The notes beneath the pieces are model-generated. The model ran no database searches, was not told the DNA's origin, and was given only the letters and a program-made list of their open reading frames with translations. Position numbers and translations under genes: made by a program. From the sequence record PV231353.1: 64,000 nucleotides of DNA; one strand, given 5' to 3'. Shown here one piece after another: positions 1 to 64,000 of this stretch. Position 1 is the first letter of the stretch. The number at the start of each line of letters is the position of its first letter.

Positions 1-174
1 CACCCAGTCGTTGAAGATTTGGACGTAGGCCGATTCACCCGCCGCGCCGAACAGCAGCGTGCCGCCAGGACCCTTGCGCTTGCCGATCTTCTGGACATTC
101 CCGCAGGGCGTCCAGAGGTCGAGAACCCGAGCATCGGCGGCCAGCACGCCGTCGCGATAGACGATACACGTCAT
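1..174 (-). CDS. HslV/proteasome beta-like (Ntn-hydrolase fold) protein, runs off the window edge
   Basis: Not in ORF track. Hand translation MTCIVYRDGVLAADARV...QKIG...LLFGAAG; Thr after Met, LAAD, KI and G-x-AG match the Ntn-peptidase N-terminus; GAGGAG SD upstream. Confidence 0.5.
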   Translation of the reverse strand, partial: MTCIVYRDGVLAADARVLDLWTPCGNVQKIGKRKGPGGTLLFGAAGESAYVQIFNDWV

Positions 175-204
175 ACGTCCAAACTCCTCAAAAGCAACTT
201 CAGA

Positions 205-897
205 TCAGCGCGGGGCTTGCGGCAGGCGCTTGGCCGCCGGGTTCCGGGCCGAGCCCGTGGTCGGACCCGCCAGACGCCCGACCTTCTCGGCCTTGAAGCC
301 CTCGGGGCGCAGGGGCGTGCGCGACTTGCCCGACGCGGCGGACCGCTCCTTGACGAGGTCATCGCCGCCCTGGGTCTGGGGCGTGGCGCCCTTGATCACG
401 CCGCCCTTGCGGTTGACGTTCGGGGAGTTGACCGACTGGACCTGCCCGTTGGCGCCAGCCGCGATCTGACGCGTCGTCAGATCGACCAGGGCGTCGGCGA
501 AGGCCGACAGCAGGGCCAGGGCGGAGTCCTCGACCGGCTTGGCCGAAACGCCGGTGAAGCCGGTGTCCTCGTGCTTGGCCTTGCCGCTGATCCGCACCGA
601 GATCAGCCGGGTCTTCTTGTTGCGGAGCAGGCCCGAGACCTGCTCGCGGGTCGAGACGTCGACGCGGGCGCCGGGCGCGACCGTTTCCAGCAGGGCCAGG
701 GTGGCGTAGTAGCTGTTGACGAAATTGAGGGCCGAGCCCTTGGGGTGGCCGACGGCGGCGGCGATCTTGGCGAAGCCGTTGTCGATCACGGTGCAGGCGA
801 GGCTGGTCGGATAGGACTCGGTCAGCAGGGTGTTGACCTGGGTCTTCAGGGTCTTCAGTTGGTTGATGTCCAGGGTGAGGGCGCGCTTGGCGACCAT
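205..897 (-). CDS. hypothetical protein with basic low-complexity C-terminus
   Basis: 230 aa ORF, AGGAG SD, co-oriented gene chain. Confidence 0.75.
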   Translation of the reverse strand: MVAKRALTLDINQLKTLKTQVNTLLTESYPTSLACTVIDNGFAKIAAAVGHPKGSALNFVNSYYATLALLETVAPGARVDVSTREQVSGLLRNKKTRLISVRISGKAKHEDTGFTGVSAKPVEDSALALLSAFADALVDLTTRQIAAGANGQVQSVNSPNVNRKGGVIKGATPQTQGGDDLVKERSAASGKSRTPLRPEGFKAEKVGRLAGPTTGSARNPAAKRLPQAPR

Positions 898-907
898 GGT
901 CTTTCTC

Positions 908-1444
908 CTAGTCCTGCTCGTCGATTTGGCGAGCGCGTTGAGTGTTACCGTGGCGATAATCGTTCCAGTGGTCCATCTTGACGAACTTCCCGCCCACCGT
1001 GCGTTGGACGAAAATCCCGTCCGGGGAGACCAGCCCGTATTTCTCGTCCGCCTCGTTGATCATGCGGAAGAACTCCGCCTGCCAGGGGATCGGCATCTCC
1101 TGGAGCGACACGCGTGGCAGGCAGAGCCAGGAGGCGTAGGAGAGCCCGAAGAAGTAGCTCGACGGGGTGTCATGCAGCGGCACGTCGCCGGCGTAGTGCG
1201 TCACGTGTCCGGTCTTGGGATCGCGCGCCGAATGGCTCCAGGCGGCCCAGAGATCGCGGCGGCTGGCCTCGGCGTCGGCCTGACCCCGGATGATCGCCTG
1301 GACGTCCGGAGTATAGCCCGAGAAGGCGGTGGTGTCGTTCTCGTCCAGGCAGTCAGCCAGGGCCGCGCGCAGGGCCGATCGCAGCTTGTCCTCGGTCAAG
1401 GTCGCGTCGGCGGCGATCTGGGCGATACGGTCGCGGAAGGTCAT
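908..1444 (-). CDS. hypothetical protein
   Basis: True start MTFRDRIA at 1444 overlaps upstream stop (ATGA). Confidence 0.7.
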   Translation of the reverse strand: MTFRDRIAQIAADATLTEDKLRSALRAALADCLDENDTTAFSGYTPDVQAIIRGQADAEASRRDLWAAWSHSARDPKTGHVTHYAGDVPLHDTPSSYFFGLSYASWLCLPRVSLQEMPIPWQAEFFRMINEADEKYGLVSPDGIFVQRTVGGKFVKMDHWNDYRHGNTQRARQIDEQD

Positions 1445-1869
1445 TGGCAGACGTCCTTGGCGTCGCGCGCGGTCACGGGCGACATGTAGGTGTCGGGGTT
1501 CCAGGCGCCGGGCGTGCTGCCGCCATAGATATAATCGCCCGGCGCGGGCGGCGTCATCGACCCGCCGTTGCTGGCGACCTTGCCCGGATTGGCGTAGGCC
1601 GAGAGCCACAGGCGCCCGTCGCTTCCGCGCAGGACGAATTGGCCGTTCTGGCGGCAGACGCGGGCGATGGTCATGCGCCATGCGTAGTTGAGCTTGGCCT
1701 TCTTGGCGGCCTCGTCCCGCAACCACTGTTCATGCCCCAGGCGCGCCCAGCGCGCCTTCTTGGCCACGAGGTCCTTGTGCTCCTGCGACCAGAGAGGGTG
1801 GTTGTACTCGTCGCACGCCGAAAGGCTGATCCCGGCGATGACAAGCAGGAGGAGAGCGCCGCGCCGCAT
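1441..1869 (-). CDS. putative lipoprotein
   Basis: MRRGALLLLVIAGISLSA-C: basic N-terminus, hydrophobic core and lipobox; start coupled to the nampt stop (TGATG). Confidence 0.7.
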   Translation of the reverse strand: MRRGALLLLVIAGISLSACDEYNHPLWSQEHKDLVAKKARWARLGHEQWLRDEAAKKAKLNYAWRMTIARVCRQNGQFVLRGSDGRLWLSAYANPGKVASNGGSMTPPAPGDYIYGGSTPGAWNPDTYMSPVTARDAKDVCQ

Positions 1870-3299
1870 CAGGCGATCTCGTAGCCGGCCGCGACCCGTT
1901 CGCGGATTTGGTCCAGGGTCGCCGGCTCCAGCACCTTGCCGGTGTTGAAGACCTCGTCCAGCAGGTCGTGCTCGACCACATCGCCCTCGTGGACCGTGAT
2001 GGTCTCGAAGCGGCCGTCCTCGGTCGTCACCAGGGCCAGCTTGCCCTTCTTGGAGACCTTGCCCGGATCGGTGATCGGGTCCTTGTAGATTTCGACCCAC
2101 TCGCCGTTGATCTCCTGGGCCGAGGACTTCATCGCCCACTTGTTGGTGTCGCGGTCCAGGTCGCCCGTCGCCAGACCGCCGCCGGCGGCCGTGATGATGC
2201 TGTCAGGCGCGACGCCGATGTTACGGGCCAGGATGAACGGGTCCATGTGGGTGTTCTCGTTCATGCCGTCGCCCTGGAGGACCTTGGCGCCCAGGTTCAG
2301 CACGTCCAGGCCGTGGCTGTTCTTCTGGGTCCCGAAGCCGGCGGCCAGGGTCTGGACGACCGGCGGGATGACCTTGAAGAGGTCACCCGAATCCGGGCGG
2401 CAGACCGGGGTCAGGTTCTTATTGGCGATCAGTTCCTTGCGCTCGGTCAGCTTGCCGGCGAAGCGGAAGATGTCCCAGGTGTCGCCGACCAGCGAGACGA
2501 TCGAGCCGGGAGGCGCCTTGTTCAGGCAGTGGTCGATATAGTCGTCGTCGTTGTCGCGCCCGAACGCGCACGAGATCGAGTGCTCCGAGGCCAGGACCGA
2601 ATAGCCCGACATCTCGCTGAAGTAGTTGATATTCGCCGCCCGCACGCCGGGGACGTTGTCCGAGCCCTGGAAGTGGAAGAGGTGGGCGATGCCGGCCAGG
2701 ACCGAGTGGTCATAGCCCATGGTCCCGCGCGAGGAGAAGTCGAGGAAGGCGAACGGCGACATCGGGGTGTCGCTGTTGGCTTCCCAGAAGCTCTTGATCC
2801 GCGTGGCGATGCCGTTGACGCGCGCGGCGATCGTCGAGGCCGTCCAGACGTCGCGCAGGATCATGGTCTCGAAGTAGGAGGTCAGCCAGGGCAGGCGCGG
2901 GTCGAGGTTCTCGACCGAGATCAGCGCGTTGCGGATCGGGATCATCACGCCCTCGGGCGCGGCCTTGATCCGCAGCGGGAGATAGCCGCCGTACTCGTTC
3001 AGGATGATCTCCCAGCCGTCGCGGTTGAACGGCAGGCCGTGGGCCGGCACGAACGCGGCCATCTCCTCGACGTTGGCGCGGGTGACCGGCCTGCCGAGCT
3101 TCTGGAAGAGCAGGCGCTGGAACGCCGCCAGCATCACCTTGGGATAGCGCCCGCCCCGGCTCTCGATGTAGCTGTAGACGGTGGTGCAGCCGTCACGATA
3201 GAGCACCCAGTGCCCCAGCTTGTAGCTGTCGGTGTCGGCGATCAGATTGTAGGTCTCGACGGGCGGCGTGCCGTCCCAGTTGGCGAGGTCAAAGGCCAT
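1869..3299 (-). CDS. nadV: nicotinamide phosphoribosyltransferase (NAMPT)
   Basis: DTDSYK, YSYIESRGG, DFSSRG, SEHS, RPDSGD, QGDG, RDT..WAMK, KDPITD.GK.SKKG motifs. Confidence 0.95.
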   Translation of the reverse strand: MAFDLANWDGTPPVETYNLIADTDSYKLGHWVLYRDGCTTVYSYIESRGGRYPKVMLAAFQRLLFQKLGRPVTRANVEEMAAFVPAHGLPFNRDGWEIILNEYGGYLPLRIKAAPEGVMIPIRNALISVENLDPRLPWLTSYFETMILRDVWTASTIAARVNGIATRIKSFWEANSDTPMSPFAFLDFSSRGTMGYDHSVLAGIAHLFHFQGSDNVPGVRAANINYFSEMSGYSVLASEHSISCAFGRDNDDDYIDHCLNKAPPGSIVSLVGDTWDIFRFAGKLTERKELIANKNLTPVCRPDSGDLFKVIPPVVQTLAAGFGTQKNSHGLDVLNLGAKVLQGDGMNENTHMDPFILARNIGVAPDSIITAAGGGLATGDLDRDTNKWAMKSSAQEINGEWVEIYKDPITDPGKVSKKGKLALVTTEDGRFETITVHEGDVVEHDLLDEVFNTGKVLEPATLDQIRERVAAGYEIA

Positions 3300-3313
3300 G
3301 ATGAGGTCCCCCT

Positions 3314-4555
3314 TTAAGCGTTGAGGCTGAGCATGCGGTCCACGATGAAGGCGTGGTCCTCGAAGGTGTCGCCGGGGTCGATCTCCGAGATCGGGTCCCA
3401 GTCGGCGGCGGCGGCGTCGTCATGGCCCTGCACGTGCGGCAGACCCAGGCCCAGAGGCGGGGGCGGCAGGACGAAGTGATAGGCCGTGGAGATGATGTGG
3501 GCGCGCCGCGAGCGGTGCGGGTCGTCGAACACCTGGGGATCGCCGATCTGATAGCGGCGCAGCAGGTGCATCGCCTTCAGCACGCAGTCGGGCGCCGGCG
3601 GGGCGGCGGACTTGGTCTTCTCGGCCGCCTTGCACGCTTCCAGCCACGCGCGGTACTCCGGCAGATGAGCGGGCGGGATGAACAGCGCCGTCTCCTCGAT
3701 CACCTCGCGCAGGCAGTTGTCCATCAGCGAGCGACCGGCGTTGACGAAACCGCCCGGCAGGGCTTTCATCCCAAAGCCCTCGGGGCCGCCGCGCCGGATG
3801 CGCAGGATGTGACCGGCGCACTCGACGACCGCGTCCACCGCCAGGAAGGGGCCAGCGCCCCAGCGTTCGCGATAGGCGTCCTCGGCCTTCTTCTGCGACA
3901 TCAGATAGGCGTATTCCGGGCGGTCCCGGAACCGCTCCAGGAAATCGATCGTGCTCGGGTAGAGGAGATCGGTCCAGGCGTAGCCGTTGTCGCTCCACGA
4001 GGTGTCGCGGAAGTTGACGGCGCCGGCGAAATAGGCCTTGCGCAGGGCGGTGGCGTTGACCCCGTTGTCCTCGACCGGGGTGTAGGGCCATTGCGGGAAC
4101 CACGTCAGATACTCGCTGGTGGCGTCGCGGATGTTGCCGATCAGGGTGACGCGCGGACGCAGGACCTTGGAGGCGTTCTTGACGTGCTGCTGGACCTGGG
4201 CGATCCACTCGTTCTTCCCGTAGGGGCCGGTGTCATTGAGCGCGATCACCTCGGTGCGGCTCAGGAGATCAAGCACGAGGGCGGCGTGATCGTCCACGCG
4301 GCTCTCGACGGTCTCGGCCTCGCGGCCGGCGTCGGCCTCTTCCTGGGCCAGATCGCTGAGCCCGTTCAGGATCATCTCCTGGCGCTCGCGGAAGGTGAAG
4401 GGGTTGCGGGTGTCGCGGGCGAGATTGGCCGAACCGACGAACCACAGGACCTTGCGGGCCTTGCGGCGCGCGGCCTGGAAGAGGCGGAAGTGACCCATCC
4501 TGGTCACCAACTGCCCCCGCGTGATCAGCACCGCGATGTCATATTCGAAGTCCAC
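3314..4555 (-). CDS. nadM: bifunctional NMN adenylyltransferase / Nudix (ADP-ribose pyrophosphatase)
   Basis: N-terminal nucleotidyltransferase (MGH, GSAN..RDTRNPFTF.ER, NATALR); C-terminal AVDAVV, LPGGFV, REVIEET, FDDPHRS.R, FEDH. Confidence 0.9.
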   Translation of the reverse strand: MDFEYDIAVLITRGQLVTRMGHFRLFQAARRKARKVLWFVGSANLARDTRNPFTFRERQEMILNGLSDLAQEEADAGREAETVESRVDDHAALVLDLLSRTEVIALNDTGPYGKNEWIAQVQQHVKNASKVLRPRVTLIGNIRDATSEYLTWFPQWPYTPVEDNGVNATALRKAYFAGAVNFRDTSWSDNGYAWTDLLYPSTIDFLERFRDRPEYAYLMSQKKAEDAYRERWGAGPFLAVDAVVECAGHILRIRRGGPEGFGMKALPGGFVNAGRSLMDNCLREVIEETALFIPPAHLPEYRAWLEACKAAEKTKSAAPPAPDCVLKAMHLLRRYQIGDPQVFDDPHRSRRAHIISTAYHFVLPPPPLGLGLPHVQGHDDAAAADWDPISEIDPGDTFEDHAFIVDRMLSLNA

Positions 4556-4983
4556 TATCGCTTACCCCTCATTCTGAAGCCGGGCCGGATGCGCCGGATC
4601 GGCTTGTTCTCGTCCAGGGAGCGACCCCCATAGCCGCTCAACTCGCTGAAACCGTTCATGCGCACCGCGAACCGGCGCGTCTTGACGGTCAACTGGTCGC
4701 GCTCGAAACCGCGCTCGACCAGCGTCAGGTCGATGACGTCGCCGAACACCTCCCCGTGGAAGATGCGCCGCCGCGCCCAGGCGATCGCCGCCCCGAGGTG
4801 CGGAAATTCCCGGCGCCGCTCGGCATCCCGGATCGAGACGCCGTCGGCATAGCTGGCGTCGACCCAGTCCAGTGTGACCTCGCGGCGCGGCGCGGTCACC
4901 TTCTTGAACTCGATCGGCGGCGACGGTTGGCCCAGGCCACCCGTCTCGATGTCAAAAACCGCGTAGGTGATTGTCTCCGTCAT
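4555..4983 (-). CDS. hypothetical protein, first gene of the NAD operon
   Basis: ATG at 4983 just after a promoter; stop overlaps the nadM GTG (TAGTG). Confidence 0.65.
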   Translation of the reverse strand: MTETITYAVFDIETGGLGQPSPPIEFKKVTAPRREVTLDWVDASYADGVSIRDAERRREFPHLGAAIAWARRRIFHGEVFGDVIDLTLVERGFERDQLTVKTRRFAVRMNGFSELSGYGGRSLDENKPIRRIRPGFRMRGKR

Positions 4984-4984
4984 G

Positions 4985-5035
4985 CCTCGCGACACTACGC
5001 TTTGGGTTCTTGTATTGTCAACACATCACTTCAGG
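4985..5035 (-). promoter_or_regulatory. sigma70-type promoter (TTGACA-N18-TAGTGT), near-leaderless
   Basis: -35 at 5016-5021; no SD and no ACGACAAC leader before the ATG at 4983. Confidence 0.7.
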
Positions 5036-5499
5036 AGCTTGAGGGCCGGGGCGTGATATTTGAACCCCGCCTCGCTGATCGGCCCCACGCCCACGAAGGT
5101 GATGGTCGGCTTGCCGAACACCGTGCGGCCCGCGTCGAGGACGAGGGTCGCGCCGGCATGGTCGCGGAACCGCTCATAGAGGGCTTCCAACTCGGCGCTG
5201 GTCCCGGCGTGGAGCGCGATCTTCACGGCCGACTGCGAGTAGCGGTATTGCCGCGCGATCCTGGGGAACCGCTCCATGGCGTCCCACCACGCATGGAGGT
5301 AGGCGTGGCCGGCCTGAGCCGCGAGCTTGCCCAGGTTGAGGGATTTCTCGTCCGGCTTGCGGCGGTTCTTGGCCACGGTCATCGCGTCGAGCGCTTCCTG
5401 GCTCACGACGGCGTAGAGGCGCAGTTCGGCCTTAGGCTTGCCGGCGAAGACCGCCATCAGAGAGTCCCAGGCGTTGCGCCAAGCGTCGATCACGTTCAT
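5026..5499 (-). CDS. peptidyl-tRNA hydrolase type 2 (Pth2 family)
   Basis: GKLAAQAGHA, KIAL, DAGRT, TFVGVGP motifs. Confidence 0.8.
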   Translation of the reverse strand: MNVIDAWRNAWDSLMAVFAGKPKAELRLYAVVSQEALDAMTVAKNRRKPDEKSLNLGKLAAQAGHAYLHAWWDAMERFPRIARQYRYSQSAVKIALHAGTSAELEALYERFRDHAGATLVLDAGRTVFGKPTITFVGVGPISEAGFKYHAPALKLLK

Positions 5500-5939
5500 G
5501 AAAAGCGGCTTTCGTAGGAGGCCTCCAGGGCGATCGCCGCGTCGAAGGCGACGTCGATGAGGTCCTCGTGCATGAGAACATCGAAGGAGCGGTCGACCCG
5601 GAGGGCGAACTGGGCTTCCATCGAGCGGTTGAAGGCCAGGAGGTCCTTGTGGAGCCCCGCCATGCGGTCCAGGAGCTTGATCGCGTAGACGTCCGGCCCG
5701 AAGGTCCCCCGCGTCTGATGCAGGCGCTTCTTGACGTCGTTGATCGTCTCCCAGGACTTGACCTTCAAGTCCTCCATGAGGTCGGCCTGCTGCTCGACCC
5801 GGATCAGGTGACGCAGCAGCCGCCGGAGCCGGGCCTGGATTTGATCAGGCGGGGCCGACGGCGGAGGAGCGCGACACTCCTCCGCCTCGGTGGCGATCAT
5901 CTGACGCGCCCGGTTGACGCAGTCGAGGATCGAAGCCAT
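5496..5939 (-). CDS. hypothetical protein
   Basis: 147 aa, overlaps both neighbours. Confidence 0.7.
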   Translation of the reverse strand: MASILDCVNRARQMIATEAEECRAPPPSAPPDQIQARLRRLLRHLIRVEQQADLMEDLKVKSWETINDVKKRLHQTRGTFGPDVYAIKLLDRMAGLHKDLLAFNRSMEAQFALRVDRSFDVLMHEDLIDVAFDAAIALEASYESRFS

Positions 5940-6364
5940 CAGCCCTCGGCGGCCGGCGCTTCCGGCTCAGCGGTGGTCTTGCCCTTGCCCTTGCTCGCCG
6001 GCGCGGCCTGGGCTTCTTCCGCCGCCGGCTCGGCGATGGGCGCGGGGGCTTCCACCACCGGTTCGGCGTCCGCAGCCGCCTCGACCGGCGTGTAGTCGGC
6101 CTCGAACGCGGCCGGCTTCAGGATGGCGATCTCGTAGGTGTCCTCGCCGCGCGGGATGCGGACGATGTAGTCGTCCTGGGTCGCCGAGGCGATCTGGCCG
6201 TTGATCGGGACCAGGAGCTTGCCGACGGCGTCCTTGCCGACGTGCATGGTCCCCATGGCGGTGTAGCCCGAGTGCTGGGTCAGCCACGCCGGCAGGTCTT
6301 CCAGGCGCTGGAAGCTGTACTGGACGGCGTCCACGGTCACCGGTTGGCGGATATACTGGGTCAT
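5939..6364 (-). CDS. conserved phage hypothetical protein with Ala/Glu/Pro tail
   Basis: Y..QPVTVDAVQ ... DYIV ... KP..FEADY pattern common in phages. Confidence 0.75.
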   Translation of the reverse strand: MTQYIRQPVTVDAVQYSFQRLEDLPAWLTQHSGYTAMGTMHVGKDAVGKLLVPINGQIASATQDDYIVRIPRGEDTYEIAILKPAAFEADYTPVEAAADAEPVVEAPAPIAEPAAEEAQAAPASKGKGKTTAEPEAPAAEG

Positions 6365-6963
6365 GCGGTCTCCTGCTGGAGGTTAGCCGGCGCCGGAATG
6401 GCGTCGGAAAGGGCTTGCTCGACCAGGACCAGGATGTCCATGACGAGCTTGGGATTGAGGTCGGGCTCGGTGAGCGCGGCGGCCAGGGCGTTGATCCGGA
6501 ACCACGTCGGGTCGGCGTGCGGGATCAGATTGAGATTGTGCAGGTGCAGCAGCGTCGAGCCGTGGGAGGCGGTCCGCTCCGAAAGCTCGCGCAGCACGCG
6601 GGCGCCGGCGAGTTGGTCGGCCAGGACCTTGATCACGCTGCCCGAGGGAGCCAGGAGCAGGCGCATCCAGTCGCCGTTCGGATCGTCGGCTTGGCGCAGG
6701 TCCGGATGGTCCAGCGTCTTGCCCCAGATCACCTCGTGCGCCTTGGCGGCCAGCGAGCGGCGGCGGCGGGCGAGGTCTTCGGCGTCCTTGGCGGCGCGCA
6801 GGCTGGAAAGCGTCGTGGCGATCAACACCGAGGGAAAGAGCGCGACGACGAAGAACGCGGCGCGCTCAAGTGGCGAGGCGTGCGAAGCCACGATATTCAT
6901 GGCCGTGCCGATCAGCACCGTCGGATAGATCAAGCCGCCGTGGCGCTGGATGAACGAGATCAT
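6361..6963 (-). CDS. membrane protein
   Basis: Two N-terminal hydrophobic segments; directly behind a promoter cassette. Confidence 0.7.
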   Translation of the reverse strand: MISFIQRHGGLIYPTVLIGTAMNIVASHASPLERAAFFVVALFPSVLIATTLSSLRAAKDAEDLARRRRSLAAKAHEVIWGKTLDHPDLRQADDPNGDWMRLLLAPSGSVIKVLADQLAGARVLRELSERTASHGSTLLHLHNLNLIPHADPTWFRINALAAALTEPDLNPKLVMDILVLVEQALSDAIPAPANLQQETA

Positions 6964-7038
6964 GAAAAGGGCCTCCGGCGTTGTCGTCGAAGGCCCTTCT
7001 AGCGAGTCGGTGTCAGGCTGTCAACACATGTCAGCCAA
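6964..7038 (-). promoter_or_regulatory. promoter-leader cassette with dyad and U-tract
   Basis: TTGGC-N6-GTG-TTGACA(7019-7024)-N17-TAGAAG-GGCCTTCG-ACGACAACGC-CGGAGGCCC-TTTTC-ATG. Confidence 0.85.
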
Positions 7039-7040
7039 GA

Positions 7041-7652
7041 TCAGGCGGCGTTCGTCACCAGGGTTTCCAGGCGATCAAAGCCCAGGTCGAGGCGGCCCCA
7101 CATCGACGAGGGCGTATGCGGCTTGACCACCTCGGTGAACCGCGCGCGCTCCTTCAGATACATGCGGGCCATGGGGATGTTCGGCTGGCCGGTTGCCGGG
7201 TCCTTGATCGAGGCCTCGACATTGGCGATCCGGTCGGCGAGCTTGAGGATGCAGGCCTTGGGGTGCTCGCCCAGCTTGCGATAGATGTCCTCGTTGCGGG
7301 CCTTGCGGTTGGGGCCGATGCCCGAGACCGCCCAGACCAGCGCCGCGACGTCCTCGCCGAACTTTTCCTTGATCATCTCCAGCCGCTGCTCGGGCGTCAT
7401 GTCGAGATGGGTGTCCTCGATCACGTCGTGCAGCTTGGCGGCGGCCGTCCAGGTAAAGCCCAGGAAGCCGTAGTCGTCGAGGATGCGCTCGACCTTCTGG
7501 AGATGGTAGAGATAGGGCTGGCCGGCGTACTGCTGGTCCCCGTGGGCGGCGATGGCGAACTCCGTCGGGTCTTCCTGGCGCAGCGGCGCGCCCGGAGCCG
7601 TCGGAAGGCCCGTCAGGATGGAGGCGAGTTGGTCGAGCGAGGCGTCAGACAT
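7041..7652 (-). CDS. HD-domain protein, RelA/SpoT hydrolase (SAH/Mesh1)-like
   Basis: AH.DQ....PY..H...V, AAKLHDVIEDT, FGEDVA.LV, KLADRIAN. Confidence 0.85.
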   Translation of the reverse strand: MSDASLDQLASILTGLPTAPGAPLRQEDPTEFAIAAHGDQQYAGQPYLYHLQKVERILDDYGFLGFTWTAAAKLHDVIEDTHLDMTPEQRLEMIKEKFGEDVAALVWAVSGIGPNRKARNEDIYRKLGEHPKACILKLADRIANVEASIKDPATGQPNIPMARMYLKERARFTEVVKPHTPSSMWGRLDLGFDRLETLVTNAA

Positions 7653-8058
7653 GGGGCTTCTCGGAGATCGGGGTGAAGACTTCCAGGCCGTCGACGATCT
7701 GCATCAGATGCGTCGGCGGGTGGGCGGGATTGTAGCGGATGTAGCCGGCGAGGCCGCCGTCGATCATCGCCCCGCCCCGCTCCTTGTAGTCGTGCCGGAA
7801 GCGCGAGACCAGGAACGAGCCGTCGGGCATCTCGATCGCCGAGAACTGGGCCTGTCGGATCGAGGCCGCCGAGGTGATGTAGAGCCCGCCGCCCAGCGGA
7901 TGGGTGAAGAGCCCGAAGTAGTTGTCGTGCCCCTTCTCGCGGTCCGGCGTCTCGGTGTAGAAGACGTGGAACGGCCCCTCGCGATCGGGGAGGTCGTAAT
8001 AGCCAACGTACTTGGCGTTGTAGTGCTTTTCGGCCCCGGCGATGTTGATGCTGCTCAT
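7645..8058 (-). CDS. hypothetical protein
   Basis: Start MSSINIAG at 8058 overlaps the HNH stop. Confidence 0.7.
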   Translation of the reverse strand: MSSINIAGAEKHYNAKYVGYYDLPDREGPFHVFYTETPDREKGHDNYFGLFTHPLGGGLYITSAASIRQAQFSAIEMPDGSFLVSRFRHDYKERGGAMIDGGLAGYIRYNPAHPPTHLMQIVDGLEVFTPISEKPHV

Positions 8059-8558
8059 GCGACCCTCAGGAATTCTCCCCAGGCGGGGAGGGCGTGCTTC
8101 AGATAGGCGGCGTGCGCCTCGTCCGGCGTCGTGTAGCACCCGAGATAGCGATACACCCCGTTGATCGTGACCTGGGCCTGGAACGGCTTCGTCTTGCTCC
8201 GGCTCTTGGTCACGCCCTTGGGAAGCGCGCCGACGTTCGGGCGGTTCACGAGGTTCTGGGACCGCGTCGCCTTCCGGAGGTTCTTGATCCGATTGTTGCG
8301 CCGGTTCAAGTCCTTGTGGTCGACGTCGTGATCGGGCATCACCCCGTGGTGGATCGCCCAGGCCACCTTGTGGGCGGCGATCTGAATTCGCCGGCCGCCA
8401 TAGGAGACCTTCATCACCCGATAGCCGTCCTTGGTCACCGAACCGCAGCGCTTGCGGGACTTGGAGCCCCGCACGGTGATGGCGCCGGTGGCGGGATCGT
8501 ACTTGTAGCGCGCCCGGAGGAAGTCGACCGGGATCGAAAACTCTGCATCCCCCGACAT
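8055..8558 (-). CDS. HNH endonuclease with AP2-like DNA-binding domain
   Basis: AHKVAWAIHHG...VDHKDLNRRNNRIKNLR then KGV...FQAQVTING..RYLGCY.TPDEAH.AY. Confidence 0.85.
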   Translation of the reverse strand: MSGDAEFSIPVDFLRARYKYDPATGAITVRGSKSRKRCGSVTKDGYRVMKVSYGGRRIQIAAHKVAWAIHHGVMPDHDVDHKDLNRRNNRIKNLRKATRSQNLVNRPNVGALPKGVTKSRSKTKPFQAQVTINGVYRYLGCYTTPDEAHAAYLKHALPAWGEFLRVA

Positions 8559-8562
8559 AGGA

Positions 8563-8801
8563 TTAGTCCTTCTGGGCGTGCCGCTTGAAGATGAGGTAGA
8601 AGCCGTAGGCGACGAGCACCGGATCCAGAGCAGGATCAGGGCCACGGTCTGGCCAAGGGTCATGAAGAAGAACGCGGTCTTCCAATCGCTGTTGTACGGA
8701 TTGTCGCGCGCCTCGTTGATCTTGGGATAGTCGATCGCATAGCGATAGCCCGCCCGCGCGAGGCCCAGCAGCAGCCCGACGATGAAATAGAGGTCGGTCA
8801 T
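8563..8801 (-). CDS. small membrane protein (1-nt frameshift at about 8621)
   Basis: Adding one base at 8621 gives ...LLWIPVLVAYGFYLIFKRHAQKD*; removes the artificial fusion to the HNH. Confidence 0.65.
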
Positions 8802-8804
8802 GGC

Positions 8805-9071
8805 TTACTTCTCCGAGGCCTCGATCATCTTCTGGGCGCCAGCGTTCAGCTTCTTGCGCAGGAGCCAGAAGACCGGAATCCAGAACAGGGCGAACAGGCT
8901 GGCGGGCCAGAGGGCGCCGAGGACCAGACCGGTGATGAAGACGAACCAGCCGTAGATGCCGAATTCGTCGAGGGTCCTGATCCCCATCTCGCGAACGAAG
9001 GTCGGGACGATGGTCGCGCCGGCGACCCACCATCCGATGGCCAGGAAAAGGCCGACGAGCCAGTAGAACAT
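8805..9071 (-). CDS. membrane protein
   Basis: 88 aa, 2-3 hydrophobic helices. Confidence 0.75.
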   Translation of the reverse strand: MFYWLVGLFLAIGWWVAGATIVPTFVREMGIRTLDEFGIYGWFVFITGLVLGALWPASLFALFWIPVFWLLRKKLNAGAQKMIEASEK

Positions 9072-9373
9072 CAGGGTTGTTCCTTCTCAAGACCCACGTC
9101 GGGGTCGTATTTCAGGATGACGCCGTCCTCGTTCCGGTGCTCCATCAGCGGGAACCCCGAGACGAACTGCGGCACGAAGAGGTCGCGGCGCGGCTGCTGG
9201 AGCCAGATCAGGCCGGTCTCGGCGACCACCGCGCGCTCGGCCGGGGTAAGCTCCCAGCAGGAGATCACGCCCTCGGGGCCGGTGTAGGTGTGGAGCGGCG
9301 CGACCGTGTCCTCGTTCCCCGGAGCGGGGTTCCAGACCTTGTTGGCGCCGGCGAAGTTACGAGGAACGGCCAT
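9071..9373 (-). CDS. hypothetical protein
   Basis: 100 aa, coupled to neighbours. Confidence 0.7.
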   Translation of the reverse strand: MAVPRNFAGANKVWNPAPGNEDTVAPLHTYTGPEGVISCWELTPAERAVVAETGLIWLQQPRRDLFVPQFVSGFPLMEHRNEDGVILKYDPDVGLEKEQP

Positions 9374-9608
9374 TGGCGTTCTTGCCCTTGTTGACGAAAT
9401 ACCAGATCGCCAGGGCGATCAGGAAGCCGGGGACGCCCAGCGGCCATGCGATGGTCATGCCCAGCGCGGTGAAGAAGCCCAGCGCCACTGCGCCCGCCGC
9501 GTCGGCGAGCTTCAGGACCCCGTCGCGGCTTTCGTGCTTGATCGTCCAGATGGTCGCGACAAGGCCGCTGACCACGCCCAGAATGATCGAGAAGATGATG
9601 TAATTCAA
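9357..9608 (-). CDS. membrane protein
   Basis: TTG start overlaps upstream stop; hydrophobic helices. Confidence 0.65.
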   Translation of the reverse strand: MNYIIFSIILGVVSGLVATIWTIKHESRDGVLKLADAAGAVALGFFTALGMTIAWPLGVPGFLIALAIWYFVNKGKNANGRSS

Positions 9609-9988
9609 AACAGACCCGCCGCCTGCTTGGCGGCCTCCTTGGCGCGGACCTTGTCGGGAGACAGGCTCTTCACGCGGTTGATCTCGTCGGCCTCGCAGCC
9701 ATCGGCGCTGATGCCGAGATTTTCGCAGAGGGTGTAGAGCGAGAGCAGCAGCCCACCGACCTCCTCCTTGACCTCGCCAACCGGGCGGCTGTAGGTCCAG
9801 TGCGCCTGCCGGATCACGTCCTCCAGGCTCAGGCCCTGGGTCTGGACGAGTTCCATGCACTCCTCCAGGGTGCGGAAGGCCTGGATGCGGCGGTTGAAGA
9901 CGCGGCCCGTCAGGACCTCCTCGACCCACTTCCAGCACCACGTCTGGCGCTTGGCCCGATGCTCATGACAGGCGTCGACCTCGGTCAC
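9605..9988 (-). CDS. MazG-like NTP pyrophosphohydrolase fold protein
   Basis: R..RTLEEC.ELVQ ... EEVGG....L..LC pattern; GTG start with GGAGA SD. Confidence 0.55.
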   Translation of the reverse strand: MTEVDACHEHRAKRQTWCWKWVEEVLTGRVFNRRIQAFRTLEECMELVQTQGLSLEDVIRQAHWTYSRPVGEVKEEVGGLLLSLYTLCENLGISADGCEADEINRVKSLSPDKVRAKEAAKQAAGLF

Positions 9989-10131
9989 GATTTTCTCCAG
10001 TCGAACAGCGCCCAGAAGGCTTGGCGGGTGTCCCTGGTCCAGGACCAGGGACGGATCGCCAGGATGGAAAGGATGAGGGCGGCGGCGAGATAGATCAGCG
10101 CCGCCCGCGCCACGATGTCGAGGAACCCCAT
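9985..10131 (-). CDS. small membrane protein (48 aa)
   Basis: Not in ORF track; MGFLDIVARAALIYLAAALILSILAIRPW...; stop overlaps next GTG. Confidence 0.6.
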   Translation of the reverse strand: MGFLDIVARAALIYLAAALILSILAIRPWSWTRDTRQAFWALFDWRKS

Positions 10132-10134
10132 GGC

Positions 10135-11369
<1,235 letters not shown>

Positions 11370-11371
11370 GG

Positions 11372-11440
11372 CGGGCTCCTTCTGTGGTGTCGTGATTTAC
11401 GACTTTTGACCATGCTCGTCGGGCGGTGTCAACACTTCTT
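11372..11440 (-). promoter_or_regulatory. promoter-leader cassette for rtcB
   Basis: GTG-TTGACA(11427-11432)-N17-TCAAAA ... ACGACACC ... AAGGAG-GTG. Confidence 0.7.
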
Positions 11441-11603
11441 CAACGGCGGTGATCTGAATTTGCAGCAGACTGGCCGCCGGGTGGTTGGGCGGCAGCAGCG
11501 CCTCGGCCTGTTTCATGGCGTCCAGTGTGTCTTCCAGCGCGGCGCGGAAGGTGTTGCGCTGCTCGGTGGCGGCGCGGACGGCGGAGGGAAATTCGAGGAT
11601 CAT
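11397..11603 (-). CDS. hypothetical protein
   Basis: 68 aa; 3' end overlaps the rtcB promoter. Confidence 0.55.
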   Translation of the reverse strand: MILEFPSAVRAATEQRNTFRAALEDTLDAMKQAEALLPPNHPAASLLQIQITAVEEVLTPPDEHGQKS

Positions 11604-11626
11604 GGGAGCACCTTGAGGGGTACGCT

Positions 11627-11666
11627 AAAACGAAAAAACGCCGGCGAGGATGGCTCGCCGGCGTTT
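11627..11666 (-). terminator. intrinsic terminator
   Basis: 13-bp stem AAACGCCGGCGAG/CTCGCCGGCGTTT followed by TTTCGTTTT on the minus strand. Confidence 0.85.
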
Positions 11667-11698
11667 CCTAGTCCAGGGCGGGGCCTAGAGCCGCCGCC

Positions 11699-12532
11699 TT
11701 ACTTCACGTTGATGAACGGAACCGCGCCGGCGCCCATGGTCTGGGGCAGGTGCCCGTCCCACTTGTCGATCGCCCGCAGTTGAGCGACTTCCGGCGACGA
11801 ACGGACCGATTCAGCCAGCAGACGGTTGGCTTCGGCGGTGCCGCGCGCTTCTTCGATCTTGGCGTCGGCCTCGGCCTTGGAAACCTGCACCCGCGCCTGG
11901 GCGGCCACGGTGTCGGCGTCGGCCTTGGTCTTGGCCTGGATCGAGTCGAGGATCACCTGCGGATAGCGGATGGCGCCGATCCAGTCGAGTTGACTGATCG
12001 TCACCCCATCCTTGGCCCACTTCTTCTGCACGGAGGCGAGCGCCTTCTGGATCACCTGCTGGCGTCCGCCCTTGTAGAGGTACTCGACCGAGACCAGTTC
12101 AGTCTCGCGGGCGATCGCCGAACGAACGTCGTTGCGGATCGGGCCTTCGAACAGTTGATCGAAGGTCAGGCGGTACTTCTTGTAGAGCGCCGGCGCCGCG
12201 CCGGGCTCGACGCGCATGACGAGTTGGACGTCGGCGCTCATCGGCAGGGCGTTGTTGTCCGAGAACGTGACTTCCTCGTTCTCGGAGCCGCGCTCGTCGG
12301 CGTCGCGGGTGTAGGTGTAGGTGCGCTGGATCGCCGGGTAGTCGACGATCTTCTCGCCCAGGCCGTTGAAGTGCATGCCCGAGGCCAGCGGCGTCGGGTC
12401 GACGCCAGAGCCGCCCATGGTGCAGATCTTCACGCCGACATTGCCCGGCTCGACGGTATGGAAGCCGCAGGCCGACATGGTCGCCGCCATGCCCATCAGG
12501 GCGACGGCGGTCAGAAGGGACTTAATTTTCAA
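11699..12532 (-). CDS. SPFH/band-7 (prohibitin-like) lipoprotein
   Basis: Lipobox TMSA-C; VEPGNVGV, SPFH core, C-terminal Ala/Glu coiled coil, KWDG.LP. Confidence 0.85.
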   Translation of the reverse strand: MKIKSLLTAVALMGMAATMSACGFHTVEPGNVGVKICTMGGSGVDPTPLASGMHFNGLGEKIVDYPAIQRTYTYTRDADERGSENEEVTFSDNNALPMSADVQLVMRVEPGAAPALYKKYRLTFDQLFEGPIRNDVRSAIARETELVSVEYLYKGGRQQVIQKALASVQKKWAKDGVTISQLDWIGAIRYPQVILDSIQAKTKADADTVAAQARVQVSKAEADAKIEEARGTAEANRLLAESVRSSPEVAQLRAIDKWDGHLPQTMGAGAVPFINVK

Positions 12533-12872
12533 GGGGTTGTTCCTTGTCTTGTTTCGGGGATTTGTGGAACGCTTTTGCGATGTCGCCAGCCAGCTTCATC
12601 GCGAACATCACGACCGTCGGCAGACCCAGGAACAGGACCGTGAAGGCCGCGAACGAGGCGCCGAAGAAGTGGGCTTCGGTGAGGGTCCAGGCAAAGCCCA
12701 TGACGACCAGCGCGCCGGCCATGATCACGAGCATCGGATAGACCGAGAGGCGGTAGAAGAGCCCCGGAAGGCGCTTGTCCTTGAGGGCCGCGCTGGGGCC
12801 GCCCAGGGCGTTTACCAGGAAGAACACCATCAGGATCAGATAGATGGGGAAGAGCGGGAGGAAGACCCTCAT
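12522..12872 (-). CDS. membrane protein
   Basis: Start MRVFLPLF; three hydrophobic segments. Confidence 0.65.
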   Translation of the reverse strand: MRVFLPLFPIYLILMVFFLVNALGGPSAALKDKRLPGLFYRLSVYPMLVIMAGALVVMGFAWTLTEAHFFGASFAAFTVLFLGLPTVVMFAMKLAGDIAKAFHKSPKQDKEQPLEN

Positions 12873-12885
12873 TGAGCACGTCCTT

Positions 12886-13611
12886 TCAGGAGCTTTTGGC
12901 TCGACCCAGCAGGTTGGCCATGAACTCCTCGCCCAGGTCGGGGTTGATCTGCTGGTGGAGACGCTGATCGACCGTCCGCAGGGCGTTGTAGAGTTCGCGC
13001 AGCATGGCCGTCTTCTGCTCGGTCGCGATGGCGGCCTGTTCCTCGATCGCCTCGACGATCGCGGCGACGAGGACTTCCTGGCGCACGCGCCAGCAGCCGT
13101 CGTCGCCGGCGTAGAACCACGTCGAGATGATGTTGTCGGCGCGGCTGTTGTCGGCGATCTTGCGGGCGGCGTGATAGGGGCCGTCATCGCGGCCGATCAC
13201 CGTGCCTTGCGCCAGCGCCGCTTCGATGTCCTTGAAGCGCCCGGCGACCATCGGGAACCACGACTCGCGGTCCTTGAAGTCGTCGCGGGCGTTTTGGATG
13301 ATGCGCAGGATCAGGGCGACGCGGGCGTCCGAGATCGGGCGGGACTCCACGAGCCGGCGCGCCGCCCATTTGACGCGTTCCAGCGGCGTGACCACCACCG
13401 GGGCGCCGGCGTCGACCAGCAGCTTGGCGACCTCGTTCTCGTAGGACTCGTACTCGCGACAGCGGGCTTCGAGGCGGCGGATCGTGGTGCGGTCCTCGAT
13501 CGCCTGCTTGGTCATGTCGTCCAGGGCCTCGTGGGCTTCCCGCAGTTGCTCTTCCAGGGAAGCCACGCGCTGCACGACGCCGAGCGCAAGAGTTTCGGTC
13601 GCGTCAGCCAT
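12886..13611 (-). CDS. hypothetical coiled-coil protein
   Basis: Start MADATET coupled to upstream stop (TGATG). Confidence 0.7.
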   Translation of the reverse strand: MADATETLALGVVQRVASLEEQLREAHEALDDMTKQAIEDRTTIRRLEARCREYESYENEVAKLLVDAGAPVVVTPLERVKWAARRLVESRPISDARVALILRIIQNARDDFKDRESWFPMVAGRFKDIEAALAQGTVIGRDDGPYHAARKIADNSRADNIISTWFYAGDDGCWRVRQEVLVAAIVEAIEEQAAIATEQKTAMLRELYNALRTVDQRLHQQINPDLGEEFMANLLGRAKSS

Positions 13612-13898
13612 CAGGCCGTGAGCCCCCGCTGCTTCAAGGCGACGATCTGCTCGATCTCCTTGAGGATGTGGTCGGACAGGCGGTCGGTCCGCTCCTTGAT
13701 GCCAGCCGGGACGCCGATCTTGCACTGACCGATCTCGTGCAGGCGGTCGGACACCGCCTTCAGATCGATCAGGGTGTCGCTGATCAGCACCTCGGCGAGG
13801 CCCACGGCCTCGGTCTGGATGGCGGCGATCCGCTGGGCGGTGGTCTGCGCCGATTGGCCCGAGACGAGGGCCAGGGCGGCGGTGTTCTTCTGGGTCAT
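13611..13898 (-). CDS. hypothetical protein
   Basis: Follows promoter cassette with AAGGAG SD. Confidence 0.8.
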   Translation of the reverse strand: MTQKNTAALALVSGQSAQTTAQRIAAIQTEAVGLAEVLISDTLIDLKAVSDRLHEIGQCKIGVPAGIKERTDRLSDHILKEIEQIVALKQRGLTA

Positions 13899-13965
13899 GG
13901 GGTCTCCTTCGTTGTCGTCGGGCGTGACTTCTAGTCAGGTTTCGTAGGGCTGTCAACACAATCGG
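13899..13965 (-). promoter_or_regulatory. promoter-leader cassette
   Basis: GTG-TTGACA(13951-13956)-N17-TAGAAG ... ACGACAACG-AAGGAG. Confidence 0.85.
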
Positions 13966-14221
13966 TCACGGGCGTCGCGCCATGGTGTGCGATCAGGACG
14001 AGACGGGCGCCGCAAGCCACCAGCGCGCCACGCGCGTCGTAGATCAGCCGGCCGGCCTCCTCGCCATTCTTGTCCAGGATGATCGCCTCCCTGGCGTAGA
14101 TCGGCTTGCCGCTCTTGCCGCGCTGGATGCGGATCGGAGGATCGTCGGTGCCGCGCTTGGTGTTGCGGTCGATCACCTGCCGGTTGATGTTGAGGACGCA
14201 GGTCTTGCGGGTGATCTTCAT
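13931..14221 (-). CDS. hypothetical protein
   Basis: 96 aa, coupled to upstream stop (TAATG). Confidence 0.7.
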   Translation of the reverse strand: MKITRKTCVLNINRQVIDRNTKRGTDDPPIRIQRGKSGKPIYAREAIILDKNGEEAGRLIYDARGALVACGARLVLIAHHGATPVTDCVDSPTKPD

Positions 14222-15642
14222 TAGATCAGGGCTCCTTGGCTGAGATCGACCGGCGTGTAGACGGCGCGGGTGATCGTGGTCTCCGGCTCGCCCGAACGCT
14301 TGTTGACGCCGTGGCGCTTGATCGTGGCGCGGATGGCGTAGCGCTTGCCGGCCTCGGGACGGTTCTTGCCGGTGTGGAAGTTCACCACCGCCGAGCCGTC
14401 GTCGCAGCGGATGGCCACGATGCAGGTCGTCTCGCCGAAGTCGTTGGTGTAGAGGGAGGTCCGGACGACCTCGCCCACGAAATCCAGGCGCTGGCCCTCG
14501 GCGGCGTCGAGGTGCTTGGCGGCCGGGCGCTGGGGAGCGTCGGCCTTCTTGCGGGCCTCTTCCTCGCGCTCCAGGGTGCGGCCGACCGACAGGCCGACAG
14601 CGGCGACGATCACACCCATGCGCTTGACCAGGACAAAGTCCTCCTGAGCGAGCACCATCTTGATGTTCTCGTGAAACGGATTGCCGGGCTTCAGCGAGCG
14701 AATGTAGGCGGTGAAGCCCTCGCGGTCGAACTCCGGCTCGAAGTCCTTGTAGGAGTCGATGATCTCCTGATTGCGCTTGTGCTCGTAGTCCGACAGGCCG
14801 TAGCCCCGGTTGCCGAACATCAGCAGACCGACGTGCTTGCGCGATTCTTCCTTGCTGTAGCCGCCGAACCGGCGGGCCACGCGGTAGGAGGTGCGCAGGA
14901 GTTCGCCCAGGTCGACGTACTCCTCGCCCTTGCGCCAGCCGCCCGGATCGCCCTTGAAGTTGTTCAGGTCATCCCAGAACGACAGCATCCGGACCGGGTC
15001 GGCGCCCAGGTAGGTCTTCAGGCACGAGGCCCCGATCATCTTGATCCCGTCGGCGGTCTCGCAGACGAAGGTATGCTTGCGCCGCTGGGCGACGCCGCAG
15101 TGGGCGCACTCGCCGGCGTGTACACGCATGGCTTCCACGACGTCGTTGGCGGTCTTGTCGACCAGCTTGAGGTAGTGGCCCGTCTTTTCGGCGGCCTCGT
15201 AGATGCCCAGCACGCGGCCCTTCTCGCCGACCATCGGCGGGACCGACAGGGTGATCTCGACGCGGCGGATCACCATGGCGTCCTCGCTCATATAGGGCGA
15301 GGGGAAGTCGACCACCTTGCGCTCCAGGACCGTCAGGGTCTGGCCAGCGTGGGCGGCGCGCTTTTGCAGCCGGCCCAGCAGGCGCATGAAGCGCTCCTCG
15401 ACGGCGAACCCCATCTTGAAGGTCAGGGTGGCTTGGCCCTCGCGCACGCCTTCCTGGGCGGCCCACATGGCGGCGCGGTGGGCTTCACGCTCCTTGTCGT
15501 CCTCGAAGATCGAGGCGCCCTTGGCGGTCACGACCTCGACGCCGTCGACCATCACGCTGGCCTGATCGGCGACCGTCTGCGGACGCTCGCCGTAGGTTTC
15601 CAGCATGTAGTCCTGGTAGCTGCCTTCGAACTCGCCAAACAT
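14221..15642 (-). CDS. large hypothetical protein with Cys/His cluster and possible C-terminal OB-fold
   Basis: CAHC...RKHTFVC...IGASCL; beta-rich C-terminus; own promoter. Confidence 0.8.
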   Translation of the reverse strand: MFGEFEGSYQDYMLETYGERPQTVADQASVMVDGVEVVTAKGASIFEDDKEREAHRAAMWAAQEGVREGQATLTFKMGFAVEERFMRLLGRLQKRAAHAGQTLTVLERKVVDFPSPYMSEDAMVIRRVEITLSVPPMVGEKGRVLGIYEAAEKTGHYLKLVDKTANDVVEAMRVHAGECAHCGVAQRRKHTFVCETADGIKMIGASCLKTYLGADPVRMLSFWDDLNNFKGDPGGWRKGEEYVDLGELLRTSYRVARRFGGYSKEESRKHVGLLMFGNRGYGLSDYEHKRNQEIIDSYKDFEPEFDREGFTAYIRSLKPGNPFHENIKMVLAQEDFVLVKRMGVIVAAVGLSVGRTLEREEEARKKADAPQRPAAKHLDAAEGQRLDFVGEVVRTSLYTNDFGETTCIVAIRCDDGSAVVNFHTGKNRPEAGKRYAIRATIKRHGVNKRSGEPETTITRAVYTPVDLSQGALI

Positions 15643-15714
15643 GTGCGGCTCCTCTCGCTGTCGTGAGGGAGCTTGTACGGGGCCACGGAGAGGCTGTCAA
15701 CACTCTAACGCCAA
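15643..15714 (-). promoter_or_regulatory. promoter-leader cassette
   Basis: TTGGC-N6-GTG-TTGACA(15695-15700)-N17-TACAAG-CTCCCTC-ACGACAGC-GAGAGGAG. Confidence 0.85.
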
Positions 15715-15724
15715 CAAAGAATCG

Positions 15725-16051
15725 CTAGGCCGCGTCCTCTTCCTCCTCCGCCATTTCGAGCGTCAGGGTGTACATGTCGCTAATGCCGATCGCCGGCTCG
15801 ATCCCAACGATGACGCAGGTCCTGATCTTGCCGCTCTGGGTCTCGTAGATCACTTTGTCGCCGAGACGCGGGCCTTGGCAGTGGACCATCACGCTGGCCC
15901 GGTCGACCAACAGCGGCTTCTTGAACCACCCGCGCTTGACCTTGCGCGGCGGCGCGATCTGGAACGTGCTGGCGTGGAGGGCGTGCCCCCAGCCCTGTTG
16001 TTTGGGGCGGAAGTCGAACGTGCGCGGGCCGTTATCGAGGCGCAGGAGCAT
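15725..16051 (-). CDS. hypothetical protein
   Basis: 108 aa, in chain. Confidence 0.7.
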   Translation of the reverse strand: MLLRLDNGPRTFDFRPKQQGWGHALHASTFQIAPPRKVKRGWFKKPLLVDRASVMVHCQGPRLGDKVIYETQSGKIRTCVIVGIEPAIGISDMYTLTLEMAEEEEDAA

Positions 16052-16259
16052 AGCGGTTCTTTTCCAGAGTGCGGCGCTCCAGGCGCCGGTGACCGATGAA
16101 GGTGATCATGTCCTTGGCTTGCACGCGCGTGGGCATGTAGCCGCCGAACCGGCGATGGAGCGGGATGCGGCGGTAGTGGGCGTCGAACTTCCAGCGCCAG
16201 CGCCACGCATCGGGGTTCTGCCGCGAGAGCAGGGCGAGGGCGAAGGACGGCGGGATCAC
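16032..16259 (-). CDS. hypothetical protein
   Basis: 75 aa, GTGA overlap. Confidence 0.55.
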   Translation of the reverse strand: MIPPSFALALLSRQNPDAWRWRWKFDAHYRRIPLHRRFGGYMPTRVQAKDMITFIGHRRLERRTLEKNRYAPAPR

Positions 16260-16501
16260 GGGTTGTCTCCCGAAAGGACCGAGAAGGTCGCCACCGGCGT
16301 CTTGCCGTCAAGCGGCTGGCCCAGGACCAGTTCGGGGTCCTCGTCGCCTTCGCGATCCTTCCAGACCACCTTGCCGTGATAGGTCATGACCCCGGCGGGG
16401 AGGTTCTCGCTGACCAGCCGCAGGGTCTCGCCGTAGACGTGGGTCCAGTCGAACGGGTTCACCTGGGCCGGATTGTTGGTCACGCTGACGATCAGGGGCA
16501 T
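16256..16501 (-). CDS. hypothetical protein
   Basis: Start MPLIVSV coupled to upstream stop. Confidence 0.65.
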   Translation of the reverse strand: MPLIVSVTNNPAQVNPFDWTHVYGETLRLVSENLPAGVMTYHGKVVWKDREGDEDPELVLGQPLDGKTPVATFSVLSGDNP

Positions 16502-17016
16502 CAGTGGGTCGAGCCTTTCAGATGGGTGTGGCCTTGGTGGAACATCGAGGCGGCCTGCTTCTCGGTCCGGCACGGGCCGAACCACAGACTGTCGCCCTGG
16601 CGGCGGGCGGCGATCCCGTATTCGCGTCGAGGTTCTTCGATGTAGGCGAGCCCCGTCAGGGCGCTCAGGACCTCGTAGGGCGTCTCGTCCGGCTCGATCT
16701 GGTCGTCGGCCACGGCGATGTAGAAATACCGGTCGCGTTCGATCAGGCCGGTCCCGGCGCGGAACGAGCGGTAGCTGGACCAGAACCAGCCGCGCCGCAT
16801 CTCCAGGCCCCTCCGGACGCCGAGCAAGCTTTCCCGCGCCTCGCCCTCGGGCCAGCACCCCAGGACCGAGGCGCCATAGACCGCGCCCTGGGGATTGCCC
16901 AGATCGTCGCGGGCGGTGGTCAAGGCGATCGCCTTGGCCTCTTCCTCGTCCGTCGCCGTCACCTCGATCTCGGTGACCAGGGACTGGGAGACCTTGACCA
17001 GGAACCGCTCAGTCAC
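16501..17016 (-). CDS. hypothetical protein
   Basis: 171 aa; N-terminal EV.A.DEEEA motif. Confidence 0.7.
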   Translation of the reverse strand: MTERFLVKVSQSLVTEIEVTATDEEEAKAIALTTARDDLGNPQGAVYGASVLGCWPEGEARESLLGVRRGLEMRRGWFWSSYRSFRAGTGLIERDRYFYIAVADDQIEPDETPYEVLSALTGLAYIEEPRREYGIAARRQGDSLWFGPCRTEKQAASMFHQGHTHLKGSTH

Positions 17017-17701
17017 GGAGACCTGCGAGTTGGAACGCCGTGGCGCCGACGGCCGCCGACAGTTCTTGCTTCAGGTGCTCGATGTCCTCCTTCAACTCCT
17101 TGAAGTAGGGCGTGTCGGCGAGCAGGTCCTGCATTTTCCAGGCCAGGGTGTAGGCCCGGTGGACATAGCCCGTCGGATCGTCCTCGACCATCTTGACGAC
17201 GTCGATCGCCTTCAGTTCGATCAGGCCCTCGGGACCCTTGATGAACACCACGTCGTGCGGCTCGATGATCCGCACGCCGCCTGAAGCGAGGTTCTTCAGG
17301 ACACGCTCGCGGTGCTCGCAGTGATCGACCACGCCGATCTCGCCGCGCAGGGCGTGCGGCGGGTTGTGGGTCACCATGACAACCCGGTCGCCCGGCTGGA
17401 ACGCCCAGCGCACCTCGGGATCGTTGAGGTGGTCGTCGACCATCTGGCGGATCGTCGCCAGGGAGGCGCGGCCGTAGCAGTCGCCGTGGAGGACATAGTG
17501 GATGATCTTCCACTCCTTCTCGGTCGGCATCGGGACTTCCTTCCCGTCGCCGTCGCGGCCGTGATAGTAGGCGGCCGTGCCCAGGCGATGGATGAGGTCG
17601 AACGGCTCGCCCTCGTCGGTGACCTCCGGATGCTCATCGAGCAGCGCGATCATCTTGGCGAGGCTGTAAGTGAGCGGTCGGGTGGCGGGGCGCTGGGTCA
17701 C
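17009..17701 (-). CDS. hypothetical protein with SH3/KOW-like segment
   Basis: FQPGDRVV ... GEIGVVD. Confidence 0.7.
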   Translation of the reverse strand: MTQRPATRPLTYSLAKMIALLDEHPEVTDEGEPFDLIHRLGTAAYYHGRDGDGKEVPMPTEKEWKIIHYVLHGDCYGRASLATIRQMVDDHLNDPEVRWAFQPGDRVVMVTHNPPHALRGEIGVVDHCEHRERVLKNLASGGVRIIEPHDVVFIKGPEGLIELKAIDVVKMVEDDPTGYVHRAYTLAWKMQDLLADTPYFKELKEDIEHLKQELSAAVGATAFQLAGLRD

Positions 17702-18582
17702 AGGTGCTTCTCCAGGCCAAGGTCGTCGATCACCGCCTGAGCGATCGCTTCCAGATTGAAATGGCCGTCGATGATCGTGTCTTGCGCGTCATCGGCGTCG
17801 ACATAGTTGGACGGCGTCGGCGCCGGGGCCTCCAGGATCGCGCGCCTCAGGGCATCGGCCAGGATGACCGCCGGGGTCCGCTTGACCTTGGCCTTCTTGA
17901 CCTTCCAGTTGAGGTCCTGGAGACGCACGACGCGGCGGTCGCCGTCGACGATCTCCTTGAAGGCGCCGGCCTTGATCAGTCGCTCGACCGTGTCGTCGGT
18001 GAAATGCGGGTTGGCCTCGTTTACCGGGAAGGTCGTCCAGCAGTCCTGGCCCAGTTGGGTCAGGGTGCGCGTGGCGTTCGACGCCGCGACGATGGCGTGG
18101 TACTCGTCGGCGAGCATGAACTGTTCGTAGCCGGGGCCGCAGAGGGTCCCTCGGTCGTTCAAGACCTCGACATAGCAGTTCTCGCCATTCCACGAGTCGG
18201 ACAGGTAGCACTTGACCAGGGTGTAGGTCTTGCCGACGGTGTAGTTCTCGTTGCTACCGACATAGACCGCCTGGGCGTTCTGCGGGAACGGCCAGCGATA
18301 CTGCTCGTGGTCGGGGTCGAACGCCTCCAGGACCTTCAGGATGGAGTCCAGGCTCACCTCGTCGGCGGTGAAGCGCTTGTACTTGCCGTCGGCGTCGCGG
18401 CCGTGGAAGAGGTCCTGGCACTCGCGCACGATGTCGTACTCGAACGGCCAGATCGCGCCGCCGCGATAGTCCGAAAGGACCTTGTCGAACTCAGCGACCG
18501 AGGCGCCCGACGCAGCCATGGAAAGCAGCGTCTGGAGGATTTCGGCCGGCGGACGAGCGTAGGCGTGGGGCTGGCGGATCAT
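17698..18582 (-). CDS. hypothetical protein
   Basis: 294 aa, in chain. Confidence 0.75.
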   Translation of the reverse strand: MIRQPHAYARPPAEILQTLLSMAASGASVAEFDKVLSDYRGGAIWPFEYDIVRECQDLFHGRDADGKYKRFTADEVSLDSILKVLEAFDPDHEQYRWPFPQNAQAVYVGSNENYTVGKTYTLVKCYLSDSWNGENCYVEVLNDRGTLCGPGYEQFMLADEYHAIVAASNATRTLTQLGQDCWTTFPVNEANPHFTDDTVERLIKAGAFKEIVDGDRRVVRLQDLNWKVKKAKVKRTPAVILADALRRAILEAPAPTPSNYVDADDAQDTIIDGHFNLEAIAQAVIDDLGLEKHL

Positions 18583-18941
18583 TGACCCGACACCTTCGCC
18601 AGTTGCTTTTCCAGTTCGGCGCGCAGTTCGGCGTCGCTCAGGCCCAGGCGTTCCTTCATGAAGGCCACCGCCTCGGCGGCGGTCTCGAAAGAGTGGGTCT
18701 CGGCATCGGTGCTGTCGCGCAGGCCGAGGATTTCGACCACGCCCCAGATCGTCGCCCAGGCGACGGCGATCAAGGCCGCCACCGTGATGGCGAAGCTGAA
18801 GTTGAACTGGCGTGCGCCACTCAGTTCCATCGCCTCGGCCGCCGTCCAGGCTACCGCGACCATGCTCACCGAGGCGAGATGGAGCAGGGCGGCCCTGCGG
18901 GTGTAGGTCGGGCGGACGGTCAGGGTCATCTTGTCTTGCAT
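18579..18941 (-). CDS. membrane protein
   Basis: Start MQDKMTL behind promoter cassette; two hydrophobic helices. Confidence 0.7.
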   Translation of the reverse strand: MQDKMTLTVRPTYTRRAALLHLASVSMVAVAWTAAEAMELSGARQFNFSFAITVAALIAVAWATIWGVVEILGLRDSTDAETHSFETAAEAVAFMKERLGLSDAELRAELEKQLAKVSGQ

Positions 18942-19015
18942 GAGGGTCTCCTCTGCGGTTGTCGTCGCCCGCCTCTTAGGACAAGGCCTCGGCCTTGTCA
19001 ACACATTCAAGCCAA
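18942..19015 (-). promoter_or_regulatory. promoter-leader cassette
   Basis: TTGGC-N6-GTG-TTGACA(18996-19001)-N17-TAAGAG ... ACGACAACC ... GAGGAG. Confidence 0.85.
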
Positions 19016-20140
19016 CGTGACGCCGAGCGTCGCGGCCATCTTCTGGAGCGCCGCGCGCTGGGTCTTGATCTGCTCGTCGAACTTATCGAAGGCGGTCAGG
19101 ACGTCGGTCTCCAGCTTGCCGAGCGCGTCCCACTGCTTCTTCAGTTCGGCGCCCGCCAGTTCCGCCGCCTCGTTGCGCTCCGGTCCGTAGACGCGCTCGC
19201 GCATCTCGGCGACCCAGGCCCAGGGAAGACCCAGGTCCTCGGCGACCTTCTTGTCGGTCCAGGCCCCGGTATAGCGCTGCTGGATCGTGTTGTAGTGGAC
19301 GTCGAGGGCCTCGATGATCCGGCGGTTCTCGGCCGGTGTCGCCGTGCGCGGCGGCGTGGCGGTGGTCGGCGGGGTGGCGATGGCGGCTGCGGGCACGGGA
19401 GCGATCTCCGGAATGGGGGAAGGGACAGGAGCGTCGGGGGCAAGCTTGCCCTGACGGATCAGGCGGGTGCGGGCGGCGTTCTTCTGCCGCTGGGAGCGTT
19501 CCTCGGGGGTCATCGTCTCCCAGTAGCGGCGGGAAGCCTCGCCCTGCTTGGCGGCGGTCTCAGCCTTCTTGGCGGCGGCGCGGGCGCGGCGGGTCTCATG
19601 ACCCTTGGCGGTGGCGGCCGAGCGCTGCTCGGGCGTCATGGAGGCCTGGACGCGCCTTAGGCGATCGCCGTCCCCGCGCCCCGGCTTGGTCTTGAGACCG
19701 CTCTTGACCATCGCCGCTTCCACGAGGGCGGAGCCGACGGCGGTGGGGGCGTTGGCGGGGCTGGGCTTGGCTTCCACGATGGCTTCCTCTGGAATGATTT
19801 CGAACTTCGCCAGGGCGTTCGAGACGGTGTAGACGGCCGCGTCGAGCAGGAGACCGTGCTGGTTCTCGGGCGGCTGGGACGCGGCCTTGGCCAGCCCATG
19901 GCAGGCAGGACAGACGTCCTTGTTGCGTGAGCCTCCGACCGACCAGCCCCGTTTGCGGAACATCTTGGCGGCGAATTCCGACGGGATGTGGGGTGAGCGG
20001 GTGGTGATGGGGATGGCGTCCTCGGCCGGGCATTTGCGGCAGGTGATGACGACATGGTTCTGGCGCTTGGACGGATCACCGTTCAGGGATCGCATCTCGA
20101 CCCGGAAGGAGTCGCGCGTCGCGAGTTTGGTGGTGCTCAT
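19007..20140 (-). CDS. hypothetical protein with N-terminal Zn-finger-like motif and C-terminal HTH-like segment
   Basis: CRKC...CPACH; two MTPE(Q/E)RS repeats; WTDKKVAEDLGLPWAWV. Confidence 0.75.
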   Translation of the reverse strand: MSTTKLATRDSFRVEMRSLNGDPSKRQNHVVITCRKCPAEDAIPITTRSPHIPSEFAAKMFRKRGWSVGGSRNKDVCPACHGLAKAASQPPENQHGLLLDAAVYTVSNALAKFEIIPEEAIVEAKPSPANAPTAVGSALVEAAMVKSGLKTKPGRGDGDRLRRVQASMTPEQRSAATAKGHETRRARAAAKKAETAAKQGEASRRYWETMTPEERSQRQKNAARTRLIRQGKLAPDAPVPSPIPEIAPVPAAAIATPPTTATPPRTATPAENRRIIEALDVHYNTIQQRYTGAWTDKKVAEDLGLPWAWVAEMRERVYGPERNEAAELAGAELKKQWDALGKLETDVLTAFDKFDEQIKTQRAALQKMAATLGVTLA

Positions 20141-20149
20141 GCTATGCGC

Positions 20150-20389
20150 TCACCGGCATGACAGGCAGACCTCGTCTTGCAGTTCAGAAGGGTCGCACCA
20201 GTGGTCGCAGACCTCGCACTTCCAGACCTTGCGGTCGAGGAAGGTGAAGAACGCATCCGGCGCGTCGAAATAGCCGAACGGGAAGCCTGCGTTGTCGACG
20301 GCCTCCTGGACGTCGACCGTGGTGCCGAGCATCTTGGGGGCCAGACGCAGCGCCATCGCCATCAGTTCGGGGCCGCCGGGCTCAGCCAT
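20150..20389 (-). CDS. Zn-ribbon hypothetical protein
   Basis: CEVCDHWC...CLSC. Confidence 0.7.
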   Translation of the reverse strand: MAEPGGPELMAMALRLAPKMLGTTVDVQEAVDNAGFPFGYFDAPDAFFTFLDRKVWKCEVCDHWCDPSELQDEVCLSCR

Positions 20390-20726
20390 TGGACTTGTCC
20401 TGGCGAGTCGCGGCGCGGCGCTCGTTGAACCACTGCTGCCATTCGGCCTGGGTCATCCAACGCTGCCGGCGCTGGGCGTTGTAGACCTCCAGGCCCTTTT
20501 CGGAGACCCGGTATTCCTTGGAGCCCCGCGACATCGCCGCCGAGCGCTGCGTTGCCTCGGCGAGCCCGCGCTTGACCAGTTTGGCCAGGGTGGCGGAATG
20601 GTGTGAACCGTTGGAACCGCCGACGTCCATGGGGCGCAGCCAGCGGATCGGCTCATCCCTGAAGCAAGGGATGAGGCAACCCAGGACCTCCCAGTCGCGG
20701 TCGGTGAGCGGCTTTTCACGGCTCAT
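20382..20726 (-). CDS. putative winged-helix protein
   Basis: LAKLVKRGLAE ... YRVSEKG. Confidence 0.65.
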   Translation of the reverse strand: MSREKPLTDRDWEVLGCLIPCFRDEPIRWLRPMDVGGSNGSHHSATLAKLVKRGLAEATQRSAAMSRGSKEYRVSEKGLEVYNAQRRQRWMTQAEWQQWFNERRAATRQDKSNG

Positions 20727-20896
20727 CGCAGTAGCTCCCCGTCGGCGATCCGGATGTCGGTCAGCGGATAGTCCTGGAAGAAGGCGCGCAGCCGCTGACG
20801 CAGCATGCCCTCGACGGCCTCTGCGTTGTTCAGGGCCTCGGCGAGGTCTTCGAACATCTGGCGCTCATGGGCGCGTAATGGGCGGGTCTTTGGCAT
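20723..20896 (-). CDS. small hypothetical protein (57 aa)
   Basis: Not in ORF track; MPKTRPLRAHERQMFEDL...; directly behind cassette with AGGAGG SD. Confidence 0.75.
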   Translation of the reverse strand: MPKTRPLRAHERQMFEDLAEALNNAEAVEGMLRQRLRAFFQDYPLTDIRIADGELLR

Positions 20897-20965
20897 GGGA
20901 CCTCCTGGTTGTCGTCGTGCGGCTTTTAGCCCCGATAGGTCAGGCTGTCAACACAGTGCAGCCAG
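20897..20965 (-). promoter_or_regulatory. promoter-leader cassette
   Basis: TGGC-N6-GTG-TTGACA(20946-20951)-N17-TAAAAG ... ACGACAACC-AGGAGG. Confidence 0.85.
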
Positions 20966-21184
20966 CCGGGCGATATAGTCCCGCATCCGCTCGCTCGACG
21001 CATAGCGCCACGTCCAGGGGACCTGTTCGGGGCGCGCGCCATTGAACTGGCAAAGCCATAGGAAGGCCTCCTCCGAGTGAGGCCAGTTCTCGGCGTCGGC
21101 CGAGAAACCGGTCATGCGGAAGCACGCCGCGACCTCGGCCGGCGTCAGGTTGGGATCACGCACGGCCTTGAGCTTGACCTTCAC
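20948..21184 (-). CDS. hypothetical protein (start uncertain; frame is open to about 21290)
   Basis: ORF track plus open upstream frame. Confidence 0.55.
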   Translation of the reverse strand: MKVKLKAVRDPNLTPAEVAACFRMTGFSADAENWPHSEEAFLWLCQFNGARPEQVPWTWRYASSERMRDYIARLAALC

Positions 21185-21260
21185 CTCCTCGGGCGGCGTG
21201 GGCGGCGGAGGTTCGACCTCGTAGCCGGCCTTGCGCAGGAGCTTGATCGCGGCGGCGATC

Positions 21261-21509
21261 TCAGGACTCGGTTTCAGGTTTCCACTCCCCGCACCAGGAA
21301 TTCATGTGGACCAGCGGGAATTCCGCCCAGCCGATCTGATCGGGCGGATTGTCCCCGTGGAAGCTGCCGCCCTCTCGGGCGTGATGGTAGCGTGACGGCC
21401 CCACCTTGATCGAGGGCGGAAAGCGCCGGCAGTCGCCGTGCCTCTCGACCGCGCGCGTCTCAAGGAAGAACCGGCAGGTCTTGCAGGATTGGCCTTCAGG
21501 CTGTCTCAT
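21261..21509 (-). CDS. Cys-rich small protein
   Basis: CKTCRFF...GDCRRFPP...SWCGEWKP. Confidence 0.7.
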   Translation of the reverse strand: MRQPEGQSCKTCRFFLETRAVERHGDCRRFPPSIKVGPSRYHHAREGGSFHGDNPPDQIGWAEFPLVHMNSWCGEWKPETES

Positions 21510-21772
21510 GCGGTGACCCCTTCGGCGCCGAGGGTCTTGCGCCACGTGGCGACATCGCCCAGGAGTTCGCCGCTCAAGAAGCGGTCCTCATAGATCGGCA
21601 CGTCGCCATCCGCCAGGGCCAGGAGGTCGAGTTGCGCGTCGATCCACTGTCGCTCGCACATATAGGGCTGGTGACGCGCGGTGGCGCGGATGCCGTACTG
21701 GAGGCGCCTGTCGTAGAGCGTCAGGCGCAACCCGGCGTGATCCCGCTCGATCCAGATATCAGGCCGCTTCAT
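21506..21772 (-). CDS. hypothetical protein
   Basis: 88 aa, in chain. Confidence 0.65.
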   Translation of the reverse strand: MKRPDIWIERDHAGLRLTLYDRRLQYGIRATARHQPYMCERQWIDAQLDLLALADGDVPIYEDRFLSGELLGDVATWRKTLGAEGVTA

Positions 21773-22787
21773 GGGCGGCCTCCTCGCCTTCTTCCTCGGC
21801 CGGCGCCAGGGTCGAGCCCGAGTATTCCTGGAGGTGATCGACCGCCTTCTGGGCCAGCGACGCGGCGGTGAAGATGAAGCGCTTGTCGCCCTTCAGGACC
21901 TTCAGCCACGAGGCGACGTAGGAGGCGTGATCCTCGCGGACCTCCGGGGTCAGGCCCAGCACCGCGCAGAGGAAGGCCGAGCCGAGTTCGGCGACCAGTT
22001 CCTCGGCGGCGTAGGCCTCGTCCCCGAAGCGCTTGCCGAACTCGCGGTTCAGGCGGTTCTCGCGACCGGTCCAGTGGACGAACTCGTGACCGAGGGTGGC
22101 GTAGTAGCTCTCCTCGTCGCGGAAGTCGTCGAACTGGGGCATCTGGATGAAGTCCAGGTGCGGCGAGAAGAAGGCCCGGTGCCCGCCGTGGCGCACCTCG
22201 GCGCCCGTGGCGGCGAAGAACTTCTCGACCGCCGCGTTACGCTCCAGGACCCGCTTGGCTTCCTCGGCGGGCGTCGCCGGGGCCGGAGCGGGCTTCTGGT
22301 AGAAGCGCTCGGGCAGGCCGTCGATCTGCTCGACGTTGAACACCAGATAGGACTTCAGGAACGGGATCATCCGCTCGACGTCCTTGCCGTTCGAGTCCTT
22401 CTCGGTCTTCTTGAACTTGGAGGCGTAGACGATCAGTTCGGATTTCTCGCCCTTGCGGACCTGACCGCCCAGGCCCCTGGCTTGGTTGTAGGTCATCCAG
22501 GTCGGGTTGGTGTAGCCGCGCTCCTGGGCGGCGGCCCACAGGAGGACCACGTTGATCCCGGTGTATCGCTGGCCCGTCACGCGGCGCGGATAGATCGCCA
22601 TGCCAGCCGAGGCGCCGCCGGGAGCCGACCACGGCTTCAACCAGGGACGCACGCCGGCGTCGAGCGCGGCGATGATCTTGTCGGTGATCTTGGCATACAA
22701 GTCGACCTTGACGGTCTCCGTCGAAGCTTTGCCGCTCTCCTTGGTGGAGCGCTTGGCCGGCTTCTTCTTGGCGGTGGTCTTGGTCAT
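21759..22787 (-). CDS. ardC: ArdC-family antirestriction / ssDNA-binding protein
   Basis: PW.KPW, YTGIN, WMTY.QA..LGGQVRKGEK, VFNVEQIDG, YYATL.HE..HWTG, Y..EELVAE. Confidence 0.9.
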   Translation of the reverse strand: MTKTTAKKKPAKRSTKESGKASTETVKVDLYAKITDKIIAALDAGVRPWLKPWSAPGGASAGMAIYPRRVTGQRYTGINVVLLWAAAQERGYTNPTWMTYNQARGLGGQVRKGEKSELIVYASKFKKTEKDSNGKDVERMIPFLKSYLVFNVEQIDGLPERFYQKPAPAPATPAEEAKRVLERNAAVEKFFAATGAEVRHGGHRAFFSPHLDFIQMPQFDDFRDEESYYATLGHEFVHWTGRENRLNREFGKRFGDEAYAAEELVAELGSAFLCAVLGLTPEVREDHASYVASWLKVLKGDKRFIFTAASLAQKAVDHLQEYSGSTLAPAEEEGEEAAHEAA

Positions 22788-22857
22788 CAGGGCCTCCTCG
22801 TTGTCGTCGAGGGGGTTCTAGCCGGCGACCGCGACCTTGTCAACACTCTCGCGCCAG
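22788..22857 (-). promoter_or_regulatory. promoter-leader cassette
   Basis: TGGCGCGAGAGTG-TTGACA(22838-22843)-N17-TAGAAC-CCCCTCG-ACGACAA-CGAGGAGG. Confidence 0.9.
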
Positions 22858-23054
22858 TCCTTAATCGCTTGGCGTTCCGCGTAGGTAGGCTGACGCTCCC
22901 AGCAGGCATACTGCTCCGAGCCACGGGTACAGTTCTCACGGATGATCTCGCCATCCGCGTTGTGCAGCGGCGTGTATGGCTTCTTCATGCAGTGCCCAAG
23001 ATACTGCCCCACCCAGGGGTGCCAGAGGCGGCAGTTGCCACAGACCTGCTTCAT
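22818..23054 (-). CDS. Cys-containing small protein
   Basis: CGNCRLW...C; reads into the promoter. Confidence 0.6.
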   Translation of the reverse strand: MKQVCGNCRLWHPWVGQYLGHCMKKPYTPLHNADGEIIRENCTRGSEQYACWERQPTYAERQAIKDWRESVDKVAVAG

Positions 23055-23293
23055 CAGGCGCTCATGATCGCCGCGCAGAGGATCATCACCACCAGCCCGC
23101 CGACGATCGGGCAGACGATCAGCGACATGCAGAACGTCAAGGTCGGGTGGTCGATGAAATAGAACAGGTAGGGAGGCGGTTGGGGCTGGTTGTAGAGAAC
23201 GGCCGCGCCCAGCGCCAGTGCGATGGCGCCGATGATCCAGGCCAGTCCATACCAGAAGGCTCCCTGGAGAAGCGTTTCGACTTTCGGGTTCAT
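23054..23293 (-). CDS. membrane protein
   Basis: Two hydrophobic helices. Confidence 0.7.
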   Translation of the reverse strand: MNPKVETLLQGAFWYGLAWIIGAIALALGAAVLYNQPQPPPYLFYFIDHPTLTFCMSLIVCPIVGGLVVMILCAAIMSA

Positions 23294-23610
23294 CGGCGGT
23301 TGTTCTCCAGGTCCCAGATGCGGTTGCGAAGGTGACGAATGGTCTCTTCCAGGTCGCGGACCTTGCGATAATGCTGGTCCTCGGTCTCCTGGGTGTTGCG
23401 CTTGTAGCGTCGCTCCCGCTCGTCCATCTCCGTCCGGAGCGGATTGGGGATCACGTCATGACCGTGGGCCATGCCGTAGTTCTCGAACGAGCCCTCGATC
23501 CCCTCGGCGATCCCCTGGCGCTTTTCCAGCGGGATGCCGTTCCAGAGGTCGAAGAGGCCTTCGCCGTCGAACGAGGCGTCCAGGCTTTCGAGCCAATAGT
23601 CAGTCGCCAT
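23290..23610 (-). CDS. hypothetical protein
   Basis: 106 aa, coiled-coil end. Confidence 0.7.
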   Translation of the reverse strand: MATDYWLESLDASFDGEGLFDLWNGIPLEKRQGIAEGIEGSFENYGMAHGHDVIPNPLRTEMDERERRYKRNTQETEDQHYRKVRDLEETIRHLRNRIWDLENNRR

Positions 23611-23983
23611 GAGATGAACCCTCCCCGGCCCGGACGCAATGGATCAGGCCGCCGTCGCCCTCTTCGGTGTAGCGGATGAGACTGCCGGCCTGGATCAACA
23701 TCTGGACCGTCTCGTCGCTCACCATGACGTCGCGCCCCGGCGGGCTCCAGGAGCGGCCGTCATCCATCAGGATCAACCCCTCGCGCCGGATCGCCAACGA
23801 CATCGCCTGGGCCGCGCGCTGGGCGGCGCTGGTCGCGCCCTCGACCAGGACCTTGAGGTCCTCGATCGGGAAGCACTCCAGGAACCGGGCGCGGACTTCC
23901 AGACGCTCGGCCGGCGGCAGGCGCATGATGTCGCCCACCAGGATGTCGGCGTATTCCTCGGCGGTCTTGGGGGCGTCGGTCAT
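23600..23983 (-). CDS. hypothetical protein
   Basis: 127 aa, in chain. Confidence 0.7.
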   Translation of the reverse strand: MTDAPKTAEEYADILVGDIMRLPPAERLEVRARFLECFPIEDLKVLVEGATSAAQRAAQAMSLAIRREGLILMDDGRSWSPPGRDVMVSDETVQMLIQAGSLIRYTEEGDGGLIHCVRAGEGSSHGD

Positions 23984-24237
23984 GACTTGAGGCTCTGGCA
24001 GGCGAACGTGATCACGTCGCCCAAGGTGTTGAAATCCTCAGGGAACTGAACCGGCTCGGGGACGGCGAAGTCCTCCTCCAGGCACATCATCAACTCGATG
24101 ATGTCCAGGCTGTCGAGGCCCAGATCATCTTCCAGCCGCAGGCCCTCGTCCATGTCGTCGAGGGTGTAGTGCCGATCGGTGATCGCGTGGGCGTAGTCGA
24201 AGGTCGCCGCCTTGATCTCGTCGCGCGTGAAGGTCAC
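23980..24237 (-). CDS. acyl carrier protein-like
   Basis: Acidic 85 aa; L.DDLGLDSLDIIELMM.LEEDF contains the phosphopantetheine Ser motif; T.GDVI helix IV. Confidence 0.85.
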   Translation of the reverse strand: MTFTRDEIKAATFDYAHAITDRHYTLDDMDEGLRLEDDLGLDSLDIIELMMCLEEDFAVPEPVQFPEDFNTLGDVITFACQSLKS

Positions 24238-24968
24238 GGCTCTCCCCCTGGTGTCGTTTCGGCGCTTCTAGCCCTGCCAAGCAGGGCCGTCAACACATCA
24301 GCGCCATGCCAGACCCAGGACAGGCTCAGGATGAGGTCGCGGTCCTCATAGGCGGCGCTGCGCCCGGTGATCACCTTGATCGCCGAGAGTGGCCCAAACC
24401 GCCAGAAGACGACCGTGCGCGAATCGTTGCGACCCGGCAAGTGCTCCAGCAACACGCGACGCTTGATCGCCAAATGCCGCTGCTCTCTGTGGAGGACGAG
24501 CGCGATCTTGCGCGTTGGATCAGACCCGAACCACCGACGCCAGTAGCCCGGATTGTCGATGTTCTCGAACAGCCGGCCGATCCGCTTGCTGACTGGGCGA
24601 AGCCCAGGCTCGCGGCGACGCACGCTCAGCGGCGGGAAGGTGCAGGGCGGCCATTCCGGAAGCAGGCGCAGACGCAGCCTCCGGAATTCCCACGCTGGCA
24701 TGGCGTTGTCCTTGGTGTTGTTGCACGCCACGCAGGCCGCCGCCAGATTGCTCTCGTGGTTCGATCCGCCTTCGGCCTTGGCCTCCAGGTGCTCGATCGT
24801 CACCTCGTCGGGCTCCAGCTTGCCGCCGCCTCGGCCGATCCGCCGACGATAGGCCATCTGCCCCGTGCAATAGGTGCAGAGGCCGCCCGATTCCAGGAAG
24901 AGGCGGTGACGGCGGTTGGGCGCGGCGGGCGGTAGCGGGTCTTGGACCACCACCTCAGATGAGGACAT
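24234..24968 (-). CDS. HNH endonuclease (McrA-like) with C-terminal extension
   Basis: CTYC ... TIEH......GGSN..SNL..AC..CNN.K. Confidence 0.8.
   Translation of the reverse strand: MSSSEVVVQDPLPPAAPNRRHRLFLESGGLCTYCTGQMAYRRRIGRGGGKLEPDEVTIEHLEAKAEGGSNHESNLAAACVACNNTKDNAMPAWEFRRLRLRLLPEWPPCTFPPLSVRRREPGLRPVSKRIGRLFENIDNPGYWRRWFGSDPTRKIALVLHREQRHLAIKRRVLLEHLPGRNDSRTVVFWRFGPLSAIKVITGRSAAYEDRDLILSLSWVWHGADVLTALLGRARSAETTPGGEP
24238..24308 (-). promoter_or_regulatory. promoter-leader cassette for the ACP gene
   Basis: TGGC-N6-GTG-TTGACG(24288-24293)-GCCCTGCTTGGCAGGGC-TAGAAG ... ACGACACC-AGGGGGAG. Confidence 0.8.
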
Positions 24969-25401
24969 AGCCGTCCTTGCCGTTGTCGAAGACCAGATCG
25001 GAGAAGCGCAGCGTCTCCAGGGCGGTATTGAAGGCCGCCTCGGGGCCGCCCACCCGCGCCCAGATCGTGCGTCCGCCCATGACGACATGGAAGAGGTCCG
25101 GCGCCGTCTGGGAGCGCACCACGGAGGCGGCGTTGTCGACCAGCACCCGATAGGCCGCGCCGGCGACCGTCAGGCGATCGCGCGCGTCGATCAGGCCCAG
25201 GCCCCGCAGGTCGGCGAGATAGTCGCCCAGGCCCTGCACCGCGACGCCAGCCGCCAGGGCAAGCGTGGTCGGGTTGTTGTTGGCGCCCAGGGCCTTGAGG
25301 ACCTCGACCCGGCGCAGGATCGTCTCCTCGCGGGCCTCGACCTCGATCTGGTCGTCGGTCTTCTGGGCGCCCAGAATGGTCTTGCGCAGCGGTTGCAACA
25401 T
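24955..25401 (-). CDS. putative winged-helix protein
   Basis: LALAAGV....LGDYLADLRGLGLI...LTVAG. Confidence 0.6.
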   Translation of the reverse strand: MLQPLRKTILGAQKTDDQIEVEAREETILRRVEVLKALGANNNPTTLALAAGVAVQGLGDYLADLRGLGLIDARDRLTVAGAAYRVLVDNAASVVRSQTAPDLFHVVMGGRTIWARVGGPEAAFNTALETLRFSDLVFDNGKDGYVLI

Positions 25402-25410
25402 GGTCGATCC

Positions 25411-25794
25411 TTAACGAATGAGGCTCCAGGCCTCTTGGGTTTTGCCGTAGGGTTCGGGGAAGATATAGCCCCGTTGGTGGAGGTCGGCCAAGATCGCCTC
25501 GGTGTGCGGAAGGTAGGCCTCCTCGCTCCCCGTATAGGGCGTCTCCTGGCTCCTGGCCCGCCAGTAGAGGCGGTGGTTCAGCCGCAGGGCCGTGCGTTCG
25601 AACGCCCGGCGCGGATTGATCTCGCAGGCCAGGATATGGCAAATCCAGCCCGCCTCGGTATGGCGCACCCGCCCGCCCTGCAAGGCGAAGAAGCCCTCGT
25701 CCTTGAGCGCCATGAACTCCGCCTGGAGTTCCGGCAGGAAGCGCACGAGGCGCCCGAACGCGTCATGGAAGACGACGACGCGACGATCATACAT
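25411..25794 (-). CDS. hypothetical protein
   Basis: 127 aa, in chain. Confidence 0.65.
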   Translation of the reverse strand: MYDRRVVVFHDAFGRLVRFLPELQAEFMALKDEGFFALQGGRVRHTEAGWICHILACEINPRRAFERTALRLNHRLYWRARSQETPYTGSEEAYLPHTEAILADLHQRGYIFPEPYGKTQEAWSLIR

Positions 25795-26152
25795 CGGCTT
25801 CGTAGCCCAGGAACGGCCTCAGGTCGTTGATCACCCCTTGCTCGATCCGGATCGCCTTGAGTTCCGAGCAGCGGGCGTTCTCGGCGATGGCGCGCAGGGC
25901 GCGCGCGCGGTCGCGGTAGGTGCTGGAGTGATCCCACCAGCGGTAGGAGTTCTGGCGGATGTTCTTGGCCTCTTCCAAGGTCACCGGCCGGCGCTGGAAG
26001 AGCCACCAGGGGCTGGCGCTCGCGGTCTCCTGCGCCATGATCTTGGCGAGCGTTTCGGCGCGGATGGCGTCGGCCTGGGCGTCCATGTCCTCGGCCGCCT
26101 TAAGAGCGGCTTCGAGCAGGGCGAGGCGATCGACTTCGGCGGACATGCTCAC
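25787..26152 (-). CDS. hypothetical protein
   Basis: In chain; start may be ATG 26146. Confidence 0.7.
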   Translation of the reverse strand: MSMSAEVDRLALLEAALKAAEDMDAQADAIRAETLAKIMAQETASASPWWLFQRRPVTLEEAKNIRQNSYRWWDHSSTYRDRARALRAIAENARCSELKAIRIEQGVINDLRPFLGYEADV

Positions 26153-26418
26153 TTCAGCTTCTCCCCGATATAGACGTCCAGGAACCGCGCCTGAGCATCC
26201 TGGTCCTGGAACATCCAGATCGCGTACTTGGTGCGCGGGAACGGCTGGCGGAAAAACTCCACCGGGCCGAGGATGTCCTTGGCGCCGTGCGGCGTCGGCG
26301 CGACCAGCGGCGTCTTGACCACGAACGGGTAGCGTTCGAGGCGCTTGATCACCGCCATCGAGCAGTCGCGCTCACGCGTCGTCTTTTCGGGCAGGTCACG
26401 GGTCCAGGTCGTGGTCAT
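26149..26418 (-). CDS. hypothetical protein
   Basis: 89 aa, coupled. Confidence 0.7.
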   Translation of the reverse strand: MTTTWTRDLPEKTTRERDCSMAVIKRLERYPFVVKTPLVAPTPHGAKDILGPVEFFRQPFPRTKYAIWMFQDQDAQARFLDVYIGEKLK

Positions 26419-26714
26419 CAGGCTTGCACCTCGAAGGCGTTGATCTTATGGGCGTCATACCACCAGCGCCGGCCCAGGCAGGCCTTGCAGGTGACGTCGT
26501 CCCACCCCTCGACGAAGGTCAGGGGCTTGAGCTTGTGAGCCGGCACGGTCTTGATGGTCGAGCGAACCCCGCCGCTCTTCAGATAGGCGGTGCGACCATG
26601 GACCGTCTCGGGCACGTCGATTGCCTTGTCGGGAGACCAGCGATTGCAGGCCGTGTAGCGCCCTTCGCCGCCGTTACGGAACGGGCGCGGGGCGTGAGTG
26701 GCAACTTTAGACAC
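26418..26714 (-). CDS. hypothetical protein
   Basis: YTAC ... VTCKAC; coupled. Confidence 0.65.
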   Translation of the reverse strand: MSKVATHAPRPFRNGGEGRYTACNRWSPDKAIDVPETVHGRTAYLKSGGVRSTIKTVPAHKLKPLTFVEGWDDVTCKACLGRRWWYDAHKINAFEVQA

Positions 26715-26865
26715 GAGCCTTCTCCGAGGTCCGGATGATCAGGGCGACCAACAGGATCGCGATGATCACCGCCGTCGTCATCGGGGGCTGACGGTTGTAG
26801 CCGTCGATGAAGCCGAGGATGGTCCCCGCCAGCATCGCCGCTCCATAGGCGCTCCAGAACTTCAA
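26707..26865 (-). CDS. small membrane protein
   Basis: TTG start overlapping upstream stop; two hydrophobic segments. Confidence 0.6.
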   Translation of the reverse strand: MKFWSAYGAAMLAGTILGFIDGYNRQPPMTTAVIIAILLVALIIRTSEKARV

Positions 26866-27434
26866 GCCTCGATCTCCTCGAACCGTCCATCCATGAACTC
26901 GGCCTCGCGGCGGCCCCACATCTGGCCCTGGGCGTCGATGTAGGCCAGCAGGGTTTCGTCATCGAGCACGGGGGTCTCGCATTGGATGCGGACCGTCCCG
27001 ACCAGGGCGTAGTCGCCGCCGCGCTTCTTGTGCCGGAAGCGACGCATGCCGCGCGGAAGCTCCGCCAGGAAGGCCTTGAGGGCGTCCGCCACCTTGGCGA
27101 CGCCGTGCGGGAAGTGGGAGCCCGGTCCGCGCACCCACTGGTAGATCGTGGCCAGAGCAAAGCGGCCGGCGGCGATCTCGCCAGTCGGGTCCTTGCGGAG
27201 CAGGTCCGGGGCGTGGGCTTCGAGATAGTTGGTCCCGACCAGCGCCATGCAGCGGGCTTCCTCGACATCGGCCGGAACCCTCAGATATCCCGCCGGCATC
27301 GGCTCGCCCACGGCCTTGATCACCTCGACGAGATGGTCGGCCATGCGGGCGTGCCACGCGCGCATATCACGCTCATGGGCGTGCTCGCCATGATAGCGGT
27401 GGTAGTCCAGGATTTCGTGCAGGGCTTGGCTCAT
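26862..27434 (-). CDS. hypothetical protein with C-terminal DUF1653-like domain
   Basis: RFRHKK.G.Y...G ... AY......W.R...EF.DGRFE. Confidence 0.7.
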   Translation of the reverse strand: MSQALHEILDYHRYHGEHAHERDMRAWHARMADHLVEVIKAVGEPMPAGYLRVPADVEEARCMALVGTNYLEAHAPDLLRKDPTGEIAAGRFALATIYQWVRGPGSHFPHGVAKVADALKAFLAELPRGMRRFRHKKRGGDYALVGTVRIQCETPVLDDETLLAYIDAQGQMWGRREAEFMDGRFEEIEA

Positions 27435-27500
27435 CGGGTCCTTCCGTTGTCGTCACCCGCGACACTAGATGGTCGCGGGTGCGCGTGTCAACACTTCACG
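27435..27500 (-). promoter_or_regulatory. promoter-leader cassette (N18/TAGTGT subclass)
   Basis: GTG-TTGACA(27486-27491)-N18-TAGTGT; dyad ACCCGCGAC/GTCGCGGGT around the -10; ACGACAACG-GAAGGA. Confidence 0.8.
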
Positions 27501-28011
27501 TCAGAGCTAGACGGTGACGATAGAACAGGCGCCGGCCGTTGAAGAACAGACGGATGCGGAATTCCTCGTCGAGGGTCCCGATGTCGAGGCTAAAGCCCAG
27601 GAGGCCCAGGCTGACATAGGCGTGGCGTCCGAAGCTCCCCGGAAGGGCGTCCATGCCGCCGGCGACGAACCGGATGAGCCAGAGCCAGCCCAGGTCGAAT
27701 CGCTTGAAGCCCTGCCATTCCACCGAGCGCCAGGAGAAGCCGCCGCCCAGCAGGGTGATGTCGATGTCCAGGTTCCAGCCCTCGGCCAGCGGATCGAGGC
27801 GGCGGTGATAACGCAGGCGGCAGAAGTCGCCGTCGAGGTCGAAGTTCGGGATCGCGGCCAGGACCCGGCGGCGCAGCCGTTCCAGAACGTAGCCGACCGG
27901 GAAGATCACCAGGGCGTAGAGCGTCAGGAGGAAGACCAGGACCACGGCGCACCACAGGCCATGCCAGAAGAATCCGAGCATCATCCCAAGCTTTGGCGAA
28001 TGGTCGGTCAT
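27496..28011 (-). CDS. membrane protein
   Basis: N-terminal hydrophobic helix. Confidence 0.65.
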   Translation of the reverse strand: MTDHSPKLGMMLGFFWHGLWCAVVLVFLLTLYALVIFPVGYVLERLRRRVLAAIPNFDLDGDFCRLRYHRRLDPLAEGWNLDIDITLLGGGFSWRSVEWQGFKRFDLGWLWLIRFVAGGMDALPGSFGRHAYVSLGLLGFSLDIGTLDEEFRIRLFFNGRRLFYRHRLALT

Positions 28012-28013
28012 GG

Positions 28014-28652
28014 TCAGGTCCCCTTGGCGAAGTCACCGGCCCGGCCGATGACATGGAAATAGGCGTAGGCCTCGCCGGGCGTATGCCGGTCGCGATTATC
28101 GACGACCGGGAGGTCCTCGGCGTAGCGAGCAAACCACGCGGCCTTGCGCGCCGCCCAGGCGGCGGGGTCCTCGTCGTGATCCCAGCCGAACAGTCCGCGC
28201 CCATTTTCCCGACCCTTACGCAGGTGGGCCACCGGCTGGTTGGTCCCGATATAGCGGGTGTAGGCCTCGGGCGCTTCGCCGTGCTGGGTCGGTCGGCCGT
28301 CGCCATAGTGGTCGACGAAGGCCAGATCGTTCTTCGAGAGGTCCTGGGCGATCCAGCCGCGCCGGTCCTTGACGAAGGGATCGACCAGCGTGGTGATCTC
28401 GCGGTAGATGTTCATGCCGACGATCATCGCCCAGGCCCCGCCGTCGTCGCGGTCCTTGCCCCCGTCACGCAGGGAGATCAGGTAGGCGCAGCCTTCCTGG
28501 ATGGTCTTGCCTTCCAGGAGCGCCGCCCAGTTCATGCAGATGTCGCCCCACTTCTTGGCGGCCAGGACATCCCAGGCCGTGCGCTGCTTGGCGTCGCGGT
28601 CATAGTAGACCTGGGCGGCAGCGCGCAGGTGGTCGGAGAAAGTCTGGGTCAC
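28014..28652 (-). CDS. hypothetical protein
   Basis: 212 aa, GTGA overlap. Confidence 0.75.
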   Translation of the reverse strand: MTQTFSDHLRAAAQVYYDRDAKQRTAWDVLAAKKWGDICMNWAALLEGKTIQEGCAYLISLRDGGKDRDDGGAWAMIVGMNIYREITTLVDPFVKDRRGWIAQDLSKNDLAFVDHYGDGRPTQHGEAPEAYTRYIGTNQPVAHLRKGRENGRGLFGWDHDEDPAAWAARKAAWFARYAEDLPVVDNRDRHTPGEAYAYFHVIGRAGDFAKGT

Positions 28653-28939
28653 GTGCGCGGCTCGCGCTTGAAGCGGCCGTTCTCGTCGTAGCGGTCCGGG
28701 TTGGCGCCGGGGGCGTGGAAGCCCGCCATCGAGCCGATCTCCATGGCCGCGCGCTGCGCCGGCGTGACGCCCATGCGCTGGTTCATGGCGGTGACGGCGG
28801 CCTCGCCCTGGACCCCGTAGTCGGTCGCGTAGTAGCCGGTCTCATCCTTCTTCAGGATGACCGTCTCGCCCGTCTCGATGTTGATCGAGTAGCAGAGGTC
28901 GGGCAGGGCCGCGAGATTGATCTGGCGTTGGGTCAGCAT
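28649..28939 (-). CDS. conserved hypothetical protein
   Basis: GVT.AQ.AAM..GSM.GF..PGA.P..Y motif; behind cassette. Confidence 0.8.
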   Translation of the reverse strand: MLTQRQINLAALPDLCYSINIETGETVILKKDETGYYATDYGVQGEAAVTAMNQRMGVTPAQRAAMEIGSMAGFHAPGANPDRYDENGRFKREPRT

Positions 28940-29012
28940 GGAGGCCTCCTTGTTGTCGTCGAGGATGGCTTCTAGCCGGCCCAGGTCAGGTTGTCAACAC
29001 TCGACAGCCAAG
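28940..29012 (-). promoter_or_regulatory. promoter-leader cassette
   Basis: TTGGC-N6-GTG-TTGACA(28992-28997)-N17-TAGAAG ... ACGACAAC-AAGGAGG. Confidence 0.9.
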
Positions 29013-29314
29013 TAGACGTTTCGGCGCGGCTCGTAGGGGAGATCGTTGGCGATCGCCATCAGCCAGCCAGCGTGGCAGCGCTTGGGAGCGCAGTGGCAGA
29101 CGAGATGGAAGCCCTTGAAGTTGGCCTTGACCCAGGCGACGAACGCCTCGTCCTTGGACTTCAGGGCGATGTACTTGTCGATCACCGTGTCGCGATCGCC
29201 ATCCTGACCGATGCGGAACTCGTTGCCCGCCGGGGTCCCCCGGCCGACGTACTTGGACATCGGCGGGAGATGGCCTGGGAACTCGCTTCGGCTGAGAACG
29301 CGCAGTTCGATCAT
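28994..29314 (-). CDS. DUF4326 family protein
   Basis: YVGRGT..GN.F ... I.KY ... G..LVCHCAPKRCHA. Confidence 0.8.
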   Translation of the reverse strand: MIELRVLSRSEFPGHLPPMSKYVGRGTPAGNEFRIGQDGDRDTVIDKYIALKSKDEAFVAWVKANFKGFHLVCHCAPKRCHAGWLMAIANDLPYEPRRNVYLAVEC

Positions 29315-29955
29315 GCCGCCCGGCTCTCCACGTAGTCGGCGAGGATCGCCAGGGTGTCCTCGGCCGAGGTGTGGAGAATCGAGAAGCCCCCAGCCCGGTC
29401 CCAGGCCACGCAGTTGGCGACGCGGTCGTCGATCAGGATTTGGTGGTCGGAGTGCTTGCGGTGCATGAATTCCTGCTTCTTGGCCGAGGTCGTGCAGATG
29501 AAGCGGTGGTCCTCGATCCGGATGCGATCGGGCGCCATGCCGGCCACGGCCTCGTCCCCGGAGAACATCTTGGCGAACGCCTCGGGCAGAAGCGTCTCCT
29601 CGATCCAGCGCCGCTTGCCATAGGCCGCGCCCAGCCAGTAGGGGTGGATCAGGAAGTCCTCGTCGGTCGCCCCGAACTTGGGCGAGGCGGTCAGGATGAT
29701 CGGGTCGGCCTCGAACACCGCCGTGTAGAGGTCGACGGCGCCGGGCATGAACGGCAGGGTCTCGAAGAAGTTCGTGCCCTCGATCTTGCGATACATCCCC
29801 TGCTTCCAGAGGTTGGCTTCGTCGTCCATCGCGTGGCTCGACTTGTTGTACTCGGGATCGGGCTCGAACCCGAGCCGGCGGATGCCCGCGTCGAAATCGG
29901 CCAGGACGCCGTCCATGTCGAGATAGATGGCGAAGTTCTTCAGGTTCATGGTCAC
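29311..29955 (-). CDS. HAD-superfamily 5'(3')-deoxyribonucleotidase (NT5C-like)
   Basis: IYLDMDGVLADF, ILTA, K..W, LIDDR..N...W..AGG..ILH; ATG 29949 is an alternative start. Confidence 0.85.
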   Translation of the reverse strand: MTMNLKNFAIYLDMDGVLADFDAGIRRLGFEPDPEYNKSSHAMDDEANLWKQGMYRKIEGTNFFETLPFMPGAVDLYTAVFEADPIILTASPKFGATDEDFLIHPYWLGAAYGKRRWIEETLLPEAFAKMFSGDEAVAGMAPDRIRIEDHRFICTTSAKKQEFMHRKHSDHQILIDDRVANCVAWDRAGGFSILHTSAEDTLAILADYVESRAA

Positions 29956-30152
29956 TCCGGAAATTGCGCGTGCAGCCCCATGGCGATGCGCGCCAGTTCG
30001 TAGGCGGTCTTGGTCTCCAACTCGCGGGTCGGCGTGCGCTCGATCTTGAGTTGGTCGCTCATCATGTGGATGGCGTGGATGATGTCGCTCTTGCGCCTCT
30101 TCTCGTAGTAGCGGTGCGACGCGGTGGCGCGGATTTCGACGATCGCCATCAC
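29952..30152 (-). CDS. hypothetical protein
   Basis: 66 aa, in chain. Confidence 0.6.
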   Translation of the reverse strand: MMAIVEIRATASHRYYEKRRKSDIIHAIHMMSDQLKIERTPTRELETKTAYELARIAMGLHAQFPE

Positions 30153-30511
30153 AGGGCTCCCGCGCAGGCCAGAGCCATCGCCCAGCCGCGCTCGGTCGGC
30201 TCGAAGCGGGCGATCGGCCCCTTGACGTTCGGATCGTCGGAGAAATGCGGGTCGAGCCAGCCCTTGTTGGCGTGGATCACCTCGTCGAGCGAGCGCGCCT
30301 CATAGACCAGGATTTTGCGGCCCTCGTAGTTGAGGGCGTCGGGGTACATGATCTCGACCACCGTGCAGCGGCCGACCTCCTGGCCCCGGATGAGCCTCCA
30401 GCGCGCCGGGTCGGGATCGCCCGGCGTCAGCGTCACGGGAGACTGCCCGCCGGAGAAAAGCCGCATCTTGCTGGGCTCACGCGCCGAGCGTCCGGTCGAG
30501 AACAATCGCAT
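30149..30511 (-). CDS. hypothetical protein
   Basis: Start MRLFSTG; ILVYE ... LDPHF ... PIARFEPT..GW. Confidence 0.7.
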   Translation of the reverse strand: MRLFSTGRSAREPSKMRLFSGGQSPVTLTPGDPDPARWRLIRGQEVGRCTVVEIMYPDALNYEGRKILVYEARSLDEVIHANKGWLDPHFSDDPNVKGPIARFEPTERGWAMALACAGAL

Positions 30512-30518
30512 CCCCACC

Positions 30519-30905
30519 CTAGTCTCCCAGGCCCTGCATGGCGTTGTCGCGACTGTCCTCGGCGTCGGGCCGAGACGCCAGGGCCGCCAGAAGGTCAACC
30601 GAGAGGTGGCGGTTGTAGATCGCCACGCCCTTATACTTGAAAAGCTCGCTGGCCTCGTGGATCAGCGCCCGCTCAACCGCCGCCCAGGCCGTCTGGACGA
30701 TCTCGGTGTCGGTGGCGTAGTAGGAGAGCTTCCACTTGCGCCCCTTCCACATCTCCGACTCGCCGGTGACGGTGTTGACCCCGTCCTTGCAGACGATCTG
30801 GAGCCAGACCTCGGTGCGGCTGGTCCCGAGTCGGAACTCGAAGCCAGGATAGCTCAGGCGGTCGACGATGGTGCGGATCGATTGGGCGCTGCGACGATCT
30901 GCCAT
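30519..30905 (-). CDS. conserved phage hypothetical protein
   Basis: WKGRKW.LS...TEIVQTAW.A.....HEA.E.FKY. Confidence 0.75.
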   Translation of the reverse strand: MADRRSAQSIRTIVDRLSYPGFEFRLGTSRTEVWLQIVCKDGVNTVTGESEMWKGRKWKLSYYATDTEIVQTAWAAVERALIHEASELFKYKGVAIYNRHLSVDLLAALASRPDAEDSRDNAMQGLGD

Positions 30906-30907
30906 GC

Positions 30908-31369
30908 TCAGGGCCTCGACTTGATCAGCTTCTTCTTGCGTCGGGGCGGGCGCGGCGCGAGCGGGAAGCCGTGATCCGCGTACACGGGTTCGGGCGGCGG
31001 GGCGGGGAGGTCCGCCGGGCGTTCCAGGCTAAAGGCGTCCGCGTCGAGGTCGTAGATCGACACCCGATCGCTGTAGCCGTAGCGGTTGTCATGGTAGGTG
31101 ATCCCGACGTCTCCCAGGCTGGAGACCATGATCACCCGGCAGGCCTTGCCCTTGTAGCGGCCGTAGAGCTTCGGCATGAAGCCGGCCTCCTCGATCGCCA
31201 GGGTCTCGGTGGCGTTGCCGGCGTTCAGCGCCAGAAAGCCCCGCACGATGGCCGGCAGCTTGTAGTCGCAGATCGCGCGGCTGTTGCTGACCTCGTAGGG
31301 CATGCCGATCTTGCCCTCCATCAGGGCGCCCAGGACCTCGGCGTCGCTCAGGGTTTCAGTCTCGGCCAT
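30908..31369 (-). CDS. hypothetical protein
   Basis: Start MAETETL; S.LGDVGIT motif. Confidence 0.7.
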   Translation of the reverse strand: MAETETLSDAEVLGALMEGKIGMPYEVSNSRAICDYKLPAIVRGFLALNAGNATETLAIEEAGFMPKLYGRYKGKACRVIMVSSLGDVGITYHDNRYGYSDRVSIYDLDADAFSLERPADLPAPPPEPVYADHGFPLAPRPPRRKKKLIKSRP

Positions 31370-31624
31370 AGGTGATCCTGTACGGGAGCCCGCCGACGCA
31401 GATTTTCCCGCGTCGGCCGTCGGCGGTGGTGAAGCGGAAGCCCTGGCGGCTCTTGGTGCCGGCGCAGGACCACCATGCGCGGTGGAAGCTGACGACCTCG
31501 ACGCCGGTGTCGCGCTCGACCAGATGTCGAGCATGACGCCCCTCCCAGGTGTAGGCCCAGACCCCGATGGCGAAGAAGACCAGAGTCAGGGAGCCATAGA
31601 CGGCCCCTTGACATAGTCCTCCAT
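31356..31624 (-). CDS. membrane-anchored small protein (frameshift at about 31605)
   Basis: One extra G restores MEDYVKGAVYGSLTLVFFAIGVWAY...GRD*. Confidence 0.6.
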
Positions 31625-32001
31625 CAGGCCGCCACGAGCCCGGTGATCACGTCGGTGACGATGCGGCGCTTCTCGGCCGGCATGCCCGCCAGCGCCAGGA
31701 TCGTCTTGGCGCCGATCTCGGCGACGGCGGTCTCGACGTCGGCCCGGCCGTCGGTCAGGAACGCCGGATCGTCGACCGGCGGATAGAAGTGCCCGATGTC
31801 CTTCTTCAGGAACTGGGCCGCCTCATAGAGCTTCGAGGACGAGATGCGGTTGTGCCCGCGCTCGTATTTCTGGACCTGCTGGAAGGTCACGCCGATCGCC
31901 TCGGCGAGTTGGCCTTGCGAGAAGCCGGCCGTCTTGCGGGTGTCGCGCAGCTTGCGTCCCACATAGACGTCGACGGGGTGCGGGGTCTTGTCGTCAGCCA
32001 T
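31624..32001 (-). CDS. XRE-family HTH regulator (PhrR/PraR type; candidate homolog of phiCbK Tgrl)
   Basis: HPVDVYVG.KLR..R...G.SQ.QLAEAIGVTFQQVQKYERG.NRIS. Confidence 0.9.
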   Translation of the reverse strand: MADDKTPHPVDVYVGRKLRDTRKTAGFSQGQLAEAIGVTFQQVQKYERGHNRISSSKLYEAAQFLKKDIGHFYPPVDDPAFLTDGRADVETAVAEIGAKTILALAGMPAEKRRIVTDVITGLVAA

Positions 32002-32979
32002 GAGCGGCTTCCTCCTTCTGCTTCTTGGACCGCAGGTCGCGGCGGTGCTTAAAGGCCGCGCGCAGGGCCTGGGTGGTGTCGTCGTGCATGCCCAGGTCCG
32101 CCCCATCGGGCGCGACCACGCTGTTCTGGAGACCGAACCGATAGCCCTCGGCCGTCAGTTCATAGACCGCCTGCTCCTCGTGCATCTGGGCGAGATGGCG
32201 ATAATATTCGGCCAGCGCCAGTTCGTGGTCGCCCAGGAAGAGGCGAGCGTTGCGCTCGACCCGGCGACCTCGGCGCGGAAGGTCAGCAGGAACCGCCCAG
32301 GCCCGACATGCGTCAGCTTGTAGCCGTGTTCGGCCAGCACCTCGTCGACGGTCTTGGTGACCGTGTAGATGTGGAAGGTGTAGACGGCCTCGATATGGGT
32401 GTCGTCGTAGAGGTATTCGGACCGGTTTTTATGCTCGCCGATGTAGGGACCCCACTTGTGGTAGCGCCAGCCGCCGGACGCGGGCTGGTGCTCACGCCGG
32501 ACTTCCACCATCGAGATGAAGTAGGGCGTGTCCGGATCGGCGATCAGGTCGGGGATGCAGGCGAGAAGCTGCTCGGGGCTGTCGCAGACGCCGTAGCTTT
32601 CGACCAGATAGGGGATGCGCCTATAGCCCTCGGGGACCGGCGGGACCTCGTCCAGGTACTCGGTGTCGAGCACCTCGATCTTGTACTTGTCGTGGAGCAG
32701 CTTGATCCGCGCCTCGCGGCGGTCTCCGTCGGCCTTGATCCAGGCCCGGACCGCAGCGCTGCGTTCCTCCTCGGTCTGCCCGCGTTCGTAGGGCGGACCC
32801 CACTTGCTGTCGAGGTCCTCGATCTTTTCGACGATCTCGTACTCGGGATTCCAGGAGCCCATCGAGTAGACGCCCTGGTGGAGGCGAATGGGCTTGCGGG
32901 CGCGGTTGTTCATTTCCGCGATCATCTTGGCGATCGGGTCGACTTCCGAGGTGGGGCGCAGGGTGATGTCGTAGAGCAT
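31994..32979 (-). CDS. hypothetical protein (frameshift at about 32261)
   Basis: One extra base joins ORFs 32155..33078 and 31994..32185 into 328 aa. Confidence 0.65.
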
Positions 32980-33260
32980 CAGGCGGCGCCCTGGGCGATT
33001 TCGTAGGTGATCTTCGAGACGCCGATATCGACCACGAACCGGTCGGGCGAGCCGTCGAACACGTAGTTGGCCTGACACCCGATAGGCATCATCTTGCCGT
33101 TGTCCATCCAGATCGCGTCCGGCGTGGCCTCGACCACGCCGCGCACCTGCGCCTGGGCCGGAGAAGGTTGCATCTCCACGCCGCCCACGGTGATCGCCAC
33201 GGCCGCGAGACGCGCGCCCGGCTGGTTCAACTTGGCGATCAGGTCCTGGATCGAGTTCAC
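32979..33260 (-). CDS. hypothetical protein
   Basis: GTG start behind cassette with AAGGAGG SD. Confidence 0.75.
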   Translation of the reverse strand: MNSIQDLIAKLNQPGARLAAVAITVGGVEMQPSPAQAQVRGVVEATPDAIWMDNGKMMPIGCQANYVFDGSPDRFVVDIGVSKITYEIAQGAA

Positions 33261-33334
33261 GCGGCCTCCTTCTGTCGTTGTGTCGACATAAGCTCTAGCC
33301 GTGGTTTTCCGGCCTGTCAACACACAACCGCCAA
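33261..33334 (-). promoter_or_regulatory. promoter-leader cassette
   Basis: TTGGC-N6-GTG-TTGACA(33315-33320)-N17-TAGAGC ... ACACAACGACAG-AAGGAGG. Confidence 0.85.
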
Positions 33335-33338
33335 GGGT

Positions 33339-33370
33339 CAAAGAAAACCGCCGCCCCGAAGGACGGCGGT
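33339..33370 (-). terminator. intrinsic terminator
   Basis: ACCGCCGTCC-TTCG-GGGCGGCGGT then TTTCTTT. Confidence 0.9.
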
Positions 33371-33396
33371 CATGACAGAGCATGTCAGGAGGGACG

Positions 33397-35520
33397 TCAG
33401 ACGTCCAGAGCGAAGGCCGGCGGGGAGACGTCCGGCTTCTGAATGATGAATCCCCGATCCAAGAGGGGCGGGAAGACCTGCTTGAGCACGCCGGCCGCGA
33501 CCCCGGCTTCCTCGGCGATTTCGGCGAACGTGAAGGCCTCGCGCTGACCGGCGCTGGCGACAAACAGATCGTTGAGCGCCAGGATCACCGCGCCCGCCGG
33601 ACTGATCTCGTAGGCCATGTCGAAATTCGGGTCTTCCGACAGCCGCAGCAGGCCTTCCGCCTCCAGGTTCGCGATGAGCGCCTTGAGTTGGTCGACCTTG
33701 ACCGCGCCAAGATGGGTTTGGATTTCCCAGGCCGCCGCCGGCTCCTCGGCGCGCACGGCTTGCAGCGTCGCGATCAAGGCGATCGCCGGCATGGCCCGCA
33801 CGATCATCTCGTCGCCAACCGTCAGGTCCGGGGCGTTGACCAGCAGGTCATTGATCACCGCGTCGCCGTGGGTCTCGACATAGGTCCGCAGCCGCTTGAG
33901 GGCGACCAGGAAATCGTCCTTGGTGATCGGCTCGATGCGGAAGGTCAGGAGCGGGTCGGTCGGAATCTCCGAGAAGTAGGCCCGACCCCGGTGGCTCCAG
34001 CCCTCGACCACATGCAGGAAGAGATCGATCGGCATGGCGACGGCGCCAAAGCCCAGTCGCGCATCGTCCGTCGCCTCCTCGACCTGCGCCAAGGCGTTGT
34101 CGATCGCTTCGAGCGTGAAGCCCCCGACAAGGCCGTTTTCCGCCGCGTCCAGCACGTTGGCCGCTTCTTCGGTGCCGAGCCCTTCGACGACCATTTCCGA
34201 GGCCTCCTGAGCCGTTTCCTGCGGCAGGGCGTCGGCGAGCTTGCTCATCGCCTCGGCGACGCCGCTCGTGTCGAGTTCCAGCTTCAGGGCCAGCTTCTCG
34301 GGACGCGCCGAGTAGGGCACGCCCTGGATCACCACGGCGCCCAGGTCGCCGACGACGCGCTTGGTCACTTCCAGATAGGCGTAGCGCGAGGCGGCGTTGA
34401 GCAGCGACAGCCGTTCGAAGACGATCTGCTGCTCCTGCTCGCGCGACAGGATGCCCGTCTCCAGGATGAACAGCGGCTCGGAGCCATCCAGCGGGGGCTT
34501 GGCCTCGCCGTCGTCTTCCGGAAGGTCCTCGTCGAAATCGGCGCCGTTGATCGGCTCGCTCTCCGGCGGGGTGAAGCGGATGCCCGGCTCGCGGGGCGGT
34601 TCGGCGGGAGTGGCGTCGTCGAGAGGCATGTCGGTCCTTTGAGGCTTGGAGGTGATGAAGAGCGTGGTGAGATCGACGTCCCAGACCCCGCGCCCGTCGG
34701 TGAAGAGCGCCATGAAGGTCCCCAGGCGCGCATCCCAGCGGATGGTCTGGATCACGCCGTTGACGTCGCCATAGACGCCGGTCGCCCCCACGAGTTCATC
34801 GCGCAGGACCTCCGCATGGTCGTGGCACTCACCAAGCGTCGCCGGACGCACGGCGTGGAACGGGTATTGCTGATAGGCGCCCGGCGGCGAGACGAGGCGG
34901 ACATTGACGTAGAGCGGCCCCAGATAGGTGTGGGCGTCGCGCAGGAAGCCGACCACGGTCTCCCCGTCGTTCTGGGTCGCCACCACGGGCATGCCGGCGC
35001 AGTTAGCCGTCAGGACCGCCGGATAGTCCTGGGGATAGGCCACGGCGTACAGGTGGAGATGATCACCCCGGCGCTGGGCCTTCCAGTCGGCGACACACCA
35101 AGCCGCCACCCGCGTGGCCCCGAACTCCGGCGTCTCCTCGATCAAGACGCCGCCGTCCGGAAGGTCCGCCTGCCCGACGTAAGGAACGACCTCGCTATGG
35201 CTGACGCTCCAGGCGGGCTTGGGAAATTGCGGGGTGATCATGAGCTTCTCGGTGAAGGTGAGATTGATGGCGTCGGCGTAGTGAACATACGGGCCGACCG
35301 GGGTAGTCCAGGGCGGATCACCCTTGCGGATGTCCGACAGCGGCACCGCGACGTGCCTGCCGTTGGGCTGGACGATGTCAGCCAGGATGCGCGGCGGCTG
35401 GTGCATCAGGGTCACGACGTGCCCCTCGCCCGCCTCGAAGGTGCGGCTCTTGGGCCACCAGACCTTGGACCCGGTCCAGTGGATCGACTGGATGACAAGG
35501 TCCTGTTCGGTCCCGATCAT
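33397..35520 (-). CDS. large hypothetical protein with C-terminal winged-helix-like segments
   Basis: 707 aa; L..LEAEGLL...YEISPAG and FTFAEIAEEAGV...LLDRGFI. Confidence 0.8.
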   Translation of the reverse strand: MIGTEQDLVIQSIHWTGSKVWWPKSRTFEAGEGHVVTLMHQPPRILADIVQPNGRHVAVPLSDIRKGDPPWTTPVGPYVHYADAINLTFTEKLMITPQFPKPAWSVSHSEVVPYVGQADLPDGGVLIEETPEFGATRVAAWCVADWKAQRRGDHLHLYAVAYPQDYPAVLTANCAGMPVVATQNDGETVVGFLRDAHTYLGPLYVNVRLVSPPGAYQQYPFHAVRPATLGECHDHAEVLRDELVGATGVYGDVNGVIQTIRWDARLGTFMALFTDGRGVWDVDLTTLFITSKPQRTDMPLDDATPAEPPREPGIRFTPPESEPINGADFDEDLPEDDGEAKPPLDGSEPLFILETGILSREQEQQIVFERLSLLNAASRYAYLEVTKRVVGDLGAVVIQGVPYSARPEKLALKLELDTSGVAEAMSKLADALPQETAQEASEMVVEGLGTEEAANVLDAAENGLVGGFTLEAIDNALAQVEEATDDARLGFGAVAMPIDLFLHVVEGWSHRGRAYFSEIPTDPLLTFRIEPITKDDFLVALKRLRTYVETHGDAVINDLLVNAPDLTVGDEMIVRAMPAIALIATLQAVRAEEPAAAWEIQTHLGAVKVDQLKALIANLEAEGLLRLSEDPNFDMAYEISPAGAVILALNDLFVASAGQREAFTFAEIAEEAGVAAGVLKQVFPPLLDRGFIIQKPDVSPPAFALDV

Positions 35521-35941
35521 GCGGACGCCGCCGCGCCAGCCGGCGTCAAACCGTAGATGGTGGGCCTCGCGGCGACTTGCCGATCGCGACCACTTCCAGA
35601 TAGCCCATATTGTTCAAAGCCTTTGCCGTTTCATGATCGGGATGGTCGGTGAAGACGTTGAGCCGCCCGCCCTCGCCCATCGCCTGGGCGGCGCGCAGAA
35701 GGCTCGCCTCGGCTTCGGTCAAGGTGACCAAGGCGACGTCCTCCAGCGCCACGTCGATCACGCAGGTCTGACCCTGGTGAACGAACTCGATAATCGCCAG
35801 CCGGCGATAGGTCCCCGGCAGGACCGCGAGGCAGACGCCTCGGACCTCGACCTTCTGGCGGGCGGTGATCGGGAGATAGAGGCTCGTCTTGACGGCCTTG
35901 CCCTTGAGGGACAGATGCTCGTGCGTCGCCAGCGGGATCAT
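35517..35941 (-). CDS. hypothetical protein, wHTH-like end (frameshift at about 35565)
   Basis: One extra G gives ...LNNMGYLEV...TIYGLTPAGAAASA*, with the stop overlapping the next ATG. Confidence 0.65.
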
Positions 35942-36183
35942 GGCTCGACCTTCCGGACAGTGTAGGAGAATTCGTCGTGGACGCGACCGTCGAAACTAGC
36001 CTCGTAGCCGGGGCCGAGTTCGGCCAGGATGCGCGCCTCGATCTCGGCGAAGTCGATTTTCGCCATCGCCTGTTCGGCCGCCCGCATCTGCTGGAGGAAG
36101 CCGTCCTTGATCTGGCGCCCCGCCTCGGTGCGGATCGGGATGTTCTGGATCGGCGGCTCGGATTTCGACAGACGCTCGCCCAT
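35938..36183 (-). CDS. hypothetical protein
   Basis: Start MGERLSK coupled to the gcrA stop. Confidence 0.65.
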   Translation of the reverse strand: MGERLSKSEPPIQNIPIRTEAGRQIKDGFLQQMRAAEQAMAKIDFAEIEARILAELGPGYEASFDGRVHDEFSYTVRKVEP

Positions 36184-36731
36184 CAGGCCCTCCGGCGATA
36201 GACCCGCACCGGGCGGGTGGGGAGGCGTTTCTCGGGCGGCTTGTAGGCGACCAGGGCATGGCTGATGCAGTAGACGCCCGCCTCGGCGCGGCACCCGCAA
36301 TGGCCAAAGTCCGGCGAGTTCGGGTCGCCATAGGGCCAGCGGCACATTCCGCGCTTGAGTTCGGCCGTCGCGAACAGCCGCGCCGGGCGCGGCGGGATGA
36401 CCGCCGTTCCTTCGGGGACCAGGGCGAGCTTGGGCTTGGCCGGCGGAGCGGGCTTTTCGACCTTCTTGGGCTTGCGCGCCGTGGCCTTCTTGACCTTGCG
36501 GACCTGGATGCCCAGGCCGCGCGTCTTCTTGTGGCGGGCGGTCGGAGGCGGAACCTTCTCGCCCAGTTCGCCGGCGGCCTTCAGTCGGTCGGCCTTGCCG
36601 CAGACGGCGCTCTTGGTGCGCGGCACGCTCAGGCGCTGACCGATCTCCTTGGTCCCGACCGGCTCCGCCCAGAGCTTCTTGAGCAGGGCGATGTCCTCGT
36701 CCGGCCAGTCGGAATTCCGCTTCTTCACCAC
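36183..36731 (-). CDS. gcrA: GcrA cell-cycle regulator homolog
   Basis: N-terminal W..E.I..LKKLW.E....EIG..L...TKSAV.GK..RL; C-terminal CRWPYGDP..PDF..CG....YC..H...AY.P. Confidence 0.9.
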   Translation of the reverse strand: MVKKRNSDWPDEDIALLKKLWAEPVGTKEIGQRLSVPRTKSAVCGKADRLKAAGELGEKVPPPTARHKKTRGLGIQVRKVKKATARKPKKVEKPAPPAKPKLALVPEGTAVIPPRPARLFATAELKRGMCRWPYGDPNSPDFGHCGCRAEAGVYCISHALVAYKPPEKRLPTRPVRVYRRRA

Positions 36732-36738
36732 GCTTGCA

Positions 36739-36918
36739 CTACTCCTTGATCTCGACGCTCTTGGGCGGATTGGGATGAGGAACGAAGACCAGGGCCACGT
36801 CCTGACCGCCGGTATAGCGCGTGCGCCGGCTGTAGAGCCAGCCGCCTTCCACCGCCAACCGCTCGGTCACCTGACCATCGGCTTCGTCGATCTTTTCCCA
36901 CTTGGACTTCTTAGCCAT
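36739..36918 (-). CDS. small hypothetical protein (59 aa)
   Basis: Not in ORF track; MAKKSKWEKIDEADGQVTERLAVEGGWLY...VFVPHP; GAGGGG SD. Confidence 0.7.
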   Translation of the reverse strand: MAKKSKWEKIDEADGQVTERLAVEGGWLYSRRTRYTGGQDVALVFVPHPNPPKSVEIKE

Positions 36919-37053
36919 CTTCCCCTCGAATTTGGCGGCACCCTAGAGGAGCGTTCGAGTGTTGACAAGCACCAATGTCGCTGGCTTTCGAGTGTTGACA
37001 AGTCCGGTGCTCGTCTATAGGGGAGACCGGGACGACAACGAAAGGAGCCTGCC
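36919..37053. promoter_or_regulatory. divergent promoter region
   Basis: Leftward TTGTCA(36963-36968)-N17-TAGGGT; rightward TGGC-N6-GTG-TTGACA(36995-37000) ... TATAGG ... ACGACAACG-AAAGGAG. Confidence 0.75.
36954..37002 (+). repeat. 16-bp direct repeat x2
   Basis: TTCGAGTGTTGACAAG at 36954-36969 and 36987-37002. Confidence 0.9.
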
Positions 37054-37362
37054 ATGCGCTATGTGCTCGACTATGCCGACGACCGGGACAAGCCGGTCTA
37101 CACCGATTTCCAGGCCGGCGACCGCAAGGCGGCCATCGCCAAGGCCAAGCGCCTGCTCGCCAAGGCGATCAAGACCGTCGATTTCTCGCTCCACGGGGCC
37201 TACATCTTCGTCGATCCGACGGGCGTCGCCCGCGACGTCGACGACATGATCCCGTTCGGCATGCTGAGCACGATGGCCTACGCCAGCATCGTCACCCCGT
37301 CGATGATCTCGTTCGACGACCGCGACGCCAAGGCCGCGATCGCCGCGAGGCTCGCCCAATGA
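37054..37362 (+). CDS. hypothetical protein
   Basis: First rightward gene, AAGGAG SD. Confidence 0.8.
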   Translation: MRYVLDYADDRDKPVYTDFQAGDRKAAIAKAKRLLAKAIKTVDFSLHGAYIFVDPTGVARDVDDMIPFGMLSTMAYASIVTPSMISFDDRDAKAAIAARLAQ

Positions 37363-37571
37363 TGGATCGTCAGGACATCCAGCCCGGCTTCATCTATCGC
37401 GGCGGCAAGAACGGAACCCTGCGTCAGATCGTGAGCTATGGGGCGACCGAGGATTTCGTCTGCTGGGCTAATCCCCACGACCGCCTGCCCTACGGCGGCT
37501 TCATCTCCACCATCTGCACGTCCAGGACGTCGTTCGCCCGCTGGGCCGACAAGATCGAGGAAGAGGTCTGA
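37359..37571 (+). CDS. hypothetical protein
   Basis: ATGA overlap. Confidence 0.7.
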   Translation: MMDRQDIQPGFIYRGGKNGTLRQIVSYGATEDFVCWANPHDRLPYGGFISTICTSRTSFARWADKIEEEV

Positions 37572-37843
37572 TGAACACCTTCTTCCTCCGGCAGACCAAA
37601 CGGGACGAACAGGGTCGACGCTACTTTGAGTTCGTCGATCCTGACCTGACCCAGCGCCTCTATGTCCGCAAGCCGCCGGACGACTGGTCCGAGGGCTTCC
37701 CGATCGTCCTGGAGGACTTCGTCGATGGCAAGCCCGCCGGCTCCATCATCTGCCCGGCCGGGAAGAAGCGGGGGCACGGCTTCGCGGCCTTCTTCAAGGC
37801 CAACCCCAAGGATTTCCGCAAGCTCAAGAAAGGTCTCCTATGA
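37571..37843 (+). CDS. hypothetical protein
   Basis: TGATG overlap. Confidence 0.7.
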   Translation: MNTFFLRQTKRDEQGRRYFEFVDPDLTQRLYVRKPPDDWSEGFPIVLEDFVDGKPAGSIICPAGKKRGHGFAAFFKANPKDFRKLKKGLL

Positions 37844-38104
37844 GGATTCCCAGCCCGTCGAGTTCACCGTGGCCGACCTCATCGCCCACCTTGCGACCCT
37901 GCCCCAGGACGCCAAGGTCGGCGTGCGCGGCGGGTTCGGGGCTTCCGGCCGCTCGACGAGATCGCCCCGATCGAACTCGTCACCCTCTATGGCGAGGACG
38001 AGACTGACCGGCTGACCCTGGCGACCGCCGATCCCATCGCCCAGAAGTGGATGGCCCAGGAGTCCCGCGCCGGCGAGCCTTTCACCGCCATCATTCTCGA
38101 CTAG
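37840..38104 (+). CDS. hypothetical protein (frameshifts at about 37844 and 37940)
   Basis: Adding 2 nt gives 88 aa with TVADLIAHL..LPQDAKV ... FTAIILD*. Confidence 0.55.
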
Positions 38105-38112
38105 GAGGACCC

Positions 38113-38741
38113 ATGACGAACCGTGTCTGGATTGAACTCGAACCGTCCGCGACCGAGGGGCACGCCCGCGCCGCCGCCGCGTCGGCCATGCTGAAGCGCC
38201 TGGGTGTCGACGTCGGCGTCCACAAGCCGGTGTTCTGGCACGAGCGCAATGAGCGCTACTGCTTCACGCTCGACGCCTCGGGCGTCTATGTCGAGGCCGA
38301 GGACCACGGCCACTGGTACAACCTCGATTTCCTGGCGGGCGCCGATGTCTCGAGGTCTTCCCGCCGATCCGCCCCCGCGACGCCAAGGACGAGGAAATCC
38401 ATGGCTTCGTCGTCCGCTACGGCTGGTTCTGGAACGTCGAGATGCTGAACGGCACGATCCTGGCCTTCGATCCGGATGATGTCGATCCGTGCCGCTACGG
38501 CGTGACGAGCAAGGACGACTTCCGCAACCTCGCCGGCCCGCCCGAGACGATCGTCTCCTATCAGTGCGTCCAGGGCTGGCACGCCAAGGCCAAGCACCTG
38601 TCGGGCTGGACCGAACGCCACGACGACCGGCTAGAAGCCCTGCGGACGGCCTATCGCCGCCTGGAGGAGCAGCGCGAGCGCAACAGCCGCGCTCTGGAGG
38701 AGCACGGCGGCATCTTCAAGTTCCTGGAGGGCCAGGACTGA
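38113..38741 (+). CDS. hypothetical protein (frameshift at about 38348)
   Basis: One extra base joins two track ORFs into 209 aa; AGGAGG SD. Confidence 0.65.
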
Positions 38742-38983
38742 TGGAGAGGACCATCCATTCGACTGGCCAGGAACTCTCGATCAAGTTCAAGTTCCCCGGC
38801 GAAAACCTGACCTTGACCGTGCATGCCGAGCAGGACAGCCCGATGGCGTTCCTCTGGGTCGAGGGTCGCTCGGTCGACTATTTCGAGAAGCTCCTGAGCT
38901 TCGGGCCGACCGATCTCGACCTCCTGATCGCCACCCTGACCGAGGCGCGCAAGATGATCCGCGAGCACGAGCCGCAGGTCTGA
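38741..38983 (+). CDS. hypothetical protein
   Basis: Start MERTIHS coupled (TGATG). Confidence 0.7.
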   Translation: MERTIHSTGQELSIKFKFPGENLTLTVHAEQDSPMAFLWVEGRSVDYFEKLLSFGPTDLDLLIATLTEARKMIREHEPQV

Positions 38984-38984
38984 C

Positions 38985-39239
38985 ATGCTGAGCAAGGACG
39001 AGATCACCTTCGCGGGCCTGATCAAGGCCATGGAGGACGCCCGGCGCATCGCCAAGGCGGCGGGCGATCTCGTCAGCACGGCCGAGATCGACGGCTGGTT
39101 CAAGACGCACGCGCCGATCATTCGCGAGGTGCGAGACAAGGTCGAGGCCGACGAGTTCGACGCTGGCGCGAGAGTGTTGACAGCCACTGAGGAAGCGGCT
39201 AAAGACACTCTCGACGACAGCGAAAGGAGCCTGCCTTGA
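38985..39239 (+). CDS. hypothetical protein
   Basis: 84 aa; reads through the next promoter. Confidence 0.65.
   Translation: MLSKDEITFAGLIKAMEDARRIAKAAGDLVSTAEIDGWFKTHAPIIREVRDKVEADEFDAGARVLTATEEAAKDTLDDSERSLP
39163..39235 (+). promoter_or_regulatory. promoter-leader cassette
   Basis: TGGCGCGAGAGTG-TTGACA(39177-39182)-N17-TAAAGA ... ACGACAGCG-AAAGGAG. Confidence 0.85.
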
Positions 39240-40253
39240 CCGACTTCCCGATCATCCGCGCCGCCATCTCGCCCCGCCGCGCCGCCCAGTTCGACGCGGC
39301 CCTGGCGAACGTGAAGGCCTTCACCGAGGAAGGCGTTCTGATCAAGGCCGAGTGGAACGACATCAAGGACACGTTCAGCCGGGCGATCGCCGAGACCTGG
39401 GACGCCTTCAAGGACAAGGAATACTACCCCGCGCCCGCGAGGGTGAGCACGAGAACGTCGGCAAGCTCTACTGGGAGCTTCTGAGCCCCTATCCGCACGT
39501 GCTGGCCGGCTATCTGAAGAAGGCCCAGAACGCCAAGAACATCGAGCCGGCGATCCTGCGCGACTTCCCGATCGCCTTCTTCACCGAGGCCCTGCCGCTC
39601 AACGACATGCTGGTCGCGCTCAAGCCGCTGATCGGCAAGCGCGCGCCGAAGAAGACCAAGGTCCAGATCGAGCGCGAGGGCAAGGAGCGGACCTGTCAGG
39701 TCTGCGGGCGCGGCATCCTGGCCGAGAACGGCCGGATCGCCCACCACGGCTATCAGCGTCCCGGCATGGGCTACCAGACCCCTCGTGCAGCGGCGCCCTG
39801 GAACTGCCCTTCGAGATCAGCCGTGACGCCCTGGGCGCCGACATCGAGAACCTGAAGGCCTACCGCGCTCGCCGGCAGACCTATCGCTCCGACGTCAACC
39901 TGGAACTGGTCAGCCTGCCGGTCAAGTATCAGGTCTCCGAACAGGACCCGCGCCGCGCGCCGGGCTTCAAGCACGTGGTCGACAAGATGATCCACGTCAC
40001 CCGCGCCGACTGGGACGCCCAAAAGGCCGCGACGCCGGAAGCCTTCGCCGGCAAGTACGGGCCGCGCAAGCCCAACTACACCTACGAGCCCTTCACCTTC
40101 GACGCCCTGAAGACCCAGGTCCTGGGCATGGTCGACGGCGAGATCGAGTTCATCACCGGTACGATCCGGGCGCAGCAGAAGCGCTATGACGACTGGAAGC
40201 AGACGATGGAGTTCGTCGACGGCCAGTACCGGACGCTGGAGGTCGCGGCTTGA
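39236..40253 (+). CDS. hypothetical protein with Cys/His metal-binding motif (frameshifts at about 39428 and 39780)
   Basis: Adding 2 C gives 339 aa containing TCQVCGR...AHHGYQRPG.GYQT.SC.GA..PFE. Confidence 0.7.
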
Positions 40254-40438
40254 CTATCACCGCCCACGCAGAATCCGTCCTGGCGCTCCAGGCGCAGGCC
40301 GCCGACACCCTCAATCGGGTGATCGGAGAGCGCAACGCCGCCACGGGCGCGAAGAAAACGCGCCTGCGCCGCCTGACCCTGATCCTTGAAGACGTGATGG
40401 GTGCCTGCAACGACGCCGTGGAGGAGATGCGCCGGTGA
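40250..40438 (+). CDS. hypothetical protein
   Basis: 62 aa, TTGA overlap. Confidence 0.6.
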   Translation: MTITAHAESVLALQAQAADTLNRVIGERNAATGAKKTRLRRLTLILEDVMGACNDAVEEMRR

Positions 40439-40830
40439 TCTTCAGTTCCAAAACCCAGCCCCACTGCCGCTGCTGCGCCAAGCCGATCAAGAAGCACACT
40501 CGCCGCCACTATTTCGGCGCCAGGGAAGCCAAGGACAACGGCTGGTCGCTCGACCGGATCGAGACCCCGATGTCGGAGGACGAACTGCGTCGGATGGTGA
40601 ACGGCCAGATCATCTCGTTCGCCTGGAGCCACGACATCTCCTACGACGCCAATTACAAGGCCGTGCGCAAGAAGACCCACATCGCCTGGGCCAACGTCTG
40701 GGACGGCGAGACCTACGAGGACGGCTATTTCTGCACCCTGCGCTGCGCCGCCGCGTTCGGGAGCATGGTGGCCGAGCACTATCCCGACATTCACACCCAG
40801 GCCTACGCCGACTTCAAGGGCAAGCGATGA
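40435..40830 (+). CDS. Cys-containing hypothetical protein
   Basis: CRCC ... YFCTLRCA. Confidence 0.7.
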   Translation: MIFSSKTQPHCRCCAKPIKKHTRRHYFGAREAKDNGWSLDRIETPMSEDELRRMVNGQIISFAWSHDISYDANYKAVRKKTHIAWANVWDGETYEDGYFCTLRCAAAFGSMVAEHYPDIHTQAYADFKGKR

Positions 40831-41549
40831 CCGACGAGATTAAACGGACCCATGAAGCCTATGGGATGATCGGCTACAGCCACACCCAGGGCGACACCGA
40901 TCTGGTCGGCGTCGACTACGCCCAGGGGCATTATGTGACCCTGACGATCAAGACGGCCTATGCCTATGAGGGCGAGACCCACGACCGCTTCCACGGCGAC
41001 AAGTTCATCTGCAAGGTGGCGATGAGCGAGGTCCAGTGGGCCTCCTTCATCGCCAATCCGAACCGGGGCGACGGCGTGCCCTGCACCCTGCAATTCTATC
41101 GCGATCCCCGGACTGGCGAGCCCGTGCAGGCGAAATATCTGCGCGAGAACCTGACCCGCGTGGAGCGCAGCCGCGAGGCCGTCACCGCCCGCGCCCAGGC
41201 CCTGTCGACCAAGGTCAAGGAGGCCCAGGCCGAACTCCAGCGCCTGATGGAGGGCGGACCGATCAAGAAGGGCGACCTGAAGACGCTCAAGGACCTGCTC
41301 TACTTCGCCAACCAGGACATGGAGTCGAACCTCGGCTACTTCGTCGAGCGGGTTGAGGAGACCATCGACAAGGCGGTGGTCGACGCCAAGGCTCAGGTCG
41401 ACGCCCACGTCGACTTCGTGGTCCGCGAACTGGGCGTGCGGGCGCTGGGCTCGCGGCTCCAAGCCGCGATCGACGCCGGCCACGAGCCGCGTGATCTGGG
41501 GCAGGCGCTCATCGGCCTCGTGGCGCCGCCGGAGGACCCAGCGACGTGA
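40827..41549 (+). CDS. conserved hypothetical protein
   Basis: Start MTDEIKR; V.MSE.QWASFI...N.G.GVPCTL. Confidence 0.75.
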   Translation: MTDEIKRTHEAYGMIGYSHTQGDTDLVGVDYAQGHYVTLTIKTAYAYEGETHDRFHGDKFICKVAMSEVQWASFIANPNRGDGVPCTLQFYRDPRTGEPVQAKYLRENLTRVERSREAVTARAQALSTKVKEAQAELQRLMEGGPIKKGDLKTLKDLLYFANQDMESNLGYFVERVEETIDKAVVDAKAQVDAHVDFVVRELGVRALGSRLQAAIDAGHEPRDLGQALIGLVAPPEDPAT

Positions 41550-41787
41550 GGACCCTCGCTTTCTGAACCGCTGGCGCAACGGCGACGTCGCCGAGGAAAA
41601 GGCCTTCCAAACCAAGGGGCTGGCCTTCGCCCACGCCGCGCGGACCGCCGGCCGGCTTGGCGAGATCGTCCGCGTCGAGCACCAGGAACCGATTAGCCCC
41701 GCTTCCCCCAACTGGGCGGTGGTCGAGAAGTGGACCTTCCATCCGGATGGTCGTGTCACCCGCATCCTCAAGAAAGAAGTCCTATGA
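41546..41787 (+). CDS. hypothetical protein (frameshift at about 41554)
   Basis: GTG start overlapping upstream stop; one extra C restores the frame. Confidence 0.55.
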
Positions 41788-42279
41788 CCCGCAGCACCGC
41801 CGACATCATCGCCCGCATCAAGGCCCTGGAGGAAGACCCCAGCGACTTCTTCGGCTTCCAGACCAATGATCTGGTCTGCTACCTCCCGTTCGAGGACGCC
41901 AAGCCCTGGTTGAATGAAAACGCCACGCCCGAAGGTCTGGACGCCCAACGTCAATACCCCCGAGGCGATCAAGCAGGTCATCCTCGACTACATGGAGTTC
42001 GCCTGGGACAAGGCCAACAACCGGCGCGGTCTGTCCGCCGGCCGCTCGCTCGACCACATGAAGGCGTGGCTCTGGATGCTGGAGGAGGACGCGGCCTGGG
42101 TCGCGGCCCTGAAGCTCTCCGAATACACCCACTATGGAAAGCCGCAGCTTCGCGCGATCTGCAAGCGCTTCGGCTGGGACTGGACGCAGTGGGACGACGG
42201 GCGGTGGTCCAGCCGCGAGTTCGGCGATGATCACGCGCCCGAGGACGTCGAGGAAGTCGGGATCATCGAGCCCGCCTGA
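41784..42279 (+). CDS. hypothetical protein (+1 frameshift at about 41933)
   Basis: Removing one base gives 164 aa with RGLSA.RS..H..AW.W. Confidence 0.65.
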
Positions 42280-42286
42280 GTCTTTC

Positions 42287-42358
42287 CTGGCGCGAAAGTG
42301 TTGACAGCCTGAAGGGACTCCTCTACACCCACGCTCGATGACAACGAGAGGAGTTCCC
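42287..42358 (+). promoter_or_regulatory. promoter-leader cassette
   Basis: TGGC-N6-GTG-TTGACA(42301-42306)-N17-TACACC ... CTCG-ATGACAA-CGAG-AGGAG. Confidence 0.8.
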
Positions 42359-44116
42359 ATGGCCGAGACCATGACCCTGAGTTTCCGGATCGAAGGCGCC
42401 GCCCTGGTGGAGCGGGCGCGCGATCGCGTCATCGAAGGTAACTGGGAGCACGGCCTGCGCATCCTGGTCGAGGGCCTGCACGGCATGTCCTACGAACTCG
42501 CGATCGACATCCTGCTCGGCAAGCACACCCTGGGCGGCTGGTCCTCGGACCCCGAAGGCGTCTATCTCACCGACCAGGACCCGGAGGACGAGACTTTCAA
42601 GCGTTACAAGGAAACCCTCGACTACCAGTTCGCCGGCGTCTTCAAGCTGGAGGATGGCCGGATCATGCGTCCCTACGCCGTGGTCGACAGCTTCTCCAAG
42701 ATCGACTTCGACTCCAGGGTCCGCTTCCTGCGGCTGGCCCAGGGCTCTGACCCGGTGTTCTCGCGCCCCAAGCGCTATCACGACACCCGCGCCGAGATCA
42801 ACGGCGAGGAGATCGACTGGGCCTATCGCGCCCTGCACTACGCCGACGAGCCGACCCAGGACATCGTCCGTCTGGTCCGTATGGAGGGCTTCCATCCCAC
42901 GATCCGGGCGGCGGTCCTGTTCAAGGAAGTCCGCGACTATCCCAAGCTCCTGCTTCCGAAGGTCGAGACCGACGCCCAGAAGGCCGTCGATGTGGCGATC
43001 AAGGCCCAGCGCGGCCTCTCCAAGCGCGGGCACGTCTACGAGTATGGCGCTGGTCAGGACTTCGACAAGGAGCACTACAAGACCACCATGGGGATCGATC
43101 AGGTCCCCACCGCCTGGACCGTGCGCAATCCGAAGTACGTCGATCCCGACGCCAAGCTCGTCAAGGACACCCTGGCCGAGATCGACGCCCGCAAGGTCGC
43201 GCCGGCCTCCGATTACGCCGGCGCCATGAACCGTCTGATCAAGGACGAGGTGGACGGCGGCATGGACATCAGCACGGCCGTCGCCATGACCCAGGCCAAG
43301 ATGGCGCTGCTGGGCGGCATGGCCGAGGACCCCGAACAGCGCCTGCGGGCGATCAACGACGCCTACGCCGCCAAGTTCGAGAAGGCCGAGGGCCGCAGCG
43401 TCGAGGAGTACCGCAAGGCCATCATCACCCAGGCTGGCGATGACTTCTTCGATCTCGCGTACACGGATGTGGACGGCAAGGAGGTCGTCCTGAAGGTCCC
43501 GACCGCGCCGTTCGAGCAATGGGCTCTGTGGCGCACCGCCGGCGCCCATCTGGCCAAGCCCTGGAAGCGGGTGACCTACACCGGCTTCAAGACCTTCGGC
43601 GATGATCCCTACCACACCGACTGGGTGCTGGGCGCGGGGCTCAACCCCGAGGACTGGCCGGTCATCGAGGCCGACAATCCGCCGCTCCACAAGGCCGCCT
43701 GGGACAAGCGCTTCCGGGTCGCCGAGGAGAAGCTGGGCGGCAACATGCGCGTCCTGCTCGGCAAGGGCTTCGTGACCGGCAAGATCGTGATGCTCAAGCC
43801 GGGCGAGGCCCTGTCACCGGGCGAGATCGGTGTGATCCGCAACGCCGGCCCCGACTACGTCCAGGCCGCCCAGAGCGCGATCGAGCACAACACCGCCTTG
43901 ATCTGCGAGAACGGCGGCAGCGTCGCCCACCTCGTGGTCGAGTACCTGGACAAGCCCCTGCGCCTGACCCGGATCGAGAACGCGCGCAAGATTTTCAAGG
44001 ACGGCATGACCGTCTACCTCGACTTTGACAAGTCGACGCGAGAGATCGCCAAGGGCGGCCTGGGGCCGAGCCCTGCCGATCTTGGCCTCGACACGGAATG
44101 GGAGATTTTCGAATGA
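42359..44116 (+). CDS. large protein with C-terminal PEP-utilising enzyme mobile (phospho-His) domain
   Basis: G.VTGKIV ... GEIGVI....PDY ... ALICENGGSVAH ... FKDGMTVYLD. Confidence 0.75.
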   Translation: MAETMTLSFRIEGAALVERARDRVIEGNWEHGLRILVEGLHGMSYELAIDILLGKHTLGGWSSDPEGVYLTDQDPEDETFKRYKETLDYQFAGVFKLEDGRIMRPYAVVDSFSKIDFDSRVRFLRLAQGSDPVFSRPKRYHDTRAEINGEEIDWAYRALHYADEPTQDIVRLVRMEGFHPTIRAAVLFKEVRDYPKLLLPKVETDAQKAVDVAIKAQRGLSKRGHVYEYGAGQDFDKEHYKTTMGIDQVPTAWTVRNPKYVDPDAKLVKDTLAEIDARKVAPASDYAGAMNRLIKDEVDGGMDISTAVAMTQAKMALLGGMAEDPEQRLRAINDAYAAKFEKAEGRSVEEYRKAIITQAGDDFFDLAYTDVDGKEVVLKVPTAPFEQWALWRTAGAHLAKPWKRVTYTGFKTFGDDPYHTDWVLGAGLNPEDWPVIEADNPPLHKAAWDKRFRVAEEKLGGNMRVLLGKGFVTGKIVMLKPGEALSPGEIGVIRNAGPDYVQAAQSAIEHNTALICENGGSVAHLVVEYLDKPLRLTRIENARKIFKDGMTVYLDFDKSTREIAKGGLGPSPADLGLDTEWEIFE

Positions 44117-44409
44117 GCGAGAAGTGGCAACCGGTGGAGGAAGCCGCCAATAACCTCTCCGGCTGGAACGTGCGCTCGGCCCAGATGGCGGTCGCCGGCG
44201 GGACCCTCTACCGCACGATCGTCTCGCGCGACAGCCAGGGCGCCGCGCCGGCGGTGAGCACCACCTTCATCCCGGACGCCCCGCCGCAGTTCACCGTCCA
44301 GGTCACCGACGAGGACCTCCGGAGCCTTGCCGAGTGCAAGGACGTCGCCAGGGCGCGCAGCCTGTTCCGGGGCATCCTGAAGGCTCACGGCCTGGAGATC
44401 ATGGCCTGA
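44113..44409 (+). CDS. hypothetical protein
   Basis: Start MSEKWQP; ATGA overlap. Confidence 0.7.
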   Translation: MSEKWQPVEEAANNLSGWNVRSAQMAVAGGTLYRTIVSRDSQGAAPAVSTTFIPDAPPQFTVQVTDEDLRSLAECKDVARARSLFRGILKAHGLEIMA

Positions 44410-44620
44410 TGCCGGTCTTCCATTTCACCGCCACGGTCGTTCACGAGTACGACCTGACCCTGGAGGCGGACGACGAGGCCGAGGCCCGCGAACGCTTGGA
44501 GGACTTTGGCGTCGACTACGACCCGGGCATCTTCTGACCCTGGATGAGCCGACGTCCGAAATGACGTTCAACCTCTTCGCGGTCGACGACAAGATGGTCA
44601 ACGAAGAGGAGACCGCCTAG
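44409..44620 (+). CDS. small acidic protein (frameshift at about 44526)
   Basis: One extra base gives 70 aa ending next to the following ATG. Confidence 0.55.
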
Positions 44621-45127
44621 ATGGCCGACTTCAGCCGCGCCCGCCGGTCCATGGAGACCGCCGACCTGATCGAACGCCTCAAGGCCCTCTACGACCTGGA
44701 GGACGCCCGCGATATCCCAGACGAGGAGACCAAGGCCGCCTTGAAGGAGGCGGTGGTCCAACTCGGCTATCTTCACGAGCAGGTCGAGCTTGGAGAGAGC
44801 CTCCAAAAGTCCTATCAGAACCTGATCAACTACTACAAGACCGACGCCCTGGCCTCGTCCCAGGAGCCGGACTTCAAGCGCGCCGCCCGTGAGCTTCATC
44901 TGATCGAGTCCTACCCGCCCAGACTGCGGCTGGCGGTCGGTGGTTTCCGTAAGGCCATGGACGAGCAGGGCTTCTTGAGTGGTGAGAATGGCCGCGCGAT
45001 CAGCCGACTGATCAGCAAGCATCTCGATCATGATCTGGCGGGCGTGCTGGGCTCGGAGATTAACTACTATACCCGCAAAGCCATCGGGGCGCTGCGGGGT
45101 CTGGCCCCCGAGGAACCCAAAGCATGA
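44621..45127 (+). CDS. hypothetical protein
   Basis: 168 aa, GAGGAG SD. Confidence 0.75.
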   Translation: MADFSRARRSMETADLIERLKALYDLEDARDIPDEETKAALKEAVVQLGYLHEQVELGESLQKSYQNLINYYKTDALASSQEPDFKRAARELHLIESYPPRLRLAVGGFRKAMDEQGFLSGENGRAISRLISKHLDHDLAGVLGSEINYYTRKAIGALRGLAPEEPKA

Positions 45128-45696
45128 TCGATCCGAAAGCCAAACTCGCCGACCAAGTCGCCGGCCTCGGCCGTGACGGCGCCCGGCTCTGCGCCGAGGT
45201 ACAGGAGCGATGCACCAGCAACATCGCCGACGCCGTGCTGGAATTCGTCGCCGACGCCGAGACGATCATCGAGCGCCAACAAAAACGCGTCGATGAACTC
45301 CAGGTCTCGACGGCGCGGCGGATGCACGTCGAGCGGGCCTATCTGCGGGTGATCCAGGAGTTCATCGCCGCCAAGCGCCTGCCGAGCCTGTCGGCGTTCC
45401 ATGACGCGGTCGGCATGCTCCAGGCCCAGACCGAGCAGATGAACGGCGACATCGAGCGGCTCGCGACCTATCTGCGCGGACTGGACCGGCGCGACATGGA
45501 CCCCAAGCTGAAGGACCTCGTGGAGCACCTGGACTTCTACATCTTCCACGAGTTGATGCGGAAGATCCACTACATCGAGCATTTCGTCCTGCGGGACGCC
45601 CGCCTCGCCTTGGTCAGCCTGACCGAGGCCGATTTCGGGCGGATGGGCTTGGGCGAGCGCCCCGAGCCCCCGGTCAGCCAGGACATGCCGACATGA
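45124..45696 (+). CDS. hypothetical coiled-coil protein
   Basis: 190 aa, ATGA overlap. Confidence 0.7.
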   Translation: MIDPKAKLADQVAGLGRDGARLCAEVQERCTSNIADAVLEFVADAETIIERQQKRVDELQVSTARRMHVERAYLRVIQEFIAAKRLPSLSAFHDAVGMLQAQTEQMNGDIERLATYLRGLDRRDMDPKLKDLVEHLDFYIFHELMRKIHYIEHFVLRDARLALVSLTEADFGRMGLGERPEPPVSQDMPT

Positions 45697-45929
45697 TCGA
45701 GCACGTCTGGCGCCGTGACCCGCGCGGTCCCGCCTATGGCTTCCAGCGCCTGGACCTGGACGAGGCGCTGAAGATCGTCGCGGTCGAGAAGCAGGACTTC
45801 CTCCTCCATCTGGTCGCGGTCCTGCACGAGAACAACCTCCTGCGCGACGATGACGTCATGGAACTGCTCGGCAAGGGCTGGGCGCTCGACCCTACGATCT
45901 CCACCACATCGACGAAGATTAGGCGTTGA
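45693..45929 (+). CDS. hypothetical protein
   Basis: 78 aa; stop lies inside the next -35 box. Confidence 0.65.
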   Translation: MIEHVWRRDPRGPAYGFQRLDLDEALKIVAVEKQDFLLHLVAVLHENNLLRDDDVMELLGKGWALDPTISTTSTKIRR

Positions 45930-45982
45930 CAACACTCTCGCGCCAACATAGAACCGCCCTCGACGACAACGAGGAGGCTTCC
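45926..45982 (+). promoter_or_regulatory. promoter-leader cassette, flipped-element type
   Basis: TTGACA-ACACTCTCGCGCCAACA-TAGAAC ... CCTCG-ACGACAA-CGAGGAGG. Confidence 0.9.
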
Positions 45983-46366
45983 ATGAAGCTCGCGACCCAA
46001 GACCGCTCCGACCCGCGCTTGAACGCGCCCTACCGCCTCGCCAAGGCGGTGTTCTACTACGGCGGCCCGCACGAGTACCCGATCCACCTGAACGACTGGT
46101 GGAACGAGGTGACGCCGGCCGACGTGGAGGATCGCATCTCCGATCTCTGCCGCGAGCTTTCCAAGCTGTCGGGCCAGACCCTGGCGCCGGCGACCTTCTA
46201 CGAGCGGATGAAGCTGGGCTTCGTCGACCTCCCGGAGGTCAAGGACGAGGACTTCGCCGCCCTGTCGGAAGCGACCCGCAACAACCTGCTGGCCATGCAG
46301 GACCGCTTCTCGGTCCACGGCAGCGGCTTCATGCTCTACTGGAACATCGTGAAAGAGGAGGCCTGA
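45983..46366 (+). CDS. hypothetical protein
   Basis: Start MKLATQDR behind SD. Confidence 0.8.
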   Translation: MKLATQDRSDPRLNAPYRLAKAVFYYGGPHEYPIHLNDWWNEVTPADVEDRISDLCRELSKLSGQTLAPATFYERMKLGFVDLPEVKDEDFAALSEATRNNLLAMQDRFSVHGSGFMLYWNIVKEEA

Positions 46367-46369
46367 GTC

Positions 46370-46729
46370 TTGGACCACAACGACCCCGCCAAGCCCCTGT
46401 GCAAGATCGCCGTCCTGGCCGGCCCCCTATGGGAGGTCGACACCGACAACTGCGAGACCCTGCTGGTCCCAGTCAAGGACGTCCCGCACCCCTGCGCCGA
46501 GAATTTCCAGGACGAGATCGACATGGCCTTGAACATGAGAGGCGAGGCCATGGACTGGCGCCGCGTCGAGGGCTACGCCGCCGTCCTGCGCGACCCGCGC
46601 GGCTCGGACATGTCGCCCGTCGAGGGTCCGTTCGCCAGCGCCCAGGAGGCCTTCGACTACGTCAAGGACCAGTGGAGCGACCGCATCCCCGGATCGATGG
46701 GGCTGGCGCCCTACGAGGCCCCGCAGTGA
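46370..46729 (+). CDS. hypothetical protein
   Basis: TTG start, GAGGAGG SD. Confidence 0.65.
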   Translation: MDHNDPAKPLCKIAVLAGPLWEVDTDNCETLLVPVKDVPHPCAENFQDEIDMALNMRGEAMDWRRVEGYAAVLRDPRGSDMSPVEGPFASAQEAFDYVKDQWSDRIPGSMGLAPYEAPQ

Positions 46730-46995
46730 TCAAGATCACGCGCCGCATGACCTGGGCTGACGCCGGTCGCTGCTCCAAGACCGACTGGACCGCGTGGCTC
46801 ATCCCCGCCGGCCCGCTGATCGCGGCGCTGCCGTTCGCCGCCCTGACCGGCGCGTGCCTGTCGATCAAGGACCCGACCCACACCAATCTGGCCATCGCCT
46901 TGCTGCCCGGCGCGGCGATGCTCTTCAACGGCTGGATGGCGACGTTCGCCTTCGACCAGTTCCTGCGTGGACGGGCCGGCGAGGAGGTCCGCTGA
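46726..46995 (+). CDS. membrane protein
   Basis: GTG start; two hydrophobic segments. Confidence 0.65.
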   Translation: MIKITRRMTWADAGRCSKTDWTAWLIPAGPLIAALPFAALTGACLSIKDPTHTNLAIALLPGAAMLFNGWMATFAFDQFLRGRAGEEVR

Positions 46996-46996
46996 C

Positions 46997-47425
46997 ATGA
47001 AGCTCTTCATCATCATCCTGGCGGCGATCCTGTGGCTGGGCGACACCGCCCGCGCCCAGTCCCTGCCGTTCCGCCTGACCCAGCCGCTGAACTACGGCAG
47101 TGATCTCCACTACACCGAGACGCGCGACGCGTCCGCCTCGCGCGAGCCGCTCAAGCGGGTGATCGTCGACCTGTCGCGCTCGCCCACGGTGGTCATCGAG
47201 CGGGCCTGGACCTATGCCGAACTCGCCGGCGCCCAGACGACCTGCGGCGAGATCGTCCTCAACGGACGCCGTCAGAGGTTCGTCCTCCAGGAAGGCCCCA
47301 AGACCGCCGTGATCGGCCCGGCGGTGCCCGCCTACTTCTGGTCGCTCGACGTGCCGGACTACCAGTTCCGCAACGCCGGGTGCCTGCGCGACCGCGCCGC
47401 CCTGATCATCCCGCCGAGGTTCTGA
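46997..47425 (+). CDS. secreted protein (Sec signal)
   Basis: MKLFIIILAAILWLGDTARA-Q. Confidence 0.7.
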   Translation: MKLFIIILAAILWLGDTARAQSLPFRLTQPLNYGSDLHYTETRDASASREPLKRVIVDLSRSPTVVIERAWTYAELAGAQTTCGEIVLNGRRQRFVLQEGPKTAVIGPAVPAYFWSLDVPDYQFRNAGCLRDRAALIIPPRF

Positions 47426-47427
47426 TC

Positions 47428-47496
47428 CTGGCGTTCTTGTGTTGACAAGGCCGGAGCCGCTGGCCTAGAACGTCGTGGACGACAACAGGAGGGACC
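47428..47496 (+). promoter_or_regulatory. promoter-leader cassette
   Basis: TGGC-N6-GTG-TTGACA(47442-47447)-N17-TAGAAC ... ACGACAAC-AGGAGG. Confidence 0.9.
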
Positions 47497-47853
47497 ATGC
47501 CGCTCTACGACTTTCCGACCGGACCGACCACGATGGAGGACATCGAGGCGTTCGTCGCCGGCGCCCAGGCGGTGGTGACCGCCCAACTGGCCAAGGCCTT
47601 TCCCGGCGTGTCCGCGCCGGTCCTGGAGATCGCGCCGGTTCACCCGAGCAGCCAGTTCGCCAAGATCGTCGCGGTCGACGCCAGCCAGCGCTCGGCCTGG
47701 GCGTTCGTCCGACTGGAGAACGGCCTGATCTATAAGCCCTCGTCGTGGAAGGTGCCAGCCAAGCATGCGCGCGGCACGATCCATACCGCCGCGCACGGCG
47801 CCGAGTACGTCGACTGGACCGGCCCCCGCTATGTGAAGGACCTGCGTCGATGA
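47497..47853 (+). CDS. conserved phage hypothetical protein
   Basis: AKIV.....SAWAFV....G.IYKP.SWK.PAK..RG.I. Confidence 0.8.
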   Translation: MPLYDFPTGPTTMEDIEAFVAGAQAVVTAQLAKAFPGVSAPVLEIAPVHPSSQFAKIVAVDASQRSAWAFVRLENGLIYKPSSWKVPAKHARGTIHTAAHGAEYVDWTGPRYVKDLRR

Positions 47854-48110
47854 GGAACTTCTCCGTTCTCCTGTCGCTTCATGACGAGCGCCGGCTCTAC
47901 GTGGTCGAGGCGTCGGACCCCGGCAAGGCGGTGGCCTTCGCCAAGCGCGTGGCGGCGGCGCACGACACCGTCGGCTCCAACTGGGAGATGGAAGTCGTCT
48001 TCCACGGCGCTTCCTACCTCGCCATGAAGGGCGCTTCCGTCAAGGTCATCGATCTGCGCTCCAGCGCGCAGGAACCGGTGCCGCACGCTCAGCGTGGGAG
48101 TGGCTGCTGA
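47850..48110 (+). CDS. hypothetical protein
   Basis: ATGA overlap. Confidence 0.6.
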   Translation: MRNFSVLLSLHDERRLYVVEASDPGKAVAFAKRVAAAHDTVGSNWEMEVVFHGASYLAMKGASVKVIDLRSSAQEPVPHAQRGSGC

Positions 48111-48522
48111 TGCGCGTCGAGGACGGAAAGGCCGTCGTCGATGACGTCTGGGCGGTGGTCAAGGGCCACCTGCCCGGAGCCATCCATTTCGTGCGCCTCA
48201 ATTGGGCCGGTCGCCTGCTGCACGGCGGCGACATGCTCCACTACTGGGGCATCCAACAGCCGACCCAGATCCCGGCGTCGCCTATGTCTGGGACGACGAG
48301 ACCAATGACGGCCCGCTCGGTGGCTGGATGGGTCCGGAGACCAAGATCATCGCCCGCTTCGCCGACCAGCGCCAGGGCCTGGACGTCCTGCGCGCGGCGA
48401 TGGAGACCAAGGCGCGCTTCGACGCCCTGGTCCGCCAGGGCGAGGACCTGCTGCTCGCCCTCAAGGTCCAGCGTGACCAAGCCCTGTTCGCGGCCCTGAC
48501 CCAGGGGGTTTCCGAGGCATGA
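48110..48522 (+). CDS. hypothetical protein (frameshift at about 48260)
   Basis: One extra C joins two track ORFs. Confidence 0.6.
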
Positions 48523-48929
48523 GCTTCGCGATCCGCTACTTCCCCGGCCCGCGCCTGGGCTATGGCAAGGTCGTCTCCCGTCACGGGATGCACGTCCTCT
48601 TCCAGGCCTATGGCGGGAACGATCCCCAGCCTGGGACCCTGCCCGAGGTCGTTCACTGGGACGACATCATCGAAGGTCGCTTTGCCTCGGTCGCCAAGGT
48701 CATCCTGGCGATCGACGAATCCATGCGCTGGTTCAAGGCCCTGGAAGCCGAACGCGGCGCCGAGCAGTCCGCCGAGGCGCTCATGACGTATCTGCGGCGC
48801 TACGAGCGCGACGACTGCGAGGTCTGTCACGGCGCGCGCGGCGGGGTGCGAGGCAACGAGAACATCGTCGATGGCAAGGTGGTCTGTGACTACTGCACCA
48901 TGGACATCCTCAACGCGAGGAAAACCTGA
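48519..48929 (+). CDS. hypothetical protein with Zn-finger end
   Basis: CEVC.G.RGGVRGNEN...CDYC. Confidence 0.75.
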   Translation: MSFAIRYFPGPRLGYGKVVSRHGMHVLFQAYGGNDPQPGTLPEVVHWDDIIEGRFASVAKVILAIDESMRWFKALEAERGAEQSAEALMTYLRRYERDDCEVCHGARGGVRGNENIVDGKVVCDYCTMDILNARKT

Positions 48930-49144
48930 TGGGGGCTCACTCCTACTGTCAGAACCGCGACTGTGGCGCGCCGCAGGATCGCCCGACAATCCGCGAGGTC
49001 GTGGAGCGTGAGCGGCGGTGCTACGCCTGCGGGAAGGCCGTTCCGGTCTATGACGACTTGGCCGACGTCCTGGAACGGATGGAGAGCCGGATCGACGACC
49101 TGGAGGCCGAGGTCAAGGCGCTGAAAGGCGCCGAAGCCGAATGA
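48929..49144 (+). CDS. Zn-ribbon small protein
   Basis: CQNRDCG ... CYACG. Confidence 0.7.
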   Translation: MGAHSYCQNRDCGAPQDRPTIREVVERERRCYACGKAVPVYDDLADVLERMESRIDDLEAEVKALKGAEAE

Positions 49145-49539
49145 CCGCGACCCGCCAGGAAATCAAGGCCGTTCTTGACCGCTTGGAGACGCTGCGCGAG
49201 CCCGACCGCGAGGTCGAGCTTGCCGTCTGGAACATCGTCAGCACCCAGGGACGCTGGGAGTGGCATGCCCGCCACGAGTCGATCCGCCAGATCGCCGCCG
49301 ACGGCCTGAGCAGCTATGGCATCTGCTCGCTGGAGCACCTGACCTCGTCGATCAACGACGTGCTGTCGTTCGCCATCTACGCCAATCTCCATCCGCTCGA
49401 ACTCCTGGAGAAGGGTGTGGCCAGGGTCAAGCTGCTTCCGCGCCACCTCTACGATCAGGACTACGAGGTCCAATTCTTCCTCTGCCGCGACATGCTCAGG
49501 GTGATCCTGGAGCATTATCTTGAGAAGGCCCGCGCATGA
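49141..49539 (+). CDS. hypothetical protein
   Basis: 132 aa, overlap. Confidence 0.7.
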   Translation: MTATRQEIKAVLDRLETLREPDREVELAVWNIVSTQGRWEWHARHESIRQIAADGLSSYGICSLEHLTSSINDVLSFAIYANLHPLELLEKGVARVKLLPRHLYDQDYEVQFFLCRDMLRVILEHYLEKARA

Positions 49540-49925
49540 GCTTCGTCTATCTTGCGATCCCCTACACCTCCCAACTGGAGGACGAGGCCGAAGCCAGGGC
49601 CGAGCGCGACGCCCGGATGGTCGAATTCTGGAAGGCCGCCGCCTTTCTGATCGACCGGGGCGATCACGTCGTCTCGCCCATGACCCTGGAGCCGGCCCTG
49701 GTCGCCGTGCCCGACATGCCCTACCGCTGGGAGCACTGGAAGGAATACTCGATCAAGATGATCGGGATTTCATCGAAGCTGGTGGTCCTGCAACTGCCCG
49801 GCTGGTCGACCAGCCGGGGTGTCATCGGCGAGATGCACGCGGCGGGCGAAGCCGGCATCGAGATCGAGTTCCTGACCCTTCAGACGGTCGCGACGTGGCT
49901 GAGCACCAGGGAGATTGAAGCGTGA
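49536..49925 (+). CDS. DUF1937 / nucleoside deoxyribosyltransferase-like fold protein
   Basis: YLAIPY ... VVSP ... LVVL.LPGW..S.GV..E. Confidence 0.7.
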   Translation: MSFVYLAIPYTSQLEDEAEARAERDARMVEFWKAAAFLIDRGDHVVSPMTLEPALVAVPDMPYRWEHWKEYSIKMIGISSKLVVLQLPGWSTSRGVIGEMHAAGEAGIEIEFLTLQTVATWLSTREIEA

Positions 49926-50376
49926 TCCAGTTCCTCAAGGACATCACGGGCGTCACCGCGCGCGAGGACGCCCAGGAACGCGCCAGGGCCAAGGCCCTAC
50001 ATGCCCATCAGTTGGCCCAGGCGCGTAAGGTCGGGGAATTTCAGGTGGTGCAGGAAGACCGCCATATCTTCCATTATCAAATGTTCCTGACCCCTCCACG
50101 CTGGACGGGGATTGGTTCTTCCTGGGGTGCTACGGCCACATCTGTAGCCGGGTCAACGCCCAATCCTTCTCGTCCCTGGAAGAGGCCAAGGTGGCGGGCG
50201 CGGCGGCGGGTGCTCAATGCCGCGAGCGCATCGCCGGCGAGATGGAGCGCCAGCAGCAGTTCCGCAACATCTATGCCCCGCCGGAGTTCCTGGCCAAATC
50301 CGTCAACGCCTTCAGAACGAGCGAGGACCTGCTGATCGAGGTCGCGCGGACGGTGTCCCAGAGGTACCAGCGATGA
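49922..50376 (+). CDS. hypothetical protein (frameshift at about 50108)
   Basis: One extra G joins two track ORFs. Confidence 0.6.
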
Positions 50377-50639
50377 GCGCGGTCGCCCTGAAGTTCGACA
50401 CGCTCGCCGACGCCGAGATGGCGGTCGCCCAGGCGCTCTATGAGCACTGGGTGCGGAGCGAGCGCGCGCGTCATGTCACCTGGAACCTCCCCGGCTGGGT
50501 CGAGCCGCCCGCCTGGGCGGACATGAACTGGACCGAGCGCACCCACTGGCTGGTCGAGGCCGGCCTCGTCGTCGACTGCCTGCTCGAATTCGTCAAGAAC
50601 AACCCCGGCGCCTATGGAGAGAGCCATGAACCGTCGTGA
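50373..50639 (+). CDS. hypothetical protein
   Basis: Start MSAVALKF, ATGA overlap. Confidence 0.7.
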   Translation: MSAVALKFDTLADAEMAVAQALYEHWVRSERARHVTWNLPGWVEPPAWADMNWTERTHWLVEAGLVVDCLLEFVKNNPGAYGESHEPS

Positions 50640-51245
50640 ACTGATCCTGGGCGCCGGCGCGGTCGTCGCGGCCTCGGCCCTGCCGACCGTGGTCGAGGCC
50701 GCGCGCGTCAAGCCCATTCGACGTCTGCTCCTGGAGAGCGGCTTCGTCCAACACGAGACCTTCGCCACCTCCTGGATGGCGACCTGGACGGAAGACCCCA
50801 CGCCTCGCGGCATGCCGAGGTCGTGCGCGCCTGGATCGACGAAACGGTCCAGAGCGGCTATCTCAAGTGCGGCGGCGAGACCTACATCCTCGATAAGCAT
50901 GTGCGGCTTCCGCAGGTGGACTTCACGATCTCGCCGGCCGACAAGGTCTGGTCGCACTGGTCGGGCTGGGTCGAGGAGGAGGGGCTGAAGGTAGTCGTGC
51001 GCGTGCTCGCGTCCGATCCCCAGGTCGATGCGACCTTCGATCCGGTCTATCTGATGAAGACCCGTTGGCAGGCCGACGGGACCCAGGCTCCGGAGGAGAC
51101 TCGCTACCTCGTCCGCCGGCCGCTCCTGCGCTACCACGAGGAGCGCGAGCTTCGCTACGCCCTCGGAGACACCGCCGGCTACTCGCCGAACTCGTTGGTC
51201 GAGTTCGACAATAGCTGGCTTCTCGATATGGCGAAAAGCGCATGA
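50626..51245 (+). CDS. protein with Tat-like signal peptide (frameshift at about 50797)
   Basis: MNRRELILGAGAVVAASALPTVVEAA; one extra C joins to 50823..51245. Confidence 0.6.
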
Positions 51246-51741
51246 TCCGCTCGCGTAACGAGCCGCCCGAGGTCACCGCCAGCAAGATGGCCGAGCGGTG
51301 GTCGGCCCAAAAGAACCTCATCAGCGGTTTCCTGGCGGGGCCGGCGGAGGCGCTGAACGCCAATTGGCAGTATGTGAGCGCGCTCCTCTGGGCGCACTGT
51401 GATCTGCGGGTCGTGGGGATTGGCAGGACCGCCCGGTGCGAGGCTGGACGGCCGAGTCCATCAACGCGCCGTTCGACATCTGCATGATCGAGGACCGTGC
51501 CTCGGCGACGATCCAGAACGGCGATCTCGCCGTGACCATGCTCACCACGCTCCTGCCGCATGCGGAGATCACGATCACCAAGGCGTCCGGACGCAACTGG
51601 GATTGGGAAGTCCTGGTCGACACCCGTTTCGCCGCCCACGCCAAGTTCGAGGGCATGGTCTGGGGCTTTGGCCCCAGCATCGCCCTGGCGGCTTGGCGCG
51701 CCTATTTCAGCTACGTCAACAAGGAGCCCACCGATGGCTGA
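51242..51741 (+). CDS. hypothetical protein (frameshift at about 51409)
   Basis: One extra G joins two track ORFs. Confidence 0.6.
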
Positions 51742-51952
51742 CGTCTTCGATGAGGTCGAGCGCCGCCTGAACCGCCGGCGTCCTGGCTTCTGGATTCACA
51801 AGGTCGCCATCGCGATCATCGTGGTGATCGGCCTGTTGGTCGTCGCCGGCGCCGCCGTCCAGGTCTTCAACCCGACCCTGGCGGTCCAGTGGCAGGCCAA
51901 GCAGGATGCGGCCTATGACCGCGCCTACGAAGAAGCCCGGCGGGCCGAGTGA
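51734..51952 (+). CDS. single-pass membrane protein
   Basis: Start MADVFDEV; one hydrophobic helix. Confidence 0.7.
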   Translation: MADVFDEVERRLNRRRPGFWIHKVAIAIIVVIGLLVVAGAAVQVFNPTLAVQWQAKQDAAYDRAYEEARRAE

Positions 51953-52443
51953 TGGCGATCTTCGCGCCTGAATACACCTGGGAGGCGATCGGCACCGATG
52001 TCGCCGTTGGCCTGACCGAGGCGGTGATCCGGGGCGAGGCCGCGCCGGTCTGTGTCGGCTCCTCGCTGCACGCCATGGAATTCCATGTCATCTGGCGCGG
52101 CGATCTCTACCGGGCCTTCACCGGCATGGGGAGCGATCCCGACTGGACCTGCGCCGAGAAGGGCGTGCGGGTTCCGCATCCGCTGGACGGCAAGAAGATC
52201 GATGAGATCGAGAAGGTCCAGTATCGCGACGAGGAACGCTATCGCCGCGAGATCGAGACCATGCCCGGCCGGCACCTCTACATCTGCCGTAAGACCGATG
52301 ACCTCCAGGACATCCTCGCCCGCATCCCGATGGACCTGCGGATGCGCCACGAGATGTCGAACATGATCACCCTCCTGGCCCGGATGATGCTGGTCCAGAA
52401 CTCCACCCGCACGCTTTCCCGCTCCAAACTCGACCGGTTCTGA
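51952..52443 (+). CDS. hypothetical protein
   Basis: TGATG coupling. Confidence 0.7.
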   Translation: MAIFAPEYTWEAIGTDVAVGLTEAVIRGEAAPVCVGSSLHAMEFHVIWRGDLYRAFTGMGSDPDWTCAEKGVRVPHPLDGKKIDEIEKVQYRDEERYRREIETMPGRHLYICRKTDDLQDILARIPMDLRMRHEMSNMITLLARMMLVQNSTRTLSRSKLDRF

Positions 52444-52444
52444 C

Positions 52445-52966
52445 ATGACCACCCAACGCCTCGATTTCTCCAGCGACGTCAACTGGCCCCCGAAGGTCGA
52501 CTTCGATCTCAAGAAGCTGCGCTACGACGTGGCGGTCGAAATCCTGGAGACCCTGTGGCCCAAGCACCGCCACGACAAGCGCCACGACCTGTCGCTGCTG
52601 GGCTCGCTCTGCAAGGTCAAGTTCGGCGCGGCGGGCTTCAAGGCCGACGACATCAAGGAGCAGACCCTGGCGGTCATGCGCACGCTCGAAGCGGCCAACT
52701 TCGTGCGCAACGACGGCGGCGACTGGCACCTGACGGCGACCGGGGCGATCTGGGTCCTGGTGGCCCGGACCGCGCCCTCGGGCTGGGCGACCGAGAGCGC
52801 CCTGCTCCACCACATCGAACTGGCGACCTTCCCCGCCGCCGAGATCATCTGGGCGGTCGAGTCCTGCCCCTATTTCCACATCCGCAAGGGAAGCCTGTTC
52901 GACGACAAGGTCTTCGATCTCCAGGCCTACCAGCAGCCGCTCGATGGGTGGAACGGATGGCGCTGA
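52445..52966 (+). CDS. hypothetical protein, wHTH-like
   Basis: MRTLEAANFV...WHLTATG. Confidence 0.7.
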   Translation: MTTQRLDFSSDVNWPPKVDFDLKKLRYDVAVEILETLWPKHRHDKRHDLSLLGSLCKVKFGAAGFKADDIKEQTLAVMRTLEAANFVRNDGGDWHLTATGAIWVLVARTAPSGWATESALLHHIELATFPAAEIIWAVESCPYFHIRKGSLFDDKVFDLQAYQQPLDGWNGWR

Positions 52967-53492
52967 CCCCCGAGGCCTGGGACAGCCTGATCCTCGACCT
53001 GCGGACCGCCGCCGAGGACAAGGACCGCGAGGCCTGGGACGACGCGATCCAGGCCCTGGAAAGCGCCTTCGACGAGCATGTCGAGGGACCGCTGGAGAGC
53101 CATCCCAACACCCTGGCCTGGAAGAAGAGCCTCGAAGAGAAGACGCGGTTCCTGGCTGGCTGGCGCCACTGGGGCGGCGGGGCGCGCGACGTCCCCGACG
53201 CCTACCGGGGCGACCCGCACTTCAACCGGGGCCGGTCCGGCGCGGCGATCGCCCAGGACATGAGCGCGGTGAAGGACCTTGACGCGTGTCGCCATCCGGT
53301 CAAGCATCGGATCGCCGGCGGGGATAATCAGGTCCTGCCGCGCCACCCGGCCGTCTACGGCTCCTACGCGGTCGAAATCTGCCGCCTTTGCCGGGGTGGA
53401 CCCTGGTTCAGCACGGGACGCCCCGGTGGCGTCCTGGTCCGTACTATGACGCCTACGAGAAGGCGACGCGCGAGGAAGAGGAGCGCTGCTGA
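52957..53492 (+). CDS. hypothetical protein (frameshift at about 53395)
   Basis: One extra G gives ...CRLCRGWTLVQHG...EEERC*, with the stop coupled to the HNH ATG. Confidence 0.6.
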
Positions 53493-53953
53493 TGCTGCTT
53501 GACCCTTTTTGGTCCAAGGTCCTCAAGGGTCATCCAGACGAATGTTGGCCTTTCATGGCCTATACAAATAAACGCGGGTACGGATGGTTCCATGTACCCG
53601 GTACAATATCCAGCAGTGTTCTAGCCCATAGGTGGGCCTGGGAAAAAGTGTATGGGAAAATTCCGGCCGGACTGAGCGTCCTGCATAAATGTGATAATCC
53701 GCCTTGCTGTAACCCAAGCCATCTATTTTTAGGAACTAGGGTCGATAATAATCAGGATATGACTGATAAAGGGCGGCGTAAGCCTCCACCAGTCAGAAAA
53801 GGAGAAAAGCATCACAAAGCAAAACTCACGCGAGAGCAAGTCCTGGCGATAAGGGCCGATCCGAGGAGGCAGGTAGATATAGCCTTGAGCTATGGTGTAG
53901 GCCAACCGACGATTTCGGCAATCAAGCTGCATAAGATATGGGCTGAAGTATGA
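53492..53953 (+). mobile_element. free-standing HNH homing endonuclease gene
   Basis: CW.F...GYG ... AHRWAW ... VLHKCDNPPCCNPSHLFLGT..DN..D; C-terminal HTH; visibly AT-richer codons than the flanks. Confidence 0.85.
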
Positions 53954-54645
53954 TTTTTGTTTTTGGAGACATACACGGCCGCCTCGACCTCCTGGAGAAG
54001 GCGCGACACGAAATCCGTGTACGCGGCGACTGCACGCAGATGATCTTCCTCGGGGACTATGTCGATCGCGGACCCGATAGCAAGGGCGTCGTCGAGGCCG
54101 TGATGGCGCTCCAGGCCCAGGGCGAGATCGCCCTGATGGGCAACCACGAGGAAATGATGCTGACCGCCTGTCAGATCAAGTCCTACAACGCCATGTCCAA
54201 GCTCTGGGTGTCGAACGGCGGCAAGCAGACCCTGAAGTCCTACGGGGCCGGCGACAATGCCTGGAACGCCAAATGGGACCTGATCCCCCAGGAGCACGTC
54301 GACTGGCTGGCGCGGCTCAAACCGATCCACGAGACGCCGGGGCGGGTGTTCGTCCACGCGGGCCTCGCGCCGGGGGTGGCGATCAAGATGCAGGAGGAGG
54401 AACACCTTCTCTGGATCAGGGACAAGTTCCTCAACGCCTCGGCCGACCAGTTCGAAAAGCACGTCGTCCACGGCCACACCCACACCCATGCGCGCAAGAA
54501 GATCGAAGAGCCCGAGCTTCTCGCGCATCGGACCAACCTCGACACCGGGGCCTTCTATACCGGCGTCCTGGCCGTCGGGGTGTTCGATCCGGACGGCTAT
54601 GGCGGACCCGAGGAGGTGCTGTTGATCCGCGAGGACGACGCATGA
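53950..54645 (+). CDS. Ser/Thr protein phosphatase (metallophosphoesterase, PPP family)
   Basis: GDIHG, GDYVDRG, GNHE, FVHAG, HGHT, LDTG. Confidence 0.9.
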   Translation: MIFVFGDIHGRLDLLEKARHEIRVRGDCTQMIFLGDYVDRGPDSKGVVEAVMALQAQGEIALMGNHEEMMLTACQIKSYNAMSKLWVSNGGKQTLKSYGAGDNAWNAKWDLIPQEHVDWLARLKPIHETPGRVFVHAGLAPGVAIKMQEEEHLLWIRDKFLNASADQFEKHVVHGHTHTHARKKIEEPELLAHRTNLDTGAFYTGVLAVGVFDPDGYGGPEEVLLIREDDA

Positions 54646-55226
54646 TCCCAGACTTCGTCCAGAAGGCGCGCAAGCTCCTGGGCCTCTACGGCGACAAGCC
54701 GAAGGTCAAGCCGGTCGATCCCGCCGCGCCGCTGGGCGGGACGATCGTCGGCCAGGGCTTCGGCTTCCCAGTCCCGCAGGTCCCTTCCGGGAGCAGCCAC
54801 GGCGCCTTGGGCGGCCCTGGCGGCGGATCGATCCACACCGGCTCGGGACATGGCGTCATCATGATGGGGGCGGGCGGTGGCGGCTCAGCCCAAATCCTGG
54901 TCTATAACGGCGCGACGACGACGTGGGCGCCAATGCCCGAGGCGGTGGTCAAGACGGTCGAGAAGCCCAAGACGCGGCCCGGCCTGACGGCGGGAGAGGA
55001 CGAGGTCATCACGACCATGGTTCGCTATGGCGATGTCGAACTGGTTCTGGAGCGCGATCGCAAGTTCGCTTTCGTGCGGCACAAGATGGAGCTTGCCTAT
55101 CCCCGCGTCTCGGGCCGTATGCTCAAGTCCTTGATCAAGAAGGGCTATCTGAAAGCTATCGAGCATGACGAGATGGGCGGCCCGCAGGTGGCGGTAGTCG
55201 TGGCGGGGAAGGTCGCGGTCTGCTGA
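54642..55226 (+). CDS. hypothetical protein with Gly-rich N-terminal half
   Basis: 194 aa, ATGA overlap. Confidence 0.7.
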   Translation: MIPDFVQKARKLLGLYGDKPKVKPVDPAAPLGGTIVGQGFGFPVPQVPSGSSHGALGGPGGGSIHTGSGHGVIMMGAGGGGSAQILVYNGATTTWAPMPEAVVKTVEKPKTRPGLTAGEDEVITTMVRYGDVELVLERDRKFAFVRHKMELAYPRVSGRMLKSLIKKGYLKAIEHDEMGGPQVAVVVAGKVAVC

Positions 55227-55232
55227 ATTTTG

Positions 55233-55303
55233 TTGGCGCGAGAACGTTGACAGCCTCGGCGTGGTGTCATAAAAGCCTCCTCGACGACAACGAGGAGGCC
55301 CCC
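55233..55303 (+). promoter_or_regulatory. promoter-leader cassette with perfect dyad
   Basis: TTGGC-N6-ACG-TTGACA(55247-55252)-N17-TAAAAG; GCCTCCTCG-ACGACAA-CGAGGAGGC (55275-55299). Confidence 0.9.
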
Positions 55304-55723
55304 ATGGCTTACGCAATTCCGGACCTGAGCACGTTCACGTTCCACGACCCCAAGGTCGAACGGTTCGCCAAGGCGATGATCTCGACGATCGAGACCGCCC
55401 AGACCATGCTCACGGCCTTCGCCAACGATCTCGCCGACAATCCTCTTCAGGCGTTCGAGCATAGCTACGGCGCCAAGATGGCCGCCGCCCACAGGGACGT
55501 CGCCAAGGGGCTGCTCAACGAAGTCCTCGACGCGCTGCTGCACGGTCAGGACAAGACCTGGGCCTACATCGGCCAGGACCTGCGCGAGCGGCTGATGTAC
55601 CGCGTGATCTACGCGGCCTCGAACCCGCCGCGCTCGACCAACGCCGAGAGCAACGACATGGCCCGCTTCGTCCTGCGCGCCGAGGCCGACATGCTCGACC
55701 GCATGACCAAGAGCCGCTTCTGA
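55304..55723 (+). CDS. hypothetical protein
   Basis: Start MAYAIPD behind SD. Confidence 0.8.
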   Translation: MAYAIPDLSTFTFHDPKVERFAKAMISTIETAQTMLTAFANDLADNPLQAFEHSYGAKMAAAHRDVAKGLLNEVLDALLHGQDKTWAYIGQDLRERLMYRVIYAASNPPRSTNAESNDMARFVLRAEADMLDRMTKSRF

Positions 55724-56037
55724 TGCGGATCGTCGACTTCGCGACGTTCGTGACGCTTCCGGCTGGGACCCTCTACCAGGAGATCGACCAGTACGGGAGC
55801 CCCATCAGCGCCCTGGCGATCCGCCACGACGTGCTGTTTGACGGCGATCGCCCGTTCGACTTCATCTACGAGGAAATCCTCTACCAGACGGCCGACGGCT
55901 TCCTGGGCGACCCGCCGAAGCTGGCCGAGTTGGGAACCAAGCGCTGGGGGCTCTTCGATGACGAGACCCTGTTCATCGTCTACGAGACGCAGGACCGCGC
56001 CCGGCTGGCCAAGATCATTCTGGGAGGCGCCGCATGA
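55723..56037 (+). CDS. hypothetical protein
   Basis: TGATG coupling. Confidence 0.7.
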   Translation: MRIVDFATFVTLPAGTLYQEIDQYGSPISALAIRHDVLFDGDRPFDFIYEEILYQTADGFLGDPPKLAELGTKRWGLFDDETLFIVYETQDRARLAKIILGGAA

Positions 56038-56255
56038 AGCCGCAGACCCAGAGGACCTTCATCCTGTCCGGCGTGGGCTTCTTCCTCGGCTTCCTGCTGG
56101 TGTTTGGCTTCATGAGCGCCACGCAGGCCTCCTACAACCGAGGCTATCGAGACGCCAAGGCCGACACGCGCCGGGACGAGCCCGCATGCTTCGTCACCGA
56201 GCGCTGCTACCTCGGCCAGGACGCCGACGGGCGGTGGTTCATCGAGCCAAAATAG
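56034..56255 (+). CDS. single-pass membrane protein
   Basis: Hydrophobic N-terminal helix. Confidence 0.7.
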   Translation: MKPQTQRTFILSGVGFFLGFLLVFGFMSATQASYNRGYRDAKADTRRDEPACFVTERCYLGQDADGRWFIEPK

Positions 56256-56333
56256 TTGGCGTTCAAGTGTTGCCAAAGCTGATCTGATCAGCTAGAACCC
56301 TCGCCGACGACAACGCAAGAGGAGCCCCGAGCC
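56256..56333 (+). promoter_or_regulatory. promoter-leader cassette with palindromic spacer
   Basis: TTGGC-N6-GTG-TTGCCA(56270-56275); AGCTGATC-T-GATCAGCT; TAGAAC ... ACGACAACG ... GAGGAG. Confidence 0.8.
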
Positions 56334-56714
56334 GTGGAACACCTGACCCGCGCCATCGACCCCCGCATCGGCTACCTGAACTCGGGCGTCTACTACGCCT
56401 TCGTCGACGGCTACGACAAGCCCGAGACGCGCGGCACGCTCGAAGAGGTCGAGATCGCCCTGGGCCTGCGCGCCGCGAAGCCGGCTCCGACCAAGCGCAT
56501 CGTCGCCGCCCAGCCGGCCGTCAGGACCTACTCGGTCCACATGCGGTTCGAATATCCGGGCTGGAGCTACGTCGACGGCATCACCTACGACGGTATGCTC
56601 GGCCGCACGAAGGCCGAAGCGATCCGCAACGCCCGCGCCGAGGCCTTTGCCGACGGTCACCTCGGCGTCGGCCAGGGTCGCGTGTGGTTCAAGGCCACGG
56701 AAGAGGACGCCTAG
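56334..56714 (+). CDS. hypothetical protein
   Basis: GTG start behind cassette. Confidence 0.75.
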   Translation: MEHLTRAIDPRIGYLNSGVYYAFVDGYDKPETRGTLEEVEIALGLRAAKPAPTKRIVAAQPAVRTYSVHMRFEYPGWSYVDGITYDGMLGRTKAEAIRNARAEAFADGHLGVGQGRVWFKATEEDA

Positions 56715-56948
56715 ATGAGCCGCATCCGCGTCATTGACCGCGATGGGTTCATGCAGGGCTGGGTCGACGCCCGCGTCGGCCTTCCCACCTATTCCGGTCC
56801 CGTCACCCGCTGGACCGAGAAAGGCTCGTTCTGGACCACCGACTCGGACGGCGAGGAGCGCCTGTGGAAGGCCGGCAACCACCAGCCCTGCGTCTACAGG
56901 AGCAAGCTCCGCAAGAGCGACATCATCCACGAGCGACGGGAGGGCTGA
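56715..56948 (+). CDS. hypothetical protein
   Basis: 77 aa, adjacent. Confidence 0.7.
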   Translation: MSRIRVIDRDGFMQGWVDARVGLPTYSGPVTRWTEKGSFWTTDSDGEERLWKAGNHQPCVYRSKLRKSDIIHERREG

Positions 56949-56949
56949 C

Positions 56950-57267
56950 ATGGGCCTGCTGAGCATCTATCTGACGGGCGCGGCGCTCACCGGCGTGGCG
57001 ACGAGCGTCTACCTTTTCAAGTTCCGGGCGCCCGCGACGCATGAGACCTACACCACCACCTGGGGCTATGTCGAAACCGACAACGTCGCCGAGACCGGCA
57101 ACCACCTGGGGGCGATCCTCCTGATGGCGCTCTTCTGGTTCGTCATGGTCCCGATGGCGATCGTCATGTTGCTCTGGCATCTCCTGGTCCGTACCGTCGA
57201 CAAGGCTTGGCGACGGCGCACGGCGCGCCGCGAGAAGACGCACGTCGGCACCCATCGCTATCTGTGA
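56950..57267 (+). CDS. membrane protein
   Basis: Start MGLLSIYL; two hydrophobic segments. Confidence 0.7.
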   Translation: MGLLSIYLTGAALTGVATSVYLFKFRAPATHETYTTTWGYVETDNVAETGNHLGAILLMALFWFVMVPMAIVMLLWHLLVRTVDKAWRRRTARREKTHVGTHRYL

Positions 57268-57283
57268 CCGCCGCCAGCCCCGC

Positions 57284-57330
57284 TGGCTTCAGTGTGTTGA
57301 CGGCGCGTCGATCGCCCGCTAAGAAGGGCT
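57284..57330 (+). promoter_or_regulatory. promoter (no ACGACAAC leader)
   Basis: TGGC-N6-GTG-TTGACG(57297-57302)-N17-TAAGAA. Confidence 0.8.
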
Positions 57331-57350
57331 GACGGTCACGCTCTGGCTGC

Positions 57351-59414
57351 ATGAATTTTCAATCCGAAAGGGGCCTTAAGTCCATGGATTTCCACGTCTT
57401 TAAGACGGCTGTCGCCAAGCAGTGGGCCGCGATGACCAAGGGTGACGCGACCTTGTTCCGCGTCGACGTCGACAAGGACCTCCTGTGGTCGACCTACCTG
57501 AAGGCGTTCCCGGCTGGGACCGATCCGATCTTCCGCGAGCGCTCCGAGCACGACTGCTCGTGCTGCCGCAACTTCATCCGAAACGCCGGCGACGCCGTGG
57601 CGGTGGTCAACGGCCAGATCGTCACGATCTGGGACTGGCCGATCGAGGGCGAGCCGGCCTATCAGCAGGTCTCCCAGACCCTGGCGGCGCTGGTCCGTTC
57701 GCGTCCGGTGCGCGACATCTTCCTGCATGACCAGAACAGAATCGGGACCGACAAGAACGTCGAGACCATGCTGGGCGGCGACGTCACCTGGAACCACTTC
57801 TTCGTCAATGTCCCCTCGCGCTTCGTCAAGAAGGGCAAGGACATCCCGACCGCGCTCCACCTCCCGCGCACGGCGCAGGAGACGCTCCTGCGCGCCGTCA
57901 ACGAGATCACCGACGAGGCGATCGACACGGTGCTGGACCTGATCGCCCAGAACGCGCTCTATCGCGGGGCCGAACACAAGTCGGCGGTGGTGGCGTTCCA
58001 GAAGGCCAAGAAGACCTTCGAGGGCCTGTCGGCCGCCGACAAGGCGCTGAAGGCCTGGGTCAACGTCGCCAGCGGCGAACTCTGGGGCTCGGTCTCGGGC
58101 ATCCGGAGCACGGTGATCGGCTCGCTGCTGGTCGACCTGTCGGCCGATGTCGACCTGGAGGAGGCGGTCAAGAAGTTCGAGGCCAAGGTCGCGCCGTACA
58201 ACTACAAGCGCACGACCGCCCTGGTGACCAAGAAGCAGATCGAGAACGCCAAGAAGACGATCTCCGACCTGGGCCTGACCTCGGCTCTGGAGCGGCGCTA
58301 CGCCGTCCTCAAGGACGTGTCGATCAACGACGTGCTGTTCGCCGACCGCGACGCCAAGTCGGTGATGAACGACGTCTTCGACGATCTGGCGGCCGACGTC
58401 GCCGAGAAGGCCAAGGCCTATGACAAGGTCGAGGAGGTGTCGATCGACAAGTTCCTGGCCGACATCCTCCCGAGGGTGACGAGCGTCGAGGCCCTGGTCG
58501 AGAACCGCCTGACGAGCAACTTCGTCAGCCTGATCGCGCCGGTCGACCCGACCGCTGGCTCCCTCTTCAAGTGGGGGAACAACTTCTCCTGGTCCTACGC
58601 CGGCGAGGTGGCGGACTCGATCAAGGCCCGCGTCAAGGCGGCCGGCGGCAACGTCACCGGCGATCTCTGCTGCCGTCTGGCGTGGTTCAACTACGACGAC
58701 CTGGACTTCCACATGCGGGAGCCGGGTGGCAGCACGATCTACTTCCGCCAGAAGTCCTCGCCCGTCACGGGCGGGCGGCTCGACGTCGACATGAACGCCG
58801 GCGGTGGTCAGACGCGCGAGCCGGTCGAGAACATCTTCTACGGCGACCGCCGGACGATGAAGGAGGGCGTTTACGAACTGATCGTCCATCAGTACAGCAA
58901 GCGCGAGACCCGCGACGTCGGCTTCGAGGTGGAAATCGACTACCTGGGCTCGGTCACCCGCTACGCCTACACGACGGCCGTCCGCCAGGATCAGTCCGTC
59001 ACGGTCGCCAAGTTCAAGTACAGCCACGCCGGCGGCATCGAGTTCATCTCCTCGCTCCCGGCCTCGTCGGCGAGCAAGGACGTCTGGGGCGTGAAGACCG
59101 AGACCTTCCGCAAGGTCAACGTCATCATGCTCTCGCCCAACCACTGGGAAGGCGAGCCGGGCGTGGGGAACAAGCACTGGTTCTTCATGCTGGACGGGGG
59201 CGTCAACGAAGACGGCGCTCGCGGCTTCTACAACGAGTTCCTGAAGGACAGCCTCACGCCCCACCGTCGCGTCTTCGAGATGCTGGGGTCCAAGCTGAAG
59301 CCCGCGCCGGCCGCCGACCAACTCAGCGGCCTGGGCTTCTCCTCGACCAAGCGCGACGAACTCGTCGTGCGCGTCAAGGGGGCCTTCACCCGTACCCTCA
59401 AGATCAAATTCTAA
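57351..59414 (+). CDS. large conserved phage protein with possible YfaP/DUF2135-like domain
   Basis: HDCSCCR.FI; W.N.DDLD.H..EP.G..IYF ... LDVDMNAG ... VENI.Y ... G.Y...V; start may be ATG 57384. Confidence 0.8.
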   Translation: MNFQSERGLKSMDFHVFKTAVAKQWAAMTKGDATLFRVDVDKDLLWSTYLKAFPAGTDPIFRERSEHDCSCCRNFIRNAGDAVAVVNGQIVTIWDWPIEGEPAYQQVSQTLAALVRSRPVRDIFLHDQNRIGTDKNVETMLGGDVTWNHFFVNVPSRFVKKGKDIPTALHLPRTAQETLLRAVNEITDEAIDTVLDLIAQNALYRGAEHKSAVVAFQKAKKTFEGLSAADKALKAWVNVASGELWGSVSGIRSTVIGSLLVDLSADVDLEEAVKKFEAKVAPYNYKRTTALVTKKQIENAKKTISDLGLTSALERRYAVLKDVSINDVLFADRDAKSVMNDVFDDLAADVAEKAKAYDKVEEVSIDKFLADILPRVTSVEALVENRLTSNFVSLIAPVDPTAGSLFKWGNNFSWSYAGEVADSIKARVKAAGGNVTGDLCCRLAWFNYDDLDFHMREPGGSTIYFRQKSSPVTGGRLDVDMNAGGGQTREPVENIFYGDRRTMKEGVYELIVHQYSKRETRDVGFEVEIDYLGSVTRYAYTTAVRQDQSVTVAKFKYSHAGGIEFISSLPASSASKDVWGVKTETFRKVNVIMLSPNHWEGEPGVGNKHWFFMLDGGVNEDGARGFYNEFLKDSLTPHRRVFEMLGSKLKPAPAADQLSGLGFSSTKRDELVVRVKGAFTRTLKIKF

Positions 59415-59433
59415 CGGAAGGACCTGAAAGACC

Positions 59434-59850
59434 ATGAGCGATCTCTTCGAAATCGCCGCGCGCGAGAAGTTCCGCTTCGACACCCCGAAGGGCCTGCTGC
59501 CCGTCGAGGACCTGTTCGATCTGCCGCTGACCAGCACGACCGGCAAGGCCAACCTGAACGATCTGGCCGTCGATCTGTTCAAGCAGATCAAGGACCTGGA
59601 CGACATCTCGTTCGTCACGCCCAAGAAGATCGACCCGACCGTTGGTCAGCGTCTGGACATCGTCAAGCGGGTGATCGAGATCAAGCAGGCCGAGAACGCC
59701 GCCAAGGTGAAGTCGGCCCAGGACAAGGAAACCCTGCGCATCCTGGACGAGGCGATCGCCGCCAAGAAGTCCGAGAAGATCGCCGGCACCTCGCTGGAAG
59801 ACCTGGAAGCCCAGCGCGCGGCCCTGCTGGCGGGCGGCGCCTCGGCCTAG
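59434..59850 (+). CDS. conserved helical partner protein
   Basis: LFEIAAREKFRF....G....EDLFDLPLT ... SFV; coiled-coil C-terminus. Confidence 0.8.
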   Translation: MSDLFEIAAREKFRFDTPKGLLPVEDLFDLPLTSTTGKANLNDLAVDLFKQIKDLDDISFVTPKKIDPTVGQRLDIVKRVIEIKQAENAAKVKSAQDKETLRILDEAIAAKKSEKIAGTSLEDLEAQRAALLAGGASA

Positions 59851-59876
59851 CCTTCGGGCGGCCGTGTCATAGGCGC

Positions 59877-59938
59877 TTGACAACACTCTCGCGCCAACAT
59901 AGAAGGGCCTCCGACGACAACGCCGGAGGCCCTTTTTC
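59877..59938 (+). promoter_or_regulatory. promoter-leader cassette, flipped-element type, dyad plus U-tract
   Basis: TTGACA-ACACTCTCGCGCCAACA-TAGAAG; GGGCCTCCG-ACGACAACGC-CGGAGGCCC-TTTTT. Confidence 0.9.
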
Positions 59939-60169
59939 GTGAAACAGACCGTCATCGAAAAGCTGGAGAAGACCCGCAACAGCATCATCGCGCAGCAGCA
60001 GCGCGGCATGAACTGGGGCACCAAGGCCTGCCTCGAACTGGTTTATCGATACAACGATCTGAAAGCGAAAGCGACCGAGGTCGGTGGTTACAGCAATCCC
60101 GAGTGGAAAGCCTATTGCGAGCGGCATGGATCGTGCGTCACGCATGATGGCTATGACCTGTGGGCCTGA
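59939..60169 (+). CDS. hypothetical protein
   Basis: GTG start behind cassette. Confidence 0.75.
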   Translation: MKQTVIEKLEKTRNSIIAQQQRGMNWGTKACLELVYRYNDLKAKATEVGGYSNPEWKAYCERHGSCVTHDGYDLWA

Positions 60170-60174
60170 CCATC

Positions 60175-60642
60175 ATGACCTACCCCACTCCGATCGATCC
60201 CGAGATCATCGCCCTCTACGACGCCTGGAAGGCCGCCGACACCCTGGAGAAGAAGCTCCGCAAGGTCTGGACCGGTTCCCACTGGGGCAACGCGGGCGAC
60301 GACCAGCAGGACTACTCTGCCTGGAAGCGCGCCGATATGGCGCGCAAGGCCGCCTTCAAGGCTATGACCTACGCTATGCCCGATCCGGGCAAGCCGGTGT
60401 TCATCAGCCCGAGCGACTGGCTGGCGGACAAGGACAACTGGCGCACCGAGTTCGCGCCCGTCAAGGTCATGAACCGGGCCGATCACTACAACGACTGGTA
60501 CCCCTGCCTGGGGAATTTCGAGGTCAACGTCCGCACCGGCGAGCGCTTCTTCCGTGCGGCCGAGATGTCGGACGACTGCGTTGGTGAGGCCCAGCGTCGC
60601 AATGCCGAGTACGCGGCATACTACGCCAAGAAGGCCGCCTGA
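60175..60642 (+). CDS. hypothetical protein
   Basis: Start MTYPTPID. Confidence 0.75.
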   Translation: MTYPTPIDPEIIALYDAWKAADTLEKKLRKVWTGSHWGNAGDDQQDYSAWKRADMARKAAFKAMTYAMPDPGKPVFISPSDWLADKDNWRTEFAPVKVMNRADHYNDWYPCLGNFEVNVRTGERFFRAAEMSDDCVGEAQRRNAEYAAYYAKKAA

Positions 60643-60643
60643 C

Positions 60644-60886
60644 ATGACCAAGTCCATCCAGGTCCAGCGTGGCAAGACCACCTATCTCGTCACCTTCGAC
60701 GAGCATGGCGAGGTCAATTTCATCTGCGGGAGCGCGGTGGTGGGGAAAGAACCCCGTCACAAAGGCGGGACCCGTCGAACCGTCTGGTCCGGTCCGCTCT
60801 GGCACAAGGCCGACAAGAAACCCATCCCGATGAAACTTCGCCCGATCGTGCAAGACGCGGTCCAGATCAAGGAGGCCCAGACTTGA
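60644..60886 (+). CDS. hypothetical protein
   Basis: Start MTKSIQV. Confidence 0.65.
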   Translation: MTKSIQVQRGKTTYLVTFDEHGEVNFICGSAVVGKEPRHKGGTRRTVWSGPLWHKADKKPIPMKLRPIVQDAVQIKEAQT

Positions 60887-61686
60887 GCGATTTTCAGCTT
60901 TCCGCCCAGCACCAGCGGATCGTCAACAACACGATCGACGCGCTGGACTATCTCTTTCGGCGCAATGGCGAGCCGTCCTCGGGCGGTGAGATGCCGTTCA
61001 ACCGCCTCGATCTCGGGAGCATCGCCGACAACATCTCGGCCGTCCTGGCGGTGCTCCCCAGCCACGCCGACATCCTGACGAAGTACCTCTTCATCGCCCA
61101 GGGGCTGCTTCGCGAGATCGCCAACCATCACGCGGCCAAGCCCGACGAACTGCGCCGGATGGCGCAGGCCCTGCGCCCCTTCTACAAAACCCGCGCCGCC
61201 GCCGGCCTGTCGCCGGCCGCCCAGCAGACCCTTGACTTCATGGTCGAAGGCCTGCGCTTCCTGGCCGAGAACGACTGCGAGCCTCCGTCGGGTGGCGAGC
61301 AGATGTACAACCGCATCTCGCTTCTGAGCCGCACCGGCTCGGACGCCAAGCGCCTGCGCCAGGAGGCCCCCAACCTCGACGTGGTGATCACCCAGGTCGA
61401 GGCCCTGTTCATCGACCTCTGGCATTATCGCGCCATCGCCCTGAAGGACGTCCAGGACGCCTTGGAGGCCCTGGAGCCCTACTATGTTCCGCCCGCCTGG
61501 ACGGTCGCGCCGGCCCCTGCGCCGGCTAAGCCCGCCGCCCGCATCGTCTCGAAGGCCGAGGCCCTGGAACTCCTCGACCACATCGCCACGACGGCCTCCG
61601 TCCTGCGGATGCAGATGGGGCCGGCCAATGCCGACATCACACTGGAGCGGGTCAAGACGCTCGAAGCCTTCGTCAATCAGCAATAG
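60883..61686 (+). CDS. hypothetical protein with internal tandem domain duplication
   Basis: EPSSGGEMPFNR and EPPSGGEQMYNR repeats. Confidence 0.75.
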   Translation: MSDFQLSAQHQRIVNNTIDALDYLFRRNGEPSSGGEMPFNRLDLGSIADNISAVLAVLPSHADILTKYLFIAQGLLREIANHHAAKPDELRRMAQALRPFYKTRAAAGLSPAAQQTLDFMVEGLRFLAENDCEPPSGGEQMYNRISLLSRTGSDAKRLRQEAPNLDVVITQVEALFIDLWHYRAIALKDVQDALEALEPYYVPPAWTVAPAPAPAKPAARIVSKAEALELLDHIATTASVLRMQMGPANADITLERVKTLEAFVNQQ

Positions 61687-61694
61687 GGGCCAGC

Positions 61695-62144
61695 ATGACC
61701 ACTCCGCTCTGCCTGAATCCGGACGGCGCCGACTTCCAGGCCCAGGCCGTCCTCGCCCTGGTCCGCTTCATCATCGGCGACGATTTCGAGCCGTCCTGGA
61801 ACGCCCAGAAGCAGGTCTTCGAGGGCGAGCCCCAGGTCGCCCGCTTCGATAGCCCGCGCTGCCACGGCTACGTGATCTGGCTGGTCGATCACCGCGCGGC
61901 GGTGTTCGGCGGCGAGGCCCGGCAGATCAACATCACCCTCTACCAACACGGGGTCAGCGACGAGATCGTCATCAACGCATGGCTGGGCGAGACCAACCGC
62001 TGGATGGTCCCGACCTATCACGACATGCCCAGCCTCGACCTGATGCTCAGGCACGTCACCTTCCGCTGCCTGGACGTCAAGTCGGCCGCCTACTACGTCG
62101 CCGACCTGATGAAGGAGTTCTGGGCCGAGGGCTCGCCGCGATGA
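61695..62144 (+). CDS. hypothetical protein
   Basis: 149 aa. Confidence 0.75.
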   Translation: MTTPLCLNPDGADFQAQAVLALVRFIIGDDFEPSWNAQKQVFEGEPQVARFDSPRCHGYVIWLVDHRAAVFGGEARQINITLYQHGVSDEIVINAWLGETNRWMVPTYHDMPSLDLMLRHVTFRCLDVKSAAYYVADLMKEFWAEGSPR

Positions 62145-62443
62145 GCGACCACGACGCCTGCCTGACCAACTGGGTCCTCTGCGACGCGCCCGGCGGCGGG
62201 CTGGTGGTGATCGGCGAAATCATGGCCGACAAGCGCGGGCGCTGGCCGGACGGGCGGCTCATCCACACCTCGCTCCTCCAGGTCAAGGCCGAGGCGGTGG
62301 CGCCGGGCGCGGTGGTCGCCACGCTCAACTCCCGCTACATCCTGGGGCGCAAGGCCGAGGAGATCACCGTCCGGCACTTCGTCGGGGCGATGCTCGCCCG
62401 CGTCGCGATCAGACCGCTTGACAACACTCTCGCGCCAACATAG
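62141..62443 (+). CDS. hypothetical protein
   Basis: G....DKRGRWPDG..IHTS ... TLNSRY.L; reads through the next promoter. Confidence 0.7.
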   Translation: MSDHDACLTNWVLCDAPGGGLVVIGEIMADKRGRWPDGRLIHTSLLQVKAEAVAPGAVVATLNSRYILGRKAEEITVRHFVGAMLARVAIRPLDNTLAPT

Positions 62444-62510
62444 AAGGGTCCTCGACGACAACGGCTGTCCGAAATTTGTAGACAGATTTCGGACATAGAG
62501 GAGCACCCCG
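62418..62510 (+). promoter_or_regulatory. promoter-leader cassette, flipped-element type, with inserted 30-bp palindrome
   Basis: TTGACA-ACACTCTCGCGCCAACA-TAGAAG ... ACGACAACG-GC-TGTCCGAAATTTGT-AG-ACAGATTTCGGACA-TAGAGGAG. Confidence 0.85.
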
Positions 62511-62894
62511 ATGGCCCAGCGCCTGAAGATCAAGGAAGTCGTGGTGGCGCAGCAGGACGCTGTCTACCACTGGCGTGGCGAGGAAGGCGACGAGTATCAG
62601 GTCATGAGCCTCGTCCACGTCCAGACCCTGGACGGCCGCTGGTTCCTGATGCCGGCCATGCGCCCCTACACCCGCGCCGAGGAGGCCGCGTTCGACGAGG
62701 CCTGCGGCGAAATCCTGTTCGGGATGAAGACCCGCTACTCGGACCCGCAGGCCTTCGCCGCCATCGTCCGCGCCGCCGGCTCGATCGATCCTGATCTGTG
62801 GGTCGAATATCAGCCCGACACCCGCACCCTGGAAGAGAAGTTCCACGACGACTGGGTCGAGGAACAGTTCGACCGCCAACGCTTCGCCGCCTGA
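62511..62894 (+). CDS. hypothetical protein
   Basis: GAGGAG SD. Confidence 0.8.
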   Translation: MAQRLKIKEVVVAQQDAVYHWRGEEGDEYQVMSLVHVQTLDGRWFLMPAMRPYTRAEEAAFDEACGEILFGMKTRYSDPQAFAAIVRAAGSIDPDLWVEYQPDTRTLEEKFHDDWVEEQFDRQRFAA

Positions 62895-62904
62895 GGAGGA
62901 CCCG

Positions 62905-63372
62905 ATGAGCTACCAACAAGCCCTGATGGACGCCCAGGCCGCGTTCCACGCCCACGAGATGGACGTCAACGACCGCGCCTGGGAGCGCTTCGTCAAGAAG
63001 CTGGAGGACGTCCTGGGCTTCGACATCGACGCCGACAACTCCGAGGAGGCCAAGGCCTTCTACTGCGACATGGGCTACTCGCTCGACGAGACCTTCGAGA
63101 TGTTCGACAAGGGCATGAGCGTCGAGCAGGCCCGCGTCGCCATCCTGCGCAGCGCCTATGAGGCCGCCGCCCGCGCCGCCGGCGTGGGCCTGGACGCCCT
63201 GGTCGAGGCCGAGAAGCGCGCGATCGCCTGCCGTGACGCCCTGCCCGAAAAGCGCAAGGTGGACCGCGAGCAATACGCCCACTACGCCAACCTGCTGGGC
63301 AAGATGATCGCCCGCATCCGCGAGGTCGGCGACGACTCGGGCGCGGCGCTTGAGAAGGCGTTCGGCCAATGA
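62905..63372 (+). CDS. hypothetical protein
   Basis: GAGGAGG SD. Confidence 0.8.
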   Translation: MSYQQALMDAQAAFHAHEMDVNDRAWERFVKKLEDVLGFDIDADNSEEAKAFYCDMGYSLDETFEMFDKGMSVEQARVAILRSAYEAAARAAGVGLDALVEAEKRAIACRDALPEKRKVDREQYAHYANLLGKMIARIREVGDDSGAALEKAFGQ

Positions 63373-63596
63373 GCGGCGGTCTCCACATGCGCCGGATCGA
63401 TCACCCGCCGGGCCACGAGCTTCACGGCGTCACCGAGCGCGAGTTCGAGTGGTTCGGCAAGTCCTATCACGTGCGCAAGGAGTCCGGCGCCGTGCGGGTC
63501 TGGGTCCGCAAGAAGCGCGGGAGCCACTACCGCTTCCTGTCGCGCGACAGCGTGATCGCCGCCTGCGTCCGCCAAGCCTCGGGGCTCTTCCAATGA
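63369..63596 (+). CDS. hypothetical protein
   Basis: ATGA overlap. Confidence 0.65.
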   Translation: MSGGLHMRRIDHPPGHELHGVTEREFEWFGKSYHVRKESGAVRVWVRKKRGSHYRFLSRDSVIAACVRQASGLFQ

Positions 63597-63991
63597 GCCG
63601 CCCGTCGATCGCGGTGGTCGCCGCCACGCCGGCCCTGGCGCCCATGCAGTGGGACATCGTCGACCTCAAGGTCGTCGACGACAGCCTGGGCGTTCGCGGC
63701 GGCGGCGTGCGGATGTGCGCTCGTGACGCCGATCCGGTGATGCCGGTCCCGCCCTGGGTCGAGTTCAAGGTCGTGCTCGGATGCTTCGACACCTATGAGG
63801 ACGCCTCGGCGGCCCGCCAGAAGGCCCGCGATCTCTGGGACGAAGCCACCAAGGCCGTTGACGCGGCGGATGCCGCCTGCGCTGCCGCGCACAAGGCCTG
63901 GAACCAAGCCATCGCCGTCGTTGACGTCGTCTTCACTGAGCGCACCCGCGCCTGTCGCGCGCCGTTCCTCGGCACGCCCACCGACTACTAG
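63593..63991 (+). CDS. hypothetical protein
   Basis: Start MSRPSIA, ATGA overlap. Confidence 0.65.
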   Translation: MSRPSIAVVAATPALAPMQWDIVDLKVVDDSLGVRGGGVRMCARDADPVMPVPPWVEFKVVLGCFDTYEDASAARQKARDLWDEATKAVDAADAACAAAHKAWNQAIAVVDVVFTERTRACRAPFLGTPTDY

Positions 63992-64000
63992 GAGGTCCCA

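Follow-up and report, generated by a model that had tools for sequence, protein, structure and literature searches.

A repeated host-type promoter module in phiCbK-like Caulobacter phages, a subset of whose copies may hide the Shine-Dalgarno sequence in a hairpin of read-through RNA

Phages T5, T7 (A1-A3) and T4 (early genes) carry repeated, highly conserved strong promoters that are used by the host polymerase, and the early promoters of phage N4 are DNA hairpins read by the virion RNA polymerase. In phage T4, genes e, soc, 49 and I-TevI are under translational control exerted by a promoter-in-hairpin arrangement (PMC3014915). There, as at the sites described below, the Shine-Dalgarno (SD) sequence is paired to an upstream segment and the promoter lies within or next to the DNA of the 5' arm; RNA from the internal promoter lacks the 5' arm and is translatable, and read-through RNA is silent, which for the present sites is a prediction.

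Work on Caulobacter as a cell-cycle model uses phiCbK as its standard phage. We analyzed the phiCbK-like Caulobacter phage RBC57 (PV231353.1, 208,414 bp; G+C content 66%), bases 1-64000 of which constitute the window, that is, the whole 64,000-nt stretch of DNA under study. Over the 4-kb stretch tested (54000-58000), the window sequence is 100% identical to RBC57; phiCbK, Swift, Karma and Magneto are 94-97% identical, and Rogue and BL10 are approximately 78% identical. Genes lie on the minus strand until about 36.9 kb and on the plus strand from there on, and the promoter modules reported here switch along with them at about 37 kb. Two adjacent minus-strand CDSs, 10135-10599 and 10722-11369, are both annotated as RNA 2',3'-PO4:5'-OH ligase (RtcB); since Rogue and BL10 have a single RtcB gene of 1,233 nt, RtcB looks split or interrupted in RBC57.

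The focal site spans 55233-55723 and comprises the following features:

55233-55237, plus strand: TTGGC upstream element, about 13 nt before the -35 box, conserved in most RBC57, Rogue and BL10 copies
55247-55252, plus strand: -35 hexamer TTGACA
55270-55275, plus strand: -10 hexamer TAAAAG (family TAGAAG), after a 17-nt spacer
55275-55283, plus strand: left arm GCCTCCTCG, containing the anti-SD CCTCC, between the -10 box and the inferred start
55284-55290, plus strand: heptamer ACGACAA, the inferred start element and hairpin loop
55291-55299, plus strand: right arm CGAGGAGGC, with the SD GGAGG at 55294-55298
55304-55723, plus strand: downstream gene of 139 aa (hypothetical, no Pfam match), ATG at 55304, first of a short operon

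The preliminary description reported a perfect 9-bp dyad, GCCTCCTCG-ACGACAA-CGAGGAGGC, at 55275-55299 with the SD as its right arm, and this is exactly what the site contains. The dyad ends 4 nt before the ATG, and segment 55270-55304 folds at -17.5 kcal/mol (z -6.6 vs dinucleotide shuffles). A 23-nt block, CCTCCTCGACGACAACGAGGAGG, is invariant at 55284 in five phages (RBC57, phiCbK, BL57, Rogue and BL10); Rogue and BL10 carry a different spacer at this site, yet CCTCCTCGACGACAACGAGGAGG, including the left arm, is unchanged in them.

The heptamer ACGACAA occurs in 22 exact copies in the window, against 4.28 ± 2.07 expected, and none of 100 shuffles reached 22. Fourteen of these copies, together with four one-off variants (ACGACAG twice, ATGACAA and ACACAAC), belong to one repeated module, whose consensus reads (c)TGGC(g)-N5/8-GTG-TTGACA-N17-TAGAAG in the upstream half and TAGAAG-N5-TCG-ACGACAA-CGA-GGAGG-N4-6-ATG in the downstream half, with 7 or 8 nt between TAGAAG and the heptamer. 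The remaining eight exact heptamers lie outside modules, at places where the local gene strand reads Asp-Asp-Lys. The window holds 18 module copies and the genome approximately 22, nearly all within 1-66 kb; the exceptions are 196264 and a weak copy at 93914 (modules are referred to by heptamer position). All copies are co-directional with the downstream gene, and the modules compared with the annotation (55284, 42338 and 59914) each occupy a gap of 50-90 bp between same-strand genes. The modules head blocks of small, mostly uncharacterised genes. Pfam searches on eight downstream genes gave a tyrosine recombinase at 196285 as the sole match, and there is no shared downstream-gene function that accounts for which modules have hairpins.

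The geometry of the module is that of a sigma-70-type promoter: TTGACA-like and TAnAAn hexamers (consensus TTGACA and TAGAAG) stand 16-18 bp apart upstream of a co-oriented gene, with spacers of 17 nt in 18 copies and 18 nt in four. The Caulobacter sigma-73 consensus is TTGACGS / GCTANAWC, and TTGACA-N17-TAGAAG fits it too. Judged by sequence, the modules are near-consensus promoters of the host sigma-70 type (Caulobacter sigma-73) that form a phage-specific family. In 20 of 22 copies, 7-8 nt separate the heptamer from the -10 box, whereas the distance from heptamer to start codon varies from 11 to 20 nt and reaches 49 nt in one copy; because the fixed distance is that to the -10 box and not that to the start codon, the heptamer is part of the promoter or start site and not of the ribosome-binding site. 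It is present at 15 of the 19 strict promoter-consensus matches in the genome and is found in stem-less copies too, which makes it separable from the hairpin; it goes with the -10 box and not with the SD.

Standard promoter geometry would place the transcription start at the G or A that opens (G)ACGACAA, and the heptamer would accordingly be a start-site and initial transcribed element. The preliminary description had cautioned that the left arm may for this reason not be transcribed, and the caution holds: with the start placed by the TTGACA-N17-TAGAAG geometry, the left arm is predicted to remain outside the transcript. Start-site choice, promoter escape, pausing and provision of a factor binding site are all possible roles of the heptamer. 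A generic promoter and terminator scan, which requires T at position 6 of the -10 box and a loop of at most 8 nt, detected none of the modules because their -10 box lacks T at that position, and missed the stem at 59914 because its loop exceeds 8 nt.

In most modules of RBC57, Rogue and BL10, (c/t)TGGC(g)-N5-GTG stands directly 5' of TTGACA, and this element could be UP-like or an activator site. A sigma-54 reading of TGGC-N8-GTGTTG was rejected, as neither the spacing nor the GC dinucleotide fits. Three modules share one identical 17-nt -35/-10 spacer, ACACTCTCGCGCCAACA (45932-45948, 59883-59899 and 62424-62440). Modules with this spacer have no upstream TGGC/GTG element, and five such copies are present in Rogue and a similar set in BL10; since the spacer is conserved, it may mark a second promoter subclass or contain a regulator site.

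Exact-pattern matches in IMG/VR were confined to the phiCbK-like isolates Karma, Rogue and BL10, and the GenBank phages with the module are all Caulobacter phages of the phiCbK-like subfamily. A search of 185,579 bacterial genomes returned three matches, approximately the chance level estimated for the 21-base pattern. We found no account of the module, or of phiCbK promoters, in the searchable literature, and the module is unmentioned in the 2012 genome paper (PMC3556154) and in the 2023 transcriptome paper.

At least one module-driven block includes a documented early gene, and the promoter class is apparently early: tgrL (gp216), which encodes an XRE-family regulator, is a documented early gene of phiCbK (PMC10688885). 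In RBC57 it corresponds to CDS 31624-32001 (minus strand), downstream of module 33283, and was matched via the sequence of a cloning primer, as this CDS begins with ATGGCTGACGACAAGACC, the same as the phiCbK gp216 primer. Another minus-strand gene, 36183-36731, adjoins the divergent promoter region at 36.9-37.05 kb and is the positional counterpart of the GcrA-like cell-cycle regulator genes Rogue gp204 and BL10 gp220c. Host GcrA is described in PMC4647560 as a sigma-70 cofactor, and the GcrA-like product may therefore act on the module promoters.

Besides the focal site, the window contains the following module features:

42301-42361, plus strand: spacer-type module, left arm GGGACTCCTC at 42314-42323 within the -35/-10 spacer
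42348-42357, plus strand: right arm GAGGAGTTCC of the 42338 module, holding the SD
59877-59941, plus strand: terminator-like module, 59901-59913 paired with 59924-59936, then TTTTT; GTG start at 59939
6961-7024, minus strand: terminator-like module, paralogue of 59914; heptamer at 6981-6987, TTTT before the ATG at 6963
15640-15700, minus strand: module with ACGACAG at 15658-15664 and a bulged 8-bp stem
22785-22843, minus strand: moderate-stem module, CCTCG/CGAGG plus CC/GG; heptamer at 22801-22807
45926-45985, plus strand: weak-stem module of the ACACTCTCGCGCCAACA-spacer subfamily; heptamer at 45963-45969
28937-28997, minus strand: module with the SD predicted occluded in the read-through form; heptamer at 28953-28959
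13912-13918, minus strand: heptamer of a stem-less module
18965, 20915, 27453 and 33283, minus strand: heptamer starts of stem-poor modules
37032, 39214, 47479, 56307 and 62455, plus strand: heptamer starts of stem-poor modules

The other dyads named in the preliminary description all exist, their folds ranging from z -7.1 (59900-59937, -25.8 kcal/mol) to a weak z -1.6 (45952-45982, -8.6 kcal/mol). Between these lie 6964-7001 on the minus strand (-22.9 kcal/mol, z -6.2), 15645-15677 on the minus strand (-13.3 kcal/mol, z -4.2), 42311-42361 (-17.0 kcal/mol, z -3.2) and 22787-22819 on the minus strand (-9.7 kcal/mol, z -2.4); the two copies said to lack a good stem, 13899 and 20897, indeed have none (z +0.3 and +0.7). 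The SD sits in the 3' arm at 59914, the loop at 42338 includes the -10 box and ATGACAA (42338-42344), and the stem at 6987 has one U-G pair that is C-G in BL10. Hairpin loops range from 6 to about 24 nt.

Two of the stem-poor modules have peculiarities of their own. Module 39214 (39177-39239) overlaps the 3' end of CDS 38985-39239, which places this promoter inside coding sequence, and precedes a gene with a TTG start at 39236. The leader of module 62455 is 49 nt long (62462-62510) and contains, before the SD, a perfect 10-bp inverted repeat, TGTCCGAAAT-N10-ATTTCGGACA; this repeat is conserved in Rogue and, in altered form, in BL10, and it could act as an operator or fold as a hairpin in the leader RNA.

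Pairing between the -35-to-heptamer region and the SD region was quantified against shuffles, with 196 gene starts of the same genome as controls. The mean z was -1.3 for modules and -0.03 for controls, and six RBC57 sites (6987, 42338, 55284, 59914, 64931 and 196264) reached p ≤ 0.02, where about 0.4 would be expected. In raw duplex energies, modules and controls differed only in the strong tail (Mann-Whitney p 0.20). SD accessibility was then computed for the read-through form, defined as RNA with 62 nt upstream included: the predicted unpaired probability of the SD was ≤ 0.02 in 7 of 22 modules (32%), compared with 8 of 196 control gene starts (4%; Fisher p 1.5e-4), and the same full occlusion was predicted for 36% of modules in Rogue and 33% in BL10. 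For RNA that starts at the heptamer, the SD accessibility predicted at the seven occluded RBC57 sites is 0.3-0.6. The motif CCTCC was found between the -35 box and the start in 21 of 65 modules, against a genome baseline of 3.6-3.9%; of the same 65 modules, none had it within the first 35 nt of the CDS and one had it upstream of the -35 box. No Rfam family matched at gathering score anywhere in the window. The proposition that the dyads exceed chance is therefore borne out by the six significant sites and by the excess of occluded SDs, and does not extend to the two thirds of modules that have no significant stem: hairpins exceed chance in a subset of modules only.

The arms had also been described as co-varying. 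Across the family this was not confirmed: when 49 distinct copies from three phages were compared in one fixed register, 55.8% of the cells were paired, against 54.6 ± 1.3% in shuffles. Register 0 beats slid registers (29-47% pairing), which indicates that the consensus itself is a dyad, CCTCG-heptamer-CGAGG, and the null result for covariation indicates that most of the pairing is between the conserved blocks CCTCG and CGAGG. What did hold is narrower. Left arms pair better with their own SD region than with the SD regions of other copies (permutation p 0.001, 0.045 and 0.02 in three phages), and this copy-specific matching is real but modest, being confined to some groups. At the 42338 site, compared in seven phages, Swift has GGGAACTCCTC paired with GAGGAGTTCCC, and Rogue, RBC63 and BL10 have GGGGCCTCCTC paired with GAGGAGGCCCC, which amounts to two compensatory pairs; RBC57 and phiCbK have a G-U pair at the changed position, and the spacer outside the arm is scrambled among the relatives. 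Compensatory changes were found only within this one ortholog group. In the 64931 group, the second of the spacer type, GGCCTCCTG...CAGGAGGCC is conserved in three phages amid variable flanks. Only the sense strand gives G-U at the wobble pairs of 6987 and 42338.

The layout recurs in another genus: the promoters of Colossus and CcrPW (Colossusvirus) differ in their spacer and keep the arrangement, with arms CCTCCTCG/CGAGGAGG, CCTCCATG/CATGGAGG or CCTCCT/AGGAGG, and in the 40 kb of Colossus read, CCTCC follows the -10 box directly in 5 of 12 promoters. The Colossus promoter family reads TTGAC(A/G/C)-N10-TTTCTT-TACAAG-N7/8-GACGA(TCAA/AAC) (NC_019406 206510-246545, e.g., locus 18900-18970 and 19978-20036), and has nothing in common with the RBC57 promoters beyond the anti-SD/SD dyad and the start core GACGA. 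Module, geometry, stems, enrichment, conservation and compensatory changes are direct observations in these genomes.

We propose an arrangement like that of T4 gene e, in which a hairpin that hides the SD or terminates transcription would form only in read-through RNA; we give this proposal an even chance of being correct. The module's own transcript would start at the heptamer and have an A/C-rich leader of about 20 nt with its SD free. In about one third of copies, CCTCC and its flanks are complementary to the SD; this segment, which is situated either downstream of the -10 box and short of the start or within the -35/-10 spacer, would belong to the part of the promoter that is absent from this RNA. 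Because the inferred start is downstream of the left arm, as is even the -10 box in two cases, the module's own RNA could not form the hairpin; both arms would be present only in RNA coming from the upstream gene, and the hairpin would form in that RNA alone. What we infer here is the start site, the existence and fate of the read-through RNA, and its effect on translation or termination.

Two outcomes are predicted for such RNA. At 59914 and 6987, a GC-rich stem of 9-13 bp followed by TTTT(T) is intrinsic-terminator-like, and this stem and U-run would probably terminate read-through; at 55284, 42338 and 15664 the stem does not directly precede a U-run. At 55284, 42338, 28959, 64931 and 196264 (the last two outside the window) the read-through hairpin would hide the SD, and the gene would then be translated mainly from its own promoter. 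RNA data from phiCbK infection consist of assembled contigs of 23-47 kb with flat depth and no 5' ends; those from infected cells have no break at 55284 or 56307, a continuity to which DNA carry-over possibly contributes. No convincing plus-strand terminators were found in 44-64 kb. The upstream promoters look to be of the same class, so that the likely benefit would be insulation of tandem units and not timing. Weighing against the proposal, the dyad could largely be inherited with a duplicated promoter-plus-leader cassette, and the benefit of silencing read-through copies has no clear rationale. Several other candidates were rejected: contig breaks near 59903-59922 as 5' ends, since other module copies match there and the breaks look like repeat collapse; translational coupling, since the upstream stops lie 38-53 nt before the left arms, beyond the reach of a terminating ribosome; and RNase III sites, since stems of 9-13 bp were judged too short.

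Set against T4, SD sequestration in the long transcript is predicted here at 7 of 22 modules, and the absence of the 5' arm from the internal RNA follows from geometry with the start placed as above. Unlike the phage late promoters embedded in the T4 hairpins, the promoter embedded here is of host-type consensus and apparently early; the upstream promoters are of the same class by sequence, and a temporal switch like that of T4 is not evident. The layout here also differs in recurring at about 7 of 22 sites of a single module. It resembles intrinsic terminators that overlap the next promoter in that the stems at 59914 and 6987 are GC-rich, 9-13 bp long and followed by four or five T, and the GenBank annotation of the equivalent Colossus stem is a predicted rho-independent terminator. 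It departs from the usual intrinsic terminator in that the next gene's SD forms the 3' arm and the next start site lies in a 10-nt loop, and the hairpins at 55284, 42338 and 64931 have no T-run at all. Many near-identical consensus promoters, conserved beyond the hexamers into the start region, recall the T5, T7 and T4 early sets, from which (G)ACGACAA (GACGA in Colossus) and the upstream TGGC, both specific to the phiCbK-like group, set this family apart. As in N4, inverted repeats with variable stems and a conserved centre are associated with promoters; unlike in N4, these promoters have the canonical -35 and -10 boxes of the host polymerase, loops of 6-24 nt and the SD as one arm.

The read-through hairpin is absent from the preliminary description, which offered two models, and it fits better than either. 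In one, the gene's own mRNA folds and a protein recognizing the ACGACAA loop switches translation. Stable stems and a conserved loop speak for it; with a start at the heptamer, however, at most 1-2 nt of the left arm would be transcribed, in the 42338 and 64931 groups the left arm even precedes the -10 box, loops vary from 6 to about 24 nt and many heptamer copies have no stem, so that we regard this model as very improbable. The other model has the non-template strand of the open complex fold into a DNA hairpin, or the dyad extrude as a cruciform, and so tune the promoter; it draws on the extent of the dyads, from the -10 box to about 16 nt past the inferred start. The open-complex bubble spans roughly -11 to +2. 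The model fails because one or the other arm falls outside this bubble of roughly 13 nt: the right arm, which begins and ends about 8-16 nt past the inferred start, or a left arm located in the spacer. Moreover, the wobble pairs at 6987 and 42338 would be G-T mismatches in DNA and are G-U wobbles in sense RNA, and the pairing partner is always the SD, which has no DNA role; this model appears extremely unlikely.

A rather unlikely alternative, which concerns the heptamer and is compatible with the read-through hairpin, is that the heptamer and its flanking dyad TCG...CGA form a DNA site for a phage or host protein, either a repressor that closes early promoters or a factor loading onto RNA polymerase at the start site, the longer stems being secondary. 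The near-invariance of the heptamer, its tie to the -10 box, its presence at 15 of 19 consensus promoters and the confinement of the module to phiCbK-like isolates (IMG/VR), with only chance-level matches in bacterial genomes, all agree with such a site, and column composition explains the in-register pairing as a conserved dyad would. Such a site is harder to reconcile with the conserved centre, which is asymmetric and orientation-specific, or with arms that vary between copies past 3 bp; it leaves the spacer-located arms and the compensatory changes unexplained, and no candidate protein was identified. It is also quite improbable, in our judgment, that the hairpins have no selected function and reflect GC-rich composition together with the descent of a duplicated promoter-plus-leader cassette whose ancestral dyad is decaying. 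The null family-wide covariation, the paralogy of the 59914 and 6987 stems and the lack of stems in most copies would be expected on this account. Against it, modules have an 8-fold excess of occluded SDs relative to controls, the untranscribed interval is the only place where the anti-SD is found, the spacer-type arms cannot derive from a heptamer-adjacent arm, compensatory changes occur within an otherwise scrambled spacer, and the layout is kept across genera despite different promoter spacers.

A more far-reaching idea, which we put forward as speculation with a small chance of being right, is that the start element (G)ACGACAAC is more than a start site. It may be a pause element, or a site where a phage factor loads and thereby co-regulates the whole regulon, so that together with the hairpins it would define insulated early blocks; or a loop-binding phage protein might later release translation of read-through RNA. 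GACAAC within the start element resembles the Caulobacter -10 consensus TANAWC, and as a pause element (G)ACGACAAC could be sigma-dependent and promoter-proximal.

With the module at hand, approximately 20 probable early transcription units can be mapped in each genome, and Caulobacter gains a promoter-plus-leader that is compact, strong and portable. What appears to be new, as far as the sequences indicate, is a promoter-in-hairpin layout built on a host-type, apparently early promoter and recurring in a promoter family. If the read-through hairpin is real, the device of the T4 late-gene promoter-in-hairpin would have been reused repeatedly, with host-type promoters, in an unrelated phage subfamily, and the hairpins would insulate tandem transcription units rather than time their expression.
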